Source of the DNA: Octopus vulgaris | Taxonomy: Eukaryota | Reading direction: 5' to 3' | DNA: 64,000 nt | NCBI GenBank assembly: GCA_951406725.2 | Contig: OX597817.1 | Location: 80,104,001 to 80,168,000, forward strand | Shown: piece after piece, positions 1 through 64,000 of the stretch | Layout: each line of letters begins with the position of its first letter | How positions within the stretch are numbered: the first letter of the stretch is position 1 | Made by a program: the position numbers and the translations under genes | Notes under the pieces: model-generated | Told to the model about the DNA's origin: nothing | Databases searched by the model: none | What the model saw: the letters and a program-made list of their open reading frames with translations, nothing else

Positions 1-409
1 GGAAAACACATTTTTCATTTTGGCCATTTTATCTTTGAAGCAGTGGCAAGATGAGAACAAAAAGGAAGAAGATGAAGTGCTAAAGTGACACAATTAAAAG
101 AACCGAGTATTGTCCATTCTGTGGATCCGATATTACTTAAGAGTTCTTCCCACTGCTAACCATTAAATCTATAGAAAAAAAATACAATGCTTTGCCATTC
201 AATAAAAAATAATAATACTGCTCAAGTTAATCTTATCTATAGAAGGCCCTTTACTATATTAAATTTTAGTAGACCTTTACTGTATTAACAAGCTACCTGT
301 CTTTCAATTTTTCTGACTGCATCAATGTATGCCTTCCTCTCTGTTTTCTGCTGTAGGATGCACTGTTAATCTGATTGTTCATTTCTTGCACTTCATTCAT
401 TTTCACCTA

Positions 410-413
<4 letters not shown>

Positions 414-445
<32 letters not shown>

Positions 446-757
446 ATATGCATATATGTGTGTGTGCGTGTGTGTGTGTGTGTGTGTGCACGTATACATA
501 TAGATATGTGTGTATATGTAGGTATGCATATATATATATATAGACAAACATGTGTGTGTGTGTATGTGTGTGTGTGGCCTCTTCTAATGACCTTTCACAT
601 ATTTTAAGTATTGCTCTTCAAAAAGATAATTTATATAATTAGAGAAGCATGTGTACTTTATTTCACACCATATGTGTTGAGTACATGAGTACATGCCTGT
701 CTGTGCATGCATATATGTATGCAGACATATATGCATGTATATATAAATATATATATG

Positions 758-825
<68 letters not shown>

Positions 826-879
826 CATGTACATATACATATATATCATTCTCTGTCTCTCTCTCTCTCCCTGTCTCTC

Positions 880-920
<41 letters not shown>

Positions 921-1136
921 GTAGAAAGATAGACAGACTGACTTACATAGACAGTCAGACAGACTGAAAGACAGACATAGAAAAAGAGATAGACACAATC
1001 ATATATGTGTCCATATAGGCACAAAGACATCCTATCCCCATGACACACATCCATATGTACATGCATACTTGCATTTGCACACACACCCACACACACATAT
1101 ACATACATATATAATAACTTCATGCATATATATATA

Positions 1137-1172
<36 letters not shown>

Positions 1173-1313
1173 ATTATATAGAAACTCCAGACAGATTCAG
1201 CCAGCAGCAGCTCAGGGCATACCTAATTGAATAGCATCACCTTGGTCAGCACAAACACACAAAATTTTATAGAAGTGTACTTATATATACATGCACATAT
1301 ATAGACATGCATA

Positions 1314-1389
<76 letters not shown>

Positions 1390-1405
1390 GACATACAGAC
1401 ATATA

Positions 1406-1458
<53 letters not shown>

Positions 1459-2193
1459 GCATATTTATATGTATATATATATATATATATATATTCAATG
1501 TAAGAAATACACATATATACCTACAAATACTGACTAGTACATGGAGGCCGCCTTTATACATTTCACTCAAAAACATGGACATACATACTTTAACACTTAT
1601 TAATTTTGTTGGAAACCTGACAGTGTAAGCTATATATTAGTTTGCCTATTGTGAACAACAAGAGAATGTGATTTTCAGACAGTATTGTACAATGCTACTG
1701 AATAATATAGTTGTGTGCATGTGTGTGTGTGTGGGTGTGTGTGTTTGTATGTGTATACATATATGTATATAAATAGATATATAAAATATATTTATATATG
1801 TTTATACATTTATATATATGTATGTGTGTGTGTGAGTGTGTGTATGTATGTATGTATGTATGTACGTATATGGGTAAATATAGATACACACATGCATTTA
1901 CACATGTGTGTGTATACATATGGGTATATTTATATATATATATATATAATATATTATGTACACATATATCTGTTTATATGTGGAATATACAAATACATGT
2001 GTAATGTACATATACATAGTTACACGCCCACACACACACACACAAATACACACATACATATATATATATACATAGAGTATATATATAGAGTATACTTATA
2101 TTGATATATTTTTACACATACATATATGCATATATATATATATATGCATATATATATCAGAATGAATATGTATTTATGTATATGTATAAAAAG

Positions 2194-2240
<47 letters not shown>

Positions 2241-2292
2241 GCATGTATATATATATATATATATATTTGTACACAAACATACACACACACAC
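414..2292. repeat. Compound microsatellite region (CT)n/(TG)n/(TA)n/(TACA)n
   Basis: Visible di- and tetranucleotide tracts; the overlapping YIYI/CVCV ORFs are translations of these repeats. Confidence 0.9.
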
Positions 2293-2974
2293 AAAGAGTG
2301 TACGACTGTGTACGCATACCTTTGCACTGGATGTACTTTTGACCAGAAATTGTTGTTGTTGTCGTTGTTGCGGCTGCTGCTACTGCTTATGCTGTTGTTG
2401 ATTATTGTTGTTACTTTCATGGTAAGAGTTGTTGTTTAATTCCTCACAACCATCACCACCACTACCACCACAACCACCACCATCACCGTCACCACCATCC
2501 CAACCTTTTCTAGCAGACCTTTGACACAAAGTTAAGTGAATTGAATCTTTAGCAGTTCCCCAGTAATCTCATCATAATATAAAGTCACTGGTTTTTCTAT
2601 GAAACCATTCAACTTATTCCCATTTTTAATCTTTATTTTATGCTGGTCAGTGTGTATCAGCAATTTTCTTCCATTCTGCAAATATATTAAATGTATTGCT
2701 GTCATTTTCTATATGTATTGATTATAGCTTGATCAGTAAATATTAAAACCATCTCTCCATCCATCTTCTCCAGCCACTAGTCATAGAAGGGTCATGTGGG
2801 TAGAGTTCTCAGGCTTTACTTTCATAGGGTTCTTTTTATCAGAAGCCACTGTCATTAAACATTTCAGATGGATTCCCAATCAGCTGAGATTATTTAAATA
2901 CCAAAATCACTACTTAATAATATTTCACAGGATGGCCTGCTGTGCTTACCTTGGATTGTGGGCGACCTGCCATG

Positions 2975-3383
2975 CTTAAGGACACCTACTGAGTCAAGTA
3001 CATCAACATCAAAATAAAAATCAAATGGAAATTGTAGTTGTGATACCCATGCCAGTGGCACTTAAAAAGCACTATCCGAACATGGCTGATGCCAGCACCA
3101 CCTTGACTGGAATGCTGGTGGCACGTAAAAAGCACCAACCGATTGTGACCATTACCAGCCTCCTCTGGTCCCTGTGCCAGTGGTACATAAAAAGCACCCA
3201 CTACACTCATGGAGTGGTTGGCGTTAGGTAGGGCATCCAGCTGTAGAAACATTGCCAGATCAGACTGGAGCCTGGTGCAGCCTCCTGGCTTTCCAGACCC
3301 TGGTCAAACCATATAACCCATGCTAGCATGGAAAACGGACATTAAATGATGATGAGGATGATGATGATGATGATGATGACGAT
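2975..3383 (+). mobile_element. RTE-clade LINE 3' UTR fragment ending in (GAT)n tail
   Basis: Reverse-complement similarity to the 3' UTR of the RTE copy at 4624-5330 (gagtggttggcgttagg.agggcatccagctgtagaaac...catgctagcatggaaa..ggac.ttaaatgatgat). Confidence 0.7.
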
Positions 3384-3384
3384 G

Positions 3385-3887
3385 TGGCAACCTGGCAGAA
3401 TCATTAGCATAGCGAATAAAATCCTTAGTGACATTTCATTCATCTTCACATTCTGAGTCCAAATGCCACTGAGATTGACATTGTGTTTTCATCCTTTTGG
3501 GGTTGATATAATAAGTACCAGTTGAGTATTGGGGTCAATGTAATCTACTTACCTACCACATCCGTCTGGCGACGGACTTGGTAAACGCCCACAAAGTTGT
3601 CAACCACCTTACCAATAACAACACTGAACACCTTTTTGATCTCCATGTGTCTAACACACGTGGACATGCCTACAAAGTCAGAAAACAACACAGCTCCCAT
3701 GACTTTCGGAAACATTTCTTCACGCTCAGAGTTGCTGAAGCATGGAATAAACTGCCTGCATCAGTTGTTGACTGCCATGACACTGCATCCTTTAAGGCCC
3801 TCATGCTTTCCGAAATCCGTCGAAACTACACCTGATTATATATGCACTTTAGATGAGTTGTAGTGCACCTGAGCACTGTACACAATG

Positions 3888-3940
<53 letters not shown>

Positions 3941-3985
3941 CCCTGAAATTGCTGGCTTTGTGCCAAAATTTGAAACCGATATTTA
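3385..3985 (+). mobile_element. SINE family 2 (short-tail variant) interrupted by a CR1 fragment
   Basis: ctggcagaatc.ttagca...ttctgagt.caaat...ggggtcaatgtaatc.acttacc (3385-3553) resumes as ccctgaaattgctggctttgtgccaaaatttgaaacc (3941-3978), matching the intact copy at 55211-55425. Confidence 0.7.
3554..3940 (+). mobile_element. CR1/L2-type LINE 3' fragment (ORF2 C-terminus) with (ATT)n tail
   Basis: ORF 3578-3835 has TRGHAYK...RKHFFTLRVAEAWNKLPASVV...SFK, the typical CR1 ORF2 C-terminal motif; (ATT)n tail at 3890-3940. Confidence 0.8.
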
Positions 3986-4622
3986 TAATTAGCATGAAGT
4001 AGATTTAATTGCCATCCCTAGGCTTTAAAGGGTAACTTTTGAGACTATACAATGCACATGAAATGTTGGTCAAAATATTGGTTTTAAATTTTAGCATGAG
4101 CCCAGTAATTGTTTTGGCAGAGCAAGTCATTTACATCAACCCCAGTGCTCAACTGGTTCTTATTTTATTTTGCCTGGTGAGCATCCACTCAGTATTTGGT
4201 CTTCTTTCCGTATATTCACTGTTTCACCCATGCCCCTATCTCTCACTTCCCCATGTGCTCCTTTAACTGCTACCTACCCACATTCCTTGCCCTGCTGTCC
4301 ACGCTCATTTCTCCTCACCACCCTTCTTGACAGTCTATATATTCTTATCTCTTTTCTGGTACGAGCTGATGCCCCATCCACTATCTTCTAAAATATAAGT
4401 AGCTATGTGCTCACCTCAACAGTAAGAAACCTCTTTTTCCCAGGCCCTTTCACTCATACCTTAATCCCTCAGTTTCTAGCATATATCTACTTCTCTGGCT
4501 GGTAGTCTTCGAAGTTGCATGACAATCTTGCAAATGATAGTGGCATGAAAGAAGCACTCAATACAATAGTTTAACTACATGTCAACTTTATCTAAAGATG
4601 ACATAGATGATATATATATATA

Positions 4623-4623
<1 letters not shown>

Positions 4624-4655
<32 letters not shown>

Positions 4656-5876
4656 TTAACGTCCGCTTTCCATGCTAGCATGGGTTGGACGGTTCAACTG
4701 GGGTCTGGGGAGCCCGAAGGCTGCACCAGGCCAGTCAGATATGGCAGTGTTTCTACAGCTGGATGCCCTTCCTAACGCCAACCACTCCGAGAGTGTAGTG
4801 GGTGATTTTATGTGCCACCGACACAGGTGCCAGACGAGGCTGGCGAACGGCCACGCTCGGATGGTGTTTTTATGTGCCACCGACACAGGTGCCAGACGAG
4901 GCTGGCGAACGGCCACGCTCGGATGGTGTTTTTATGTGCCACCGACACAGGTGTCAGACAAGGCTAGCAGACGACCATGATCGGATGGTGTTTTTATGTG
5001 CCACCGACACAGGTGTCAGACGAGGCTGGCGAACGGCCACGCTCGGATGGTGTTTTTATGTGCCACCGACACAGGTGCCAGACAAGGCTAGCAGACGACC
5101 ACGCTCGGATGGTGTTTTTTTTTATGTGCCACCGACACAGGAGCCAGATTAGGCTGGCGATCGGCCACGATTGGATGGTGATTGTTACGTGCCCACAGCA
5201 TGGAGGCCAGTCGGTGCGGTACTGGCTACGGCCACGTTCGGATGGTTTTCTTGTGTGCCACCGTCACTGGTACCACAAAGATACAAATTCCATTGATGTT
5301 CATCTATTTTGATTTTGTTTGATTTTCACTTGCCTCAACAGGTCTTCACAAGTGTCACAAGAAGGAAGGTATGCACAGGTGGACTGACTACGTCCCAGGT
5401 AGGGGCCACGGGTTATGGCCTGACTAGTCTTGCCGGGTCTTCTCACGCACAGCATACTTCCATAGGTCTCGGTCTCTAGTCATTTCCTTGGTGAGACCTA
5501 AAGTTCGTAGGTCGTGCTTCACCACTTCGTCCCAGGTTTTCCTGGGTCTACCTCTTCCACAGGTTCCCTCAACCGCTAGGGTGTAGCACTTTTGCACACA
5601 ACTATCTTCAGCTATTCTCGTCATATGACCATACCAGCGCAGCCGTCTCTCTTGCACACCACAACTGACGCTTCTTAGGTTCAACTTTTCTCTCAAGGTA
5701 CTTACACTCTGACGATTATGAACACTGACATTACACATCCATCGGAGCATACTGGCTTCATTTCTTGCGAGCTTACGCATATCCTCAGCAGTCACGGCCC
5801 ATGTTTCACTACCATGTAGCATGGCTGTACGTACACATGCATCATAAAGTCTGCCTTTTACTCTGAGCGAGAGGCC
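4624..5876 (-). mobile_element. 5'-truncated RTE-clade LINE (ORF C-terminus, 3' UTR with ~60-bp tandem repeats, (ATG)n tail)
   Basis: ORF 5424-5822 has MLHGSETW...MLRWMC...RLRWYGH...GRGRPRKTW, characteristic of the RTE ORF C-terminus; (CAT)n at 4624-4655 on the plus strand. Confidence 0.85.
4800..5280. repeat. ~60-bp minisatellite in RTE 3' UTR (6 good copies plus 2 degenerate)
   Basis: Unit tgtgccaccgacacaggtgccagacgaggctggcgaacggccacgctcggatggtgttttta is repeated. Confidence 0.9.
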
Positions 5877-6187
<311 letters not shown>

Positions 6188-6312
6188 TCTCGCTCAGAGT
6201 AAAAGGCAGACTTTATGATGCATGTGTACGTACAGCCATGCTACATGGTAGTGAAACATGGGCCGTGACTGCTGAGGATATGCGTAAGCTCGCAAGAAAT
6301 GAAGCCAGTATG
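6188..6312 (+). mobile_element. Inverted copy of the RTE fragment 5' end
   Basis: Reverse complement of ~5748-5872; ORF 6238 starts [25 protein letters not shown]. Confidence 0.85.
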
Positions 6313-6322
6313 GAAATGAAGC

Positions 6323-7003
6323 CAGCATGGAGGCCAGTCGGTGCGGTACTGGCTACGGCCACGTTCGGATGGTTTTCTTGTGTGCCACCGTCACTGGTAC
6401 CACAAAGATACAAATTCCATTGATGTTCATCTATTTTGATTTTGTTTGATTTTCACTTGCCTCAACAGGTCTTCACAAGTGTCACAAGAAGGAAGGTATG
6501 CACAGGTGGACTGACTACGTCCCAGGTAGGGGCCACGGGTTATGGCCTGACTAGTCTTGCCGGGTCTTCTCACGCACAGCATACTTCCATAGGTCTCGGT
6601 CTCTAGTCATTTCCTTGGTGAGACCTAAAGTTCGTAGGTCGTGCTTCACCACTTCGTCCCAGGTTTTCCTGGGTCTACCTCTTCCACAGGTTCCCTCAAC
6701 CGCTAGGGTGTAGCACTTTTGCACACAACTATCTTCAGCTATTCTCGTCATATGACCATACCAGCGCAGCCGTCTCTCTTGCACACCACAACTGACGCTT
6801 CTTAGGTTCAACTTTTCTCTCAAGGTACTTACACTCTGACGATTATGAACACTGACATTACACATCCATCGGAGCATACTGGCTTCATTTCTTGCGAGCT
6901 TACGCATATCCTCAGCAGTCACGGCCCATGTTTCACTACCATGTAGCATGGCTGTACGTACACATGCATCATAAAGTCTGCCTTTTACTCTGAGCGAGAG
7001 GCC
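6323..7003 (-). mobile_element. Direct duplicate of RTE segment 5196-5876
   Basis: ORF 6551-6949 is identical to ORF 5424-5822 (offset 1127 bp) and has the same junction into (TA)n. Confidence 0.9.
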
Positions 7004-7611
<608 letters not shown>

Positions 7612-8980
7612 TACCGGTTTTGCGTTCAGCTTTTCAAATTTCTTATATCGTTATGTTTATGTTGAGAAGTGTGAAGGAGAGTGAAAGAGAGTTCCAGATA
7701 AGGGGAGGTAATAAGTGATTTCTTCCGGTGTAAGGGAGATAATCGCTTAATATTTCTTGCTTTTCTTTTGGAGTGAGTTTCTCTGTATAAGAATGTTGGA
7801 ATGGTTAAGTTTGGGCTTGTACTTTTCAATGAAGAATGTTTCCTTGTTTAGTCTAATTTGTGTTGGTGTTCCGATAGCACATTGGTAAAATGGAAAGATT
7901 AAAAATTGTGGTAGTAGTTGCTTTGCACATTTCTCAATGTGCTCACTAAAGGGTATCATTCTGTATTCTGGGAATGCAATCTGTTGTCGAAGCAGTGTGC
8001 ATCTACGTCTGAGTGATAGTCCCGTGGACCCCACGTAGTTTTGGTGGCAGCCCGAGCATTTTATGACATAAATTATGTTTTCAGAGGCACAAGTAAAATT
8101 AGATTTGATCTTGAATTTCTGTCCCTCTTTGAAGAGGAATTCTGATCCTTCTAGTAGGTTTGGACATGTTGCACAGTTCGGTCTACCACATTTTTTTACT
8201 TTTGCATCCGTAATTTCAGAAAACAATTTTGCCTTTGTGAGAATCTTTTTAAGTGATTTAGGTTGTTTGTAGCTTTTAATGATTTGGTGTGTGTTTAGAA
8301 TTTCCTTTAATTTGGGGTCCTTATGAAGTATTGGTAAATTATGGGTGATGATGGTGAAGGCTTCTTTGTTTCTGGGGTTGTATGTGGATATGTAAGACAG
8401 TATTTTCGGGGAAGGTGTTTTGTTGTGTTGAACTTTTCTCAAAGTTTCTATGTTGATTTCTGTTGCACGTCTGATCCCATCCTCTATGAGTTGAGCTGGG
8501 TAATGTCTGTCAATTAGGGTGTTTTTGAGTTCTTGCAGTCTAAAGTTCCTGGTATTTTGTTCTGACACTATTGTGCATATCCTTCTTGCAAGGTTGAAGG
8601 GGATGTTTGTTTTAGTGTGTCTTGGGTGGCATGAATCAAAAAGTAGGTATTGTTTGGCGTCTGTGGAATACAACAAAAAGGAGCTCCCATTCTTGGATAT
8701 ACTAATTAAAACAATTAACCTTAAAATAGAAACAGACATTTTTTACAAAGCCACATTGAAAAATACAAGCCCAAACTTAACCATTTCAACATTCTTATAC
8801 AGAGAAACTCACTCCAAAAGAAAAGCAAGAAATATTAAGCGATTATCTCCCTTACACCGGAAGAAATCACTTATTACCTCCCCTTATCTGGAACTCTCTT
8901 TCACTCTCCTTCACATTTCTCAACGTAAACATAACGATGTAAGAAATTTGAAAAGCTGAACGCGAAACCGGTCTTTCTTC
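7612..8980 (-). mobile_element. 5'-truncated Penelope-like element (RT thumb plus GIY-YIG endonuclease) with inverted pseudo-LTR
   Basis: ORF 7747-8739 has QYLLFDSCHPRHTKTNIPFNLARR (PLE thumb), CGRPNCATC, and NIIYVIKCSGCHQNYVGST..LRRR (GIY-YIG); 7612-7830 is inverted relative to 8753-8972. Confidence 0.9.
7747..8664 (-). pseudogene. Penelope-like ORF C-terminal part (thumb, Zn-finger, GIY-YIG)
   Basis: Open frame from TDAKQYL to the stop; residues upstream of ~8664 come from an inverted segment and are not the true N-terminus. Confidence 0.8.
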
Positions 8981-9140
8981 AAAAACTATGTCATTGTATG
9001 AAAAAAATTTATAACATTCTTCAGACATAATGACTCAAATATATATTTTTTAACCTTCTAAAACAAGCCTTCTGTAGTTTTTTCACTTTTTACTATTTTC
9101 TATATATTCAACCACGTGCTTTCACATACCAACTTTCTCA

Positions 9141-9176
<36 letters not shown>

Positions 9177-9710
9177 CCCTCCTTTCTGTTAGGAGGCACA
9201 AACAGTTACACACAAACACAAATGCACATGCACACACACACATACACACACAATGTGTGTGTATATTATCGACATACATACTCAGTGTATGTGCTCTGCT
9301 TGTTTGCCGGTAGGCTGCACACATGGCATGGAGCAGATGACTTCCCCCAAAGTGCTGCATGTTTAAACATCTGGAAGTCATGGACATCTGAAACAACTCA
9401 CCCCAAATGCCATTTAGAAGCAATGAACATCGATGTTTCATCATTTTTGTAGCTTATCAACATCACGTACCTGGACCAAATTGGAGGCAAATGACACTAT
9501 ACAAAGAGTATAATTATCCATTTGCTGGTAAGCCCTGACAAATGCATACATAAGAATAAATTCAAATATGAATTTGAATTTATGCAACATTAGCAGCACA
9601 AGTGTTGTAGACGTTATGGACCAGACATACTTATGTACACTCCTTGCTTGTTTGCTGGTATGCTGCGATTTGGCATGGTAAATATATAGCCATACAGTAT
9701 GGTAAAAAGA

Positions 9711-9940
9711 CAGTGAGCTGGTAGAATCGTTATCATGCCAGGTGAAATGCTTAGTGGTATTTCATCTGCCATTACATTCTGAGTTCAAATTCCACCGAAG
9801 TCAACTTTGCCTTTCAATCATTTCGGGGTCGATAAATTAAGTACCATTTATGCACTGGGGTTGATGTAATCGACTTAATCCCTTTGTCTGTCGTTGTTTG
9901 TCCCCTCTATGTTGAGCACCTTGTGGGCAAAAAAGAAATA
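9711..9940 (+). mobile_element. SINE family 2 (long tail) inserted in the head of a SINE family 1 copy
   Basis: gagctggtagaatcgtta...ctgagttcaaattcc...gcaccttgtgggcaaaaaagaaata, followed directly by agaagcttgcttcc..accacatgg (SINE1 head). Confidence 0.75.
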
Positions 9941-10320
9941 AGAAGCTTGCTTCCTGACCACATGGTCCCAGTGGTTAGACACATGGCCAAGTTGTAGCAC
10001 TTTGGGCAAGTGTCTTCTACTATAGCCTCAGGTCGACCAAGGCCTCGTAAGTGGATTTGGAAGATGGGAATTGAAAGAAGCCTGTCATATGCATGTGTGT
10101 GTGTGTTTGTATGTCTGTGTATGTGTGTGTGTGTGTTTGTCCTCCTGCCATAGTTTGACAACTGACACTGTTGTGTATATTTCCCTGTAATTTAGTGACC
10201 AATAGAATAAGTGCCAGGCTTAGAAAGAATAAATCCTGGGGTTGATTTCTTCCAGTAAGACCCTTTAAGGCAGTGCTCCAGTATGGCCATAGTGAAATAA
10301 CTGAAACAAATAAAAGAATA
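9941..10320 (+). mobile_element. SINE family 1 (tRNA-derived head, internal microsatellite)
   Basis: ttgggcaagtgtcttctactatagcct...ggatttgg...ctgaaacaaataaaaga, shared with many copies in the window. Confidence 0.75.
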
Positions 10321-10969
10321 TATTATGTAGATCAGAAGTTTTGCAATATTTTGGTAACTTATTTGTTTTATTCATCTAGTTACATCAAAAGCAGCCTAGC
10401 ATTCAAAGTAGAGGCCATCGTGTTGTACCATCTGAAGTCACCTTTCTGCCAGCTCTTTGATCTCATCTCAATACCAGTTCTTGTCCTTCTAGAAAAAGAA
10501 CTCCTTCACTGAAGCTTCCACCACCTCTCTTATTGTATGAAGTGTCCCGACCAAGGAAATGAGCCACAGATTAGAACATGTAATATTCCAAGATATCTAT
10601 ATCTGGATTATATGCTGGCTGTGACATCAGTTCAATTCCCTCAAGTTTCTGGAGTTTGTTCGAAGTTGTTTGAGTGGCATAGGGTTTTGCGTTGTCTTGC
10701 TGCAGAAGAGCTCACTTTCTATTAACCAATGCCATGTAGTTTTGCTGCACAATGGCATACATCTACTCCATCTATTCAGGATACAGGTTAGCATCGATGA
10801 TTTGATCATCCAGAATGAACTCAGCCCCATCCAGAAATCAAACTCATTGCCTCATGATTCTGAACCCATCACTCTAACCACTGAGCAATGCACCATCACA
10901 AAATAATGTATGTGTGTCAGTGTGTGTGTCAGTATGTATGTCTGTGTGTTGTATATATTTTGTATATTT

Positions 10970-11352
10970 TGTTTACCAACCACATGGTTCCGGGTTCAGT
11001 CCCGCTGTGTGGCACCTTGGGCAAGTGTCTTCTACCATAGCCTTGGGCTGACCAAAGCCTTGTGAGTGGATTTGGTAGACGGAAACTGAAAGAAGCCCGT
11101 TGTATATATGTATATATATATATATGCATGTGTGTTTGTGTGTCTGTGTTTGTGTGTCTGTGTTTGTCCCCCTAGCATTGCTTGACAACCGATGCTGGTG
11201 TGTTTATGTCCCCGTTACTTAGCGGTTCAGCAAAAGAGACTGATAGAATGAGTACTGGGCTTACAAAAGAATAAGTCCTGGGATCAATTTGCTCAATTAA
11301 AGGCGGTGCTCCAGCATGGTCGCAGTCAAATGACTGAAACAAGTAAAAGAGT
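10970..11352 (+). mobile_element. SINE family 1
   Basis: accaaccacatggttccgggttcagtcc (B-box-like) through gactgaaacaagtaaaaga. Confidence 0.8.
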
Positions 11353-11518
11353 AGGAGTATATATACATGCGCGTGTTGTATGTGTATATGTATGTGTGTG
11401 TGTGTGCGTGTATACAGTGATAGATAGATAGATAGGTATAATACATACATCTATATATATATATTTATATATATGTGTGTGTGTGTATGTGTGTGTGTGT
11501 TGTGTGTGTGTGTGTGTA

Positions 11519-11553
<35 letters not shown>

Positions 11554-12371
11554 GAGTAATTTAACAGTAGCAATCATACTGTTAACTGTATACACAAGAT
11601 TTAGTACATATATCTATTGCTGCATATGATTTTCTTTATTAATATCAGAACATAGTGAGAGAATAATTACTGTGATATATTCTAATAATATGCCACTCCA
11701 CCAAGTGGTATATTAGTCATGGCATTAAATATAGCCATTATTTATGGATATCACTTGTGCAAATGAACGAGTGGATATCTGTGCATGCTTACATATGTGT
11801 ACTTGTGAGTACATGTTTGTATGTGTTTGTATATGCGAATATGTGTGTGTGTGTGTGTTAATGTGCCTACATATGTTAGATGTGTTTGATTTTGCATGCT
11901 CATAACTACATATGTGATGCTATATATGTGCACATGTCTATGTATGTGTATGCCAATGTGGGTTCCAGTTTGTATGCCTATAGATGTATGTGTGTTTGTT
12001 CATGTGCACATGCATATATTGTCTTTGTCTTGACACATACCTTGACACATACATATGTAAGCATATGCATATGCATACACACAATATATAGACAAGCGTA
12101 GGTGCTTGTATATCTGCATATGTTTAAACATCTTTGTATTTGTGAATGCAAGCAACAATGAAGAGTCCTAACTTGTGTTGTTTGTAAGATATTTTTGCAG
12201 TAACTTGTAAAACTAATATAGTTTCCTTTTAGAAGATATGTGGCCAATTTTGATCATGGATTGTCATCTCATTGGTTCTGAGATCAAATCCACAATATGA
12301 AGTGTTTTTACAGAGGGTCTAAAGTCTCTCTTGGTTTTATTACTGAATCATATTATACCATTATACAATAT

Positions 12372-12632
12372 GTGGAGGTTGTGGGTTCGAATCTCAGACC
12401 GGGCGATGCGTGTGTTTATGAGCAAAACACCTAAGTTCCACGTGGCTCCGGCAGAAGATAATGGCGAACTTCTGCTGACTCTTTCACCACAACTTTCTCT
12501 CACTCTTTCCTCCTGCATCTTGCAGCTCACCTGCAACAGACCGGTGTCCCATTCAGGAAGGGAACCTCTACGCTAAGGAAACCAGGAAACCGGCCCTTAT
12601 GAGCCAGGCATGGCTCGAGAAGGAACAAACAA
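12372..12632 (+). mobile_element. SINE family 3 (partial)
   Basis: ggttcgaatctcagaccgggcg...aaaacacctaa...gaaaccggccc.tatgagcc, homologous to 43318-43620. Confidence 0.65.
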
Positions 12633-13732
12633 CATTATACAATATATGTTGTGTGTTCACTCGTGGAAGTAATGCAAGAAATGAACTTTAAAATAAAAGT
12701 GAGGCTTTATTCCTCCATAAAGTAGTACTGTAGATCAGGTAATAAACATTATGAATTCTGGTGGTTGTAGTTAATCCATTATTTGGATAATTTAGCTTGG
12801 GCCCTTATTGGTTATATGTGCTCCATTATATTAATTTTGCTCTGGTGAATAATGGCAGGAAATCAACTTAACTTGCCTTCATGAAAATTACTCACCCCTC
12901 TGCACTGATTGATAGAAACAAAAAGAGGCTCCGAAGCACATGGAGATTAATTGTTTGAAAATATATTACGCGCAATGTGATTGGACCTTTGATCCAAATC
13001 CCACACAATACTCAACCAATCGCAGCACAGGACTCAACCAATGTTTAAAACTCACATGATAGGTAAAACAACCCATCATTACAGATTATTGCACTGAGCC
13101 TATATCAGTTTAATGTATTCAATATACTATAATAGAAATTGGTCTCACTACAGTGTATTGTTACATTTGAAAACTTACACTGTATACCTACACGACTGAG
13201 AATACCTAGCTGATGAGAACCTAGTATCATCCAGTAATATACTAAGGAAGCTGGTTCATCTTTCAGTTAATCCAAGAGGTAAGACACAACAATTATCAGC
13301 CCAGTTAAGACCTGAGAGGATATTCCCTTCATTTTAGTTAATCCTTTAGCATTCAGATTACTCAGTCAGATTATGCAATTCTTATTTATTCACATTGTTT
13401 TGAATTAATCCTGCATTATCTGATAGGCTGCATTATCTGATAATCCTGCATTATCTGATATGTGATTACATATTTTTATAATAACATTGTTGGGTAAATG
13501 TGAGAGGCAGGATCTAACCAGTTTGAACATAAAACAAGTAGAATATTTTGACTTGATATGACTGGTAAAATGCTAAAGGGGTACAGTCGCATGTCACTTA
13601 TTGTGAGGTCATGGATTATGATAGTGAAATGAGATAACAACCATGAGTGGGATTGAGCTATCCTTCCTTTGAATCTCAAGAATGCATGAAATTAGCATAT
13701 GTGTGTATAGATACATATGAATGTATATAAAT

Positions 13733-14400
13733 ATACAGGGGTTGGACAAAATAATGGAAACACCTTATAATTTCAAACAAGTTTATTTTAATATGGGGTA
13801 AGAACTCAAAGTTTGAATAATTTCCAAAGGAATTTTTGTCCATTCTTCAGCTAAAACAGTCTCCAGTTCTTGTAGTGATGATGGTGGAGGATATCGACTC
13901 CTTACTTGGTTTTCTAAAATGCACCATAAATGTTCAATAATATTGAGATCTGGAGACTGTGGTGGCCAGATAAGATGTTCAACTTCACTAGAATGTTGCT
14001 CATGCCATTCAGTAATAACTTTAGCTGTGTGAATCGGTACATTATTATCCTGAAAGATTGTGTTTCCCTCCAGAAACAGTTTAACAACTATAGGATGAAT
14101 TTGATCAGATAAAATGCATAAATAGTCTTGACTATTAATTCTGCCATGAGGGAAGCCATTGGGCCAGATGATTTCCAAGATACAATTACAGATCCTCCTC
14201 CATGTTTAACAGTTGGGTCAAATGCTTCTTTTGGCTGTCTCCACATGTATACTTGGCCGGTAAAGATGACTCGTCTGAGAAAATAACATTCTTCCACTGT
14301 TCTAGGGACCAATTCTGTAGGTTTTTACTCCACTCTAAATGCTTTGGTATTCAAGTACTATTTTTCACACTTTGTTTTGCACTTTTGTGCTAACCTGTGT
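13733..14400 (-). mobile_element. Tc1-family DNA transposon relic (DDE C-terminus plus one TIR)
   Basis: TVKHGGGSVIV, IFQDNNVPIHTAK and WPPQSPDLNIIEHLW motifs; TA-CAGGGGTTGGACAAAATAATGGAAACACC terminus at 13733. Confidence 0.85.
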
Positions 14401-14401
14401 G

Positions 14402-14435
<34 letters not shown>

Positions 14436-15034
14436 CATTGGTTATGACCAGTCAGAAAGTTACCATTGGTTTCATATTTATTATTGCTTTTAGCAAAATA
14501 GGAGGCCTATACAACATGTTGGGTGGAGGCACATAACCTTTTTATGACTAGTACTACGAATAGTCCTGGTCAACCAGAGTAGTTTAAAAAGCCCCTGAAA
14601 TGAAATTATGTGTGTGTGTTTGTGTATCTGTGTTCATCTCCCCGCCACTGGTTGAAAACCAGTGTTGGTTTGTTTGCGTCTCCTAAACATAGCGCTTCAG
14701 TAAAAGAGACTGATACAATAAGTACCAGGCTTAAAATATTAGTCCTGGTGTTGATTCAGTCAACCAAAAATTCAAGGAGGTGCCTCAGCATGTTCACAGT
14801 CTAATGCCTGAAAGATATAAAAGAATAAATGAATAAAAGAAAACATATATATATACAACAAGTAAAGGCATGGCTGTGTGGTTATGAACTTTGCTGAATG
14901 AAATGGTTTCAGGTTCAATCCTGTTGCATGGTACCTTGTTGCATTATAGCCCTGAGTCAACAAAACACGAATGGATTCGGTAGAGAGAAACTGAAAGAGC
15001 CCATTGTATATGTATACATATGTGAGACAACAGT

Positions 15035-15410
15035 GCTGGTATGGTCATGTGGTGAGAATGGATGAAGATAGCTGTGTGTAAAAGTGCCACACCCTAGCGG
15101 TTGAGGGAACCTGTGGAAGAGGTAGTCCCAGAAAGACCTGGGATGAAGTGGTGAAGCACAACCTTCAAACATTAGGCCTCACCGAGGCAATGACTAGTGA
15201 TCGAGATCTTTGGAAATATGCTGTGCTTGAGAAGACCCGACAAGCCAAAACCAGCCCACTTGTGCATACCTTTCTTTCATTGGACACTAAACTCTGATTG
15301 CAAAGACCTGTTGAGGCAAGTGAAATTGAAATCAAATTCAATGACTAGCATCCATGCTAGTGAAGCGCTAAAACCATCATCTGAGTGTGATCATTGCCAG
15401 AGCAGCTAAC
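15035..15410 (+). mobile_element. Degenerate RTE LINE 3' fragment
   Basis: gttgagggaacctgtggaagaggtag.cccagaaagacctgggatgaagtggtgaagcac matches the reverse complement of 5510-5580. Confidence 0.7.
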
Positions 15411-15419
15411 TGGTGATAA

Positions 15420-15482
15420 TGCTGATGATGATAGCAACGATGACGATGATGGTGGTGGTGGTGGTGATGATGATGATCGTGG

Positions 15483-15534
<52 letters not shown>

Positions 15535-15590
15535 GGAGAAGATAGTGTTGGTGATGTTGATGATGATGATGATGAATATGGTGATGTGAA
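15420..15590. repeat. (GAT)n/(GGT)n trinucleotide repeat
   Basis: Direct observation; it is the source of the poly-D and poly-S ORFs. Confidence 0.9.
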
Positions 15591-16108
15591 TAACAAGTTT
15601 TGTACTTCTGAGGTTAATTCTATGGATTTGTTTTTATTGTTTGATAGAGTGAAAGTTGTTGCTTTTCTATCTTTTCACAAATTACAAACCTCCATCAAAC
15701 AACAAGAACAAGATATATCATTGCCAATTTTTTTCTTCTTACCTTGACATTTCTTCTAAAAATGTTTCTAATATAGTTATAAAAAAAAAAAACAGAGAGA
15801 AGACTATCAGGGCAGAGAGGAGACCTAAAAAAGGTTTTTAAATAACGACAAAAATAGATTACAATATAAACATTAAAAAACAAACAAAAAAAATAATAAC
15901 AACAATAACAACGAAAATACCAATTTTTTTTTAAATAATGAAGGCAATAAAAAATTATATGACACCATAAGGAAAAAAGCAGAACACAAAAGCAAAGAAC
16001 TGGAAAAGTTAAGAGAGATAAGTGAAACAAGGTAAGGGATCTGTACGTTGATATATATGCGTGTGGATGTATGTTGGATGGAGCAGGGGAAAAAATGGAA
16101 AATATATG

Positions 16109-16150
<42 letters not shown>

Positions 16151-16789
16151 TCAACGAAAACAGATGTGTTATAGTAAAAGTGTAAGATAAAATGAGAAAA
16201 TTTTAAAAAATTAAAAAACTATAACATATTTTGTAATATATTGTGAAGATGTCTTGTGCAAAGTATGTCAGGAAAAACAAAAACAAAGTGATATCTGTAT
16301 ATATATATATATATATATACAAATATACAAATATACAAATATATAAATGTATACATATATATATGCACACATTCATGCATACCTACATAGGTACATATAT
16401 GTATATATATCAAGGAATGAGATAAACCAACGTTATAACATATGCACTTTAAACTTTGGAAGAGGTGCACCTGGATCAATGGGGGCTACATTGGGACCAT
16501 GAATAAAATATAACCACAAGTACCCTCATTAGAACGACAATCACTATATCATAAACACAATGGCCTTTGGAAGAGACCCACCTAAACCACCCCGACCACA
16601 CAGAACCCCAACAGGACCACAACATAAAGGCAACTACAGCAGACCCCTTCCTCAACACACTCACCATTAAAAACGACCCTACAATACCCACTCAAAATAG
16701 ACCAGGAACAAATATCAACTACACTCAAGGTAACTTATCATTTTTTTGCACGAGGTCAGAAATACCAGGACACACGTTGGCTCCCCCAC

Positions 16790-17800
16790 TATACTAGGAA
16801 CCAAAGGTAATTAACCTTTATAAAAAAGAACCATTAACTGACACGCCAAATAGAAATTCTAAGTAAGGGATTGAAGCTTACACCTACACCACAAAGGCTA
16901 ATCTTCCCCGAACTGAAAAATGACATTGCAGAATTCTGCCAAAAAAATCAAGCTGGCCGAATACTCCACCAACAACTCTAATGATGAAGACGAAACACTT
17001 GCCAGAATCAAAAGCAATTTTTCCCCAAATAAAATTTCAAATAAAACACTAGATTCCTACTGCAAATACATTATGAAATTTCCATTTGAAAAAATTGAAC
17101 ACAGAAACATTAAATCAAACTTTACAAAGCATGAATGGAAGAACGTACTGGACTTACAAGAAACTACGAATATAACTATCAAAGAAGCTGAGGAAGGGAG
17201 CACTGTCGTAATCATGGACACAAACTACTATAAAGTCCACATATAAAGGGAACGCATCAAACTCAACATTCCTTTTAATCTAACAAAACGAATTTGTACC
17301 ATAGTGTCAGAACCATCCAAACATGAACCAAGACTAGAGGAACTGAAGCCTTCCCTCCTGGTATAATCACCAATGGAATAACAAAGGCAAAACAAATGGG
17401 TATCAATGAACTTAGGAAAACAAAAGAAGGAAAGACGTCTTACCATGTATGTCAACCTTCAATCACAGTAGAACCGAAATATTTGATCACATCCACAAAA
17501 AACCTCCCCATTTTATTTGCAGATGAAAAGATAAAAAAAATCTTATGAAAACAACAAATCATCAAAAGCTAAAGGCAATCCCAAACACTAAAACTCATTC
17601 TCAGTGGAGCAAAAACACACAAAGAAACCCCTAACCCAACTGTCATTAAATACAGAACAAACTACGGCACTTGCCCTTACCTAATTCAGGGTCTCTGATG
17701 ATGGAGTACCCAGTATATGGAAATGTTGGACCATCACCTGGGATATCTCAGAAACAGCTGTAAGGCATTAATTACGTCTACTTCTCTATTTTTTGCTTTA
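16790..17800 (+). mobile_element. Degenerate, internally deleted Penelope-like element
   Basis: ITIKEAEEGSTVVIMDTNYY resembles the PLE IK.ADKG..VVIMD..Y motif and is followed directly by sequence encoding KLNIPFNLTKRICTIVSE, which matches the element at 7747-8739; ctgatga...gaaac motif at 17695-17756. Confidence 0.6.
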
Positions 17801-17879
17801 TTAACTTTAATTAAATATTCTAAAAGAAAGACCCGAGATACTCGTCCTGCTTTAGATTTCTTGTCCATTTTCATTTGAT

Positions 17880-17914
<35 letters not shown>

Positions 17915-17924
17915 GTTAATCTAA

Positions 17925-18105
17925 ACATGAAAACACAACAACGCGAGGACGTGGAACAAGTATAGTATTATCGGACGCTCAAGAAAGAAGGAAAGAAGGA
18001 GGTTTTAACGTTTCGAGCGGGGCGCTTCGTCAGAAACATAGGAAAAGGAAAGATCCAAAGAAGGGAAGACGGAGGAAAAAAATCGCCAACGGTACATACG
18101 CGATA
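17925..18105 (-). mobile_element. Penelope-like terminal-repeat fragment with a minimal hammerhead-like motif
   Basis: The minus strand reads tttCTGACGAagcgccccgctcGAAACgtta at ~18003-18036. Confidence 0.5.
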
Positions 18106-18244
18106 TATACATGTGTGTGTAGGGAGGACATACTGCCATAAAACCCATGCCAAAACAGACAGTGGAGCTTGGTGCAGTCCTCTGTGAAACCATCCACTAC
18201 AAGACGGCATGGAAGACTGACATTAAACGATGATGATGATGATG

Positions 18245-18375
<131 letters not shown>

Positions 18376-19242
18376 GAGGCCAAATTAAGTTGTTGATGGT
18401 AAAATGTAATAGAGTTTGACAGATATATGAGTGGTGATAATAGTGTAATAGACTGATTAACGATGGAAGGATACTCTTAATAGTCGTAGTTGCTATGATA
18501 ATGGATATGATGGGGATCTTGGTAGCAGTGATGGTAGTGGTAGCGGAACCATTGTGGTGATGGATGCTGTGATGGTACTAGTTATGATGTTAATGTAGGA
18601 AGTTGTTCTTATTGCTTAGTTCCATGTCAAAGGTGACTTAGGAGGCCTCTACGATCAAAGATAACACAGCTTAACAAAATCTTTGATTTAATTTTGTCTT
18701 TGGTCAGTGAATTATCTTCTGTTTGCTTCTACTTAGTAATCAAAGGAAATTACTCCTATTCCCTTCAAATTTTGCTTTTCTGACCTAGACATCAATGTTT
18801 TGAAACTGACATACTTTCCATTACATTTCGGACAAGTTCAGTGCTGAGTTGCCGAAGCAGAAATATTGTTATAGCAAATATTCTGCTCATTACCACAGTT
18901 TTGCTTGCCATTTGCTTGACCTTAGCTATTTGAGCATGTGCCTTAGTGGCTGACAATACGTACATCTCTGATCACAAGCTATGAGCTGAGAGGGATTCTT
19001 TGGGGATTTGAATAAATGTATCAAAAGCAAAATCTGGAGAAAATATTATCCATTTTGCATACTTTCTAGGGGTAAGCAAATAGGGGATAACAATTGCTAC
19101 CCAAGGACAAAAGTTGCGTTACACAGTGTAATAACCATGTTTGCCCAATGTGCTTTCTATGTATAAGGAACTCAGTATCGGAACGAAATTATCCAATGTA
19201 ATTTCTTTTTAAAGACTGTAGGGTGTATTTTGAGAGAGATTC

Positions 19243-19449
19243 ACTCTTTACTTGTTTCAGTCATTTGACTGCGGCCATGCTGGAGCACTGCCTTTAGTCG
19301 AGCAAATTGACGCCAGGACTTATTCTTTGGAAGTCTAGTACTTATTCTATCAGTATCTTTTGCCGAACCACTAAGTTATGGGGACGTAAACACAACACAA
19401 TCGGTTGTCAAACGATGTTGGGGGACAAACACAGACAAATATATACACA

Positions 19450-19506
<57 letters not shown>

Positions 19507-19662
19507 CGGGCTTCTTTCAGTTTCCATCTACCATATCCACTCACAAGGATTTGGTCGGCCCGAGGCTATAATAGAAGACACTTGCCCAAGGTGTCACGCA
19601 GTGGAGATGAACCCGGAACCATGTGGTTGGTAAGCAAGCTACTTACCACACAGCCACTCTGT
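19243..19662 (-). mobile_element. SINE family 1, near full length
   Basis: ttttacttgtttcagtcatttgactgcggccatgctggagcac...ggtaagcaagctacttaccacacagccact, with an uninterrupted head. Confidence 0.85.
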
Positions 19663-19982
19663 CATTTCTAGCATTTATCATCATTTTTCAATGTAGTTGA
19701 GCAACCAATCCCAATCAATGGCATTCACAGTACCGAATTCAAAACGTGACTCACTAGGCTTCTGTTTAGGGGATTTTCCACAGTCGTTATCTCATCCTGG
19801 AGGTGATATTCCCCAGTCGCTATCTTATCCTTGGCATAAAAAAAAGGGTTCGGTATCTCGGACTACATTGAGTAAAGTAACTCTAGATACCCAATGCTGG
19901 ATGAATGTTTGAGACTGAATATTCTCAGTATGTATATGCAGCCTGTGAGTAAAATATCGATCAAATCGAGGGGTAGAATCAT

Positions 19983-20414
19983 TACTCTCTTTTACTTGTT
20001 TCAGTTATTTGACTGCGGCCATGCTGCAGCACCACCTTTAGTCGGATCAAATCGACCCCAGGACTTATTCTTTGTAAGCCTAGTACTTATGCTATCGGCC
20101 TCTTTTGCCGAACCGCTAAGTTACGAGGACCTAAACACACCAGCATCGGTTGTCAAGCGATGTTGGGGGGGACAAACACAGATACACAACATATACACAC
20201 ACATACATATATACACACATATATAAGTATATATATATATACATATATACGACGAGCTTCTTTCAGTTTCAGTCTACTAAATCCACTCACAAGGCTTTGG
20301 TCGGCCTGAGGCTATAGTAGAAGACTCTTGCCCAAGGTGCCACGCAGTGGGACTGAACCCCTAACCATGTTGTTGATAAGCAAGCTACTTACCACACAGC
20401 CACTCCTACGCCTA
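19983..20414 (-). mobile_element. SINE family 1, full length
   Basis: Same consensus; uninterrupted head aagcaagctacttaccacacagccactcctacgcc. Confidence 0.85.
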
Positions 20415-23214
20415 TTATTAACATTGCTAAACAGTTTGTCATGAAGAAATGACGACATGGGCAGTGGTTAGTAGGAAACTGCTTCAAGAAATAAGGGCCA
20501 AGCTACTGAGATTTCTTGGGCGTATGATGAGGAAAGAGGGCATGGAGAATTTAACGATGACCAGGAGGATTGAAAGGGAAAAACAGAGAAAAGAGAAAGA
20601 TGATATGGATATCAAGCTAGACCAACTTGTTGGAAGAAAGGGGCATTCTGCTTTATAACCGGTGATGGTTTGCTTATGTCTCCACAACCCAGTAACTTAG
20701 CGGCTTGGCAAAAGTACAAGACATTTTTTTGTTTAAAGAAAAAAAGCACTAGGGTTGATTTGTTTGAACACGATCCTTCAAGGCGATACCCCAGTATGGC
20801 TGCAATCCAATGACTGAACCAAGTAAAAGGTAAAAAATAAAAAGATAAAGATAAGTTAACGTAATTATCTAAAGTACTCTATTTATGAAGTATCTAGTGA
20901 ACAAAATTCTACATCTCCGCTCGTGCCGCATTCTTAACGAGAATATATTTCCATATCATTGAAAATTTATCAGAAGTAAACTAATTGAAAACAGTTTATT
21001 TCTAAAATTTTAATTAAAATTTTTAATTTTAACTATTAATCAATTTTCGGAAATTTTTGCATTTTCTCCCTCTCTTCACCCGTTCCCTGTGCACACTTTC
21101 CATCTCTCTAAATATTACTCTCAACCTCTGTCTGTTCAACCACCGCCACCTTTTTTTCTCTCTCACTCCCATACTCTTATAAATTTTCACAGACACCCAC
21201 AAAGTAGTAGATAGGGTCATGCGCTGTAACAGGGCATCACTGCATCCACCGTTTGTTGGTGATTCCCTACTTCTGGCGGATGACACCTTTGCCCCGCTCA
21301 GGCGACAATCCTCCAAACCATGGGTTTGTTTGGGTAGTTGCTGCTGTTGAGGGTTTTACGAGATCGTAGTGCAAATCCTACCGCAACCTCTTTTATTCGC
21401 CTTCCACGGCACGCCGAGGAAACGTTGAGCCTACTTTTTGGCATGCTGGTCCCCACACAGCACTCGAGCAACATGAAATCAAGTGTTTCCGGTCCTGGAA
21501 TCGAACCCGTGATCTGGTGATCGTGATTGCAACACACTAACCCCTGGGCTGCGCGCCTTCACATACATGTATTTATACATCTACTTACATACAAACATGC
21601 ACATGCACATACAGGTGTCGATGTGTAAAAACGAAGCTCATTGTGCAACCAGGTACCTTCGGATTCAGTCCCATCGTGCACCATCTTAGGCAAGTACCTT
21701 TTTACGATAACTCTGGGCCGAATAATGTCATGTGAGTGAATTTGGTGGATGGAAAATGTATGGAAGCACTTCGAAAATATGTGTGTGCTGTGTGTGTCTG
21801 TGTGTGTGTGTGCATATATATATGGATGGATGCATGAATGCATGGATGTGAGAAGCGCATAGATTAGTGGCCTGGGTATTCGACTCGCGATCGTAACGTC
21901 GTGAGTTCGATATCTCTTTCTTATTTCAGTCATTTGAGTGTGGCCAAGCTGGGGCATTGCCTTGCAGAGTTTTATTCGAACAAATCGACCCTAGTGCTTA
22001 TGTTTTGAAGCCTGGTATTTATTCTATCGGGTTCTTTAGCCGAACCGCTAAGTGCATTGTGTCCTTGACGAAGACACTTTATTTCATGTTGCTCTAGTCC
22101 ACTCAGCTGGCAAAAATATATTGTACTTGTAATTCAAAGGGCTAGCTTCGTCGCACTTTGTGATATGCTGACTCTCCCTGTGAACTACGTTAATGGTACC
22201 TGTGTTTGTGGAGTGCTCTACCACTTGCACGTTAATTTCACATGCAGGTTGTCCCGTTGATTAGATGAACTGGAACACATGTGGTCGTAAGCGACCGGGA
22301 GCCGAGCCAGGCAATCAAATCACATATGTATGCTAATGTATATATGTATGTGTGTAGATATGTGCCTGTGTGTTTGTTTGTCTTTTGATTGTGGCCATCC
22401 TGGAACGCCGCTTCCAAGGGTTTCATTGAACAAATGGAGTCCAGTATTTATTTTTAAAGCCTGGCATTTATTCTATCGGCCTCTTTTTGCTGAACCGCAA
22501 ATTCATGAGGATTTAAACAAACAAACACCGGTTGTTGAGTAGTGGTGAGGGACAAACACAAACACACATAGATACATGTATAAACATATATATGTGAACG
22601 ATGAGCTTCTTTCAGTTTCCGTCTCTTCAAATCCACTCACAGTGCTTTGGTCTGCCCAGGGCTAGAAGCGAACTTCTTAACACACTACTACTCCTGCGCC
22701 TAATGTGTATCTAGCATTTATATTTGCTTGTTAATAAGCTTTCGAATAACAATGTCCAAGTCATAAGCGGCCTTGATGAACCTGCTAATTAAGCAACGGT
22801 GTACATATCACCGTACATACCCTTAAGATATTATTGACAGCAAACACATTATAACTCTTTGAGGGTTTGAGAGCTTTGGTAAATGCCTGTAAAATATATC
22901 AGAAAATCGATAAACGTTCTTCAAAGGCAGTACTGAAATATAATAGAATTCTGTTATTGTAATTTGTAGAAATTTGTTACAGATACTAACATTTTATTTA
23001 TCGAGAGGAAATATAAAATTGCGAAGTTATAATAGATGTATGATGGATTTAAGGAAGGCAGAGTAATATATTCGTTTCAAATCTTGGTACTAGCCAAAAA
23101 CTTTGTGGGACGGGGTACGTCAAAAAACTTGTGTTGCACTTATATTATTGATCCCGAAGGAATGAAAGGTAAAGTCGACTTCAGAACGAAGGCAATGTAA
23201 TATACTGATTTTAA

Positions 23215-24122
23215 ATTTTGACTCAAGGCCAGCAATTTCGGGGGAGAGGATAAGTTAATTACATTGGCCCGATTACATTGACCCCAGTGCTCAACTGGTA
23301 ATTATTATATCGACCCAGAAAGGATGAAAGGCAAACACAACTTCGGTGGAATTCGAACTCATAACGTAAAAATGGACGAAGAATTTTGCCCGGCGTGCGA
23401 AAGATTCTGCCAGTTCGCCGTTTTAAGACAATGTAATATATTAACTGCAAACAACCACTTTCAGGTAATTTATTCATCTAACATGCAAACAATTACTCTC
23501 AGATAATTTATTCATCTAATATGCACATTATATTGGGATGTAGTTAATTTAAGCCAACGCTAGCTTTAACAACACTTTTGGGTGCCTTCAGCAGAATTCA
23601 AACAAACAGTTGGAACTGAACTCTGGTCTGAAGATAACTCATTCTCTTCGCGTCGCTAGTCTCAGATGTTTGAGAAAGTATTGAATGATATCAATATTAG
23701 TTTCAAATTTTGGTAGAAGGCTAGCGATATTAGGAGAGGGGCTAAGTCGATTATATCAACTCCAGTGCTCAACTGGTATTCATTTTATCGACGCCAAAAG
23801 GATGAAAGGCGAAGTCAACCTCGGTGGAATTTGAACTCAGAACATGAAGTCGAACGAAATGTCGCAAGTATTTTACCCGGCATGATTACGATTTTGCCAA
23901 CTCACCGCTTATAACACTAGTTTCAAATTTTGGCACAAGGCTACAAATTTCTAAGTCGATCACATTGAACTCAATGCTTGACTGGTATTTATTTTATTTT
24001 ATCAATCCCGAAAGGATGAGCGACAAAATTGATCTCGGTGGAATTTGAACTCAGAACATAAAAACAGACAGAATGCTACTAAACATTTTGCCTGGTGTGC
24101 TAACGATTCTGCCAGCTCACCA
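23215..24122 (-). mobile_element. Cluster of three SINE family 2 copies
   Basis: Repeated tttcaaattttgg...aactggt...aaaggatgaaaggc...ggaatttgaactcagaac at ~23215, ~23700 and ~23920. Confidence 0.7.
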
Positions 24123-24149
24123 TCCAAGGGATTGATACCTTCTTTTATC

Positions 24150-24352
24150 ATCTCTTTCTTGTTTCAATCATTTGAGTGCGGTCAAGCTGGGGCATTACCT
24201 TGAAGAGTTTTAGTCGAACAAATCGACCCTAGGGCTTATTTTTTGAAGCCTGGTATTTATTCTATCAGTTTCTTTAGCCAAACCGCTAAGTTATAGAGAC
24301 GTAAACACACTAACACCGGTGGTGGAAGACAAACACACACAAAAACACACAC

Positions 24353-24390
<38 letters not shown>

Positions 24391-24545
24391 GACGGGCTTC
24401 TTTCAGTTTCCGTCGACCACACCCACTTACAAGGATTTGGTAGGCCCGAGGCTATAGTAGAAGACACTTGCCCAAGGTTTTACGCAGTGGGACAGAACCC
24501 GGAACCATATGACTGGGAAGCAAGCTTCTCGCCACACACCTGCAC
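24150..24545 (-). mobile_element. SINE family 1 (older variant)
   Basis: cttgtttcaatcatttgag...gacgggcttctttcagtttccgtc...gaagacacttgcccaagg. Confidence 0.7.
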
Positions 24546-24640
24546 CTATTAGTCTATTAATATATTCAAATTTCTTATGTTCATAATAAGGCAGCATTTA
24601 GCGACACGTAAATCGATAGTTACATCATGGAAATTAATGA

Positions 24641-24839
24641 TTACTCTCTTTTACTTGTTTCAGTCATTTAACTGCGGCCATGCTGGAGCACCGCCTTTAG
24701 TCGAGCAAATCAACCCCGGGACTTATTCTTTGTAAGCCCAGTACTTATTCTATCGGTCTCTTTTTGCCGAACCGCTAAGTGACGGGGACGTAAACACATC
24801 AGCATCGGTTGTCAAGCAATGCTAGGGGGACAAACACAG

Positions 24840-24874
<35 letters not shown>

Positions 24875-25015
24875 CGACAGGCTTCTTTCAGTTTCCGTCT
24901 ACCAAATCCACTCACAAGGCATTGGTCGGCCCGAGGCTATAGCAGAAGACACTTGCCCAAGATGCCACGCAGTGGGACTGAACCCGGAACCATGTGTTTG
25001 GTTAGCAAGCTACTT
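24641..25015 (-). mobile_element. SINE family 1, 3' portion (host of array A)
   Basis: Follows the SINE1 consensus up to ggttagcaagctactt, where it is interrupted. Confidence 0.9.
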
Positions 25016-27073
25016 TATTTCATTTAATTTGCCACAAGGGCAGCACAAAGAGTAGCTACGGGCTGGACAAGGACATTAATGGATGATGGTGGTGATTGAT
25101 GAATATGGTGATGGGAGAAGTCAGAAAGCGCCCGCCGACTTTTGCTTCTCTAAAACAATGTTTTTTTTTTTTTTTTCAATATTTTACAAAATTTCAAGAA
25201 TTACAAAAATTTCAAAAAATTCCAAAAAATTTTTCACAAAAATTTTAATTAGCAATTTACACTTTTAAAAGTCTCTTCAGAGGCAATAAACCTCTGTCAC
25301 AATGTAACACAATTACAATTTTACGTTACCTGATCGATGAACTCTCTTGCTTTAATGACGCAATCGTCCATCGTCAGGCTTCCGCATACAGGTATGACTT
25401 GCAAGAGATCCTCCGGGAAAGAATTCTCGATCCTGCACATATCATTTTCGAGTAGGACCTCTGCAGCCAGCTGCGAAGGCCACTCGGGATACTCCATGCA
25501 GGACCGAAGTCCCTCCCATTCGTTTCTCTTCCTCCTCTTACGTATTTCATTTTCTATAGTGCCTCCTTTATGGAAGAGGACTACGTAAAATTTCTCCGGC
25601 ATCACAATCGCCGGAGGACACATGGGAGACGCCCTCTGGGTGTTACAGTCCGCTGGTGGCGTTCCGTTCCTCTTTTTCTTTTTACGCTGGGCCTCGGGAG
25701 GTTGAGGTTCCGGTGCTATACGCACCGGGTCCTCTTTTTCTTCCGCAGCCTCCGGTTCCTTTTGTGGGTCGCCATTGCTCCCCACTCTTCTTTTTCTTTT
25801 GGAGGAGGATTTTTCCCCCTCCTCACTTTGTTTCTCTCCCTCCATTGGTGGGGCAGGGAGAGGCTCTGATATTAACTTCTCCAGGATCCTACTCTGGTTC
25901 CTGGGGCAGTTTTTCTTAATGTGGCCGGTCTCCGAACACAGGTGACACTTTGGAGCGCGTCCCTCAAGCATCACCGGATACTTGGACCCGGCCATCTTCA
26001 GGAAGTCCGGCAAAACCAGACTCTTGGCCGACTGGGTCCACAGTGTCAAAGTAGCCTTTGCCCTTTTCCAGTTAGCCGCAGGCTGCATTCTCACGTTTAG
26101 GATCTTGGCGCTACCACTACTCAGACCCCGGCGGATGGAATCTTCCACCCACTCGGGCTCAAAGCCGGGCGGCAGGCCGCAGACCCATAAACGTATCAAT
26201 TTTTCCCCCCTATAGCTTGGGAGAAACAGAATCTCTTCGCCCTCAATGGGCCTACTCGCGAAATCGCAAGCTGCTTTAGGGGAGTCAAACAGCAACCAAA
26301 TCGTTGCGTATTTGGCTCCCCGTTGAATATGTTTAACGGCTGGCATATAGTCTGCCAGCTCGTTCATAATTGTGTCTTTCGGAAAGACCATTATGGTGTC
26401 GAGTGACTTCGAATATGTCCTCAGCACCACTGTCTTTTCCTCAAGTTCGTTCAAATATTTTTTGGGAGGTGTTAATTCCCACACTGTGAAATTCCTTGCC
26501 ATAACGTAAAAAAAGCAGTTCAAGATGTTACAAAATAAATTAGACACAGAAAGGAGAATGAAAAAGGCAACAGAAGGGAAGAAATAAAGTTAAAATGGCA
26601 GTTCAAAAAAAGTTCTTTTTTTTTTTACAAATGAATGATAGACGGAGAAAGAGAGTTCAAATCAGGCAAAGGAATTAATTTTTCTTTTTTTTTTGTTCAC
26701 TTTTTCGGCCAAAAATTGTATTCCAGGCCAAGTATATGGTTGGTACAACACCTTGGTAAATAATCCTTGGTAAATCCGTGGATAACACAACGACAATTTC
26801 AAAAATAATTTTTGTAGACGGAATACGCCGCCTCAAAAACACAATTTTCTTCACACCCGACAACAGGCAGAAAAATTATATCCGGAGCAAAGTGGAGCCT
26901 TATTATCTGCTAAAAAATATTTAATGCTAAAAAACATTAATGCAAGTAATAAAACTTCACTTCGCTCACAAAAATACAAAATTCCTACCTTTAGTCGAGT
27001 CGAAAGTTCAATATTTCACGTTGAAACAACGTGGCAACCGGAGCAGCAAAATAACACGTCCGAACAGTTCAGA
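25016..27073 (-). mobile_element. ORF1-only non-autonomous non-LTR retroelement, family A copy 1
   Basis: Single Gag/ORF1-like ORF, A-rich 3' end, one 5' monomer, flanked by ggttagcaagctactt at 25000-25015 and 27074-27089. Confidence 0.8.
25321..26502 (-). CDS. Tx1/L1-type ORF1 (Gag-like) nucleic-acid-binding protein, 393 aa from MARNFTVW; CCHC zinc knuckle
   Basis: Intact ORF with EGRAPKCHLCSETGHIKKNCP (C-X2-C-X4-H-X4-C), an RRM-like N-terminal half and basic NLS-like tracts; start chosen by alignment with copies 2 and 3. Confidence 0.8.
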   Translation of the reverse strand: MARNFTVWELTPPKKYLNELEEKTVVLRTYSKSLDTIMVFPKDTIMNELADYMPAVKHIQRGAKYATIWLLFDSPKAACDFASRPIEGEEILFLPSYRGEKLIRLWVCGLPPGFEPEWVEDSIRRGLSSGSAKILNVRMQPAANWKRAKATLTLWTQSAKSLVLPDFLKMAGSKYPVMLEGRAPKCHLCSETGHIKKNCPRNQSRILEKLISEPLPAPPMEGEKQSEEGEKSSSKRKRRVGSNGDPQKEPEAAEEKEDPVRIAPEPQPPEAQRKKKKRNGTPPADCNTQRASPMCPPAIVMPEKFYVVLFHKGGTIENEIRKRRKRNEWEGLRSCMEYPEWPSQLAAEVLLENDMCRIENSFPEDLLQVIPVCGSLTMDDCVIKAREFIDQVT

Positions 27074-27373
27074 GGTTAGCAAGCTACTTTATTTTATTTA
27101 ATTTGCCACAAGGGCAGTACACAGATAGTAGCTACGGGCTGGACATAGACATTAATGAATGATGGTGATGAAGTGAAGATGATGATGGGAGAAGACGAAA
27201 GCGCCCGCCGACCCCCGCTTCTCTAAGACAATGTTCAATGAATACATTTAGTAAAATGTTCAAAAATGTTCAGAATGTTCAAATTACATTTTTTCAGAGG
27301 AGGTAATAAACCTCCTCTTCAACATGTTTAAAAATGTTCAAAATGTTCAAAAAGTGTTTAACAATTCTCCCCG

Positions 27374-28612
27374 TCAGGTCCCCGAAGCAAATTGTCTTGC
27401 CGCCTGCAGACAACTCTGCGACGACAAGTCGAGGCCTGCAAAGAGAAAAGTAAAATCTTTCCTCTGAAAGGTCTCTGCGACCCTTGTCAAAATATCTTCC
27501 GTTACTACCTCCGCAGCTACCCGCGGAGGCCATAACGGACTCCTTGAGCCGACCGTGTCCTTGCGTTCTCGGTCACCCAAGCCATTTAGAAACTTTTCCA
27601 CCTTCCCTCCCTTGTGGTAAAGGAGGAGAAATAACTCCTCTTCACAGGAAGGGACCTCACACTGATCCGTCAGTAGCACACTTCCCACTGACGGAGCCCT
27701 GTCCGTGGGTGGCACACATCCCACCCGCGGCTCCGTCGGCGACACAGAAACGTCAGACGTCCGACCTCTCCTTTTTCTCCTCCTTCTTTTGGGTGAGACT
27801 GCTAACCCAGGGGACTCCGTCACCAGACACGGGGGAATGCTATCCCCCTCCGCCCCCTGAGCGTTCTTTGGTGGGCAACCGTTGTTGCTCACCAGCCTCT
27901 TTCTTTTCGTGGAGGCAACCTCCTCCACGACTTCCACCGTCTCCCCCTCCAATGAGGGAACGGCGGGCACCTCTTACTTTTCATGTTCCGGGGCGGCACC
28001 ACGGCCCCAGGGACACTTCTTAATATGTCCAGGCTCCGAGCACCGGTGACACTTGGGGGCGTGTCCCTCAAGCATCACCGGATACTTTGACCCGGCCATC
28101 TTCAAGAAGTCTGGCAAAACCAGACTCTTGGCCGACTGGGTCCACAGAGTCAAAGTAGCCTTTCCCCCTTCCCAGTTAGCCGCAGGCTGCATTTTCACAT
28201 TCAGGATCTTGGCGCTACCACCGCTCAGAACCCGGCGGATGGAATCTTCCACCCACTCGGGCTCAAAGCCGGGCGGCAGGCCACAGACCCATAAACGTAA
28301 CAATTTTTCCCCCTTGTAACTGGGGAGAAACAGAATCTCATCGCCCTCAATGGGCTGGGTTGCAAATTTGCAAGCTGCTTCAGCGGAGTCAAATAGCAAC
28401 CATACCGTTGCGTATTTGACTCCCCGTTGAATATGTTTAACGGCTGGCATATAGTCTGCCAGCTCGTTCACAATGGTGTCTCTCGGAAAAACCATTATGG
28501 TGTCGAGTGACTTTGAGTATGTCCTCAACACCACGGTCTTTTCCTCGATTTCGGGCAAATATTTTTTGGGAGGTGTTAATTCCCACACAGTGAAATTCTT
28601 TGCCTTTGCCAT
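27374..28612 (-). pseudogene. Family A ORF1 with an in-frame premature stop (TAA at 27974-27976)
   Basis: ORFs 27974-28612 and 27374-27970 are in the same frame; HEK*EV here versus HEKEKV in copy 3. Confidence 0.8.
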
Positions 28613-28961
28613 AACGTAAAATACAACAGTTCAAAATGGTAAACTAAAATTAGACACAGAAAGGAGAATGAAAATGCAACAGAAGGGAAGAAATCAGAAT
28701 GGCAGTTCAAAAACGTTTTTACAAATAAATAATAGAAGAGAAAGAGAGTTCAAATCAGGCAAAGGAATTCAGTTTTCTTTTTTCTTTTTTTTTTTTTTTT
28801 TCACACTTCTTCGGCCAAAATGGTAATCCAGGCCAAATGCACTTGGTAAACCTTGGTAAATAATCCTTGGTGAAACCCTTGGTAAATAATCCTTGGTAAT
28901 CCGTGGACAACACAACGACAATTTCAACAATAATTTTTTCAGATGGACTATGCCGCTTCAA

Positions 28962-29538
28962 AAATACAATTTCTTTTCACTCGACACAGGCAGAAAAATT
29001 ATATCTGGAGCAAAGTGGAGCCTTATTATTTGCTAAAAAACATTCATGCAAGTAATAAAACTTCACTAAACTCGCTAAAACATAAAACGCCTACCCGTAG
29101 TCGATTCGAACGTTCAACAATTCACGTTGAAATAACGCGACATCAATACAATTTTCTTTCCACTCGACACAGGCAGAAAAATTATATCCGGAGCAAAGTG
29201 GAGCCTTATTATCTGCTAAAAATATTAAATGCTAAAAAAACATTCATGCAAGTAATAAAACTTCACTCCGCTCGCAAAAATACAAAATTCCTACCTTTAG
29301 TCGATTCGAACGTTCAATATTTCACGTTGAAACAACGCGACATCAATACAATTTTCTTTCCACTCGACACAGGCAGAAGAATTATATCTGGAGCAGAGTG
29401 GAGCCTTATTATCTGCTAAAAAATATTTAATGCTAAAAAACATTAATGCAAGTAATAAAACTTCACTTCGCTCACAAAAATATAAAATTCCTACCTTTAG
29501 TCGAGTCGAAAGTTCAACAATTCACGTTGAAACAACGT
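28962..29538. repeat. Three ~185-200-bp tandem monomers in the 5' UTR of copy A2
   Basis: cgacacaggcagaaaaattatatc.ggagcaaagtggagcc recurs at ~28982, ~29165 and ~29365. Confidence 0.85.
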
Positions 29539-29878
29539 TCATCTGGAGCAGCAAAAAAACACGTCCGAACAGTTCAGAGGTTAGCGAGCTACTTTATTTT
29601 ATTTAATTTGCCACAAGGGCAGTACACAGATAGTAGCTACGGGCTGGACATAGACATTAATGAATGATGGTGATGAAGTGAAGATGATGATGGGAGAAGA
29701 CGAAAGCGCCCGCCGACCCCCGCTTCTCTAAGACAATGTTCAATGAATACATTTAGTAAAATGTTCAAAAATGTTCAGAATGTTCAAATTACATTTTTTC
29801 AGAGGAGGTAATAAACCTCCTCTTCAACATGTTTAAAAATGTTCAAAATGTTCAAAAAGTGTTTAACAATTCTCCCCG

Positions 29879-31120
29879 TCAGGTCCCCGAAGCAAATTGT
29901 CTTGCCGCCTGCAGACAACTCTGCGACGACAAGTCGAGGCCTGCAAAGAGAAAAGTAAAATCTTTCCTCTGAAAGGTCTCTGCGACCCTTGTCAAAATAT
30001 CTTCCGTTACTACCTCCGCAGCTACCCGCGGAGGCCATAACGGACTCCTTGAGCCGACCGTGTCCTTGCGTTCTCGGTTACCCAAGCCATTTAAAAACTT
30101 TTCCACCTTCCCTCCCTTGTGGTAAAGGAGGAGAAATAACTCCTCTTCACAGGAAGGGACCTCACACTGATCCGTCAGTAGCACACTTCCCACTGACGGA
30201 GCCCTGTCCGCGGGTGGCACACATCCCACCCGCGGTTCCGTCGGAGACACAGAAACGTCAGACGTCCGACCTCTCCTTTTTCTCCTCCTTTTTTTGGTGG
30301 AGACTGCTAACCCAGGGGACTCCGTCACCAGACACGGGGGAATGCTATCCCCCTCCGCCCCCTGAGCGTTCTTTGGTGGGCAACCGTTGTTGCTCGCCAG
30401 CCTCTTTCTTTTCGTGGAGGCAACCTCCTCCACGACTTCCACCGTCTCCCCCTCCAATGAGGGGACGGCGGGCACCTTTTCCTTTTCATGTTCCGGTGCG
30501 GCACCACGGCCCCCGGGACACTTCTTCTTAATATGTCCAGGCTCCGAGCACCGGTGACACTTGGGGGCGTGTCCCTCAAGCATCACCGGATACTTGGATC
30601 CGGCCATCTTCAAGAAGTCTGGCAAAACCAGACTCTTGGCCGACTGGGTCCACAGAGTCAAAGTAGCCTTACCTCCTTCCCAGTTAGCCGCAGGCTGCAT
30701 TTTCACATTCAGGATCTTGGCGCTACCACCGCTCAGACCCCGGCGGATGGAATCTTCCACCCACTCGGGCTCAAAGCCGGGCGGCAGGCCACAGACCCAT
30801 AAACGTAACAATTTTTCCCCCTTGTAACTGGGGAGAAACAGAATCTCATCGCCCTCAATGGGCTGGGTTGCAAATTTGCAAGCTGCTTCAGCGGAGTCAA
30901 ATAGCAACCATACCGTTGCGTATTTGACTCCCCGTTGAATATGTTTAACGGCTGGCATATAGTCTGCCAGCTCGTTCACAATGGTGTCTCTCGGAAAAAC
31001 CATTATGGTGTCGAGTGACTTTGAATATGTCCTCAACACCACGGTCTTTTCCTCGAGTTCGTGCAAATATTTTTTGGGAGGTGTTAATTCCCACACAGTG
31101 AAATTCTTTGCCTTTGCCAT
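29879..31120 (-). CDS. Tx1/L1-type ORF1 (Gag-like) protein, 413 aa, CCHC zinc knuckle
   Basis: Intact ORF with EGHAPKCHRCSEPGHIKKKCP and a KKRRRKRR basic tract. Confidence 0.8.
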   Translation of the reverse strand: MAKAKNFTVWELTPPKKYLHELEEKTVVLRTYSKSLDTIMVFPRDTIVNELADYMPAVKHIQRGVKYATVWLLFDSAEAACKFATQPIEGDEILFLPSYKGEKLLRLWVCGLPPGFEPEWVEDSIRRGLSGGSAKILNVKMQPAANWEGGKATLTLWTQSAKSLVLPDFLKMAGSKYPVMLEGHAPKCHRCSEPGHIKKKCPGGRGAAPEHEKEKVPAVPSLEGETVEVVEEVASTKRKRLASNNGCPPKNAQGAEGDSIPPCLVTESPGLAVSTKKRRRKRRGRTSDVSVSPTEPRVGCVPPADRAPSVGSVLLTDQCEVPSCEEELFLLLYHKGGKVEKFLNGLGNRERKDTVGSRSPLWPPRVAAEVVTEDILTRVAETFQRKDFTFLFAGLDLSSQSCLQAARQFASGT

Positions 31121-31440
31121 AACGTAAAATACAACAGTTCAAAATGGTAAACTAAAATTAGCCACAGAAAGGAGAATGAAAAAATGCAAAAGAAAGGGAA
31201 GAAATAAAATTAAAAATGGCAGTTCAAAAAAGTTTTTACAAATAAATAATAGACAGAGAAAGAGAGTTCAATTCAGACAAAGGAATTCAGTTTTTTTTTT
31301 TTCCACTTCTTCGGCCAAAAATTGTAATCCAGGCCAAATGCACTGTTGGTAAAACCCTTGGTAAATAATCCTTGGTAATCCGTGGACAACACAACGACAA
31401 TTTCAACAATAATTTTTTCAGACGGACTATGCCGCTTCAA

Positions 31441-31835
31441 AAATACAATTTCTTTTCACTCGACACAGGCAGAAAAATTATATCCGGAGCAAAGTGGAGC
31501 CTTATTATTTGCTAAAAAATATTAAATGCTAAAAAACATTCATGCAAGTAATAAAACTTCACTAAACTCGCTAAAACATAAAACGCCTACCCGTAGTCGA
31601 TTCGAACGTTCAACAATTCACGTTGAAACAACGCGACATCAATACAATTTTCTTTTCACTCGACACAGGCAGAAAAATTATATCTGGAGCAAAGTGGAGC
31701 TCTATCACTTGCTAAAAAATATTAAATGCTAAAAAACATTCATGCAAGTAATAAAACTTCACTTCGCTCGCAAAAATACAAAGTTCCTACCTTTAGTAGA
31801 GACGAAAGTTCAACAATTCACGTTGAAACAACGCG
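31441..31835. repeat. Two ~200-bp tandem monomers in the 5' UTR of copy A3
   Basis: cgacacaggcagaaaaatta at 31461 and 31661. Confidence 0.85.
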
Positions 31836-31869
31836 ACATTTGCCGGAGCAAAAAACAACACGTCTGTCT

Positions 31870-31906
31870 GGTAAGAAGTTACTTACCACACAGCCACTCC
31901 TGCGCC
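31870..31906 (-). mobile_element. SINE family 1 5' head remnant (A-box side), completing the SINE split by array A
   Basis: ggtaagaagttacttaccacacagccactcctgcgcc matches the SINE1 head seen at 48292-48329. Confidence 0.85.
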
Positions 31907-32745
31907 TATTAGTTTCATATCTTTAAATCTTACTCTTTGAATATATTGGAGTTCTTCCCCAGAACATAAAGAAATGAAGAGTGCATTACGTGAAAGACCA
32001 TAAAGAATTCCTTTCTGAAATGTAAGGTAAACAATTCAAACCCACCTTGCCATTTTATGGTTAAATCAATTATCTTTTGTTTTCATATTCAACCACAAAA
32101 GAATTAAGACTTATCATAAAGTAACAAAGATTCCGTAGCAGACTCAGTGAGTGAAATAAAATTGCTATCAATTTTTTAAGCTTTCTTTTTCAGGAAGTGA
32201 TTTAATTTATATCTATCTATCTATCAATTTTTTTATCTAGCTACCTGTGACACTTTCTGCAGCACATGACCAAATTCTATCCTAAAAACGAGCGCACTAG
32301 TTTAAAAATTAAAAAATACAAAATTTAATACGCATATGTTCGGACATACAAGGTAACACCTCAACACTTTACAATGCAAATATATCTGGCCGATATATTA
32401 AAAATTACGAAATCAACCGATCTCTTACAAAATACAACATCCCTACATTACTGGCTCAAGGTTGTGTATCTTTTTTCTCTCAGAAGCGTAAAACATTTCC
32501 CACAATTTTGAATAAAAGATTGGAATTGGCGAAATCTCACAGAAAATTTATTGATATTTGAAGATATTCCAGATACCAACTGGCTAAAATATTTCCTCTC
32601 TTACATATTGGATTTCACATATCATAAAAATTGCTACATATTGAACGAAAAGCATTCAGTGTTTATCAAATAGAAACTTTATCAAAAAATCGCCAGTATT
32701 TTTTTTTTGTGTGTTCTACAAAAAAGTCGTATTTTTATATTATCG

Positions 32746-34463
32746 ATTTCTTTATTACCCACTAGGGGCGACACAGAGGTGGACAGCAAAAGACATGGGG
32801 ACATAGAACATTTATAATTAAAATTTATGAAAAATGAATTGTTAGGTGAAAGAAAATGATATTATGAAAGCGATACCGACGGCCCCATCCGTCAGCATCA
32901 CTTACCTGTCCTTTGTTTTTCATCGTCCCTTGAATGTTCTTTGCCAATACGAATAAATTCCATATCCATTCTTACTCCGAAATACTCATTCATATTTTCC
33001 ACGAATTCATCGCTCATTCTTATATCTTTCACCTCCCAATTCTCTCTTTCACACCTCCCCATAAACTCACCTATGTTCTTCTTTTCAATCACAGCATACC
33101 TAGTCTCTCCAACATCATACCATTTATACTCTTCCATTAGACTTTTAACTTCCCTCTGTTCAGTCATAGTACAAATGTACGGCCTGGGTTCGATTTCAAT
33201 CTCTTGTGTGTGTGTATTCTTTTTTTTTTTTGTTTTCTTGTTGGGGGGAGCGGGTGGGTTCAATGTCTGCATGGATAGGGTGGGACTCAGAGGGTGTGGG
33301 TGGTTTTGGGGTAGATTGGAGTTCCATATTATTTTCTTTTCCACGTATTCTTCTCTTCCTCTTACTTCCAGCTTCCTTCCATTTCTGTGTATTCTCTTCC
33401 TCTGTTTCCTTCTCCTCTGGTTTCTGCTTCTCTCTCTCTGGTTCGGAATCCGTTTCTTTCCCTGGGGGAGGGCAGAAGGCTCTTATGTGACCCCTCAGGC
33501 CACACTTGTAACAACGTGGAGCCCTGCCCTCCACCCACACTCTCATGATCACGTCTCCCAGTCTGATGCTTTCCGTCAGGTCCACCAGTACCTCGGTCTC
33601 TGCCTGTACGTTCAGCTCCACTGTTACGCCTCTCCAGCCCTCGGACTTAACCGAGGCATGGAGAATATCCACCTCGTCCTCGTGGCCGCTGATCACAGCC
33701 GCCACAATCCATTCTGCCTCCACGTTTGGTGGCACTCCCTCCACCCTTATTCGTGTAATCCTCCTGTTTAAATACGTAGGTAATAGGGTTACCTTTTCTG
33801 ACTTCACCGCCTTCGCCGCCATCTTCCTCGCTGCAGACTCAGTTTTGAAATGCACAACTACGGTACCGTACTTGGATCCTCGAGTCAGAAAATTTATTTC
33901 CTCCTCAGTTCTTCGCAGGGCTTCCTCTATCCATTCCATGGTTACAACTTCTACCCTCTTCCTTTCGTTTGCGAACACCCTGTAAATAATGGTCCTCTTG
34001 TCATACCATTCTTTTCTCCTGGGTGTCGGTGATAGTTCCACCTCACCGCTTTCCTTTTTCATGTATTTCTGGTAACTTGCCAACTTGGCCATGTCGACCC
34101 TTTTCTCTTCCGCCTTCTTGGTTACACCGGCATAGGTATAACCCAGCTTCTTTTCCAAATTCCTTGCTGCCATTTCTAGCTCCTTCTCAGACGTAGGCAG
34201 GTCTGATAAAGACTCGAAAACTCCAGCCTTTTCTTCCATCAGCTTCATTGCAATTGCCTGTTCCAGTTCCTCATCTGTCGTGGACAAGTCTGTTAGAGAC
34301 TCATAGTCCATTTCCTTTCTGTCTGACAGACCGAAAACGGCCGCCAAAACAGAAAAAGTGTAACGCGCTGAACGAGCGAAACGCGAAACCGCGTCAACGC
34401 CGTTCAGAATTTCCACAACAACAACAACGCTTTTTGTTCTTTTTTACCGAATTTCAGGAGCCG
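32746..34463 (-). mobile_element. ORF1-only retroelement, family B copy 1
   Basis: First unit of a five-copy head-to-tail array; 3' end ...gtgggtaataaagaaat on the minus strand. Confidence 0.8.
32898..34311 (-). pseudogene. Family B ORF1, one frameshift in a homopolymer near 33220-33250
   Basis: ORFs 33196-34416 and 32898-33344 together reconstruct the 472-aa protein of copies 4 and 5. Confidence 0.75.
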
Positions 34464-36184
34464 TATTTCTTTATTACCCACTAAGGGGCTACGAAGAGTG
34501 GCTGACATCACAAAACATGGGGACATAGAACATTATAATTAAACTTTATGAACATGAATTGTTAAACGAAAAAAAATGATAAAATGAAAGCGATACCAAC
34601 GGCCCCGTCCGTCAGCATCACTTACCTGTCCTTTGTTTTTCATAGTCACTTGAATTTTCTTTGCCAATACGAATAAATTCCATATCCATTCTTACTCCGA
34701 AATACTCATTCATATTTTCCACGAATTCATCGCTCATTCTTATATCTTTCACCTCCCAATTCTCCCTTTCACACCTCCCCATAAACCCACCTATGTTCTT
34801 TTTTTCAATCACAGCATACCTAGTCTCTCCAACATCATACCGTTTATACTCTTCCATTAGACTTTTAACTTCCCTCTGTTCAGTCATAGTACAAATGTAC
34901 GGCCTGGGTTCGATTTCAATCTCTTGTGTGTGTGTATTCTTTTTTTTTTTTGTTTTCTTGTTGGGGGGAGCGGGTGGGTTCAATGTCTGCATGGATAGGG
35001 TGGGACTCAGAGGGTGTGGGAGGTTTTGGGGTAGATTGGAGTTCCATATTATTTTGTTTTTTTCCACATATTCTTCTCTTCCTCTTACTTCCAGCTTCCT
35101 TCCATTTCTGTGTATTCTCTTCCTCTGTTTCCTTCTCCTCTGGTTTCTGCTTCTCTCTCTCTGGTTCGGGATCCATTTCTATCCCTGGGGAGGGCAGAAG
35201 GCTCTTATGTGACCCCTCAGGCCACACTTGTAACAACGTGGAGCCCTGCCCTCCACCCACACTCTCATGATCATTTCTCCCAGTCTGATGCTTTCCGTCA
35301 GGTCCACCAGTACCTCGGTCTCTGCCTGTACGTTCAGCTCCACTGTTACGCCTCTCCAGCCCTCGGACTTAACCGAGGCATGGAGAATATCCACTTCGTC
35401 CTCGTTGCCGCTGATCACAGCCGCCACAATCCATTCTGCCTCCACGTTTGGTGGCACTCCCTCCACCCTTATTCGTGTAATCCTCCTGTTTAAATACGTA
35501 GGTAACAGTGTTACCTTTTCCGACTTCACCGCCTTCGCTGCCATCTTCCTCGCTGCAGATTCACTTTTAAAGTGCACAACTACGGTCCCGTACTTGGATC
35601 CTCGAGTCAGAAAATTTATTTCCTCCTCAGTTCTTCGCAGGGCTTCCTGTATCCATTCCATGGTTACAACTTCTACCCTCTTCCTTTCGTTTGCGAACAC
35701 CCTGTAAACAATGGTCCTCTTATCATACCATTCTTTTCTCCTGGGTGTCGGTGATAGTTCCACCTCACCGCTTTCCTTTTTCATGTATTTCTGGTAACTT
35801 GGCAACTTGGCCATGTCGACCCCTTTCTCTTCCGCCTTCTTGGTAACACCGGCATAGGTATAACCCAGCTTCTCTTCCAATTCCCTTGCTGCCGTTTCTA
35901 GCTCCTTCTCAGACGTAGGCAAGTCTGATAAAGACTCGAAAACTCCAGCCTTTTCTTCCATCAGCTTCATTGCAATTGCCTGTTCCAGTTCCTCATCTGT
36001 CGTGGACAAGTCTGTTAAAGACTCATAGTCCATTTCCTTCTGTCTGACAGACCGAAAACGGCCGCCAAAACAGAAAAAGTGTAACGCGCTGAACGAGCGA
36101 AACGCGAAACCGCGTCAACGCCGTTCAGAATTTCCACAACAACAACAACGCTTTTTGTTCTTTTTTACCGAATTTCAGGAGCCG
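34464..36184 (-). mobile_element. ORF1-only retroelement, family B copy 2
   Basis: Junctions caggagccg|tatttctttattaccc at both ends. Confidence 0.8.
34618..36033 (-). pseudogene. Family B ORF1, two homopolymer frameshifts
   Basis: Split over ORFs 35179-36033, 34916-35260 and 34618-35067. Confidence 0.75.
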
Positions 36185-37820
36185 TATTTCTTTATTACCC
36201 ACTAAGGGGCTACGAAGAGTGGCTGACATCACAAAACATGGGGACATAGAACATTATAATTAAACTTTATGAACATGAATTGTTAAACGAAAAAAATGAT
36301 AAAATGAAAGCGATACCAACGGCCCCGTCCGTCAGCATCACTTACCTGTCCTTTGTTTTTCATAGTCACTTGAATGTTCTTTGCCAATACGAATAAATTC
36401 CATATCCATTCTTACTCCGAAATACTCATTCATATTTTCCACGAATTCATCGCTCATTCTTATATCTTTCACCTCCCAATTCTCCCTTTCACACCTCCCC
36501 ATAAACCCACCTATGTTCTTTTTTTCAATCACAGCATACCTAGTCTCTCCAACATCATACCGTTTATACTCTTCCATTAGACTTTTAACTTCCCTCTGTT
36601 CAGTCATAGTACAAATGTACGGCCTGGGTTCGATTTCAATCTCTTGTGTGTGTGTATTCTTTTTTTTCTTTTGTTTTCTTGTTGGGGGGGAGCGGGTGGG
36701 TTCAATGTCTGCATGGATAGGGTGGGACTCAGAGGGTGTGGGAGGTTTTGGGGTAGATTGGAGTTCCATATTATTTTCTTTTTTTCCACATATTCTTCTC
36801 TTCCTCTTACTTCCAGCTTCCTTCCATTTCTGTGTATTCTCTTCCTCTGTTTCCTTCTCCTCTGGTTTCTGCTTCTCTCTCTCTGGTTCGGGATCCATTT
36901 CTTTCCCTGGGGAGGGCAGAAGGCTCTTATGTGACCCCTCAGGCCACACTTGTAACAACGTGGAGCCCTGCCCTCCACCCACACTCTCATGATCACTTCT
37001 CCCAGTCTGATGCTTTCCGTCAGGTCCACCAGTACCTCGGTCTCTGCCTGTACGTTCAGCTCCACTGTTACGCCTCTCCAGCCCTCGGACTTAACCGAGG
37101 CATGGAGAATATCCACTTCGTCCTCGTGGCCGCTGATCACAGCCGCCACAATCCATTCTGCCTCCACGTTTGGTGGCACTCCCTCCACCCTTATTCGTGT
37201 AATCCTCCTGTTTAAATACGTAGGTAACAGTGTTACCTTTTCCGACTTCACCGCCTTCGCTGCCATCTTCCTCGCTACAGATTCACTTTTAAAGTGCACA
37301 ACTACGGTCCCGTACTTGGATCCTCGAGTCAGAAAATTTATTTCCTCCTCAGTTCTTCGCAGGGCTTCCTCTATCCATTCCATGGATACAACTTCTACCC
37401 TCTTCCTTTCGTTTGCGCACACCCTGTAAACAATGGTCCTCTTATCATACCATTCTTTTCTCCTGGGTGTCGGTGATAGTTCCACCTCACCGCTTTCCTT
37501 TTTCATGTATTTCTGGTAACTTGGCAACTTGGCCATGTCGACCCCTTTCTCTTCCGCCTTCTTGGTAACACCGGCATAGGTATAACCCAGCTTCTCTTCC
37601 AATTCCCTTGCTGCCGTTTCTAGCTCCTTCTCAGACGTAGGCAAGTCTGATAAAGACTCGAAAACTCCAGCCTTTTCTTCCATCAGCTTCATTGCAATTG
37701 CCTGTTCCAGTTCCTCATCTGTCGTGGACAAGTCTGTTAGAGACTCATAGTCCATTTCCTTCTGTCTGACAGACCGAGAACGGCCGCCAAAACAGAAAAA
37801 GTGTAACGCGCTGAACGAGC
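36185..37820 (-). mobile_element. ORF1-only retroelement, family B copy 3 (more 5'-truncated)
   Basis: 5' end stops at ...ctgaacgagc (37820), inside the 5' UTR hairpin. Confidence 0.8.
36338..37755 (-). pseudogene. Family B ORF1, one frameshift just after the zinc knuckle
   Basis: The G-run near 36908 is one base short; split over ORFs 36604-37755 and 36338-36982. Confidence 0.75.
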
Positions 37821-37822
37821 TG

Positions 37823-39585
37823 ATTTTTTATTACCCACTAAGGGGCGACACAGAGGGGGACAACAAAAGACATGGGGACATAGAACATTATAATTAAACT
37901 TTATGAACATGTATTGTTAAACGAAAAAAAATGATAAAATGAAAGCAATACCAACGGCCCCGTCCGTCAGCATCACTTACCTGTCCTTTGTTTTTCATAG
38001 TCACTTGAATGTTCTTTGCCAATACGAATAAATTCCATATCCATTCTTACTCCGAAATACTCATTCATATTTTCCACGAATTCATCGCTCATTCTTATAT
38101 CTTTCACCTCCCAATTCTCCCTTTCACACCTCCCCATAAACTCACCTATGTTCTTCTTTTCAATCACAGCATACCTAGTCTCTCCAACATCATACCATTT
38201 ATACTCTTCCATTAGACTTTTAACTTCCCTCTGTTCAGTCATAGTACAAATGTACGGCCTGGGTTCGATTTCAATCTCTTGTGTGTGTGTATTCTTTTTT
38301 TTCTTTTGTTTTCTTGTTGGGGGGGAGCGGGTGGGTTCAATGTCTGCATGGATAGGGTGGGACTCAGAGGGTGTGGGAGGTTTTGGGGTAGATTGGAGTT
38401 CCATATTATTTTCTTTTTTTCCACATATTCTTCTCTTCCTCTTACTTCCAGCTTCCTTCCATTTCTGTGTATTCTCTTCCTCTGTTTCCTTCTCCTCTGG
38501 TTTCTGCTTCTCTCTCTCTGGTTCGGGATCCATTTCTTTCCCTGGGGGAGGGCAGAAGGCTCTTATGTGACCCCTCAGGCCACACTTGTAACAACGTGGA
38601 GCCCTGCCCTCCACCCACACTCTCATGATCACTTCTCCCAGTCTGATGCTTTCCGTCAGGTCCACCAGTACCTCGGTCTCTGCCTGTACGTTCAGCTCCA
38701 CTGTTACGCCTCTCCAGCCCTCGGACTTAACCGAGGCATGGAGAATATCCACTTCGTCCTCGTGGCCGCTGATCACAGCCGCCACAATCCATTCTGCCTC
38801 CACGTTTGGTGGCACTCCCTCCACCCTTATTCGTATAATCCTCCTGTTTAAATACGTAGGTAACAGTGTTACCTTTTCCGACTTCACCGCCTTCGCTGCC
38901 ATCTTCCTCGCTGCAGATTCACTTTTAAAGTGCACAACTACGGTCCCGTACTTGGATCCTCGAGTCAGAAAATTTATTTCCTCCTCAGTTCTTCGCAGGG
39001 CTTCCTGTATCCATTCCATGGTTACAACTTCTACCCTCTTCCTTTCGTTTGCGAACACCCTGTAAACAATGGTCCTCTTATCATACCATTCTTTTCTCCT
39101 GGGTGTCGGTGATAGTTCCACCTCCCCGCTTTCCTTTTTCATGTATTTCTGGTAACTTGGCAACTTGGCCATGTCGACCCCTTTCTCTTCCGCCTTCTTG
39201 GTTACACCGGCATAGGTATAACCCAGCTTCTCTTCCAATTCCCTTGCTGCCATTTCTAGCTCCTTCTCAGACGTAGGCAAGTCTGATAAAGACTCGAAAA
39301 CTCCAGCCTTTTCTTCCATCAGCTTCATTGCAATTGCCTGTTCCAGTTCCTCATCTGTCGTGGACAAGTCTGTTAAAGACTCATAGTCCATTTCCTTCTG
39401 TCTGACAGACCGAAAACGGCCGCCAAAACAGAAAAAGTGCAACGCGCTGAACGAGCGAAACGCGAAACCGCGTCAACGCCGTTCAGAATTTCCACAACAA
39501 CAACAACGCTTTTTGTTCTTTTTTACCGAATTTCAGGAGCCGAAAAAATATGACTTCTTGTCACTATTTAAATCTCTTTTTTTTA
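37823..39585 (-). mobile_element. ORF1-only retroelement, family B copy 4 (longest 5' end)
   Basis: 5' end extends to ...cactatttaaatct. Confidence 0.8.
37973..39391 (-). CDS. Tx1/L1-type ORF1 (Gag-like) protein, 472 aa from MDYESL; acidic helical N-terminus, RRM-like region, CCHC knuckle
   Basis: Intact ORF with VEGRAPRCYKCGLRGHIRAFCP; aligns with family A (RGSKYGTVVVHF vs RGAKYATIWLLF; LLPTY...IRVEGVPP...EW vs FLPSY...LWVCGLPP...EW). Confidence 0.85.
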   Translation of the reverse strand: MDYESLTDLSTTDEELEQAIAMKLMEEKAGVFESLSDLPTSEKELEMAARELEEKLGYTYAGVTKKAEEKGVDMAKLPSYQKYMKKESGEVELSPTPRRKEWYDKRTIVYRVFANERKRVEVVTMEWIQEALRRTEEEINFLTRGSKYGTVVVHFKSESAARKMAAKAVKSEKVTLLPTYLNRRIIRIRVEGVPPNVEAEWIVAAVISGHEDEVDILHASVKSEGWRGVTVELNVQAETEVLVDLTESIRLGEVIMRVWVEGRAPRCYKCGLRGHIRAFCPPPGKEMDPEPEREKQKPEEKETEEENTQKWKEAGSKRKRRICGKKENNMELQSTPKPPTPSESHPIHADIEPTRSPPTRKQKKKKNTHTQEIEIEPRPYICTMTEQREVKSLMEEYKWYDVGETRYAVIEKKNIGEFMGRCERENWEVKDIRMSDEFVENMNEYFGVRMDMEFIRIGKEHSSDYEKQRTGK

Positions 39586-41330
39586 TTACCCACTAAGGGG
39601 CTACGAAGAATGGCGGACATAACAAAACATGGGGACATAGAACATTATAATTAAACTTTATGAAAATGAATTGTTAAATGAAAAAATGATTAAATGAAAG
39701 CGATACCAACGGCCCCGTCCGTCAGCATCACTTACCTGTCCTTTGTTTTTCATAGTCACTTGAATGTTCTTTGCCAATACGAATAAATTCCATATCCATT
39801 CTTACTCCGAAATACTCATCCATATTTTCCACGAATTCATCGCTCATTCTTATATCTTTCACCTCCCAATTCTCGCATTCACACATCACCATAAAGTCAC
39901 CTATGTTCTTCTTTTCAATCACAGCATACCTAGTCTCACCAACATCATACCATTTATACTCTTCCATTAAACTTTTAACTTCTTTCTGTTCAGTCATAGT
40001 ACAAATGTACGGCCTGATATCGATTTCAATCTCTTGTGTGTGTGTATTCTTTTTTTCTTTTGTTTTCTTGTTGGGGGGGGAGCGGGTGGGTTCAATGTCT
40101 GCATGGATAGGGTGGGATTCAGAGGGTGTGGGAGGTTTTGGGGTAGATTGGAATTCCATATTATTTTCTTTTTTTCCACATATTCTTCTCTTCCTCTTAC
40201 TTCCAGCTTCCTTCCATTTCTGTGTATTCTCTTCCTCTGTTTCCTTCTCCTCTGGTTTCTGCTTCTCTCTCTCTGGTTCGGGATCCATTTCTTTCCCTGG
40301 GGGAGGGCAGAAGGCTCTTATGTGACCCCTCAGGCCACACTTGTAACAACGTGGAGCCCTGCCCTCCACCCACACTCTCATGATCACTTCTCCCAGTCTG
40401 ATGCTTTCCGTCAGGTCCACCAGTACCTCGGTCTCTGCCTGTACGTTCAGCTCCACTGTTACGCCTCTCCAGCCCTCGGACTTAACCGAGGCATGGAGAA
40501 TATCCACTTCGTCCTCGTGGCCGCTGATCACAGCCGCCACAATCCATTCTGCCTCCACGTTTGGTGGCACTCCCTCCACCCTTATTCGTGTAATCCTCCT
40601 GTTTAAATACGTAGGTAACAGTGTTACCTTTTCCGACTTCACCGCCTTCGCTGCCATCTTCCTCGCTGCCGATTCACTTTTAAAGTGCACAACTACGGTC
40701 CCGTACTTGGATCCTCGAGTCAGAAAATTTATTTCCTCCTCAGTTCTTCGCAGGGCTTCCTCTATCCATTCCATGGATACAACTTCTACCCTCTTCCTTT
40801 CGTTTGCGCACACCCTGTAAACAATGGTCCTCTTATCATACCATTCTTTTCTCCTGGGTGTCGGTGATAGTTCCACCTCACCGCTTTCCTTTTTCATGTA
40901 TTTCTGGTAACTTGGCAACTTGGCCATGTCGACCCCTTTCTCTTCCGCCTTCTTGGTTACACCGGCATAGGTATAACCCAGCTTCTCTTCCAATTCCCTT
41001 GCTGCCATTTCTAGCTCCTTCTCAGACGTAGGCAAGTCTGATAAAGACTCGAAAACTCCAGCCTTTTCTTCCATCAGCTTCATTGCAATTGCCTGTTCCA
41101 GTTCCTCATCTGTCGTGGACAAGTCTGTTAAAGACTCATAGTCCATTTCCTTCTGTCTGACAGACCGAAAACGGCCGCCAAAACAGAAAAAGTGCAACGC
41201 GCTGAACGAGCGAAACGCGAAACCGCGTCAACGCCGTTCAGAATTTCCACAACAACAACAACGCTTTTTGTTCTTTTTTACCGAATTTCAGGAGCCGAAA
41301 AAATATGACTTCTTGCCACTATTTAAATCT
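39586..41330 (-). mobile_element. ORF1-only retroelement, family B copy 5 (longest 5' end)
   Basis: Same 5' terminus as copy 4 (atttaaatct at 41321-41330). Confidence 0.8.
39728..41146 (-). CDS. Tx1/L1-type ORF1 (Gag-like) protein, 472 aa
   Basis: Intact ORF, near-identical to copy 4, with a more divergent C-terminal domain. Confidence 0.85.
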   Translation of the reverse strand: MDYESLTDLSTTDEELEQAIAMKLMEEKAGVFESLSDLPTSEKELEMAARELEEKLGYTYAGVTKKAEEKGVDMAKLPSYQKYMKKESGEVELSPTPRRKEWYDKRTIVYRVCANERKRVEVVSMEWIEEALRRTEEEINFLTRGSKYGTVVVHFKSESAARKMAAKAVKSEKVTLLPTYLNRRITRIRVEGVPPNVEAEWIVAAVISGHEDEVDILHASVKSEGWRGVTVELNVQAETEVLVDLTESIRLGEVIMRVWVEGRAPRCYKCGLRGHIRAFCPPPGKEMDPEPEREKQKPEEKETEEENTQKWKEAGSKRKRRICGKKENNMEFQSTPKPPTPSESHPIHADIEPTRSPPNKKTKEKKNTHTQEIEIDIRPYICTMTEQKEVKSLMEEYKWYDVGETRYAVIEKKNIGDFMVMCECENWEVKDIRMSDEFVENMDEYFGVRMDMEFIRIGKEHSSDYEKQRTGK

Positions 41331-41502
41331 GATTCTGGTTCTTTGCCAACCAGTCAAATCTTGACGACTATGTTTGAAGTGCTAAAGAATTTTTTGCGTA
41401 TTTATTGTCATGCTAATTCCCTACTTCCTACATTTGAATAATCCACAGTGTAAAACACTGATTTTACAAATAATCTTTTAATATTATTTGTGTATATAAA
41501 AG

Positions 41503-42285
41503 TGGGAGCTGGCAGAAATGCTTATCGGCATTTCGTCTGCCGTTACATTCTGAGTTCAAATTCCGCCGAGGTCGACTTTGCCTTTCATCCTTTCGGGGTC
41601 GATAAATTAAGTACCAGTTACGTACTGGGGTCGATGTAATCGACTTAACCCCTGTGTCTGTCCTTGTTTGTCTCCTCTGTGTTTAGCCCCTTGTGGGCAA
41701 TAAAGAAATAAGAATCGTTAGCACGCCAGGCGAAATTCTTAGCGGTATTTCGTCTGTCTTTAGGTTCTGAGTTCAAATTCCATCGAGGTCGATTTTCCCT
41801 TTCGTCCTTTCGGGGTCTATAAATTAAGTACCAGTTGCGTACTGGGGTCGATGTATCGACTAGCCGCTTCCCCCAAAACTTCGGACCTTGTGCCTAGAGC
41901 AGAAATGAATATTATTTGTATATATGTTGCCGTGCCGGGAAAATTCTTTGAGGCATTTCTTCTGATTTTACTTTCTGGGTTCAAATGCTGCCGGTGTCCA
42001 CTTTGCCTTTTATCATTTCGGGGTGAATAAAATAAGTGCCAGTTGATTTAATCGACTTAACCCCTCCCACAAACTTGTTGACTTTGTGCAAAAATTTGAA
42101 CCAAACGTTATTTGAGTATATAAGGCAACGAGCTGGTGGGGTTGTTAGCATGCTGGGCAAAATGCTCAGCTGTATTTTGCCTTTAATCCTTTCGGGGTCG
42201 ATAAAATGAGTACCGATTGATCGTTGGGATCAATGTAATCGACTTCCCGCTCGATCGAACTTTAAAGCCAAAATTTGAAATTTGA
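41503..42285 (+). mobile_element. Cluster of SINE family 2 copies (long-tail copy followed by short-tail copies)
   Basis: Repeated ttctgagttcaaattcc...ttcggggtcgataaattaagtaccagtt; tail gtttagccccttgtgggcaataaagaaata at 41681-41710. Confidence 0.8.
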
Positions 42286-42857
42286 ATATTATATGTCTGT
42301 GGGTGTGTTTGTTTTTGCGTAAATGTATGTAAAATGTATTGAATTGCGTCTTTTTATAGCAATAAGTAAACAATTCATTCAATAAAAAAAAGATCGATAA
42401 AATAAATAGGAGACTGAAAGTGCTGGAGTCAATACGATCGAATTGGATCATTGAAGTTAATGGCTGATCGTAGTTACAGTTCAACGGCAGAAAGAAAACA
42501 GAACAACTTAGCTCGTCGTCTGCTTGACAAAATCTGACCTAGGGTTAAATAAAACCCACAATGAACACAGTGATACATTTATCACATTTGACCTTTCATT
42601 AGTTTGACCACAACAATGTTCTGACTTTCATTACTATATGACCATTAGTTTCAATGTATAACAACATCGTCACGAAATTGAGTATTAAACGGTGTTGCTG
42701 TAATTGTTATTGTTGCAGTTTTTTTATGTTGTTTTTTTTTGTTGTTATGGTTAACTTTATCTATGGAAGAGCAATTTGACAAGACAAATGTTGCTATTCC
42801 GTTTTTGGATTTGGTTTGCAAGATTCTTTATATGAGTTCGTGTGTTGAAGCATATTC

Positions 42858-43019
42858 TGTTGTGTCTGGAGAGAGTCATTTTCTTTTTGTGCCTTATAAT
42901 GTAACACTCACCGATAAAATGTAACACAATCACCGGCAAAATTAATAAGTGGAAATTTTACCGGTGAGTGTGTTACATTATAAGGCATTAAAAGAAAATG
43001 ACTCTCCCCAGACACAACA
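42858..43019. repeat. Short foldback/MITE-like inverted repeat (~63-bp arms)
   Basis: tgttgtgtctggagagagtcattttctttt.gtgccttataatgtaacac... versus ...gtgttacattataaggca.taaaagaaaatgactctccccagacacaaca. Confidence 0.75.
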
Positions 43020-43317
43020 AAATGTTGTTAATTTCACTTTAAATCTATTTCATGAGGCGTTGAAATTTTCGTCTCAATTGCAATTTGGTTTCTGACAAAG
43101 TTTTCGTCATGTTGCAGTGTAACTGTGTCAAGGACAAGGTCGTAGTTGAGTGACGAAGAGTTTGACAACTCATCAAATAGATTAAATTACGGCATGATTA
43201 TGAAGAAAGGCTTGTTGTAGGTATATATACATAATTTATTGCTGTACTAATTCTGAAAGCGTTCATGAAATACAAGAAGAGTAAATTTTTTATAGAACGG
43301 CGTATATTACAGGTGCG

Positions 43318-43625
43318 TGGAGGCGCGATGGCCCAGTGGTTAGGGCAGCGGACTTGTGGTCGGAGGATCGCGGATTTGATTCCCAGACCGGGCGTTGTGT
43401 GTGTTTATTGAGCGAAAACACCTAAAGCTCCACGATGCTCTGGAAGGGGGTGGTGGTGACCTCTGTTATACTCTTTTGCCCCAACTTTCTCTCACTCTTT
43501 CTTCCTGTTTCTTGAGTAACGATGCGATGGACTGGCGTCCCGTCCAGCTGGGGGGAACACATACGCCACAGAAACCGGGAAACCGGGCCCATGAGCCTGG
43601 CTAGGCTTGAAAATGGCGTATAAAT
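43318..43625 (+). mobile_element. SINE family 3, tRNA-derived head
   Basis: ggaggcgcgatggcccagtggttagggcagcggact (A-box, D-arm-like) ... gatttgattccc (degenerate B-box). Confidence 0.75.
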
Positions 43626-44309
43626 AAAATAAATATTACAGGTGCAGCAGATCTTCACCATATATTTAGGTTAATTTTTACACATTGCATATTCTTGTTG
43701 CTTTGTTCTGCGGCATGTTTCTTCATTTATCGCGCCGGGTTGAATATGTAGCTATGAGAAAAACTACGAGTCGAAAGCGAACTCCACTAAGAGCCAAATT
43801 CACTCTTACCTTTTCACACTAAAATGAGCCGTATTCGTAGGCTCTGTTCACAGAAAGTTCTAGTCATACCGCCAGAGGTGAACAAAAGCCGTTGATTGAA
43901 CGGAAAGTGTCTTTGCACACATGATCAACTCACAGTTTCAATGTTGCCAAACGTGGGGTCAAATCCAACTGTTCTTTTATGACGTATTTGCTTCAATTAA
44001 GCGACATTAAAAATTTGGGCTCCTACATTATTTACTTTATTTCTGCAGAAAAGGAAGACCCCTTTTTCCTTCTATCCAAATTAATAGCAAATCATCTTTC
44101 TCTATACTGGCTTTCTATCTCATCATTCTACTTATCTAGCAATAAATAATCTAAACTTGCAATAATGACCAACTGATTGACTAAATGCTTATTATAGCTT
44201 AACTTTGAGTCAGTCTCGATCACGGCGCCAAAGTAGTGTTGATGGAAAAGTTCGTAGTAGAGCTTTGAACAAGGTACAGCGATCCGGAAGAAGACAAAAA
44301 GTCAATAAC

Positions 44310-45022
44310 CTATTTCTTTACTACCTACAAGGGTCTAAACACAGTAGGTACAAACAAGGACAGACAAACAGTGCGTAACTGGTACTTATTTAATCACCCC
44401 GAAAGGATGAAAGGCAAAGTCGACCTCGACGGAATTTGAACTCAAGGAGCTAAACACAGAGGGTACAAACAAGGACAGACAAACGGATTAAGTCGATTAC
44501 ATCGACCCCAGTGCGTAACTGGTACTTATTTAATCGACCCCGAAAGGATGAAAGGTAAAGTCGACCTCGACGGAATTTGAACTCAGAACGTAGCGGTAGA
44601 CGAAATACCTATTTCTTTACTACCCACAAGGAGCTAAGCACAGAGGGTACAAACAAGGACAGACAAACGGATTAAGTCGATTACATCTCGACCCCAGTGC
44701 GTAACTGGTACTTATTTAATCGACCCCAAAAGGATGAAAGGCAAAGTCGACCTCGACGGAATTTGAACTCAGAGCGTAACGGCAGACGAAATACCTATTT
44801 CTTTATTACCCACAAGGGGCTAAACACAGAGGGAACAAACAAGGACAGACATAGGTATTAAGTCGATTACATCGACCCCAGTTCGTAACTGGTACTTAAT
44901 TTATCGACCCCGAAAGGATGAAAGGCAAAGTCGACCTCGGCGGAATTTGAACTCACAACGTAACACAGACGAAATACCGCTAGGCATTACGCCCGGCGTG
45001 CTAACGTTTCTGCCAGCTTGCC
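44310..45022 (-). mobile_element. Head-to-tail tandem of four SINE family 2 long-tail units
   Basis: tatttcttta.tacccacaagg.gctaa.cacagaggg.acaaacaaggacagac repeated at ~44311, ~44445 (partial), ~44610 and ~44796. Confidence 0.85.
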
Positions 45023-46301
45023 GTCAATAACCAGAGCATAAGAAAGCTCGCCTATAACGAAAGAGAATTAGTTTGAGAATGCAAGGAAGTTATAGTTCAG
45101 CAGAAAAGAAAAAAAAAGGTAGCTAAAAAAAAAACAAAATAAAACGGTTTAACGCAGAGACTAAGACATAAGGAAGTAAGAGAAAAAGTATTATGTGAGA
45201 ACAGGGATGGTGATGATGATGAAGATGATGATGAGGAGGATACTGGTGATTTTGTTTTAATGAATGGTATAGGGGATGTGGAACCATCAGCCTCCGTGCG
45301 CACACATAGCTATATGAGACGGAAGTAGATAATGGTCAAATGACAGTTGTCGATGTAGTAATGATAGGTTAAATTAGAACTTATGAAACACCTTATAAAG
45401 TGGTGGTGTACAATATTATTTAGTTCAGTATATGTGCTTGAGTATGTTTTATATATTCATTGCATAAAAAAAAATAGAGGTACGTCTATGCTTGTGCGTT
45501 GGCTCGCATTGAGAGAATCTGTACGTGAAAACCTGCTCACAAGAAATATGTGTGTCAATGAAGAAATGATTATATATAAGTACGTATGTATGTATGTATA
45601 TAAGTGTGTGTGTGTGTGTATAGAGAGAGGGAGAGAGGCAGAGAGAGGGGGAAAGAGACATATACACTCACATATACACATCTGTCCATCTATGCATTCA
45701 TCCATAGGTATACATATATATATATACACACACACACATACATACACACATACATACATACATGCATACATGCATACATGCATACATACATACATACATA
45801 CATACATACATACATACATACATACATACATACGCACATATATATATGAATGTGGGTAAAATATATATACATAAATACTCATATATATATATGCATATAT
45901 ATATATGTATATATATATGTGTGTATAAGTACACACACATACACATACGCATAAATCACTAGCATATATATTTTGAATATGTTGTCTCTATGCGGACACT
46001 TAGATACATATTTATAAATGGCAATCTGCATGTATTTAATTATGCATACATATTTATCCAAATAAATATACATATAGAAAATTTAGTCGTTGTGAGAGAC
46101 TACGAGTTGTGTGCTTGTCAACATGCATAGAAGCACGTAGTATACATACATATATACATACACATATATAAATATGTATATATACATATATAGATGTAAA
46201 TGGATGTGTGTATATATATATATATATATGTATATGTTTGTATATATATATATATATACATATATATACATATTTATATATATATATGTATATACATACA
46301 T

Positions 46302-46340
<39 letters not shown>

Positions 46341-47914
46341 CCATAAAATGATGTATAAGTATGCAAAAACTTCAGTGCACATGCTACCATATGTGTACTG
46401 TATGATGTTTGAAGTATTTTCCCTATATACATGTGTATATATATATATGCGTGTGTGTGTGCACATACATAGATGTGTGTACATTTTTGTTTCTTTACAA
46501 GAGATACAAATACATCTACTTACATAAATATGAATATATACGTATGTGCATGCGCGTGTGTGTGTATGTCTGTGTGTGAGTGCTTGTGATTGTGTGTGTT
46601 GGCACGTAGTCACATACAGACACATGTACTAACACTGTTAAGTCATAAACACACCCATACACTATTTCCTCATCTTTTTTTTTTATATGCGTTTTGAGGA
46701 TTCTTTCTCTTCGTAATATATTTTAACAACAGTTTTCACCATTTTTTAATATTTTTTTGGTTCCTTATCTACTCTTCAGTTTCTTTTCCCATTTATTTAT
46801 CCGTTTATTTTCTTTCGTTGTAGTTCTTTCTCCTCCCGTATATGTTAACTCTACCCTCAAAATAATAGGTTAGAAGGGCAAAAATATTCCAAGTCTTACC
46901 TCAGAGTTCTCCAGAGAGACTTTTATTTGGAATTATGTAATATTCGCTACTTTTAAAACGCCTGCATTATAATTTAAATTTTCCTAACACTGTTATTGCT
47001 GAATTTTCTATTATTTTCAACATGTATATTTTCTTTAAAAGAAAAAACAAAATCATTTTCAATTGCTTCTGTTTTGCCCAAATTTTGTAAAACTATTTCT
47101 TGCATAAGGAAAAAATGAAATATGGAATTTTCATTTCATGAAAATATCTAAATTTAATGAATTCTTTGGTTTTGCTAATATATGTGGCATTTACGCCAAC
47201 TTCAACTCTGTGCTCTCCACTCCTGGAAGTATACAAACATCCAAATCATACAAAAATATCAAATCCCTGAATTTATAAATTTCGTACCCAGGCATATCTA
47301 CAATATCATAAACTTCAACATCAGGGATTCCATTCCATATTCTACAATAGTCTACAATATTCAACATACTGGTTGGATTCCATAGCCCAACTTTGAAAAT
47401 ATTTACTATACTATTTAATCAATTCCGGGTACGGTTATAACTTAAAAGGATTTTGGCTATTATTGGTCAAAATGTTTAACTTAATAGCACCACTTGGGGC
47501 TGTCTTTTAAGTGATGTATTAGGACATCGTAACCCACTGGAGCACGGGGTTGTTTTTTTGCCAACATGTATCCTGGCGTCATTGGCTCCCTGGTATTTCT
47601 TGGAGAAATTTGTCCAGGTACCATTTGAATGTTATGGGATCATCTTCTTTAAAAGAGACTTATTAATTGAATAAAAGAAATGATGAGTCGTGATGTCAAT
47701 CAATTTTTAAACGTAATTATAAATTTCTTTTCGATTTCGTCTATATTATACTCTTTTATTTTCTTCTGGTTAACCAACCGAAGCAAGCGGAGACAGTCAT
47801 CGCTTTAACACAAGTTACTGTGATAACGAAACTGTGGAACAGCCATGCGGAATCTTATGGATTTCATCTGAGTCTTTAGTAAGATACGACGTCAAAGAAG
47901 TCAGTAGTCATATA

Positions 47915-48329
47915 CTCTCTCTCTTTTACTCTCTTTTACTTGTTTCAGTCATTTGACTGCGGCCATGCTGGAGCACCGCCTTTAGTCGAGCAGATCGACC
48001 CCGGGACTTATTCTTTGTAAGCCCAGTACTTATTCTATCGGTCTCCTTTGCCGAACCGCTAAGTGACGGGGACATAAACACACCAGCATCAGTTGTCAAG
48101 CAATGCTAGGGGGACAAACACAGACACACAAACATATACACACACATACATATATATACATATATACGACAGGCTACTTTCAGTTTCCGTCTACCAAATC
48201 CACTCACAAGGCATTGGTCGGCCCAAGGCTATAGCAAAAGACACTTGCCCAAGATGCCACGCAGTGGGACTGAACCCGGAACCATGTGGTTGGTAAGCAA
48301 GCTACTTACTACACAGCCACTCCTGCGCC
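47915..48329 (-). mobile_element. SINE family 1, full length (empty-site reference for array A)
   Basis: Very similar to 24641-25015 plus 31870-31906, with an uninterrupted ggtaagcaagctacttactacacagccactcctgcgcc. Confidence 0.85.
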
Positions 48330-48999
48330 ATATGGAGTGTATGATGAAGAAAAAAACGTTGTTCCAGCATCTCAGCCTCTTGAGCGTTCACATTAATGCT
48401 GCATTAGATTCTCACTGTTCTGCATGTACCTTATGAAATATCATCAGTTTGACAGACATCAGCATGCATCAACAAAGTATTTCTTAGCTGATTCCTATAA
48501 ATAAGAACTCGTGCTCTTGCGAGATTCGTCGGTCTGGTGGGGTAGCTTCGACTGAGGAGACATACAACACGGTCGAAACACTGCAGTGTTTCAAATTCTC
48601 CGTAAACTGGTGAACCAGTGACATACGTATGTTACGAACACACATCAGCTAAAAGGAAGAGGCGTTCTCCGATGACGCAAAACAACATCGATCAAGTATA
48701 TACATATAGCCTCGGACACACCAGAGCTTTGTGAGTAGATTTGGTAGATGGAAACTGAAATTCCGCATCCCCAACATAAATAAACTATTCTCAATTTGCC
48801 TAGGATTTGGCTTGAGCCAGCTAAAAAACGTGATACACACCCAACTGGGAAAAAAATCAATATTTTGTCAGCTGTGGCGAACTCTTATCAACTGCTTGCA
48901 CAGTACTGCCAGCAATATTCATTTGCGAGTTACGATTTGCTTCTGTTTTTACCTGAGTGCACTTTTACATATAATTATTCCAACTTAAACTAGCCATTT

Positions 49000-50047
49000 C
49001 AAAACCCTTACCCAAAATCAAAAGTCCTTAATTCGTTTTATTTGATTAACATTTTTGCCAATTACATTTTACTATTTTGGGTGTGCTACAAATTCACCGC
49101 TTTTTCCTTAGGACTTTTTCTATTGCTCAAACTGATAATTTTCCACCATGCTTCGACGCAAAAGATCCAATATATGTCGGCAAACAAATGCTGTAACGAA
49201 AAGTAGACGTATGCATGCAAATGAATCTGCCGAGGATGCCACCAGGAAGAACTCTCTCAATGCACTCAGATGGCTTCAGCGCGAAGCGGGGAAAGTGAAG
49301 AGCAGCGTTGTGATCGGTTAGCACGTATTGCTGCGCAACGAGCCGCCCAGAGCAACGAGCAACGTTCAGCACGCCGAACAAGATATGCTTCCTCTACTGC
49401 TGCTGCACGAGCTACAGAGACTGAAGCACAACGCGCAGATCGACTTACAAGAAATGCTGCAGCAACTGCTGCTGCGCGCACAACGGAGACTACAGGGGAA
49501 AGACAACAATGACTGAAGGCTACAACTCAGCGAAGGGCTGCTTGGCGTTCCTACTCAAAGCCATGCTCCTCACGCTGGTCAATGACATCATTCAACTACG
49601 ATCTTACAATTGACTATAGTAATCACCCTGACGTTCAAATAGGCTGCATGTCCACAATCTGTCAATTTTGCGGAGCTAAAAAGTGACCTGGAGAAACTCC
49701 CAGCATGTGCTGCTCCCAGGGTAAGATTACAGTACCTCTTCTACAAGATCCTCCACCCCTTTTGGGTGATCTTTTGACAGGGGCGTCTCCTTATTCTCAT
49801 GACTTTCTCAGGCGGATACGTGCCTACAACTGCGCGTTCCAAATGACTTCCTTCGGCGCTAGCATCATACGAGATTGGCATTTCATGCCTTCCTTTAAAG
49901 TGCAGGGGCAAATTTACCATAGAATTGGTTCCATGCAGCTGCATGACGCTGCCTGGCCTCAGTTTCTTCAGCTCTACTTCGGGGGAGACTATGCTGACCA
50001 AGCATGCTTAACAAACAGCCCCGGGCAACGACGGATACGCCTGCTAG
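49000..50047 (+). mobile_element. Internally deleted Helitron (RepHel N-terminal relic plus 3' hairpin-CTAG end)
   Basis: CQFCGAKK*PGE...CCSQGKI...FLRRIRAYNCAFQMTSFG...FKVQGQIYHRIGS...PQFLQLYF, followed by ccccgggcaacgacggatacgcctgCTAG|t; 5' boundary uncertain. Confidence 0.8.
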
Positions 50048-50429
50048 TATAAGGGCATAGAAAAATTCTAGCCTGTATGCTGAAAATAGACGCTAAACCG
50101 TCCAGCCACTTTAAAAGTCATCACAAAGTTACACACGTGTTGAAATCGAGAGAACAGGCTAACGGAAATTCATAACAATATAGATGGCTCTGGATTGATC
50201 AATTTCGGACTTGCCTAATAGCTTTTCCTCGTCAGCAGAGCACAGTTAAGGGAAATAACTGAGATATTTATACATACCCACAGGAAAGTAAACGCAAAGC
50301 CATAACTACATAAAGATATCACAGATACATCCAACATCGAATTTTGTGTGCTGAGGTAAGCTACGAAATTCGATGTTGGATGTATCTGTGGTATTTATAC
50401 GTAATTATGCATATATATGTATGTATAGT

Positions 50430-50463
<34 letters not shown>

Positions 50464-51874
50464 TGTATGTATGTATATTTGTGTGTGTGTGTGTCTTCAG
50501 GTTTGTGTTTGTCCCCTTTAGACGTAAAAATAATTGCAAATATAAAAACAGGATTTTGTTAGGGATTGATGACGTCAGTGAGCAGCGAGCTATGCAAGTC
50601 CTTAGTAGGCATATTAAGAATTTATTTTTATCAGCAATTGACAGACTGGCGAAAGCACTATAGAGCCAGCAGAAGTTTAATTTATAAGAATCCCGGTTGT
50701 TATAAACAACATCGGAACGTCATTAACGATTTTGTCTTTCGCGCCTTTTATTTGACAGAACATTAGACTGGTAACTAACCAGTGGTCGTAACACAACTAA
50801 TAGCAATGGCTGTAGGAACTTACATCACTCAACGTTGGCTACAGAATGCAATGGCTACTACTATCCACTATTATTCCTGTCACATCACTCGCAGTCACAA
50901 AAGAACTGAATCACTTCGTGTAAATATATTTTTCCCTATCATCGTTATATAGCGACCTCTTTCTCGTTACTGCACATACATTTCACGGCACTTTCTGGAA
51001 AGAAAGTTTGATTGTTTACATCCTTAGAGAATTGTTTAGGGGAGTGTTATGGGACCACTAGTAAATTGTTATTCGATCAATTTAGTGGTTACCAATCAAA
51101 CACTGAGCCACATGCTATTTGTACACTATATGAAATTTTAAACTTTTAGCTTGCTATTGATGACGAAATTGGATTTCACTTAGTACAACTATTAACATTC
51201 GTTTGGTTTTTTTTTATTTTACATATTTCTCATGATCATTTACAACGGTTTTCTCATGCTTTTTGTATACAATTATACATGTATACCACATTATTCTTAT
51301 TCCACATAAACCACGTCAAGTGACTTTGTCACTCTTGTATATATATATATATATATATATACATACATATCCACATATATATATATATACACATATATTT
51401 ATACACATACATCTATTTGTGTTTGTATGTATGTATGTATGTATGTATGTATGTACGTACGTAAGTACTGGGCGGCCGTTATTAATATTGAAGTTTCCCA
51501 GTTTGAGGGGTTGTTAATAAGATTAGATAAAAGTTTACAATTAGGAGACGCCGACACTACAGAAGTTGGAAAATTTTTTTCACCTAATTAAAGCGCAGAA
51601 TTTCCAGAAAACCAATAGGCTGGTTTAAACGAAAGAAAAAAACAGCAAAAAAAAAACATAAAATATCCGAAGATACACAAAATGCCCCTTTCATATTTTT
51701 CAACTCAATTACGTTGCAAATTAAGGATGGCAGCATCAGTCCCATGTCAGAGTATATATATAAAAAACATGGAAAATATTTTTTGGATATAATATTAGCA
51801 TTCCAGTGCAGTAGAGTTTTTTTGCTTTGATTTGGTACAAAAATTAAATCTTCTGTCTATATTGATAGCAATAT

Positions 51875-51911
<37 letters not shown>

Positions 51912-52036
51912 TATATATATAATATACATACATATATATATATATATAATATACATGAGCGTCCAATAATACTTTATTTGTTCCACGTCCTCGCGTTGTT
52001 GTGTTTTTTTGTTTTTTTGTGTTTTCTTGTTTGGAT

Positions 52037-52039
<3 letters not shown>

Positions 52040-52099
<60 letters not shown>

Positions 52100-52485
52100 A
52101 TTATATGTATATTATATATATATATATGTATATTATATATATATATATGTATATTATATATATATATATGTATATTATATATATATATATGTATTATATA
52201 TATATATATGTATATTATATATATATATATGTATATTATATATGTATGTATATTATATATATATGTATGTATATTATATATATATGTATGTATATTATAT
52301 ATATATGTATGTATATTATATATATATGTATGTATATTATATATATATGTATGTATATTATATATTTTTGTATGTATATTATATATTTTTTTTATGTATA
52401 TTATATATCTATGTATGTATATTATATATCTATGTATGTATATTATATATATATGTATATGTATTATATATATATATATATATAC
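52040..52485. repeat. Degenerate (TA)n with a ~21-bp higher-order period (tatgtatattatatatatatg)
   Basis: Direct observation. Confidence 0.85.
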
Positions 52486-53739
52486 ATGCGCGTGCGCAGG
52501 TATGTCTACACACAACATATATGTCTATAAATTGGCTTTTAAAAAAAGGCATACTGAAAAAATGTCAGGAAAGCACGTAGCTTTGTACATCTTCATAAAT
52601 AAACTAATTGAACCCTACTTGATCTAGCCTACATAATGCTTGGCCTGATTAAATTTGCTATGGGTAAATTAGTTTATTTATCAAAATATACAAAATAGTT
52701 ACAGTAGAAATACTTTTTCTGTATTGTTTCTGATTGAGGCACAATGCCAGCAATTTTGAAGGGCGTGAGTTAGTCAATACCATCGACCCTAGTACTTGAC
52801 TGGTTCTTTATTTCATCAACCCTGAAAGATTAAATTTGACTCCAGCAGGATTTGAACTCAGAATGTCAACATTCGGAGCAAATATTACAAATCATAATTT
52901 TCAAAGCACTAACTATCCAACCAGCTCGCTGCCGTTTTGTATTTTTTTATATTCATAAGAAGCATAGACACAACTTGCACCTGCGCGTCAAACGCTCCAT
53001 TGTGAAGAATCTAAAATAATATTTAAAAAAGCATTTTTTCAATCATGTCCAACCTGGAGCTCATTAAATCCGTAATTGTAATAAAATCATTCTGTAACTT
53101 CAGTAATACTGGTGCAAGATATTGTAAATTCAACGGGCAACTTTTGACTGTTCGTGAAATCAGACTGTATTACGAATCAGTCACCCATACTCAAAATCTG
53201 TGAAAAGTCATGGAGACGTCATGGCGATGTCTGTGGATAAAGATTTATTCTCAGGAAAATCACCCTTTTAAAACAAAAGCAAAACAATGAAATAGACAAT
53301 ATATATCTTTTAGAAATTAAATAATTAAAGTAAATTGAATATGAAACGCACCTATAACAATATCATTTACTAGTTAAGCATTTTGCTTCTTATCAAGCTC
53401 AGGCCATCGACGACTTTTCTTCACTGATTTTGCCTCTATATTTTATTGGTTTCTTGTTGGTTTCAAAACCAACAAGACCAGTTCAAGTTTTGTTGGTTTT
53501 GAGTTTTTTTTTTAGGTAGGAGTGTTGGCCCTACGCAAACCCATTTCTACTTCTGAAAATAGGTAATCTATATAACTGTGGTCTTTATCCTTTGACCTAT
53601 CCAGCGCTCAGATGGCATAGTTTTAAATGTCATGGCCACACACAAACTATTCCCAGTAACAAGGATTAGAGGCTGTGGTGGAAAAACAAGAGTATTACTA
53701 TTATTGCATCATTTCAAGACCCCCTTCCGCTTCTAAATT

Positions 53740-54053
53740 CAGTTGCCCATTTTCAGACTGTTGATAAATCTGGAACGTCATCCCCTAATGCAACCATGTC
53801 CGCATAAATATCATTGGGAGCTAAATCTTTTTTCAGCAGTCACTTGATAACACCATGGCACCAAATTTTGTCCATTTTTAAGAGAAGTCGCTGTTGGCTA
53901 CATTTGAAATCTTTGAACAGTCAGAGATCAGTTTACATGGAACGAAACAATGTAGTTATTAATAAGAAGGGTTGAAATTAATGGATGCAAGATTTCACAG
54001 CTCTAGCATCACTCCTTCGTAGTCAGCCTATGAACTTTTCAGCACACCCTCGT
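53740..54053 (-). mobile_element. mariner-like transposon 5' fragment
   Basis: The minus strand starts TACGAGGGTGTGCTGAAAAGTTC (mariner-type TIR start), followed by a degenerate transposase N-terminus (MDKIWCHGVIK...). Confidence 0.55.
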
Positions 54054-54299
54054 AATTTATATTCAAACAATGTAGTCACTATCAGGAGGAAAGTGTTGAC
54101 TATTCTGATTGCAATTGCTTCTCTATAATATGACAGAAGCATATAACTTAATCCACCGTACTATGTCCAGTTTCCACTTTGAGACATTAGAAAAATTACT
54201 AATCATCAATTAGTGTAATCAGTCAACCTAAATAACAGTTTTCTGATCGACTGCTTTTATATACACCTTTAGGTTCCTATCCTATTTGTGGCATTAAAC

Positions 54300-54592
54300 C
54301 AGTGATTTCCAAAGTGGGTGGTATTGCCCTCTCCCATCCCTGGGCGGCTGAAAAACCAAGCGGGTCGTTTAAGAAAAGTGAGGCGATAATAGGGTAGCGA
54401 AAAGGGGGCGATGGATGTAGCCCACCCCACAATAATGGGCTAATTAGGCTAAGTTTTATTTGTGAAATACTGTTGTTTTGAATCTGTTGCAAAAAACGGT
54501 CGACGTTTGTAGTACTGAGTGGGGGTGGAGGGCGCTAGGAATGTGGCTCGATGTCAAGGGGGTGGCACCCCAAAAAAGCTTGGGAAGCAATG
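54300..54592. mobile_element. hAT (Charlie-type) MITE
   Basis: Termini CAGTGATTTCCAA / TTGGGAAGCAATG; 8-bp flanks cattaaac / ccttaaac (7 of 8 match). Confidence 0.65.
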
Positions 54593-54981
54593 CCTTAAAC
54601 CATAATTCGGATATTGAAAATACAATTGATTTAGATTTCAATGAAACACACCGGGTTAAAAAATATACAGAATGTCGCATATCAATTATCCTGTTTGTAT
54701 AGGTATTAAGGACTCCTTCAGTGAGAGAAATGGTCTGTTCGGTTCATATGAAAAATAAAGAGATCATAGGGCCAAAAATTAAAAAAAACATGCAAGAAAG
54801 TACCTGAAACACCACATGGTTAGTAACTGTTGTCCATGTAAACTAATATGAGAGAAAATGGCAATGATATTGTAAGTTTTTAGGGAAAGGGTTGTCAGAT
54901 ATTCAAGAACCTCTCTTTGACTCTCTTGCATGTTCTGCATACGCAAATCATAATCCATTCTTATACAGTGATTATATAAAG

Positions 54982-55425
54982 CAGCGAGTTAGCAGAATCT
55001 TTGACATCCCGAGTAAAATACTAAGCAGCATTTTGTCCGTCTTCACGTTGTGAGTTCAAATTCCACCGAGGTTGACTTTGCCTTTCATCTCTTTCGGGGT
55101 CGATAAAATAAGTACCAGTTGAGTACTGGGGTCGATGTAATCGACTACCCCCTCCCCAAAATTTCAGACCATGAGCCTATAGTAGAATGGATTATTAGTA
55201 GTTATATTACGGCGGCGAGCTGGCAGAATCTTCAGCATGCCAGGTAAAAAGCTTAGCGGCATTTCATCCATCTTTACGTTCTGAGTTCAAATTCTGCCGC
55301 GGTTGACTTTGTCTTTCATTTCTTTCGGGGTCAATAAAATAAGTACCATTCGAGTACTAGGGTCAATGTAATCGACTTACTCCCTCTCCCGAAATTGTTG
55401 GCCTTGTGCCAAAATTTGAAACAGT
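54982..55425 (+). mobile_element. Two tandem SINE family 2 (short-tail) copies
   Basis: gcgagctggcagaatc...gagttcaaattc...ggggtc.ataaaataagtacca occurs twice. Confidence 0.75.
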
Positions 55426-55949
55426 TATTAGCGGTTGTATTTATTTCTCTTACATGATACAAACTGTTGCAGTTTGGCTAACAGTCAAAAGAAATGACAC
55501 TTAAAGTAATTGAGTTCAAAATATGCTTGACCCATTGTTTTTTTCTATTGATATTTTCGTTTAATCCCCAGCTCTGCCCTAACACAACAGCATTATAATC
55601 AGAGTTCCAACCGTGTCTATCCAATAGCACATATTACGGTGCAATTCTTCTATGACTACACTATCCAGTGTACACTTACTTCATCTTTTAAGACACTAAG
55701 GTGTTCAGTGCCTGTTATTTCTAGCAGATCAAACGAGTCACAAATAACAAGTTTGCAGCAAAGATAAAATTTAGATTGAAGAGAAATGAATAAAAGAGTT
55801 TTAGTCAATCACTTACTCTTCAGATAAAATTTATTTCAGAGTTCATCTTTTAAAAGTTTAACACATATATGCATACGCTATTGAAAGTACACTAATCTGT
55901 GGAATAAATGTAATGCCAACAACTCTATTCTTTGCGTGTTGTATATATT

Positions 55950-56027
<78 letters not shown>

Positions 56028-56162
56028 TGTATGTATGTATGTTTGTATGTATATATTTAAGATTAATATTAGGGAAGTTATTTCCGAGTCCACAGGGGAG
56101 AGAAGTTCAATTTAGTGGTACTAAAATGAATTACTCACTGTATTATATACATATATATAGAG

Positions 56163-56412
56163 AGAGAGGTTTAAGAGACAGAATCACCCTCAAGCAACTC
56201 AATTGTCGTTGAACGACATTATCCATGATAGGTCCATATAGGACTAAATATTAAAATTATTAAAATTAATACCTTCAATTCTAATTCTAAATCATATACT
56301 TTACATTATATAGACTACGCGCGTTTCATGACAACGTACTTTCCTATCGTGAATAATGTCGTTCAATGATGATTGAGTTGCTTGAGGGTGATTCTGTCTC
56401 TCAAACCTATCT
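56163..56412. repeat. Inverted repeat with ~70-bp arms
   Basis: aggtttaagagacagaatcaccctcaagcaactcaat... versus ...attgagttgcttgagggtgattctgtctctcaaacct. Confidence 0.75.
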
Positions 56413-56997
56413 ATCTATCTATCTATTTATCCATATATATATAGTAGAATAATACTATAAGGGTACAGTATTATATATATTTGAAAGAATGAGCAGAGAT
56501 GGGTTTGTTGAGGCGATCATTTTTATTTTAATCATCTTAATAATAGTGTTCACAGTGAGTTACTCTGAAACGAGATTCAAGCTTTCAAGTAGCCGTTTTC
56601 AAACTGAAGAATGAATGTTTTACTGGTTGCTTAAATAGCAACAAAACTTTTCTTTTTTCTTTTCTTTTTTTTTTTGTATGTACATAAGCCGTATTTAACT
56701 CCTGCAAAAATACGGGTTATAGACCAACAAATGAAAAATACAAAATAAAACTCCACTGTCAATAGCGTATTGGTTCAATTTTGAGATTAAAGCAGTAAAA
56801 GAGCATATTCCTCATCCTCTGCACAATATTCACAGAAACATAGTCACGACCCGTATTTTAGCAGAAGCTGAAGGTGGTTTTATAACGGTATTTTGGTGTA
56901 TTCTTACAACATGCTAGAGCAGGATTTTTTCCTCTTCACTTATATAATTATATAATTTATATATATATATATAATCATTATTTTAGTATGTATATAA

Positions 56998-57045
<48 letters not shown>

Positions 57046-57377
57046 TGGTGCCCCAGCATGGCCGCGGCCTTCGGGCTAAAACATTTTAAAGGATTTTTTT
57101 AAAGGATTTATATATATATATATGTGTGTATGTATGTATGTCTGTACATATATATATATATATATGAAATATATATTCATATAAATAGACGTGCGCATGC
57201 ATGTGTATGTATTTTTATATATAGAATACGTATGAGGCACTATTGTATTTTGTATATTGTATATACAGTGCTCCCCTGAAATCATTTACCGCAACAATAT
57301 CATTAGAATAAAGCACGTACGCACACAAACAGTTGCATTGGCAAGCTCACATCCATTCACACAGGCATATATACAAA

Positions 57378-57434
<57 letters not shown>

Positions 57435-57559
57435 CTATTTTTCCCTTTCACGATCCCTTTTGATCGAAAACCAAAACCCCTTTTTTTATTCCCAAAAAGA
57501 AAAGTTCTACTTTGTAATTTGTCCCGTCTGTGTGCAGCCCTGTGTGGCTAATAAAGAAA

Positions 57560-57960
<401 letters not shown>

Positions 57961-58303
57961 GTATTGTCCCAGAGTCGGGGTTAAATAACAATGTCCAAAA
58001 AAAAAAATAACAATGGGTCAGGCGTAGTTTGAACTCGTTTATTTTAGCTAAACGAAGATTTGAACTCATGACTTGACAGTGAGAATCTCCAGCTTATAGC
58101 TATTTCCCATCTTTATCAATCATCTTCAAAATGATACTTTCATTCATTCACTAGCAGCGAAAGACCTACAACAATCAAAATAACAAACTTTGTTTCATTT
58201 TCAAAAATAATGTAACACGGTACATTTTTTTTTTTTGTTAAGTGTATTTCTACAAACGTTTTATTTTATTCCAAAGTAAATAATCTACTATGGAAAGAAA
58301 GAC

Positions 58304-58334
<31 letters not shown>

Positions 58335-58958
58335 AAAATGAAAGAAAGAAAGGGAGAAGTAAAGGAAGAAATAAAAGAAAGGAATGGAAAAACATCTAAA
58401 GAAAAAGAGATAGACAGAGATAAAATAGAAGTTTTCTCAAATTGTCTTAACGGAACTAAAAGCAAAGTTTTCCGAGAATCGGAAGGTATGTAATGAGGAA
58501 ATTAAACTTAACTCTAAAGATGATTCTTGAAATAGCATCGGATTCTTTGAGATTAATACGCAATCTTAGATCATTGCCAATTTCGCCGCAGCTTGACAGC
58601 AGTTGTTTCAACTAGATTCTATTTTCGGGATATGCAAGGAATTTTTGCTTTGTTTGTTTGGATATTTCTTTAAAAAAATAATTAATTGTTTTATAATTAA
58701 AGAAGCTTTTGATCACAATAATTATGCATACTGGTATATATATATATATATGTATGTATCTATGTATGTATATATGTATGTATGAAGTATAATCTCGATT
58801 GCAGACGCTTAGGGAAGAATATATATATACATGTGTATATGTGCATTTATATTTAAGCATGTATACGTGAGTTAATTTTTCTGTATATAGATATGCATGT
58901 GTATATGTGTGAGCGTGTGTGAGTGTCAATAATTATGTATGCTGAGATACACAATTAC

Positions 58959-59004
<46 letters not shown>

Positions 59005-59022
59005 TATAAGAGAGTTACCAAT

Positions 59023-59136
<114 letters not shown>

Positions 59137-59440
59137 ATGGGTAGATGGAGATATAAATAGGTAGATAGATACACAAACAAACACAAAACTAAGAGGAATA
59201 GATAGACTGATAGTTAAATAACATTATATATATATATGTATGTGTGTGTGTATGCATGTCTATGTATATATGTATATGTATGTATGTATGCATATGTATG
59301 TGTATATGCATGTATTTATAAGTATGTATATATAAATATACATCATATCGCTTAAAGTTTTGTGGGCGTAGGATACGTCCACCTCATCAGCTGTTCGGAG
59401 GGCGTGTGTGGTGAATTCTATTTCATTCGTTGGTTCATTG

Positions 59441-59480
<40 letters not shown>

Positions 59481-59571
59481 ATACAGAAAGTGAAAGAGAG
59501 ACAGAGATAGCGAGACAGATTGATATATAAAATATATATATTTACATATGTGTAATAATAAATATATATGC

Positions 59572-59608
<37 letters not shown>

Positions 59609-60049
59609 TAAACATATAGGCTGAGAAAGTTTTTGCAAAAAATAATTGAAACACTCACAGTATTAGCTGAAAGATTTTCTTTTAAAAAAATATCAACACT
59701 ATTTAGAAAATTCAAAAAACAGAATGACATGAAAGTTTTCAAACTGTGAAAGCGCTTTTGTTGACTCCATAGTACGTGTGTTTGAAAACCTAATCGAAAG
59801 AGCTTACACTCAATATGAAAATTTCCCTTTCAAAAGATCCATGTGAGCTTAGTTTCTCTTTAAATTTTTTGGTATGTAATAAATAATTTTTATCATAAAA
59901 AATGTTTGTTCGAGTGTGTGTGTGTGTGTGTGAATATATACGCATTAAAATACATACGTAAAGTCAGATGTTCATGTATGTGTGAGAAAGATGAATTTGC
60001 GTATAGTTTGACAGATTTAGTGAACAGAGCAGAGAGATCTGGTCAATAT

Positions 60050-60101
<52 letters not shown>

Positions 60102-60949
60102 TAGACAAACAGGCAAGCATACAGGTTTAAAGAGAGCGAGAGAGAGAGAGAGAGGGAGAGAGTAATAATGAAAGAGACAGAAACAGACAGACGACCGGAG
60201 TGACAGATATCAAAACTAGGAGACAAAAAAGGGGCATGGAAAACGAGAACATAGTTACTATAAGTATAGATAGATAGATAGATAGATAGAGAAAGAGAAA
60301 GAGAAAGAGAAATAGAGAGAGAGAGAGGAGAGAGAGGGAGATTATAATATTAACTTTTCCACTGTGCATCATGTTACCAAATGGAAAGTGCAGCTAAAGT
60401 GTCTAATGACATGTATATCACAAGAAAGCAATATTATTTTGATAAATTTAGTAATAATATTTAATACTTTTACGGAGATGTACTTGCATAGCAAGTGACC
60501 TGATCTGAGATGATGTGCTGAAAAGAAAACAATTGCAGCGTGGAAGGTATTTGTACGCCATTTAAAAACACACAAAAACCGTTAGATTCATTTCAACATT
60601 TAAATTTAATTTGCCAAAATATTTTCGACGCTTTGAGACCGCAACCTGTTTACTGACAATGAAGAGGGTCTTGTTACAGCCTCGAGTTTCTCAATGTCTT
60701 CACAGCTACTGCCCCTGAGATTCCTCTTCAGCTTTGGGGACATTAAAGTCAAATGGAGCAACGTCTAGGCTCTAGGAAAGGGGATGGACAATTTTGGTGT
60801 TCACCTCTGGAATCAGAAGGGAACTGTTACAAGCAGTATTTAATAGGGTGTGTTCAAATGCTTTTACAACCGTTTCCTTCCATCTGAAATAAAAAAAAGT
60901 TGGCTAGTCAGCTTATGAGACATAAAGCAATGATATAACAACGATAAAC

Positions 60950-61092
60950 GTCGCCCTTTTCAAGCCTAGCCAGGCTCATGAGCCCGGTTTCCCGGTTTCT
61001 GTGGCGTATGTGTTCCTCTCAGCTGGACGGGACGCCAGTCCATCGCAGCGTTACTCAAGGAACAGGAAGAGAGAATGAGAGAAAGTTGTGGC
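60950..61092 (-). mobile_element. SINE family 3, 3' fragment
   Basis: Reverse complement of ~43480-43620. Confidence 0.7.
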
Positions 61093-61895
61093 GATGATAT
61101 ACTAAAATTACAATTATCAAGAACATTTATAACTGCCTCTCCTAAACAAATATTCATTTAAAATTTCTGGAAAATTTCTCACAAGGCCTGAGTTTAATTC
61201 AAGTTTCTGTGGCGTATAAGTGACTGAGATTATAGGACTCACTCCTGAACTCACTCCACGATCCGTCGAGGGGGTTAACCAATTACGGCTGAGTAAACTG
61301 GTACAACATGAAGTAAAGGCGTTCATCATAATGCACGACTTGATAAGGGAATCAAAATCACTATCATGAGTGCGACCATTATGCTGTATGCCTGTACCAG
61401 ACTGCACAGTGCATGCATATGGCAGGATATATAAGAAAAATGTGAAGGGTAAAGAAACTTTCGACTAAAATGGCAGGTACATGTGTCAGAGGTTTTGAAA
61501 CGGTGTGTGGAGCACAAATATCAGCTAAGATTCAGTCTAAGCTCTAGGAAAGGTGATGGACGCTTTGGTGTCCCCCTCTGTCAAAATGTTGGAATCAGAA
61601 GAGAACTGCTACATGCAGTATTTAGTAGGGTGGGTTCAAATGCTTTTACAACCGTTTCTTTTCATCTCATATTTCGGCTTTGTAAGATAGCTCGAGAAAG
61701 TTTTATGATCCCCAGACGTGTGATTTATCTTCAGCCATCTCTGAAGACTATATGGATTTGACAACCGCCTAATTATCTAATATCCAACGTGAAACCGATT
61801 GTAAGATCGTCTATAATGCATCTATAATACTGTATACTTTGTTTAATACAAATGCACACATGCATATATAATTATATATATATATATATATATAA

Positions 61896-63138
61896 ATATT
61901 GTTATATTTCGGAATGGTCATATTGCCAGTTTAGCCAATAAAAACACACGCACTATATATTTGGTGTTATTTTGCTTCAGTGATATTTATTTTTTACATT
62001 AATCTTAATCTTATTTCGGCCAAAGTTATTTCGTCACACTCCTGTGACCGCATCAGTGGTCCTTTGTTTTCTTCTCACTTACTTGTGTCTCTCCTTACTA
62101 ACCGTCAGCCATTTTGTATTTCTATTGTATGTCTTCATAGAAATGTGGTCTATAGTATAAGATGTATAGAGGGACGATGCAGTAACAAGACAGTAACATA
62201 CGTAGGGGAAACTGCAAGAAGCATTGGTGAGCGGGTGAATGAACATTGGAGACAACTCAAGGAAGGTAAAAGCTCATCGATTCTGTACCAACACGCCGAA
62301 CAAGAACACGGGGGATCAATCAATAACATAGAGATTAAGATATTGTCCACACATAGAACAGATGCAACAATTAGACAAATTACAGAAGCTACACATATAA
62401 TAGAAAATAAACCTAGCCTGAATAGAAAACTAGAATGGAGCAATAGCGCACACCACAACATATGACAATAGTGGATCCTGCAAACATAATAAATACACAG
62501 GTAATTAAAGAAATAGAAATGAATATCTATATATATGTATATGTGGTGTATATATATGTATATGTATATGTGTATATATGTGTGTATATATGTATATATA
62601 TGTATATGTATGTATATATATATATATGTATATGTATATTCTTTTTTTTTTTTTTCTCGATTAGATTTATTATTATTATTACTAATATTGTTGTTATACA
62701 TACATACAAGCATATGTAATGATAATAATGGGTGGATGTAAACACATGAACAAAATTAGAACAAAAGCAACAACACCAAAAGCAAAATACAAATTACAAG
62801 AATGTATATAACCAGAAGATACAAATATTACAGGCATCCCCCCCACACACACACTAAATAAACATAGACGCACATAGAGATATAAGCATGCGCAAATGAA
62901 GACATACAATAGAAATACAAAATGGCTGACGGTTAGTAAGGAGAGACACAAGTAAGTGAGAAGAAAACAAAGGACCACTGATGCGGTCACAGGAGTGTGA
63001 CGAAAGAACTTTGGCCGAAATAAGATTAAGATTAATGTAAAAAATAAATATCACTGAAGCAAAATAACACCAAATATATAGTGTGTGTGTTTTTATTGGC
63101 TAAACTGGCAATATGACCATTCCGAAATATAACAATAT
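61896..63138 (+). mobile_element. 5'-truncated Penelope-like element: inverted pseudo-LTRs around a GIY-YIG fragment
   Basis: 243-bp inverted repeats at 61896-62138 and 62896-63138; NVVYSIRC...YVGETARSIGERVNEH...EATHIIENKPSLN (GIY-YIG) at ~62140-62465. Confidence 0.85.
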
Positions 63139-63704
63139 CTGTTTCAACACACGACTTCACATAAAAAATCTTGCACAACAAATATTTAAACGTATATATA
63201 AATATATATATATATATATTCACACACACACATACACACATATATATACACCCATATATGTGCACACACGGACACACACACACATACGGACACACAAACA
63301 ACCACATACATGCAGCATAAATTATGAAAATTAACCGAAAAATATACGAAATACAACCAAAGAGTTCATAAAGGCTTAGCAGATTTTGAAAATGGAATGC
63401 ATTTCTTATTTACTTATTTGTTTGTGTTTACGTATTTATATTTATTTATTTCTATATATACTCTTCATCCGATCTTTCACCTCTCGTTCGCCCTCTTTTC
63501 AGTTCACAGAACATTAAACCCGTGTGCCATACAAATAAGAATAACCGAGCTATCAAGCTACACAAATAATGTCACACCAATATACACATACTAATGCACA
63601 CATAAGCATGTATGCACACATAGACATTTAAAGAGAGAGGCACATATATATATGCATACGTACACATCTAAACATCCATCCATACATACATATATACACA
63701 CGTG

Positions 63705-63745
<41 letters not shown>

Positions 63746-63747
63746 TA

Positions 63748-64000
63748 TATCTCTCTATATATAAACGGCAGTTTGTCTGTGCGTGTTTCTGTGTGTCTGT
63801 TTGCTTGTACCCTCACCCTGACCACGGCTTTCAACCGATTCTGATGAAACTTGACACACACATAGCCCAATGTCATAATTCAAAACTAACGCAGCCAAAA
63901 TTTTGAAAAGTTTCCCCAGTTCTGAAAAAAATCGATAAATTCGACATGGGGTCGAGAATCTGAAACACGAACCACAAACTGTCTAGGGGACGCAACTCCA
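63748..64000 (+). mobile_element. Probable 5' end of a non-autonomous Helitron-like element
   Basis: a|TCtctctatatataaa..., a gtctgt-rich stretch, then accgattctgatgaaacttg, resembling known Helitron-derived repeat 5' ends; cut off by the window edge. Confidence 0.45.

Follow-up and report, generated by a model that had tools for sequence, protein, structure and literature searches.

Specific targets of non-LTR retrotransposons include rRNA, tRNA and snRNA genes, microsatellites and telomeres as well as DNA or LTR transposons. In crocodilians, tandem copies mobilised in trans into Mariner-N4_AMi sandwich a 16-bp target site duplication (TSD) and have been read as sequential insertions, and the relatives of SINEU-3 show a weaker preference (13-23% vs 90%) (PMC4494074, section 14 for the tandem copies). 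HAL1 (L1), HeT-A (Jockey) and Ag-Sponge (CR1) are non-autonomous LINEs that retain ORF1, whose protein is thought to multimerise with that of the partner (PMC5786205). Here we describe a locus in the Octopus vulgaris genome, within a stretch of 64,000 nucleotides (the window), where elements encoding only an ORF1-type protein were inserted more than once at the same base of a SINE head. Features lie on the minus strand unless stated otherwise.

Results

The array splits one copy of a SINE that we call SINE1, a label of this analysis that makes no equation with the published octopus OK, OR1 and OR2 families. As originally predicted, the SINE body (24641..25015, from the target site through the B box and body to the tail, by alignment to an intact copy) ends at a 16-mer at 25000-25015, and the head picks up 6,854 bases on, at 31870-31906. 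The head proper (31885..31906) carries the A-box-like motif (31886-31896), and the B-box-like motif is at 24974..24984, which places the target site between the two boxes, one base past the A box. With its A box, B box, short multicopy body and simple-repeat tail, the host is a tRNA-derived SINE, whose identity with the intact copy at 47.9-48.3 kb is 95.9% (355/370 aligned bases). ARAGORN and Rfam gave no tRNA match in the window and thereby no parent tRNA for SINE1, and the SINE1 head pattern had no match in viral and prokaryote contigs, as expected of animal DNA. Uninterrupted target sites were likewise seen where predicted, at 19629, 20375 (previously given as 20378) and 48292. Allowing up to three mismatches, the 16-mer occurs seven times in the window against 0.43 expected from shuffling (0/100 shuffles reach seven), with one of the seven, at 42813, outside any SINE.

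Lodged in this SINE are three units of 2.06, 2.49 and 2.28 kb, each with one ORF followed by about 300 bases up to the tail. Unit A1 (25016..27073; 2,058 bp) has one ~200-bp 5' repeat unit, a conserved 3' tail of ~55 bases and an ORF of 393 aa (25321..26502) with two RRM-fold domains (residues about 11-99 and 100-181), a CCHC knuckle (185-200) and a divergent C-terminus. Unit A2 (27090..29578; 2,489 bp) has three such repeats and is 98.6% identical to A3 from the ATG to the 3' end, with an ORF interrupted by a stop after 212 aa. Unit A3 (29595..31869; 2,275 bp) has two repeats, a 5' terminus unlike that of A1 and A2, and an open ORF of 413 aa (29879-31120). Encoding only an ORF1-type protein, family A fits the ORF1-only non-autonomous LINEs of the HAL1, HeT-A and Ag-Sponge type, and it propagates as a unit, being multicopy, flanked by a 16-bp TSD and having an ORF dN/dS of 0.22. 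Variant contigs of A are abundant over 30/30 bins in three of four public runs. Its 3' tail is common to a second array in the window (array B) and to a second SINE (SINE2), as expected of a LINE-derived tail; the tail pattern had no match in metagenome contigs, as expected of animal DNA. Weak tail-like matches at 9561 and 21171 score among chance-level matches and were set aside.

The A protein is of the LINE ORF1 type, with two RRM folds and one CCHC knuckle, the latter scoring just under the Pfam cut-off. Its structure model (pLDDT 88.8) retrieved tandem-RRM proteins with Foldseek (E 5e-5), and it superimposes on the La RRM (Z 8.7, rmsd 2.7, 82 aligned) and on HuR RRM3 (Z 7.9, rmsd 2.8, 73 aligned). 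An Atlas row assigns ZCCHC3-type RNA-binding domains at 0.90, which we treat as a lead only; a literature search found no ZCCHC3-Tx1 link in print. The A and B ORF1 proteins are 25% identical, and at least ten octopod database proteins, named 'uncharacterized' or misleadingly, are relatives of A ORF1.

The units had originally been taken for Tx1 elements as such, an assignment that fails. Tx1 elements have two ORFs, with an APE endonuclease and a reverse transcriptase, and each A unit has one ORF1-type ORF without ORF2, so that A can only be a non-autonomous derivative. Reverse transcriptase was absent from the A units and from the 135 other ORFs in the window. Weak searches for longer homologues returned no fused ORF1-ORF2 protein, and no locus was confirmed for a distant long homologue, sought for a following ORF2. 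Tails that are conserved and structured and end in short repeats are as typical of CR1, L2 or RTE partners as of Tx1, if not more so. We nevertheless lean slightly towards Tx1 as the most likely clade of the partner, an autonomous LINE with the A tail being absent from what was searched. The RRM plus CCHC arrangement of A is that of type I ORF1 proteins, which is not unique to Tx1 and which one source, for animals other than mammals, calls 'consistent with the Tx1 clade' (PMC5203782); O. vulgaris has 13 recently active L1-Tx1 families (PMC13282606 Table 1).

It had been claimed that the same 16-mer stands at all four junctions. This is exact for the B-box-side (3'-side) copy of the duplication at 25000..25015 and for the A2|A1 junction at 27074..27089, and holds with one mismatch for the A3|A2 junction at 29579..29594. 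The head-side (5'-side) copy at 31870..31884 is instead a 15-mer, with two substitutions and a one-base deletion relative to the 25000 copy, and was missed by an ungapped search. Differences from the 25000 copy thus rise outward along the array (0, 1, 3). The value of 3/16 for the head-side copy is more than the age of the SINE predicts, which counts against our preferred explanation. The duplication has the same end points, base for base, in A3 as in A1/A2. The three left junction copies have in common a base found in none of three intact young SINEs and not in the 31870 copy. Since the inner junctions carry this private allele of the host's B-box-side copy, re-insertion appears to have used that copy. 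The proposal that each duplicated target allows re-insertion therefore needs narrowing, since the B-box-side duplicate alone, rather than each one, appears to have been re-used. A hairpin is possible at the intact site (-7.6 and -5.0 kcal/mol) but is missing at the re-used junction, and a cruciform was rejected as the target signal for re-insertion; whole SINE heads fold no better than shuffles.

Public data were searched for the same junction in other SINE1 copies. Among the loose ends listed (18 of 905 rows, with no contig spanning array A), nine contigs of one run (X1) aligned from 25004 have a loose end that reads as SINE1 body with the allele of the family and not that of the host (agreement 0.82). 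They join other SINE1 copies to an A-like tail at the target site, but SINE2-type tails or a SINE2-SINE1 dimer could be involved instead of A, because SINE2-type tails resemble those of A at the 80% setting used. Also among the loose ends listed, four and five contigs of another run (X13) depart from the reference at 25034 and 25051, respectively, into other tail-like sequence; in a raw-read run (X22) only 10 reads aligned. Within the window, a SINE2 copy (9716..10317, plus strand) has its 3' tail abutting an older-type SINE1 at the same head base (junction 9940). A candidate SINE1 head remnant upstream of this SINE2 agrees at 10/14 bases, a level reached by 50/5,000 random windows and too weak to tell an in-place insertion from a SINE2-SINE1 dimer, which 9940 may be. 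Kojima's rule sets target preference at over 20% of flanks of one type; the data here are counts, two independent insertions at one base in the window and nine contigs in one run.

Array B (32746..41330) consists of five head-to-tail ORF1-only units with a homologous ORF and tail. It has no SINE target, no 16-bp spacer, a few duplicated bases at most and three kinds of 5' junction. Together with array B, five of six aligned SINE2 3' ends share the homologous tail yet lie elsewhere than the SINE1 target base, which means that specificity for SINE1 does not extend to the whole clan. The idea that target duplication builds arrays does not hold for array B, and arrays of this clan can form without a duplicated target.

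Could the array stem from one insertion, followed by unequal crossing-over between TSDs? The head-to-tail order with a TSD between units and the 98.6% likeness of A2 and A3 are what such exchange would leave. However, A1 and A3 share 177/203 residues in the N-terminal part (dS 0.29, dN/dS 0.22) and only 58/185 (31%) thereafter, in a SINE that is still 96% like its sister. Being far more diverged than the host SINE is from its sister copy, A1 and A3 were inserted independently, at a single base and with a single length of duplication, and their divergence, judged from the sequences, is older than the site and arose under purifying selection. Crossing-over, which the original prediction had itself raised as the alternative, is thereby excluded for A1 and A3, and as an origin of all three units we regard it as extremely improbable. 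Repeated insertion at one base of the SINE head is upheld by this divergence, by other SINE1 copies joined to an A-like tail and by the SINE2 tail at 9940. For A2, we moderately favour a third insertion, from a sister of A3. In a serious though somewhat less probable alternative, A2 arose as a duplicate when the 200-bp 5' repeats of A1 and A3 exchanged unequally, or is an allelic copy that the assembler placed in tandem; either way, two insertions would be left. A2 combines the 5' terminus of A1 with the body of A3, shows 0 differences from A3 in the last 484 bases vs 22 in the next 1,039 (Fisher P 0.0003), and has private letters, given that public contigs mostly have the letter of A3 at the seven positions listed. 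Against this, 11/22 A2/A3 substitutions are synonymous vs 24-29% expected (P 0.006-0.03), and the outer repeats of A2, at 94.8% to those of A1 and 92.2% to those of A3, do not make a clean two-part chimera.

Two further explanations concern the target itself. SINEs are 11.6% of an octopus genome, so that a single nested insertion alone means little, and A3 may have entered an abundant SINE fortuitously or through a weak hot spot, with A1 then drawn to the A-rich tail of A3 by microhomology, as B and SINE2 units seem drawn together. The five units of array B and the SINE2 tandems at 41.5-41.9 and 44.3-45.0 kb did arise without a SINE1 site, and tail and target share 3 to 5 bases at the A and SINE2 junctions. 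But tail priming does not predict that in both events the second nick falls at the same base, 16 downstream. A related tail also stands at this base in other SINE1 copies, and we consider this absence of real specificity unlikely. We give still less weight to the idea that the evolved target is the D-loop in genuine tRNA genes, or the Pol III complex bound there, and that SINE1 heads are hit as far commoner look-alikes. The nick does fall one base after the A-box GG, whose position is conserved in tRNAs. Dada elements with a specific target in tRNA genes gather at the A box and at the anticodon arm (PMC8869645). The side recognised, however, seems to be the downstream 16-mer, itself a sequence of the SINE family, and the window is without a tRNA gene.

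Discussion

Taken together, we think it probable that family A is an octopod non-autonomous, ORF1-only non-LTR retrotransposon of the HAL1/HeT-A type, mobilised in trans by an autonomous LINE with an endonuclease that favours a site one base past the SINE1 A box. A RNA would be made from its own ~200-bp 5' repeats and coated by ORF1 protein, with the ORF2 protein of the partner binding the conserved 3' tail. As the TSD suggests, the partner would nick the antisense strand at GGT^AAG and then, 16 bases downstream, the sense strand, it would prime reverse transcription, and a 16-bp duplication would be left. A3 and A1, as their divergence shows, came from different source lineages and entered separately, the later entry probably using the B-box-side duplicate, as the shared private base indicates. 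This duplicate would retain the 16-mer and the downstream SINE arm, its upstream arm having been replaced by the previous tail. Re-use of this side implies that recognition involves bases downstream of the first nick and that the array grew in one direction, with the oldest unit (A3) at the head. One-directional head-to-tail arrays are formed by HeT-A as well. A2 would be a third insertion from a sister of A3, or a recombination or assembly copy.

A, B and SINE2 may use the same or sister reverse transcriptase and endonuclease, given their homologous 3' tails. A more speculative reading, to which we attach little probability, is that the ORF1 protein serves as an address label, tethering the borrowed ORF2 protein to Pol III-type heads, for example via factors at the intact B box. 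If so, octopods would have a swappable family of ORF1-only 'adaptors' that retarget one LINE machine to different addresses, and A would parasitise and silence SINE promoters. As this reading frames the comparison of A, B and SINE2, only A has inserted at the A box of SINE1 and duplicated 16 bp there.

The targeting habit is known for other transposon targets and no known mechanism is overturned by array A, but a SINE head as the target of a non-LTR element appears new: we did not find one in print, and the Tx1 target lists in the supplements of PMC4494074 may name one. A dispersed SINE head hit by a non-autonomous element that encodes a protein would add parasitism on three tiers, with a LINE, an ORF1-only passenger and a SINE as landing pad, and this in genomes that consist of SINEs for about a tenth. 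The polarity of the array indicates the side of the nick that the endonuclease reads, and A and B form a natural pair for asking whether the ORF1 or the ORF2 protein sets the target.

Among known systems, Dada elements resemble A in that their insertions concentrate in tRNA sequence, at the A box or the anticodon arm; unlike A, they are DNA transposons with real tRNA genes as targets, and the main text of the study does not mention SINEs (PMC8869645). Xenopus Tx1 in Tx1D, Keno in U2, Tx1-8_Crp and Tx1-4_AMi in LTR elements and Tx1-9_AMi in Harbinger are likewise target-specific within another repeat; unlike A, they are autonomous, with endonuclease and reverse transcriptase, and the accessible parts of their descriptions name no SINE target. 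HAL1, HeT-A and Ag-Sponge are like A in having one ORF1-type protein, 5' and 3' LINE parts and no reverse transcriptase (PMC5786205), from which A differs in its type I ORF1 protein with a single knuckle, its defined 16-bp SINE target and its octopod host. The closest precedent is SINEU-3 / Tx1-Mar in Mariner-N4_AMi of crocodilians (Kojima 2015, PMC4494074), which is also non-autonomous, moved in trans into a high-copy transposon and flanked by a 16-bp TSD. Array A departs from SINEU-3 in its target, a tRNA-like SINE head, in a cargo that encodes an ORF1 protein, and in a tail that is conserved rather than poly(A).

A SINE1 copy split by array A

The window is rich in repeats: it contains two SINE families (SINE1 and SINE2), microsatellites and a pair of arrays whose units bear ORFs. 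As originally predicted, one SINE1 is split by array A: its head (31885-31906, minus strand), with an A-box-like motif at 31886-31896, and its remainder (24641-25015, minus strand), with a B-box-like motif at 24974-24984, flank the minus-strand units A3 (29595-31869), A2 (27090-29578) and A1 (25016-27073), which lie head to tail in the orientation of the host SINE1. An identical 16-mer had been claimed at all four junctions; this holds at 25000 and 27074, while the copy at 29579 has one mismatch and that at 31870 is a 15-mer with three differences. Matches to the 16-mer with at most three mismatches number 7 in the window, versus 0.43 expected. The differences among the junction copies are informative, as one base is common to the three left copies and is found neither in the 31870 copy nor in any of three intact young SINE1 copies.

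Independent insertions and a proposed direction of growth

The proteins of A1 and A3 have 177 of 203 N-terminal residues in common (dS 0.29, dN/dS 0.22), and 58 of 185 residues are identical after this part. The host SINE1 is young, being 95.9% identical to a copy at 47.9 kb. Divergence under selection inside a young SINE indicates that A1 and A3 are not in-place duplicates, and therefore that at least two source lineages entered at one base; their insertions have the same duplication ends. The same base of the host SINE1 was thus entered independently two or more times. A chance single insertion followed by unequal crossing-over, the alternative set against the original prediction, is excluded for A1 and A3 by this dS and SINE identity.

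The origin of A2, whose body is 98.6% identical to that of A3 and whose 5' terminus is that of A1, is less clear-cut. We lean slightly towards a third insertion, which is favoured by a synonymous excess (11 of 22 substitutions, P 0.006-0.03) and by 5' repeats that form no clean chimera (94.8% identical to those of A1, 92.2% to those of A3). That A2 is instead a copy produced by conversion or recombination is a somewhat weaker candidate, favoured by a 484-base stretch without a difference from A3 (P 0.0003), which shows that conversion or recombination took place, and by public contigs that mostly show the letter of A3 at the 7 positions listed.

The inner junctions copy the private, host-specific base of the B-box-side duplicate, indicating that later entries used this duplicate. 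The proposal that each duplicated target allows re-insertion would narrow to the B-box-side duplicate, which alone appears to be re-used. At a re-used junction the tail of the previous element stands in place of the upstream arm, and the intact site's hairpin (-7.6 and -5.0 kcal/mol) has been lost. The sequence read by the endonuclease would lie downstream of the first nick. Growth of the array would proceed away from the SINE head, making A3 the oldest unit; the junction differences of 0, 1 and 3, small numbers, fit this order.

A non-autonomous element encoding an ORF1-type protein

Each unit carries a single ORF (393 aa in A1; 212 aa in A2, cut by a stop; 413 aa in A3), a ~300-base 3' region and a 5' region in which a ~200-bp tandem repeat is present one to three times (26838-27031, 28963-29537 and 31442-31839); we take this repeat to resemble the monomer promoters of mouse L1. 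The first 206 residues of the protein have a confident predicted fold (pLDDT 88.8, pTM 0.74, from a 28-row alignment) of two RRM-type domains. Foldseek matches it to tandem-RRM proteins (E 5e-5), and the model aligns with the La RRM (Z 8.7, rmsd 2.7, 82 aligned) and HuR RRM3 (Z 7.9, rmsd 2.8, 73 aligned). A CCHC knuckle scores slightly below the Pfam cut-off (E 0.001). This combination of domains makes the protein a type I ORF1p, as known from non-LTR elements (PMC5203782). Among 20 relatives looked up, all 10 that bear an organism name are from Octopus or Argonauta, so that homology places the host among the octopods; the closest relative is 66% identical. One ORF1 relative, P0009, carries the name 'EPM2A-interacting 1-like'; three others of 800-860 aa (P0032, P0062 and P0048) have a common C-terminal region with no Pfam name and no RT.

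Of the 137 listed ORFs of at least 70 aa outside the arrays, 135 were searched for RT and APE endonuclease domains and neither was detected; the remaining two, which overlap the SINE, were set aside. The last ~55 bases are homologous across A, the neighbouring array B and SINE2 (together, the tail clan): the A1 and SINE2 tails are identical at 38 of 57 positions, a value reached by 0 of 1,000 shuffles, and the 7 best non-self matches of the A1 tail in the window are all SINE2 or B tails. The B ORF is homologous to the A ORF (hhalign 99.9%, 25-27% identity). These features of A characterize non-autonomous LINEs that encode ORF1 only, a class to which HAL1, HeT-A and Ag-Sponge belong (PMC5786205). 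Searches for a homologue locus and, weakly, for a fused ORF1-ORF2 protein found no autonomous partner. Our best guess is a Tx1 partner, based on ORF1 type, TSD length and active L1-Tx1 in O. vulgaris. In this species 13 L1-Tx1 families were recently active, but RTE, Dong-R4 and CR1 are active as well (PMC13282606).

Is the SINE1 head a preferred target?

Four public runs were compared over 25000-28100, namely three contig sets and one raw-read run (10 reads, too few to be informative). In the three contig sets all 30 of the 30 bins are covered and variants are numerous, which shows family A to be multicopy; depth in these sets is not a copy number. Among the 18 loose-end rows listed of 905, the one with the most contigs in set X1 (9) lies at 25004 with an agreement of 0.82. 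Its sequence is SINE1 body and carries the allele of the SINE1 family rather than that of the host copy, indicating that other SINE1 copies are joined here to an A-like tail; SINE2-type tails could pass as A-like at 80% likeness, and no contig spans array A. In set X13, 4 contigs among these rows diverge from the reference at 25034 and 5 at 25051, continuing in tail-like sequence of another kind, which suggests that other tail-clan members sit at the SINE1 site too. One X1 contig has the 16-mer and an A2-type tail preceded by 22 unlike bases. Within the window, a SINE2 tail adjoins an older SINE1 at the same head base, at 9940; no convincing SINE1 head was found upstream, and the junction may be a SINE2-SINE1 dimer. 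Upstream of it, a degenerate stretch (9561-9630, minus strand) resembles the A 3' tail with a score near chance.

Array B (32746-41330, minus strand), 0.8 kb from array A, belongs to a second family and comprises five ORF1-only units, arranged head to tail, that are 96-99% alike and have a tail like that of SINE2. It has no SINE flank and no 16-bp spacer, and shows three kinds of 5' junction with differing 5' truncations. For SINE2, 5 of 6 aligned 3' ends are not at the SINE1 site. Clan arrays therefore arise without a SINE1 target, and a SINE1 preference, if real, is A's alone or graded across the clan. The claim that A targets SINE1 heads gains from repeated independent entry at one base and loses from array B and from SINE2 lying mostly elsewhere; weighing these sequences, we consider a preference of A for the SINE1 head base fairly probable. 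A bolder reading, in which its ORF1p acts as a targeting adaptor, has a low probability. If SINE1 were chosen for safety, the gain would be limited to avoiding exons, because SINE1 is dispersed.

Other tandems and elements were also observed. SINE2 tandems occur at 41500-41860 (plus strand) and 44311-44988 (minus strand), in which the tail of one copy runs directly into the head or the interior of the next; one (44443-44978) has a 186-bp period and 2.9 copies. The reconstructed empty site of array B (32735-32750, 41325-41345) has only a few duplicated bases and resembles, by eye, the SINE2-head position at 41706 on which a SINE2 tail has landed (~10 of 11 bases). Two elements, at 7613-8972 and 61896-63138, have inverted terminal repeats that reach 219 and 243 bp (97-99%); the latter also gives a GIY-YIG match (E 0.0004), and both look like Penelope-type 3' fragments. 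A Tc1/mariner transposase fragment (DDE_3, E 2e-11) lies at 13786-14205 (minus strand) and a minisatellite (62-bp unit, 6.3 copies) at 4801-5193.

Comparison with known systems

The available text of the open-access literature, including PMC3747384, PMC4758252, PMC8967140, PMC4824008, PMC3531059, PMC8869645, PMC5035012 and PMC9004415, with Repbase and subscription papers outside this scope, yielded no account of a SINE head serving as the target of a non-LTR element. In Kojima 2015 (PMC4494074), SINEU-3 is moved by Tx1-Mar into Mariner-N4_AMi (313 of 347 copies), and its tandem copies sandwich a 16-bp TSD. The array A locus appears to work like this system; what is new relative to SINEU-3 is that the target is a SINE head and that the passenger encodes ORF1.

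Follow-up and report, generated by a model that had tools for sequence, protein, structure and literature searches.

Layout of the locus

The 64-kb window (the whole stretch of Octopus vulgaris DNA that was analysed) is AT-rich and crowded with microsatellites. On its minus strand lie two tandem arrays, one of three family A units of 2.1-2.5 kb each (25016-31869) and one of five family B units of 1.64-1.76 kb each (32746-41330), together with copies of three SINEs (Table 1), for which SINE1, SINE2 and SINE3 are working labels. No ORF2 lies between ORF1 and the 3' end in either family, the 3' UTRs being 283-304 nt long in A3 and A1 and 150-151 nt in B4 and B5.

Table 1. Positions of the repeat families and their 3' hairpins within the window
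Feature	Position	Strand	Remarks
SINE3 tail	3940..3978	+	hairpin 3953-3965; own body 3448-3551, split off by an insertion
Decayed SINE3 hairpins	4092-4104 and 52737-52749	- (both)	
SINE2 S2a	9697..9940	+	hairpin 9916-9928; SINE1 fragment directly after
Two tandem SINE3 copies	23072..23420	-	16-18-nt duplication between them; hairpins 23219-23231, 23085-23096
Two tandem SINE3 copies	23698..24121	-	hairpins 23931-23943, 23711-23723
Host SINE1, 3' part	24641..25015	-	93.7% identity to the intact copy 47926-48307
16-nt SINE1-head target copy after A1	25000..25015	-	repeats 27074-27089, 29579-29594; diverged 5' copy 31870-31884
A1	25016..27073	-	ORF1 25321-26502, 393 aa; hairpin TGCC-CTTGT-GGCA at 25030-25042
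A2	27090..29578	-	ORF 27974-28612, 212 aa, early stop; three ~200-bp 5' UTR monomers; hairpin 27104-27116
A3	29595..31869	-	ORF1 29879-31120, 413 aa; hairpin 29609-29621
Host SINE1 head, 5' part (tRNA-like)	31870..31911	-	upstream of the A array
B1	32746..34463	-	ORF 33196-34311, 371 aa, frameshifted relative to B4/B5; hairpin 32757-32769, then AATAAAGAAAT
B2	34464..36184	-	ORF 35179-36033, 284 aa, frameshifted; hairpin 34476-34489
B3	36185..37822	-	5'-truncated by ~120 nt; ORF 36604-37755, 383 aa, frameshifted; hairpin 36197-36210
B4	37823..39576	-	full length; ORF1 37973-39391, 472 aa; 150-nt 3' UTR; hairpin 37833-37846
B5	39577..41330	-	full length; ORF1 39728-41146, 472 aa; tandem RRM + CCHC; hairpin 39588-39601
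SINE2 S2b	41500..41710 (start approximate)	+	nested in a SINE3 head; hairpin 41686-41698
Tandem SINE3 copies	41711..42282	+	~19-nt AT-rich duplication between them; hairpins 41883-41895, 42079-42091
SINE2 tandem array	44311..45022	-	~186-nt units; hairpins 44808-44820, 44622-44634, 44323-44335
SINE3b copy	54980..55190 (ends approximate)	+	hairpin 55166-55178, outer A-U pair
SINE3 copy	55211..55423	+	SINE2-type head and body, A-type tail; hairpin TGGC-CTTGT-GCCA at 55399-55411
Fragment C	57435..57559	+	5'-truncated 3' end; hairpin AGCC-CTGTGT-GGCT at 57536-57549; between microsatellites

Family A consists of two diverged subfamilies, both lacking ORF2 and 85% alike over their last 145 nt. Its array sits inside the head of a SINE1, and the same 16-nt stretch of that head follows every A unit; the 5' copy is a few positions off compared with the three downstream copies. 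These target copies and tandem sandwiches were seen at one locus, with three units. The 5' UTR contains ~200-bp monomers (29024-29537, 31442-31839) that vary in number by unit and resemble L1 promoter monomers, and the ORF1 of A1 ends in a splice-donor-like AG/GTAACG (25321-25330, minus strand). One O. sinensis protein matched the family A ORF, at 58% (1 hit among 7999 candidates).

The units of family B have three different 5' start points and two 3' variants. B2 and B3 are 99.1% identical, share both a junction and a frameshift, and probably arose by tandem duplication. Five O. vulgaris gene models were matched by the family B ORF (5 hits among 6514 candidates), and its last ~87 codons are an exon in five gene models of this species, the contigs of which have five different lengths; in all B units, the end of ORF1 is splice-donor-like (AG/GTAAGT, 39728-39740, minus strand). 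Proteins P0001 and P0002 contain three copies each of this last exon, which suggests that family B arrays exist elsewhere. Within the window, tblastn with the ORF1 relatives detected no more ORF1 remnants outside the arrays.

The body shared between SINE2 and SINE3 gave 20 matches in the window, most of them with a tail other than that of SINE2; these were termed SINE3. The SINE2 bodies are 93% alike, a value inflated by the origin of three of the five bodies from one array, versus 79% for the SINE3 bodies. SINE3 would then be the older and SINE2 the younger, a constant head and body having carried first an A-type and then a B-type tail. The SINE2 array is flanked by a 10-nt duplication (45023-45032 and 44301-44310), and the insertion between the body and tail of the first SINE3 (3560-3940, plus strand) is what we take to be a CR1-like 3' fragment ending in (TTA)n. 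Fragment C, which does not figure in the earlier note on this DNA, is by its sequence the terminal part of yet another family that has this tail, here present without a SINE body.

The SINE1 fragment that follows S2a (9940-10323, plus strand) starts within 1 nt of the family A insertion site (profile column 24 versus 25). Placement of S2a inside a complete SINE1 at that site was considered and rejected, the 5' half being undetectable upstream (57% of windows score as well). SINE1 itself (47925-48010 and 24636-24720, both minus strand) ends in another hairpin, CAGTC-AAAT-GACTG, and because this differs, SINE1 probably has another partner, even though it is the target of family A.

Elsewhere in the window, a 994-bp direct duplication of 99.9% identity (5196-6188 and 6323-7316) is possibly an assembly artefact; it contains long runs of (TA)n and one inverted segment. 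The ORF fragments inside it are presumably RTE-like 3' ORF pieces, and a 62-bp tandem repeat (6.3 copies, 4801-5193) lies in the 3' UTR of the RTE-like element. Two Penelope-like remnants (7613-8972 and 61896-63138) have bounding inverted repeats of 219 and 243 nt, the second with a weak GIY-YIG match, and a third, decayed remnant was apparently present, by eye, at ~16500-17700. A Tc1/mariner-type DDE_3 transposase remnant (13786-14205, minus strand, E 1.8e-11) and a probable host exon (22120-22293, minus strand; 58.6% match to the LDL-receptor class A portion of protein P0125) were also seen, as was a broken ORF at 49100-50050 (plus strand), which has no Pfam match and which we take to resemble a Helitron protein. 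Rfam and ARAGORN scans of the window gave no hits.

ORF1 proteins of families A and B

The ORF1 proteins of the two families are 27% identical over 231 aa. An AlphaFold model of the family B core, based on a 20-sequence alignment (pLDDT 90), showed two RRM-like domains and matched tandem-RRM proteins (Foldseek best E 5.6e-5; against La, VIA Z 8.6, rmsd 2.8, 83 aligned). A single CCHC knuckle follows the RRMs (zf-CCHC, below the Pfam cut-off), the atlas neighbours were CCHC/ZCCHC3-like, and PDB sequence searches returned matches to the zinc knuckle and low-complexity stretches only. A and B are ORF1-only non-LTR retroelements that resemble HAL1 and HeT-A, with an ORF1 of nucleic-acid-binding type and no ORF2. 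According to the available excerpts of PMC5203782, a tandem RRM plus CCHC defines the Type I ORF1p, and finding one outside mammals, in an animal, fits the Tx1 clade, although the RRM/CCHC architecture is not exclusive to Tx1.

An ORF1 profile retrieved 723 representatives at E<=0.001, some of which are knuckle repeats only. A phylogeny with 41 rows comprised A1 and those 40 of the 62 aligned rows that had >=75% coverage, a limit that P0014, the nearest relative of B, did not reach. Within it, A and B fell inside one supported group of 26 rows and were not sisters. No RT domain was found in the 62 relatives, and a weak search for a long ORF1-ORF2 fusion yielded none among 7998 candidates of 1092-3115 aa. 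Pfam gave no APE or RT hit in 133 of the 263 stop-to-stop segments of the window (>=55 aa, outside the arrays), the other 130, which mostly overlap SINEs or microsatellites, having been left out by eye; the 133 produced only one DDE_3 and one GIY-YIG match. Comparison of the A1 and A3 ORF1s over 202 codons gave dS 0.32, dN 0.077 and dN/dS 0.24. This purifying selection could predate the loss of ORF2, yet neither subfamily has an ORF2, and the two have the similar 3' ends described above.

A common 3' tail and its hairpin

The 3' ends that the earlier note had quoted for SINE2, family A and family B were all present, in place and on the proper strand; its further claim, that they represent one common tail, was well borne out for SINE2 and B and only weakly for A. 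A profile of the 87-nt SINE2 3' end aligned to B1 at model positions 28-86 (E 2.7e-7, ~59 nt) and reached the three A tails at E 0.14-0.18. The SINE2-B alignment begins where the shared SINE body stops, covers the last ~59 nt of B and does not enter the body. Five SINE2 tails, combined into a profile, retrieved fragment C (57518-57559, E 1.3e-7) as well as every one of the five B tails (E 3e-7 to 2.5e-3), and no family A tail at E<=10. Conversely, a profile of two A tails found fragment C at E 0.003 and SINE2 at E 0.2-0.3. A covariance model of SINE2 and B gave E 1.5e-4 for fragment C, while the A tails came out at E 0.68-1.4, amid chance hits. A model of A, SINE3 and C recognised only one of the SINE2 tails (E 5.6) and none of the B tails. 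At 16740-16764 (minus strand) the A/SINE3 tail models gave a match (E 0.006-0.03) in which only two of the four stem pairs form; no SINE body was found upstream of it.

In pairwise comparisons with 12250 50-mers of the window, S2b exceeded the whole null for four of the four B tails tested, both A tails and fragment C, while A and B tails scored above the whole null in some pairs only. SINE3 against A scored high in the null distribution without exceeding all of it in every case (0-132 of 13408 windows). The sequence upstream of the stem, taken alone, showed no significant similarity from one family to another (14-44 or more of 9996 null windows). A degenerate tail pattern, which was read from these very copies and misses family A, SINE3 and copy B4, matched 10 times with <=3 mismatches versus 0 in 100 shuffles; a tail pattern had no match in bacterial or archaeal genomes, where contamination alone could match. 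Two subgroups of tails can be told apart, SINE2/B/C and A/SINE3, between which C forms a bridge. The SINE2-B-C link is strong. On sequence alone the link of family A is weak, but it falls at the exact 3' terminus; since an E value near 1 over 128 kb on precisely the last 40 nt of an element is unlikely to arise by chance, A was accepted as a more distant relative, and tail homology for A and SINE3 is put forward with moderate strength.

All of these tails have a 4-bp GC-rich stem, a CUUGU-type loop and then an A-rich end. SINE3 tails read TGGC-CTTGT-GCCA followed by AAATTTGAAA and those of family A TGCC-CTTGT-GGCA followed by AATTAAATGAAA, so that the loop is identical and one C-G/G-C pair is swapped in register, a compensatory change. 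In fragment C and in the SINE3 copy at 55166-55178, the outer U-A is replaced by A-U. In the nine copies of A, B and C every stem cell can pair (36 of 36); for SINE2 this holds for 17 of 20. In a loop-anchored table of 25 copies, 87 of 100 stem cells were paired, versus 28-48 when slid by 1-2 nt; the 13 unpaired cells all belong to SINE copies (10 of 44 in SINE3, three in SINE2), and three of the four pairs vary on both sides. At the level of lineages, 23 of 24 cells pair (permutation p 3e-4, not a strict probability because the lineages are related; whole-arm permutation, 2 of 720). Anchoring on the loop was done by hand, the covariation amounts to about three or four independent events, and the difference between the SINE2/B and A stems can also be read as a paired indel. 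A MAFFT alignment of 13 A, SINE3 and C tails had 82.7% of cells paired, a value reached in none of 500 shuffles, and a covariation of 0.36, which none of 500 shuffles attained either, versus <=0.11 when slid, with two of the four pairs changing on both sides. Another alignment mixed the registers of SINE2 and B, and its pair counts were not used as evidence. The earlier note's short stem, with pairing kept in the A variant, was recovered, and the stem covariation that it had named as a test was found in both the loop-anchored table and the MAFFT alignment.

A descriptor consisting of a C-G-closed 4-bp stem, a CTTGT loop within one edit and an A-rich end, written after the tails had been seen, gave 13 hits in the window, all at the 3' ends of elements, against a mean of 0.05 in 60 shuffles. 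The loop lies at an equal distance from the 3' end in five lineages. Thermodynamically the stem is marginal: the hairpin was part of the minimum free energy structure in only 4 of 12 61-nt tails (z -2.7 to +0.24), its pair probabilities vary with sequence context, and RNAalifold predicted no pairs from an automatic 14-sequence alignment. A longer lower stem (UCU/AGA), present in some of the minimum free energy folds, was discarded, being broken in B4 and B5 and without covariation. Stem-covarying 3' ends of this kind are as expected of an RT-recognition signal, an interpretation that the tail sequences support, and because the stem is kept by compensatory change, it is probably a cis signal bound by a partner ORF2.

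The likeness of A and SINE3 to SINE2 and B might also reflect convergence upon an A-rich end resembling a poly(A) signal, preceded by a chance 4-bp stem. The weak held-out scores for A and SINE3 and the AATAAA within the SINE2/B/C tail would fit such convergence, but the A tail has no AATAAA, the loop is identical and equally placed in five lineages, and the descriptor hits far exceed their chance level, which makes convergence highly improbable. Alternatively, B and perhaps A gained a SINE tail by template switching or SINE insertion and carry it as a passenger of an RT with relaxed requirements for an A-rich end. SINE2 is abundant in the window, and excerpts of the respective papers document template switches between SINE and LINE (PMC4824008) and describe L1-clade RTs as mostly relaxed (PMC3747384). 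A tail acquired in this way, however, would not be expected to show two-sided stem changes, its homology ends at the start of the SINE body and never enters it, and fragment C has the tail without that body; a passenger tail is distinctly unlikely.

Probable partners and comparison with known systems

Marks of retrotransposition were seen in the differing 5' ends, in the target copies between A units and in the duplications of the SINE2 and SINE3 arrays. Target duplications are 16 nt in family A (the SINE1 head), 10 nt in SINE2, ~16-19 nt and AT-rich in SINE3, and ~4 nt at most in family B. As targets, duplication lengths and ages differ between families, several related partner LINEs fit better than one. 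The explanation we favour, with somewhat better than even confidence, is that A and B are HAL1/HeT-A-like elements, that the tails derive from the 3' UTRs of related LINEs, and that at least two partners, probably of the L1/Tx1 group, are involved. Among the segments, relatives and longer candidates scanned, no RT-encoding element with this tail turned up. Families A and B have kept an ORF1 of Type I between a 5' UTR and a short 3' UTR and lack ORF2, and the tails of A, B, SINE2, SINE3 and C would descend from the 3' UTRs of one group of related LINEs. The ORF2 of an autonomous relative would bind the hairpin in trans before target-primed reverse transcription, nick its own target and reverse-transcribe from the A-rich end. 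Membership of the partners in the L1/Tx1 group is suggested by the type of ORF1, the 10-19-nt duplications and the tandem arrays at a fixed target, and at least two partner families would have different endonuclease targets. That of family A would cut the fixed site in the SINE1 head, repeated insertion producing the A array, while the SINE head and body would have exchanged an A-type tail (SINE3) for a B-type tail (SINE2).

The earlier note had proposed that one LINE drives SINE2, A and B. The related 3' ends and the covarying stem speak for that part of the proposal which links the three families, but a single driver is less likely. A single autonomous LINE family would have to tolerate every stem variant. 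In its favour, the loop and A-rich end are common to the families, fragment C bridges the tail subgroups, and the SINE1 sequence after S2a starts almost exactly at the A target. That shared site is one-sided, however, because the SINE1 5' half is undetectable upstream of S2a; moreover, the two tail subgroups barely retrieve each other, the target duplications differ, the A and B ORF1s are strongly diverged and not sisters, and SINE2 copies are much more alike than SINE3 copies. A single driver is accordingly judged unlikely.

A non-Tx1 partner (Dong-R4, CR1, I/Nimb or Proto2) could likewise have supplied the tail, a Type I ORF1 having been joined to a foreign 3' end. The AT-rich targets of SINE3 would suit such a partner, but the CR1-like and RTE-like 3' ends in the window, clade labels that we presume from their sequence, have other tails, (TTA)n and (TGA)n, and two ORF1 lineages would both need the same swap. 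Excerpts of the literature point both ways: O. vulgaris has abundant and active Dong-R4 and CR1 elements (PMC13282606) and mollusc stem-loop tails are best documented with CR1/L2 partners (PMC4824008), but I and Proto2 are rare in this species (PMC13282606). We regard a non-Tx1 origin as very unlikely, and return to partners of the L1/Tx1 group. A bolder and rather doubtful extension is that an animal L1/Tx1 lineage recognises the hairpin stringently, the stem variants under a constant CUUGU loop serving as a code of addresses by which each SINE or ORF1-only element is allotted to an RT family, these families differing in their DNA targets. ORF1-only elements might then persist under purifying selection as sources of an ORF1p that helps or competes, one of them breeding in the heads of another SINE.

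In the literature searched, no account of these elements or of their tail was found, nor any ORF1-only elements with a tandem-RRM and CCHC ORF1; Repbase, Dfam, the repeat library of PMC13282606, the supplements of other papers and subscription papers, which lie outside that search, may list them. The accessible parts of PMC3531059, PMC10294476, PMC9115989 and PMC5804259 hold nothing on this tail. Octopus tRNA-derived SINEs, OK, OR1 and OR2, were reportedly characterised by Ohshima and Okada in 1994; compared by description only, they resemble SINE1, SINE2 and SINE3 in their tRNA-like heads and common central body. In O. vulgaris, SINEs account for 11.7% of the genome and are mostly unclassified, and 80 L1-Tx1 families, 13 of them recently active, are recorded (PMC13282606). 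A structural tail pointing to partner LINEs would classify a large share of these SINEs. The L1 clade is the textbook exception to tail sharing, and a hairpin-dependent animal L1/Tx1 lineage, if true, would bear on stringent recognition as the ancestral state; in the portion available of a 2013 survey, three SINEs were known to have L1-clade tails, as against >800 LINEs, those named being from plants and a green alga (PMC3747384). The natural compensatory stem variants provide ready-made test pairs.

HAL1 (half-L1), HeT-A and Ag-Sponge are ORF1-only non-autonomous LINEs (PMC5786205, PMC5753468, both in part) and, like A and B, consist of a 5' UTR, ORF1 and a 3' end with no ORF2. They are described there as having originated repeatedly and independently, with an ORF1p proposed to co-assemble with partner proteins, and the same would apply here. 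They derive, however, from mammalian L1, Jockey and CR1, whereas A and B have a cephalopod host and a tandem-RRM plus CCHC ORF1; family A, in addition, occupies a fixed SINE-head site at this locus, and the tail here is a covarying hairpin held in common with SINEs. Closer in its targets is the crocodilian Tx1-Mar/SINEU system, in which, as far as the excerpts of PMC4494074 go, passengers are assigned to Tx1 partners, insertion takes place into another repeat, tandem copies sandwich a target duplication, and different Tx1 families have different passengers. The link in that system lies in common targets and 5' heads, with no matching LINE 3' end indicated for SINEU-1 in this text, while in the octopus elements it is a common 3' hairpin that points to a probable partner.

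For the tail itself, the nearest parallels are UnaL2/UnaSINE, the bivalve CR1/L2 SINEs and maize LINE1-1_ZM/ZmSINE, in which, in the descriptions available, SINE and LINE both end in a small stem-loop whose loop is conserved and whose stem shows compensatory changes, and tails are exchanged under a constant SINE body. Tail sharing, compensatory changes and tail exchange are likewise reported in excerpts on mollusc SINEs with CR1/L2 partners (PMC4824008, PMC4758252). In those pairs the partners have been identified, whereas SINE2 is matched here to the non-autonomous family B and the partner is a deduced one. The mechanism proposed is of a known kind. New to the literature searched is the combination, in which a covarying hairpin is common to ORF1-only elements that are deeply diverged and probably of L1/Tx1 origin, to the tails of two SINEs and to one more family.
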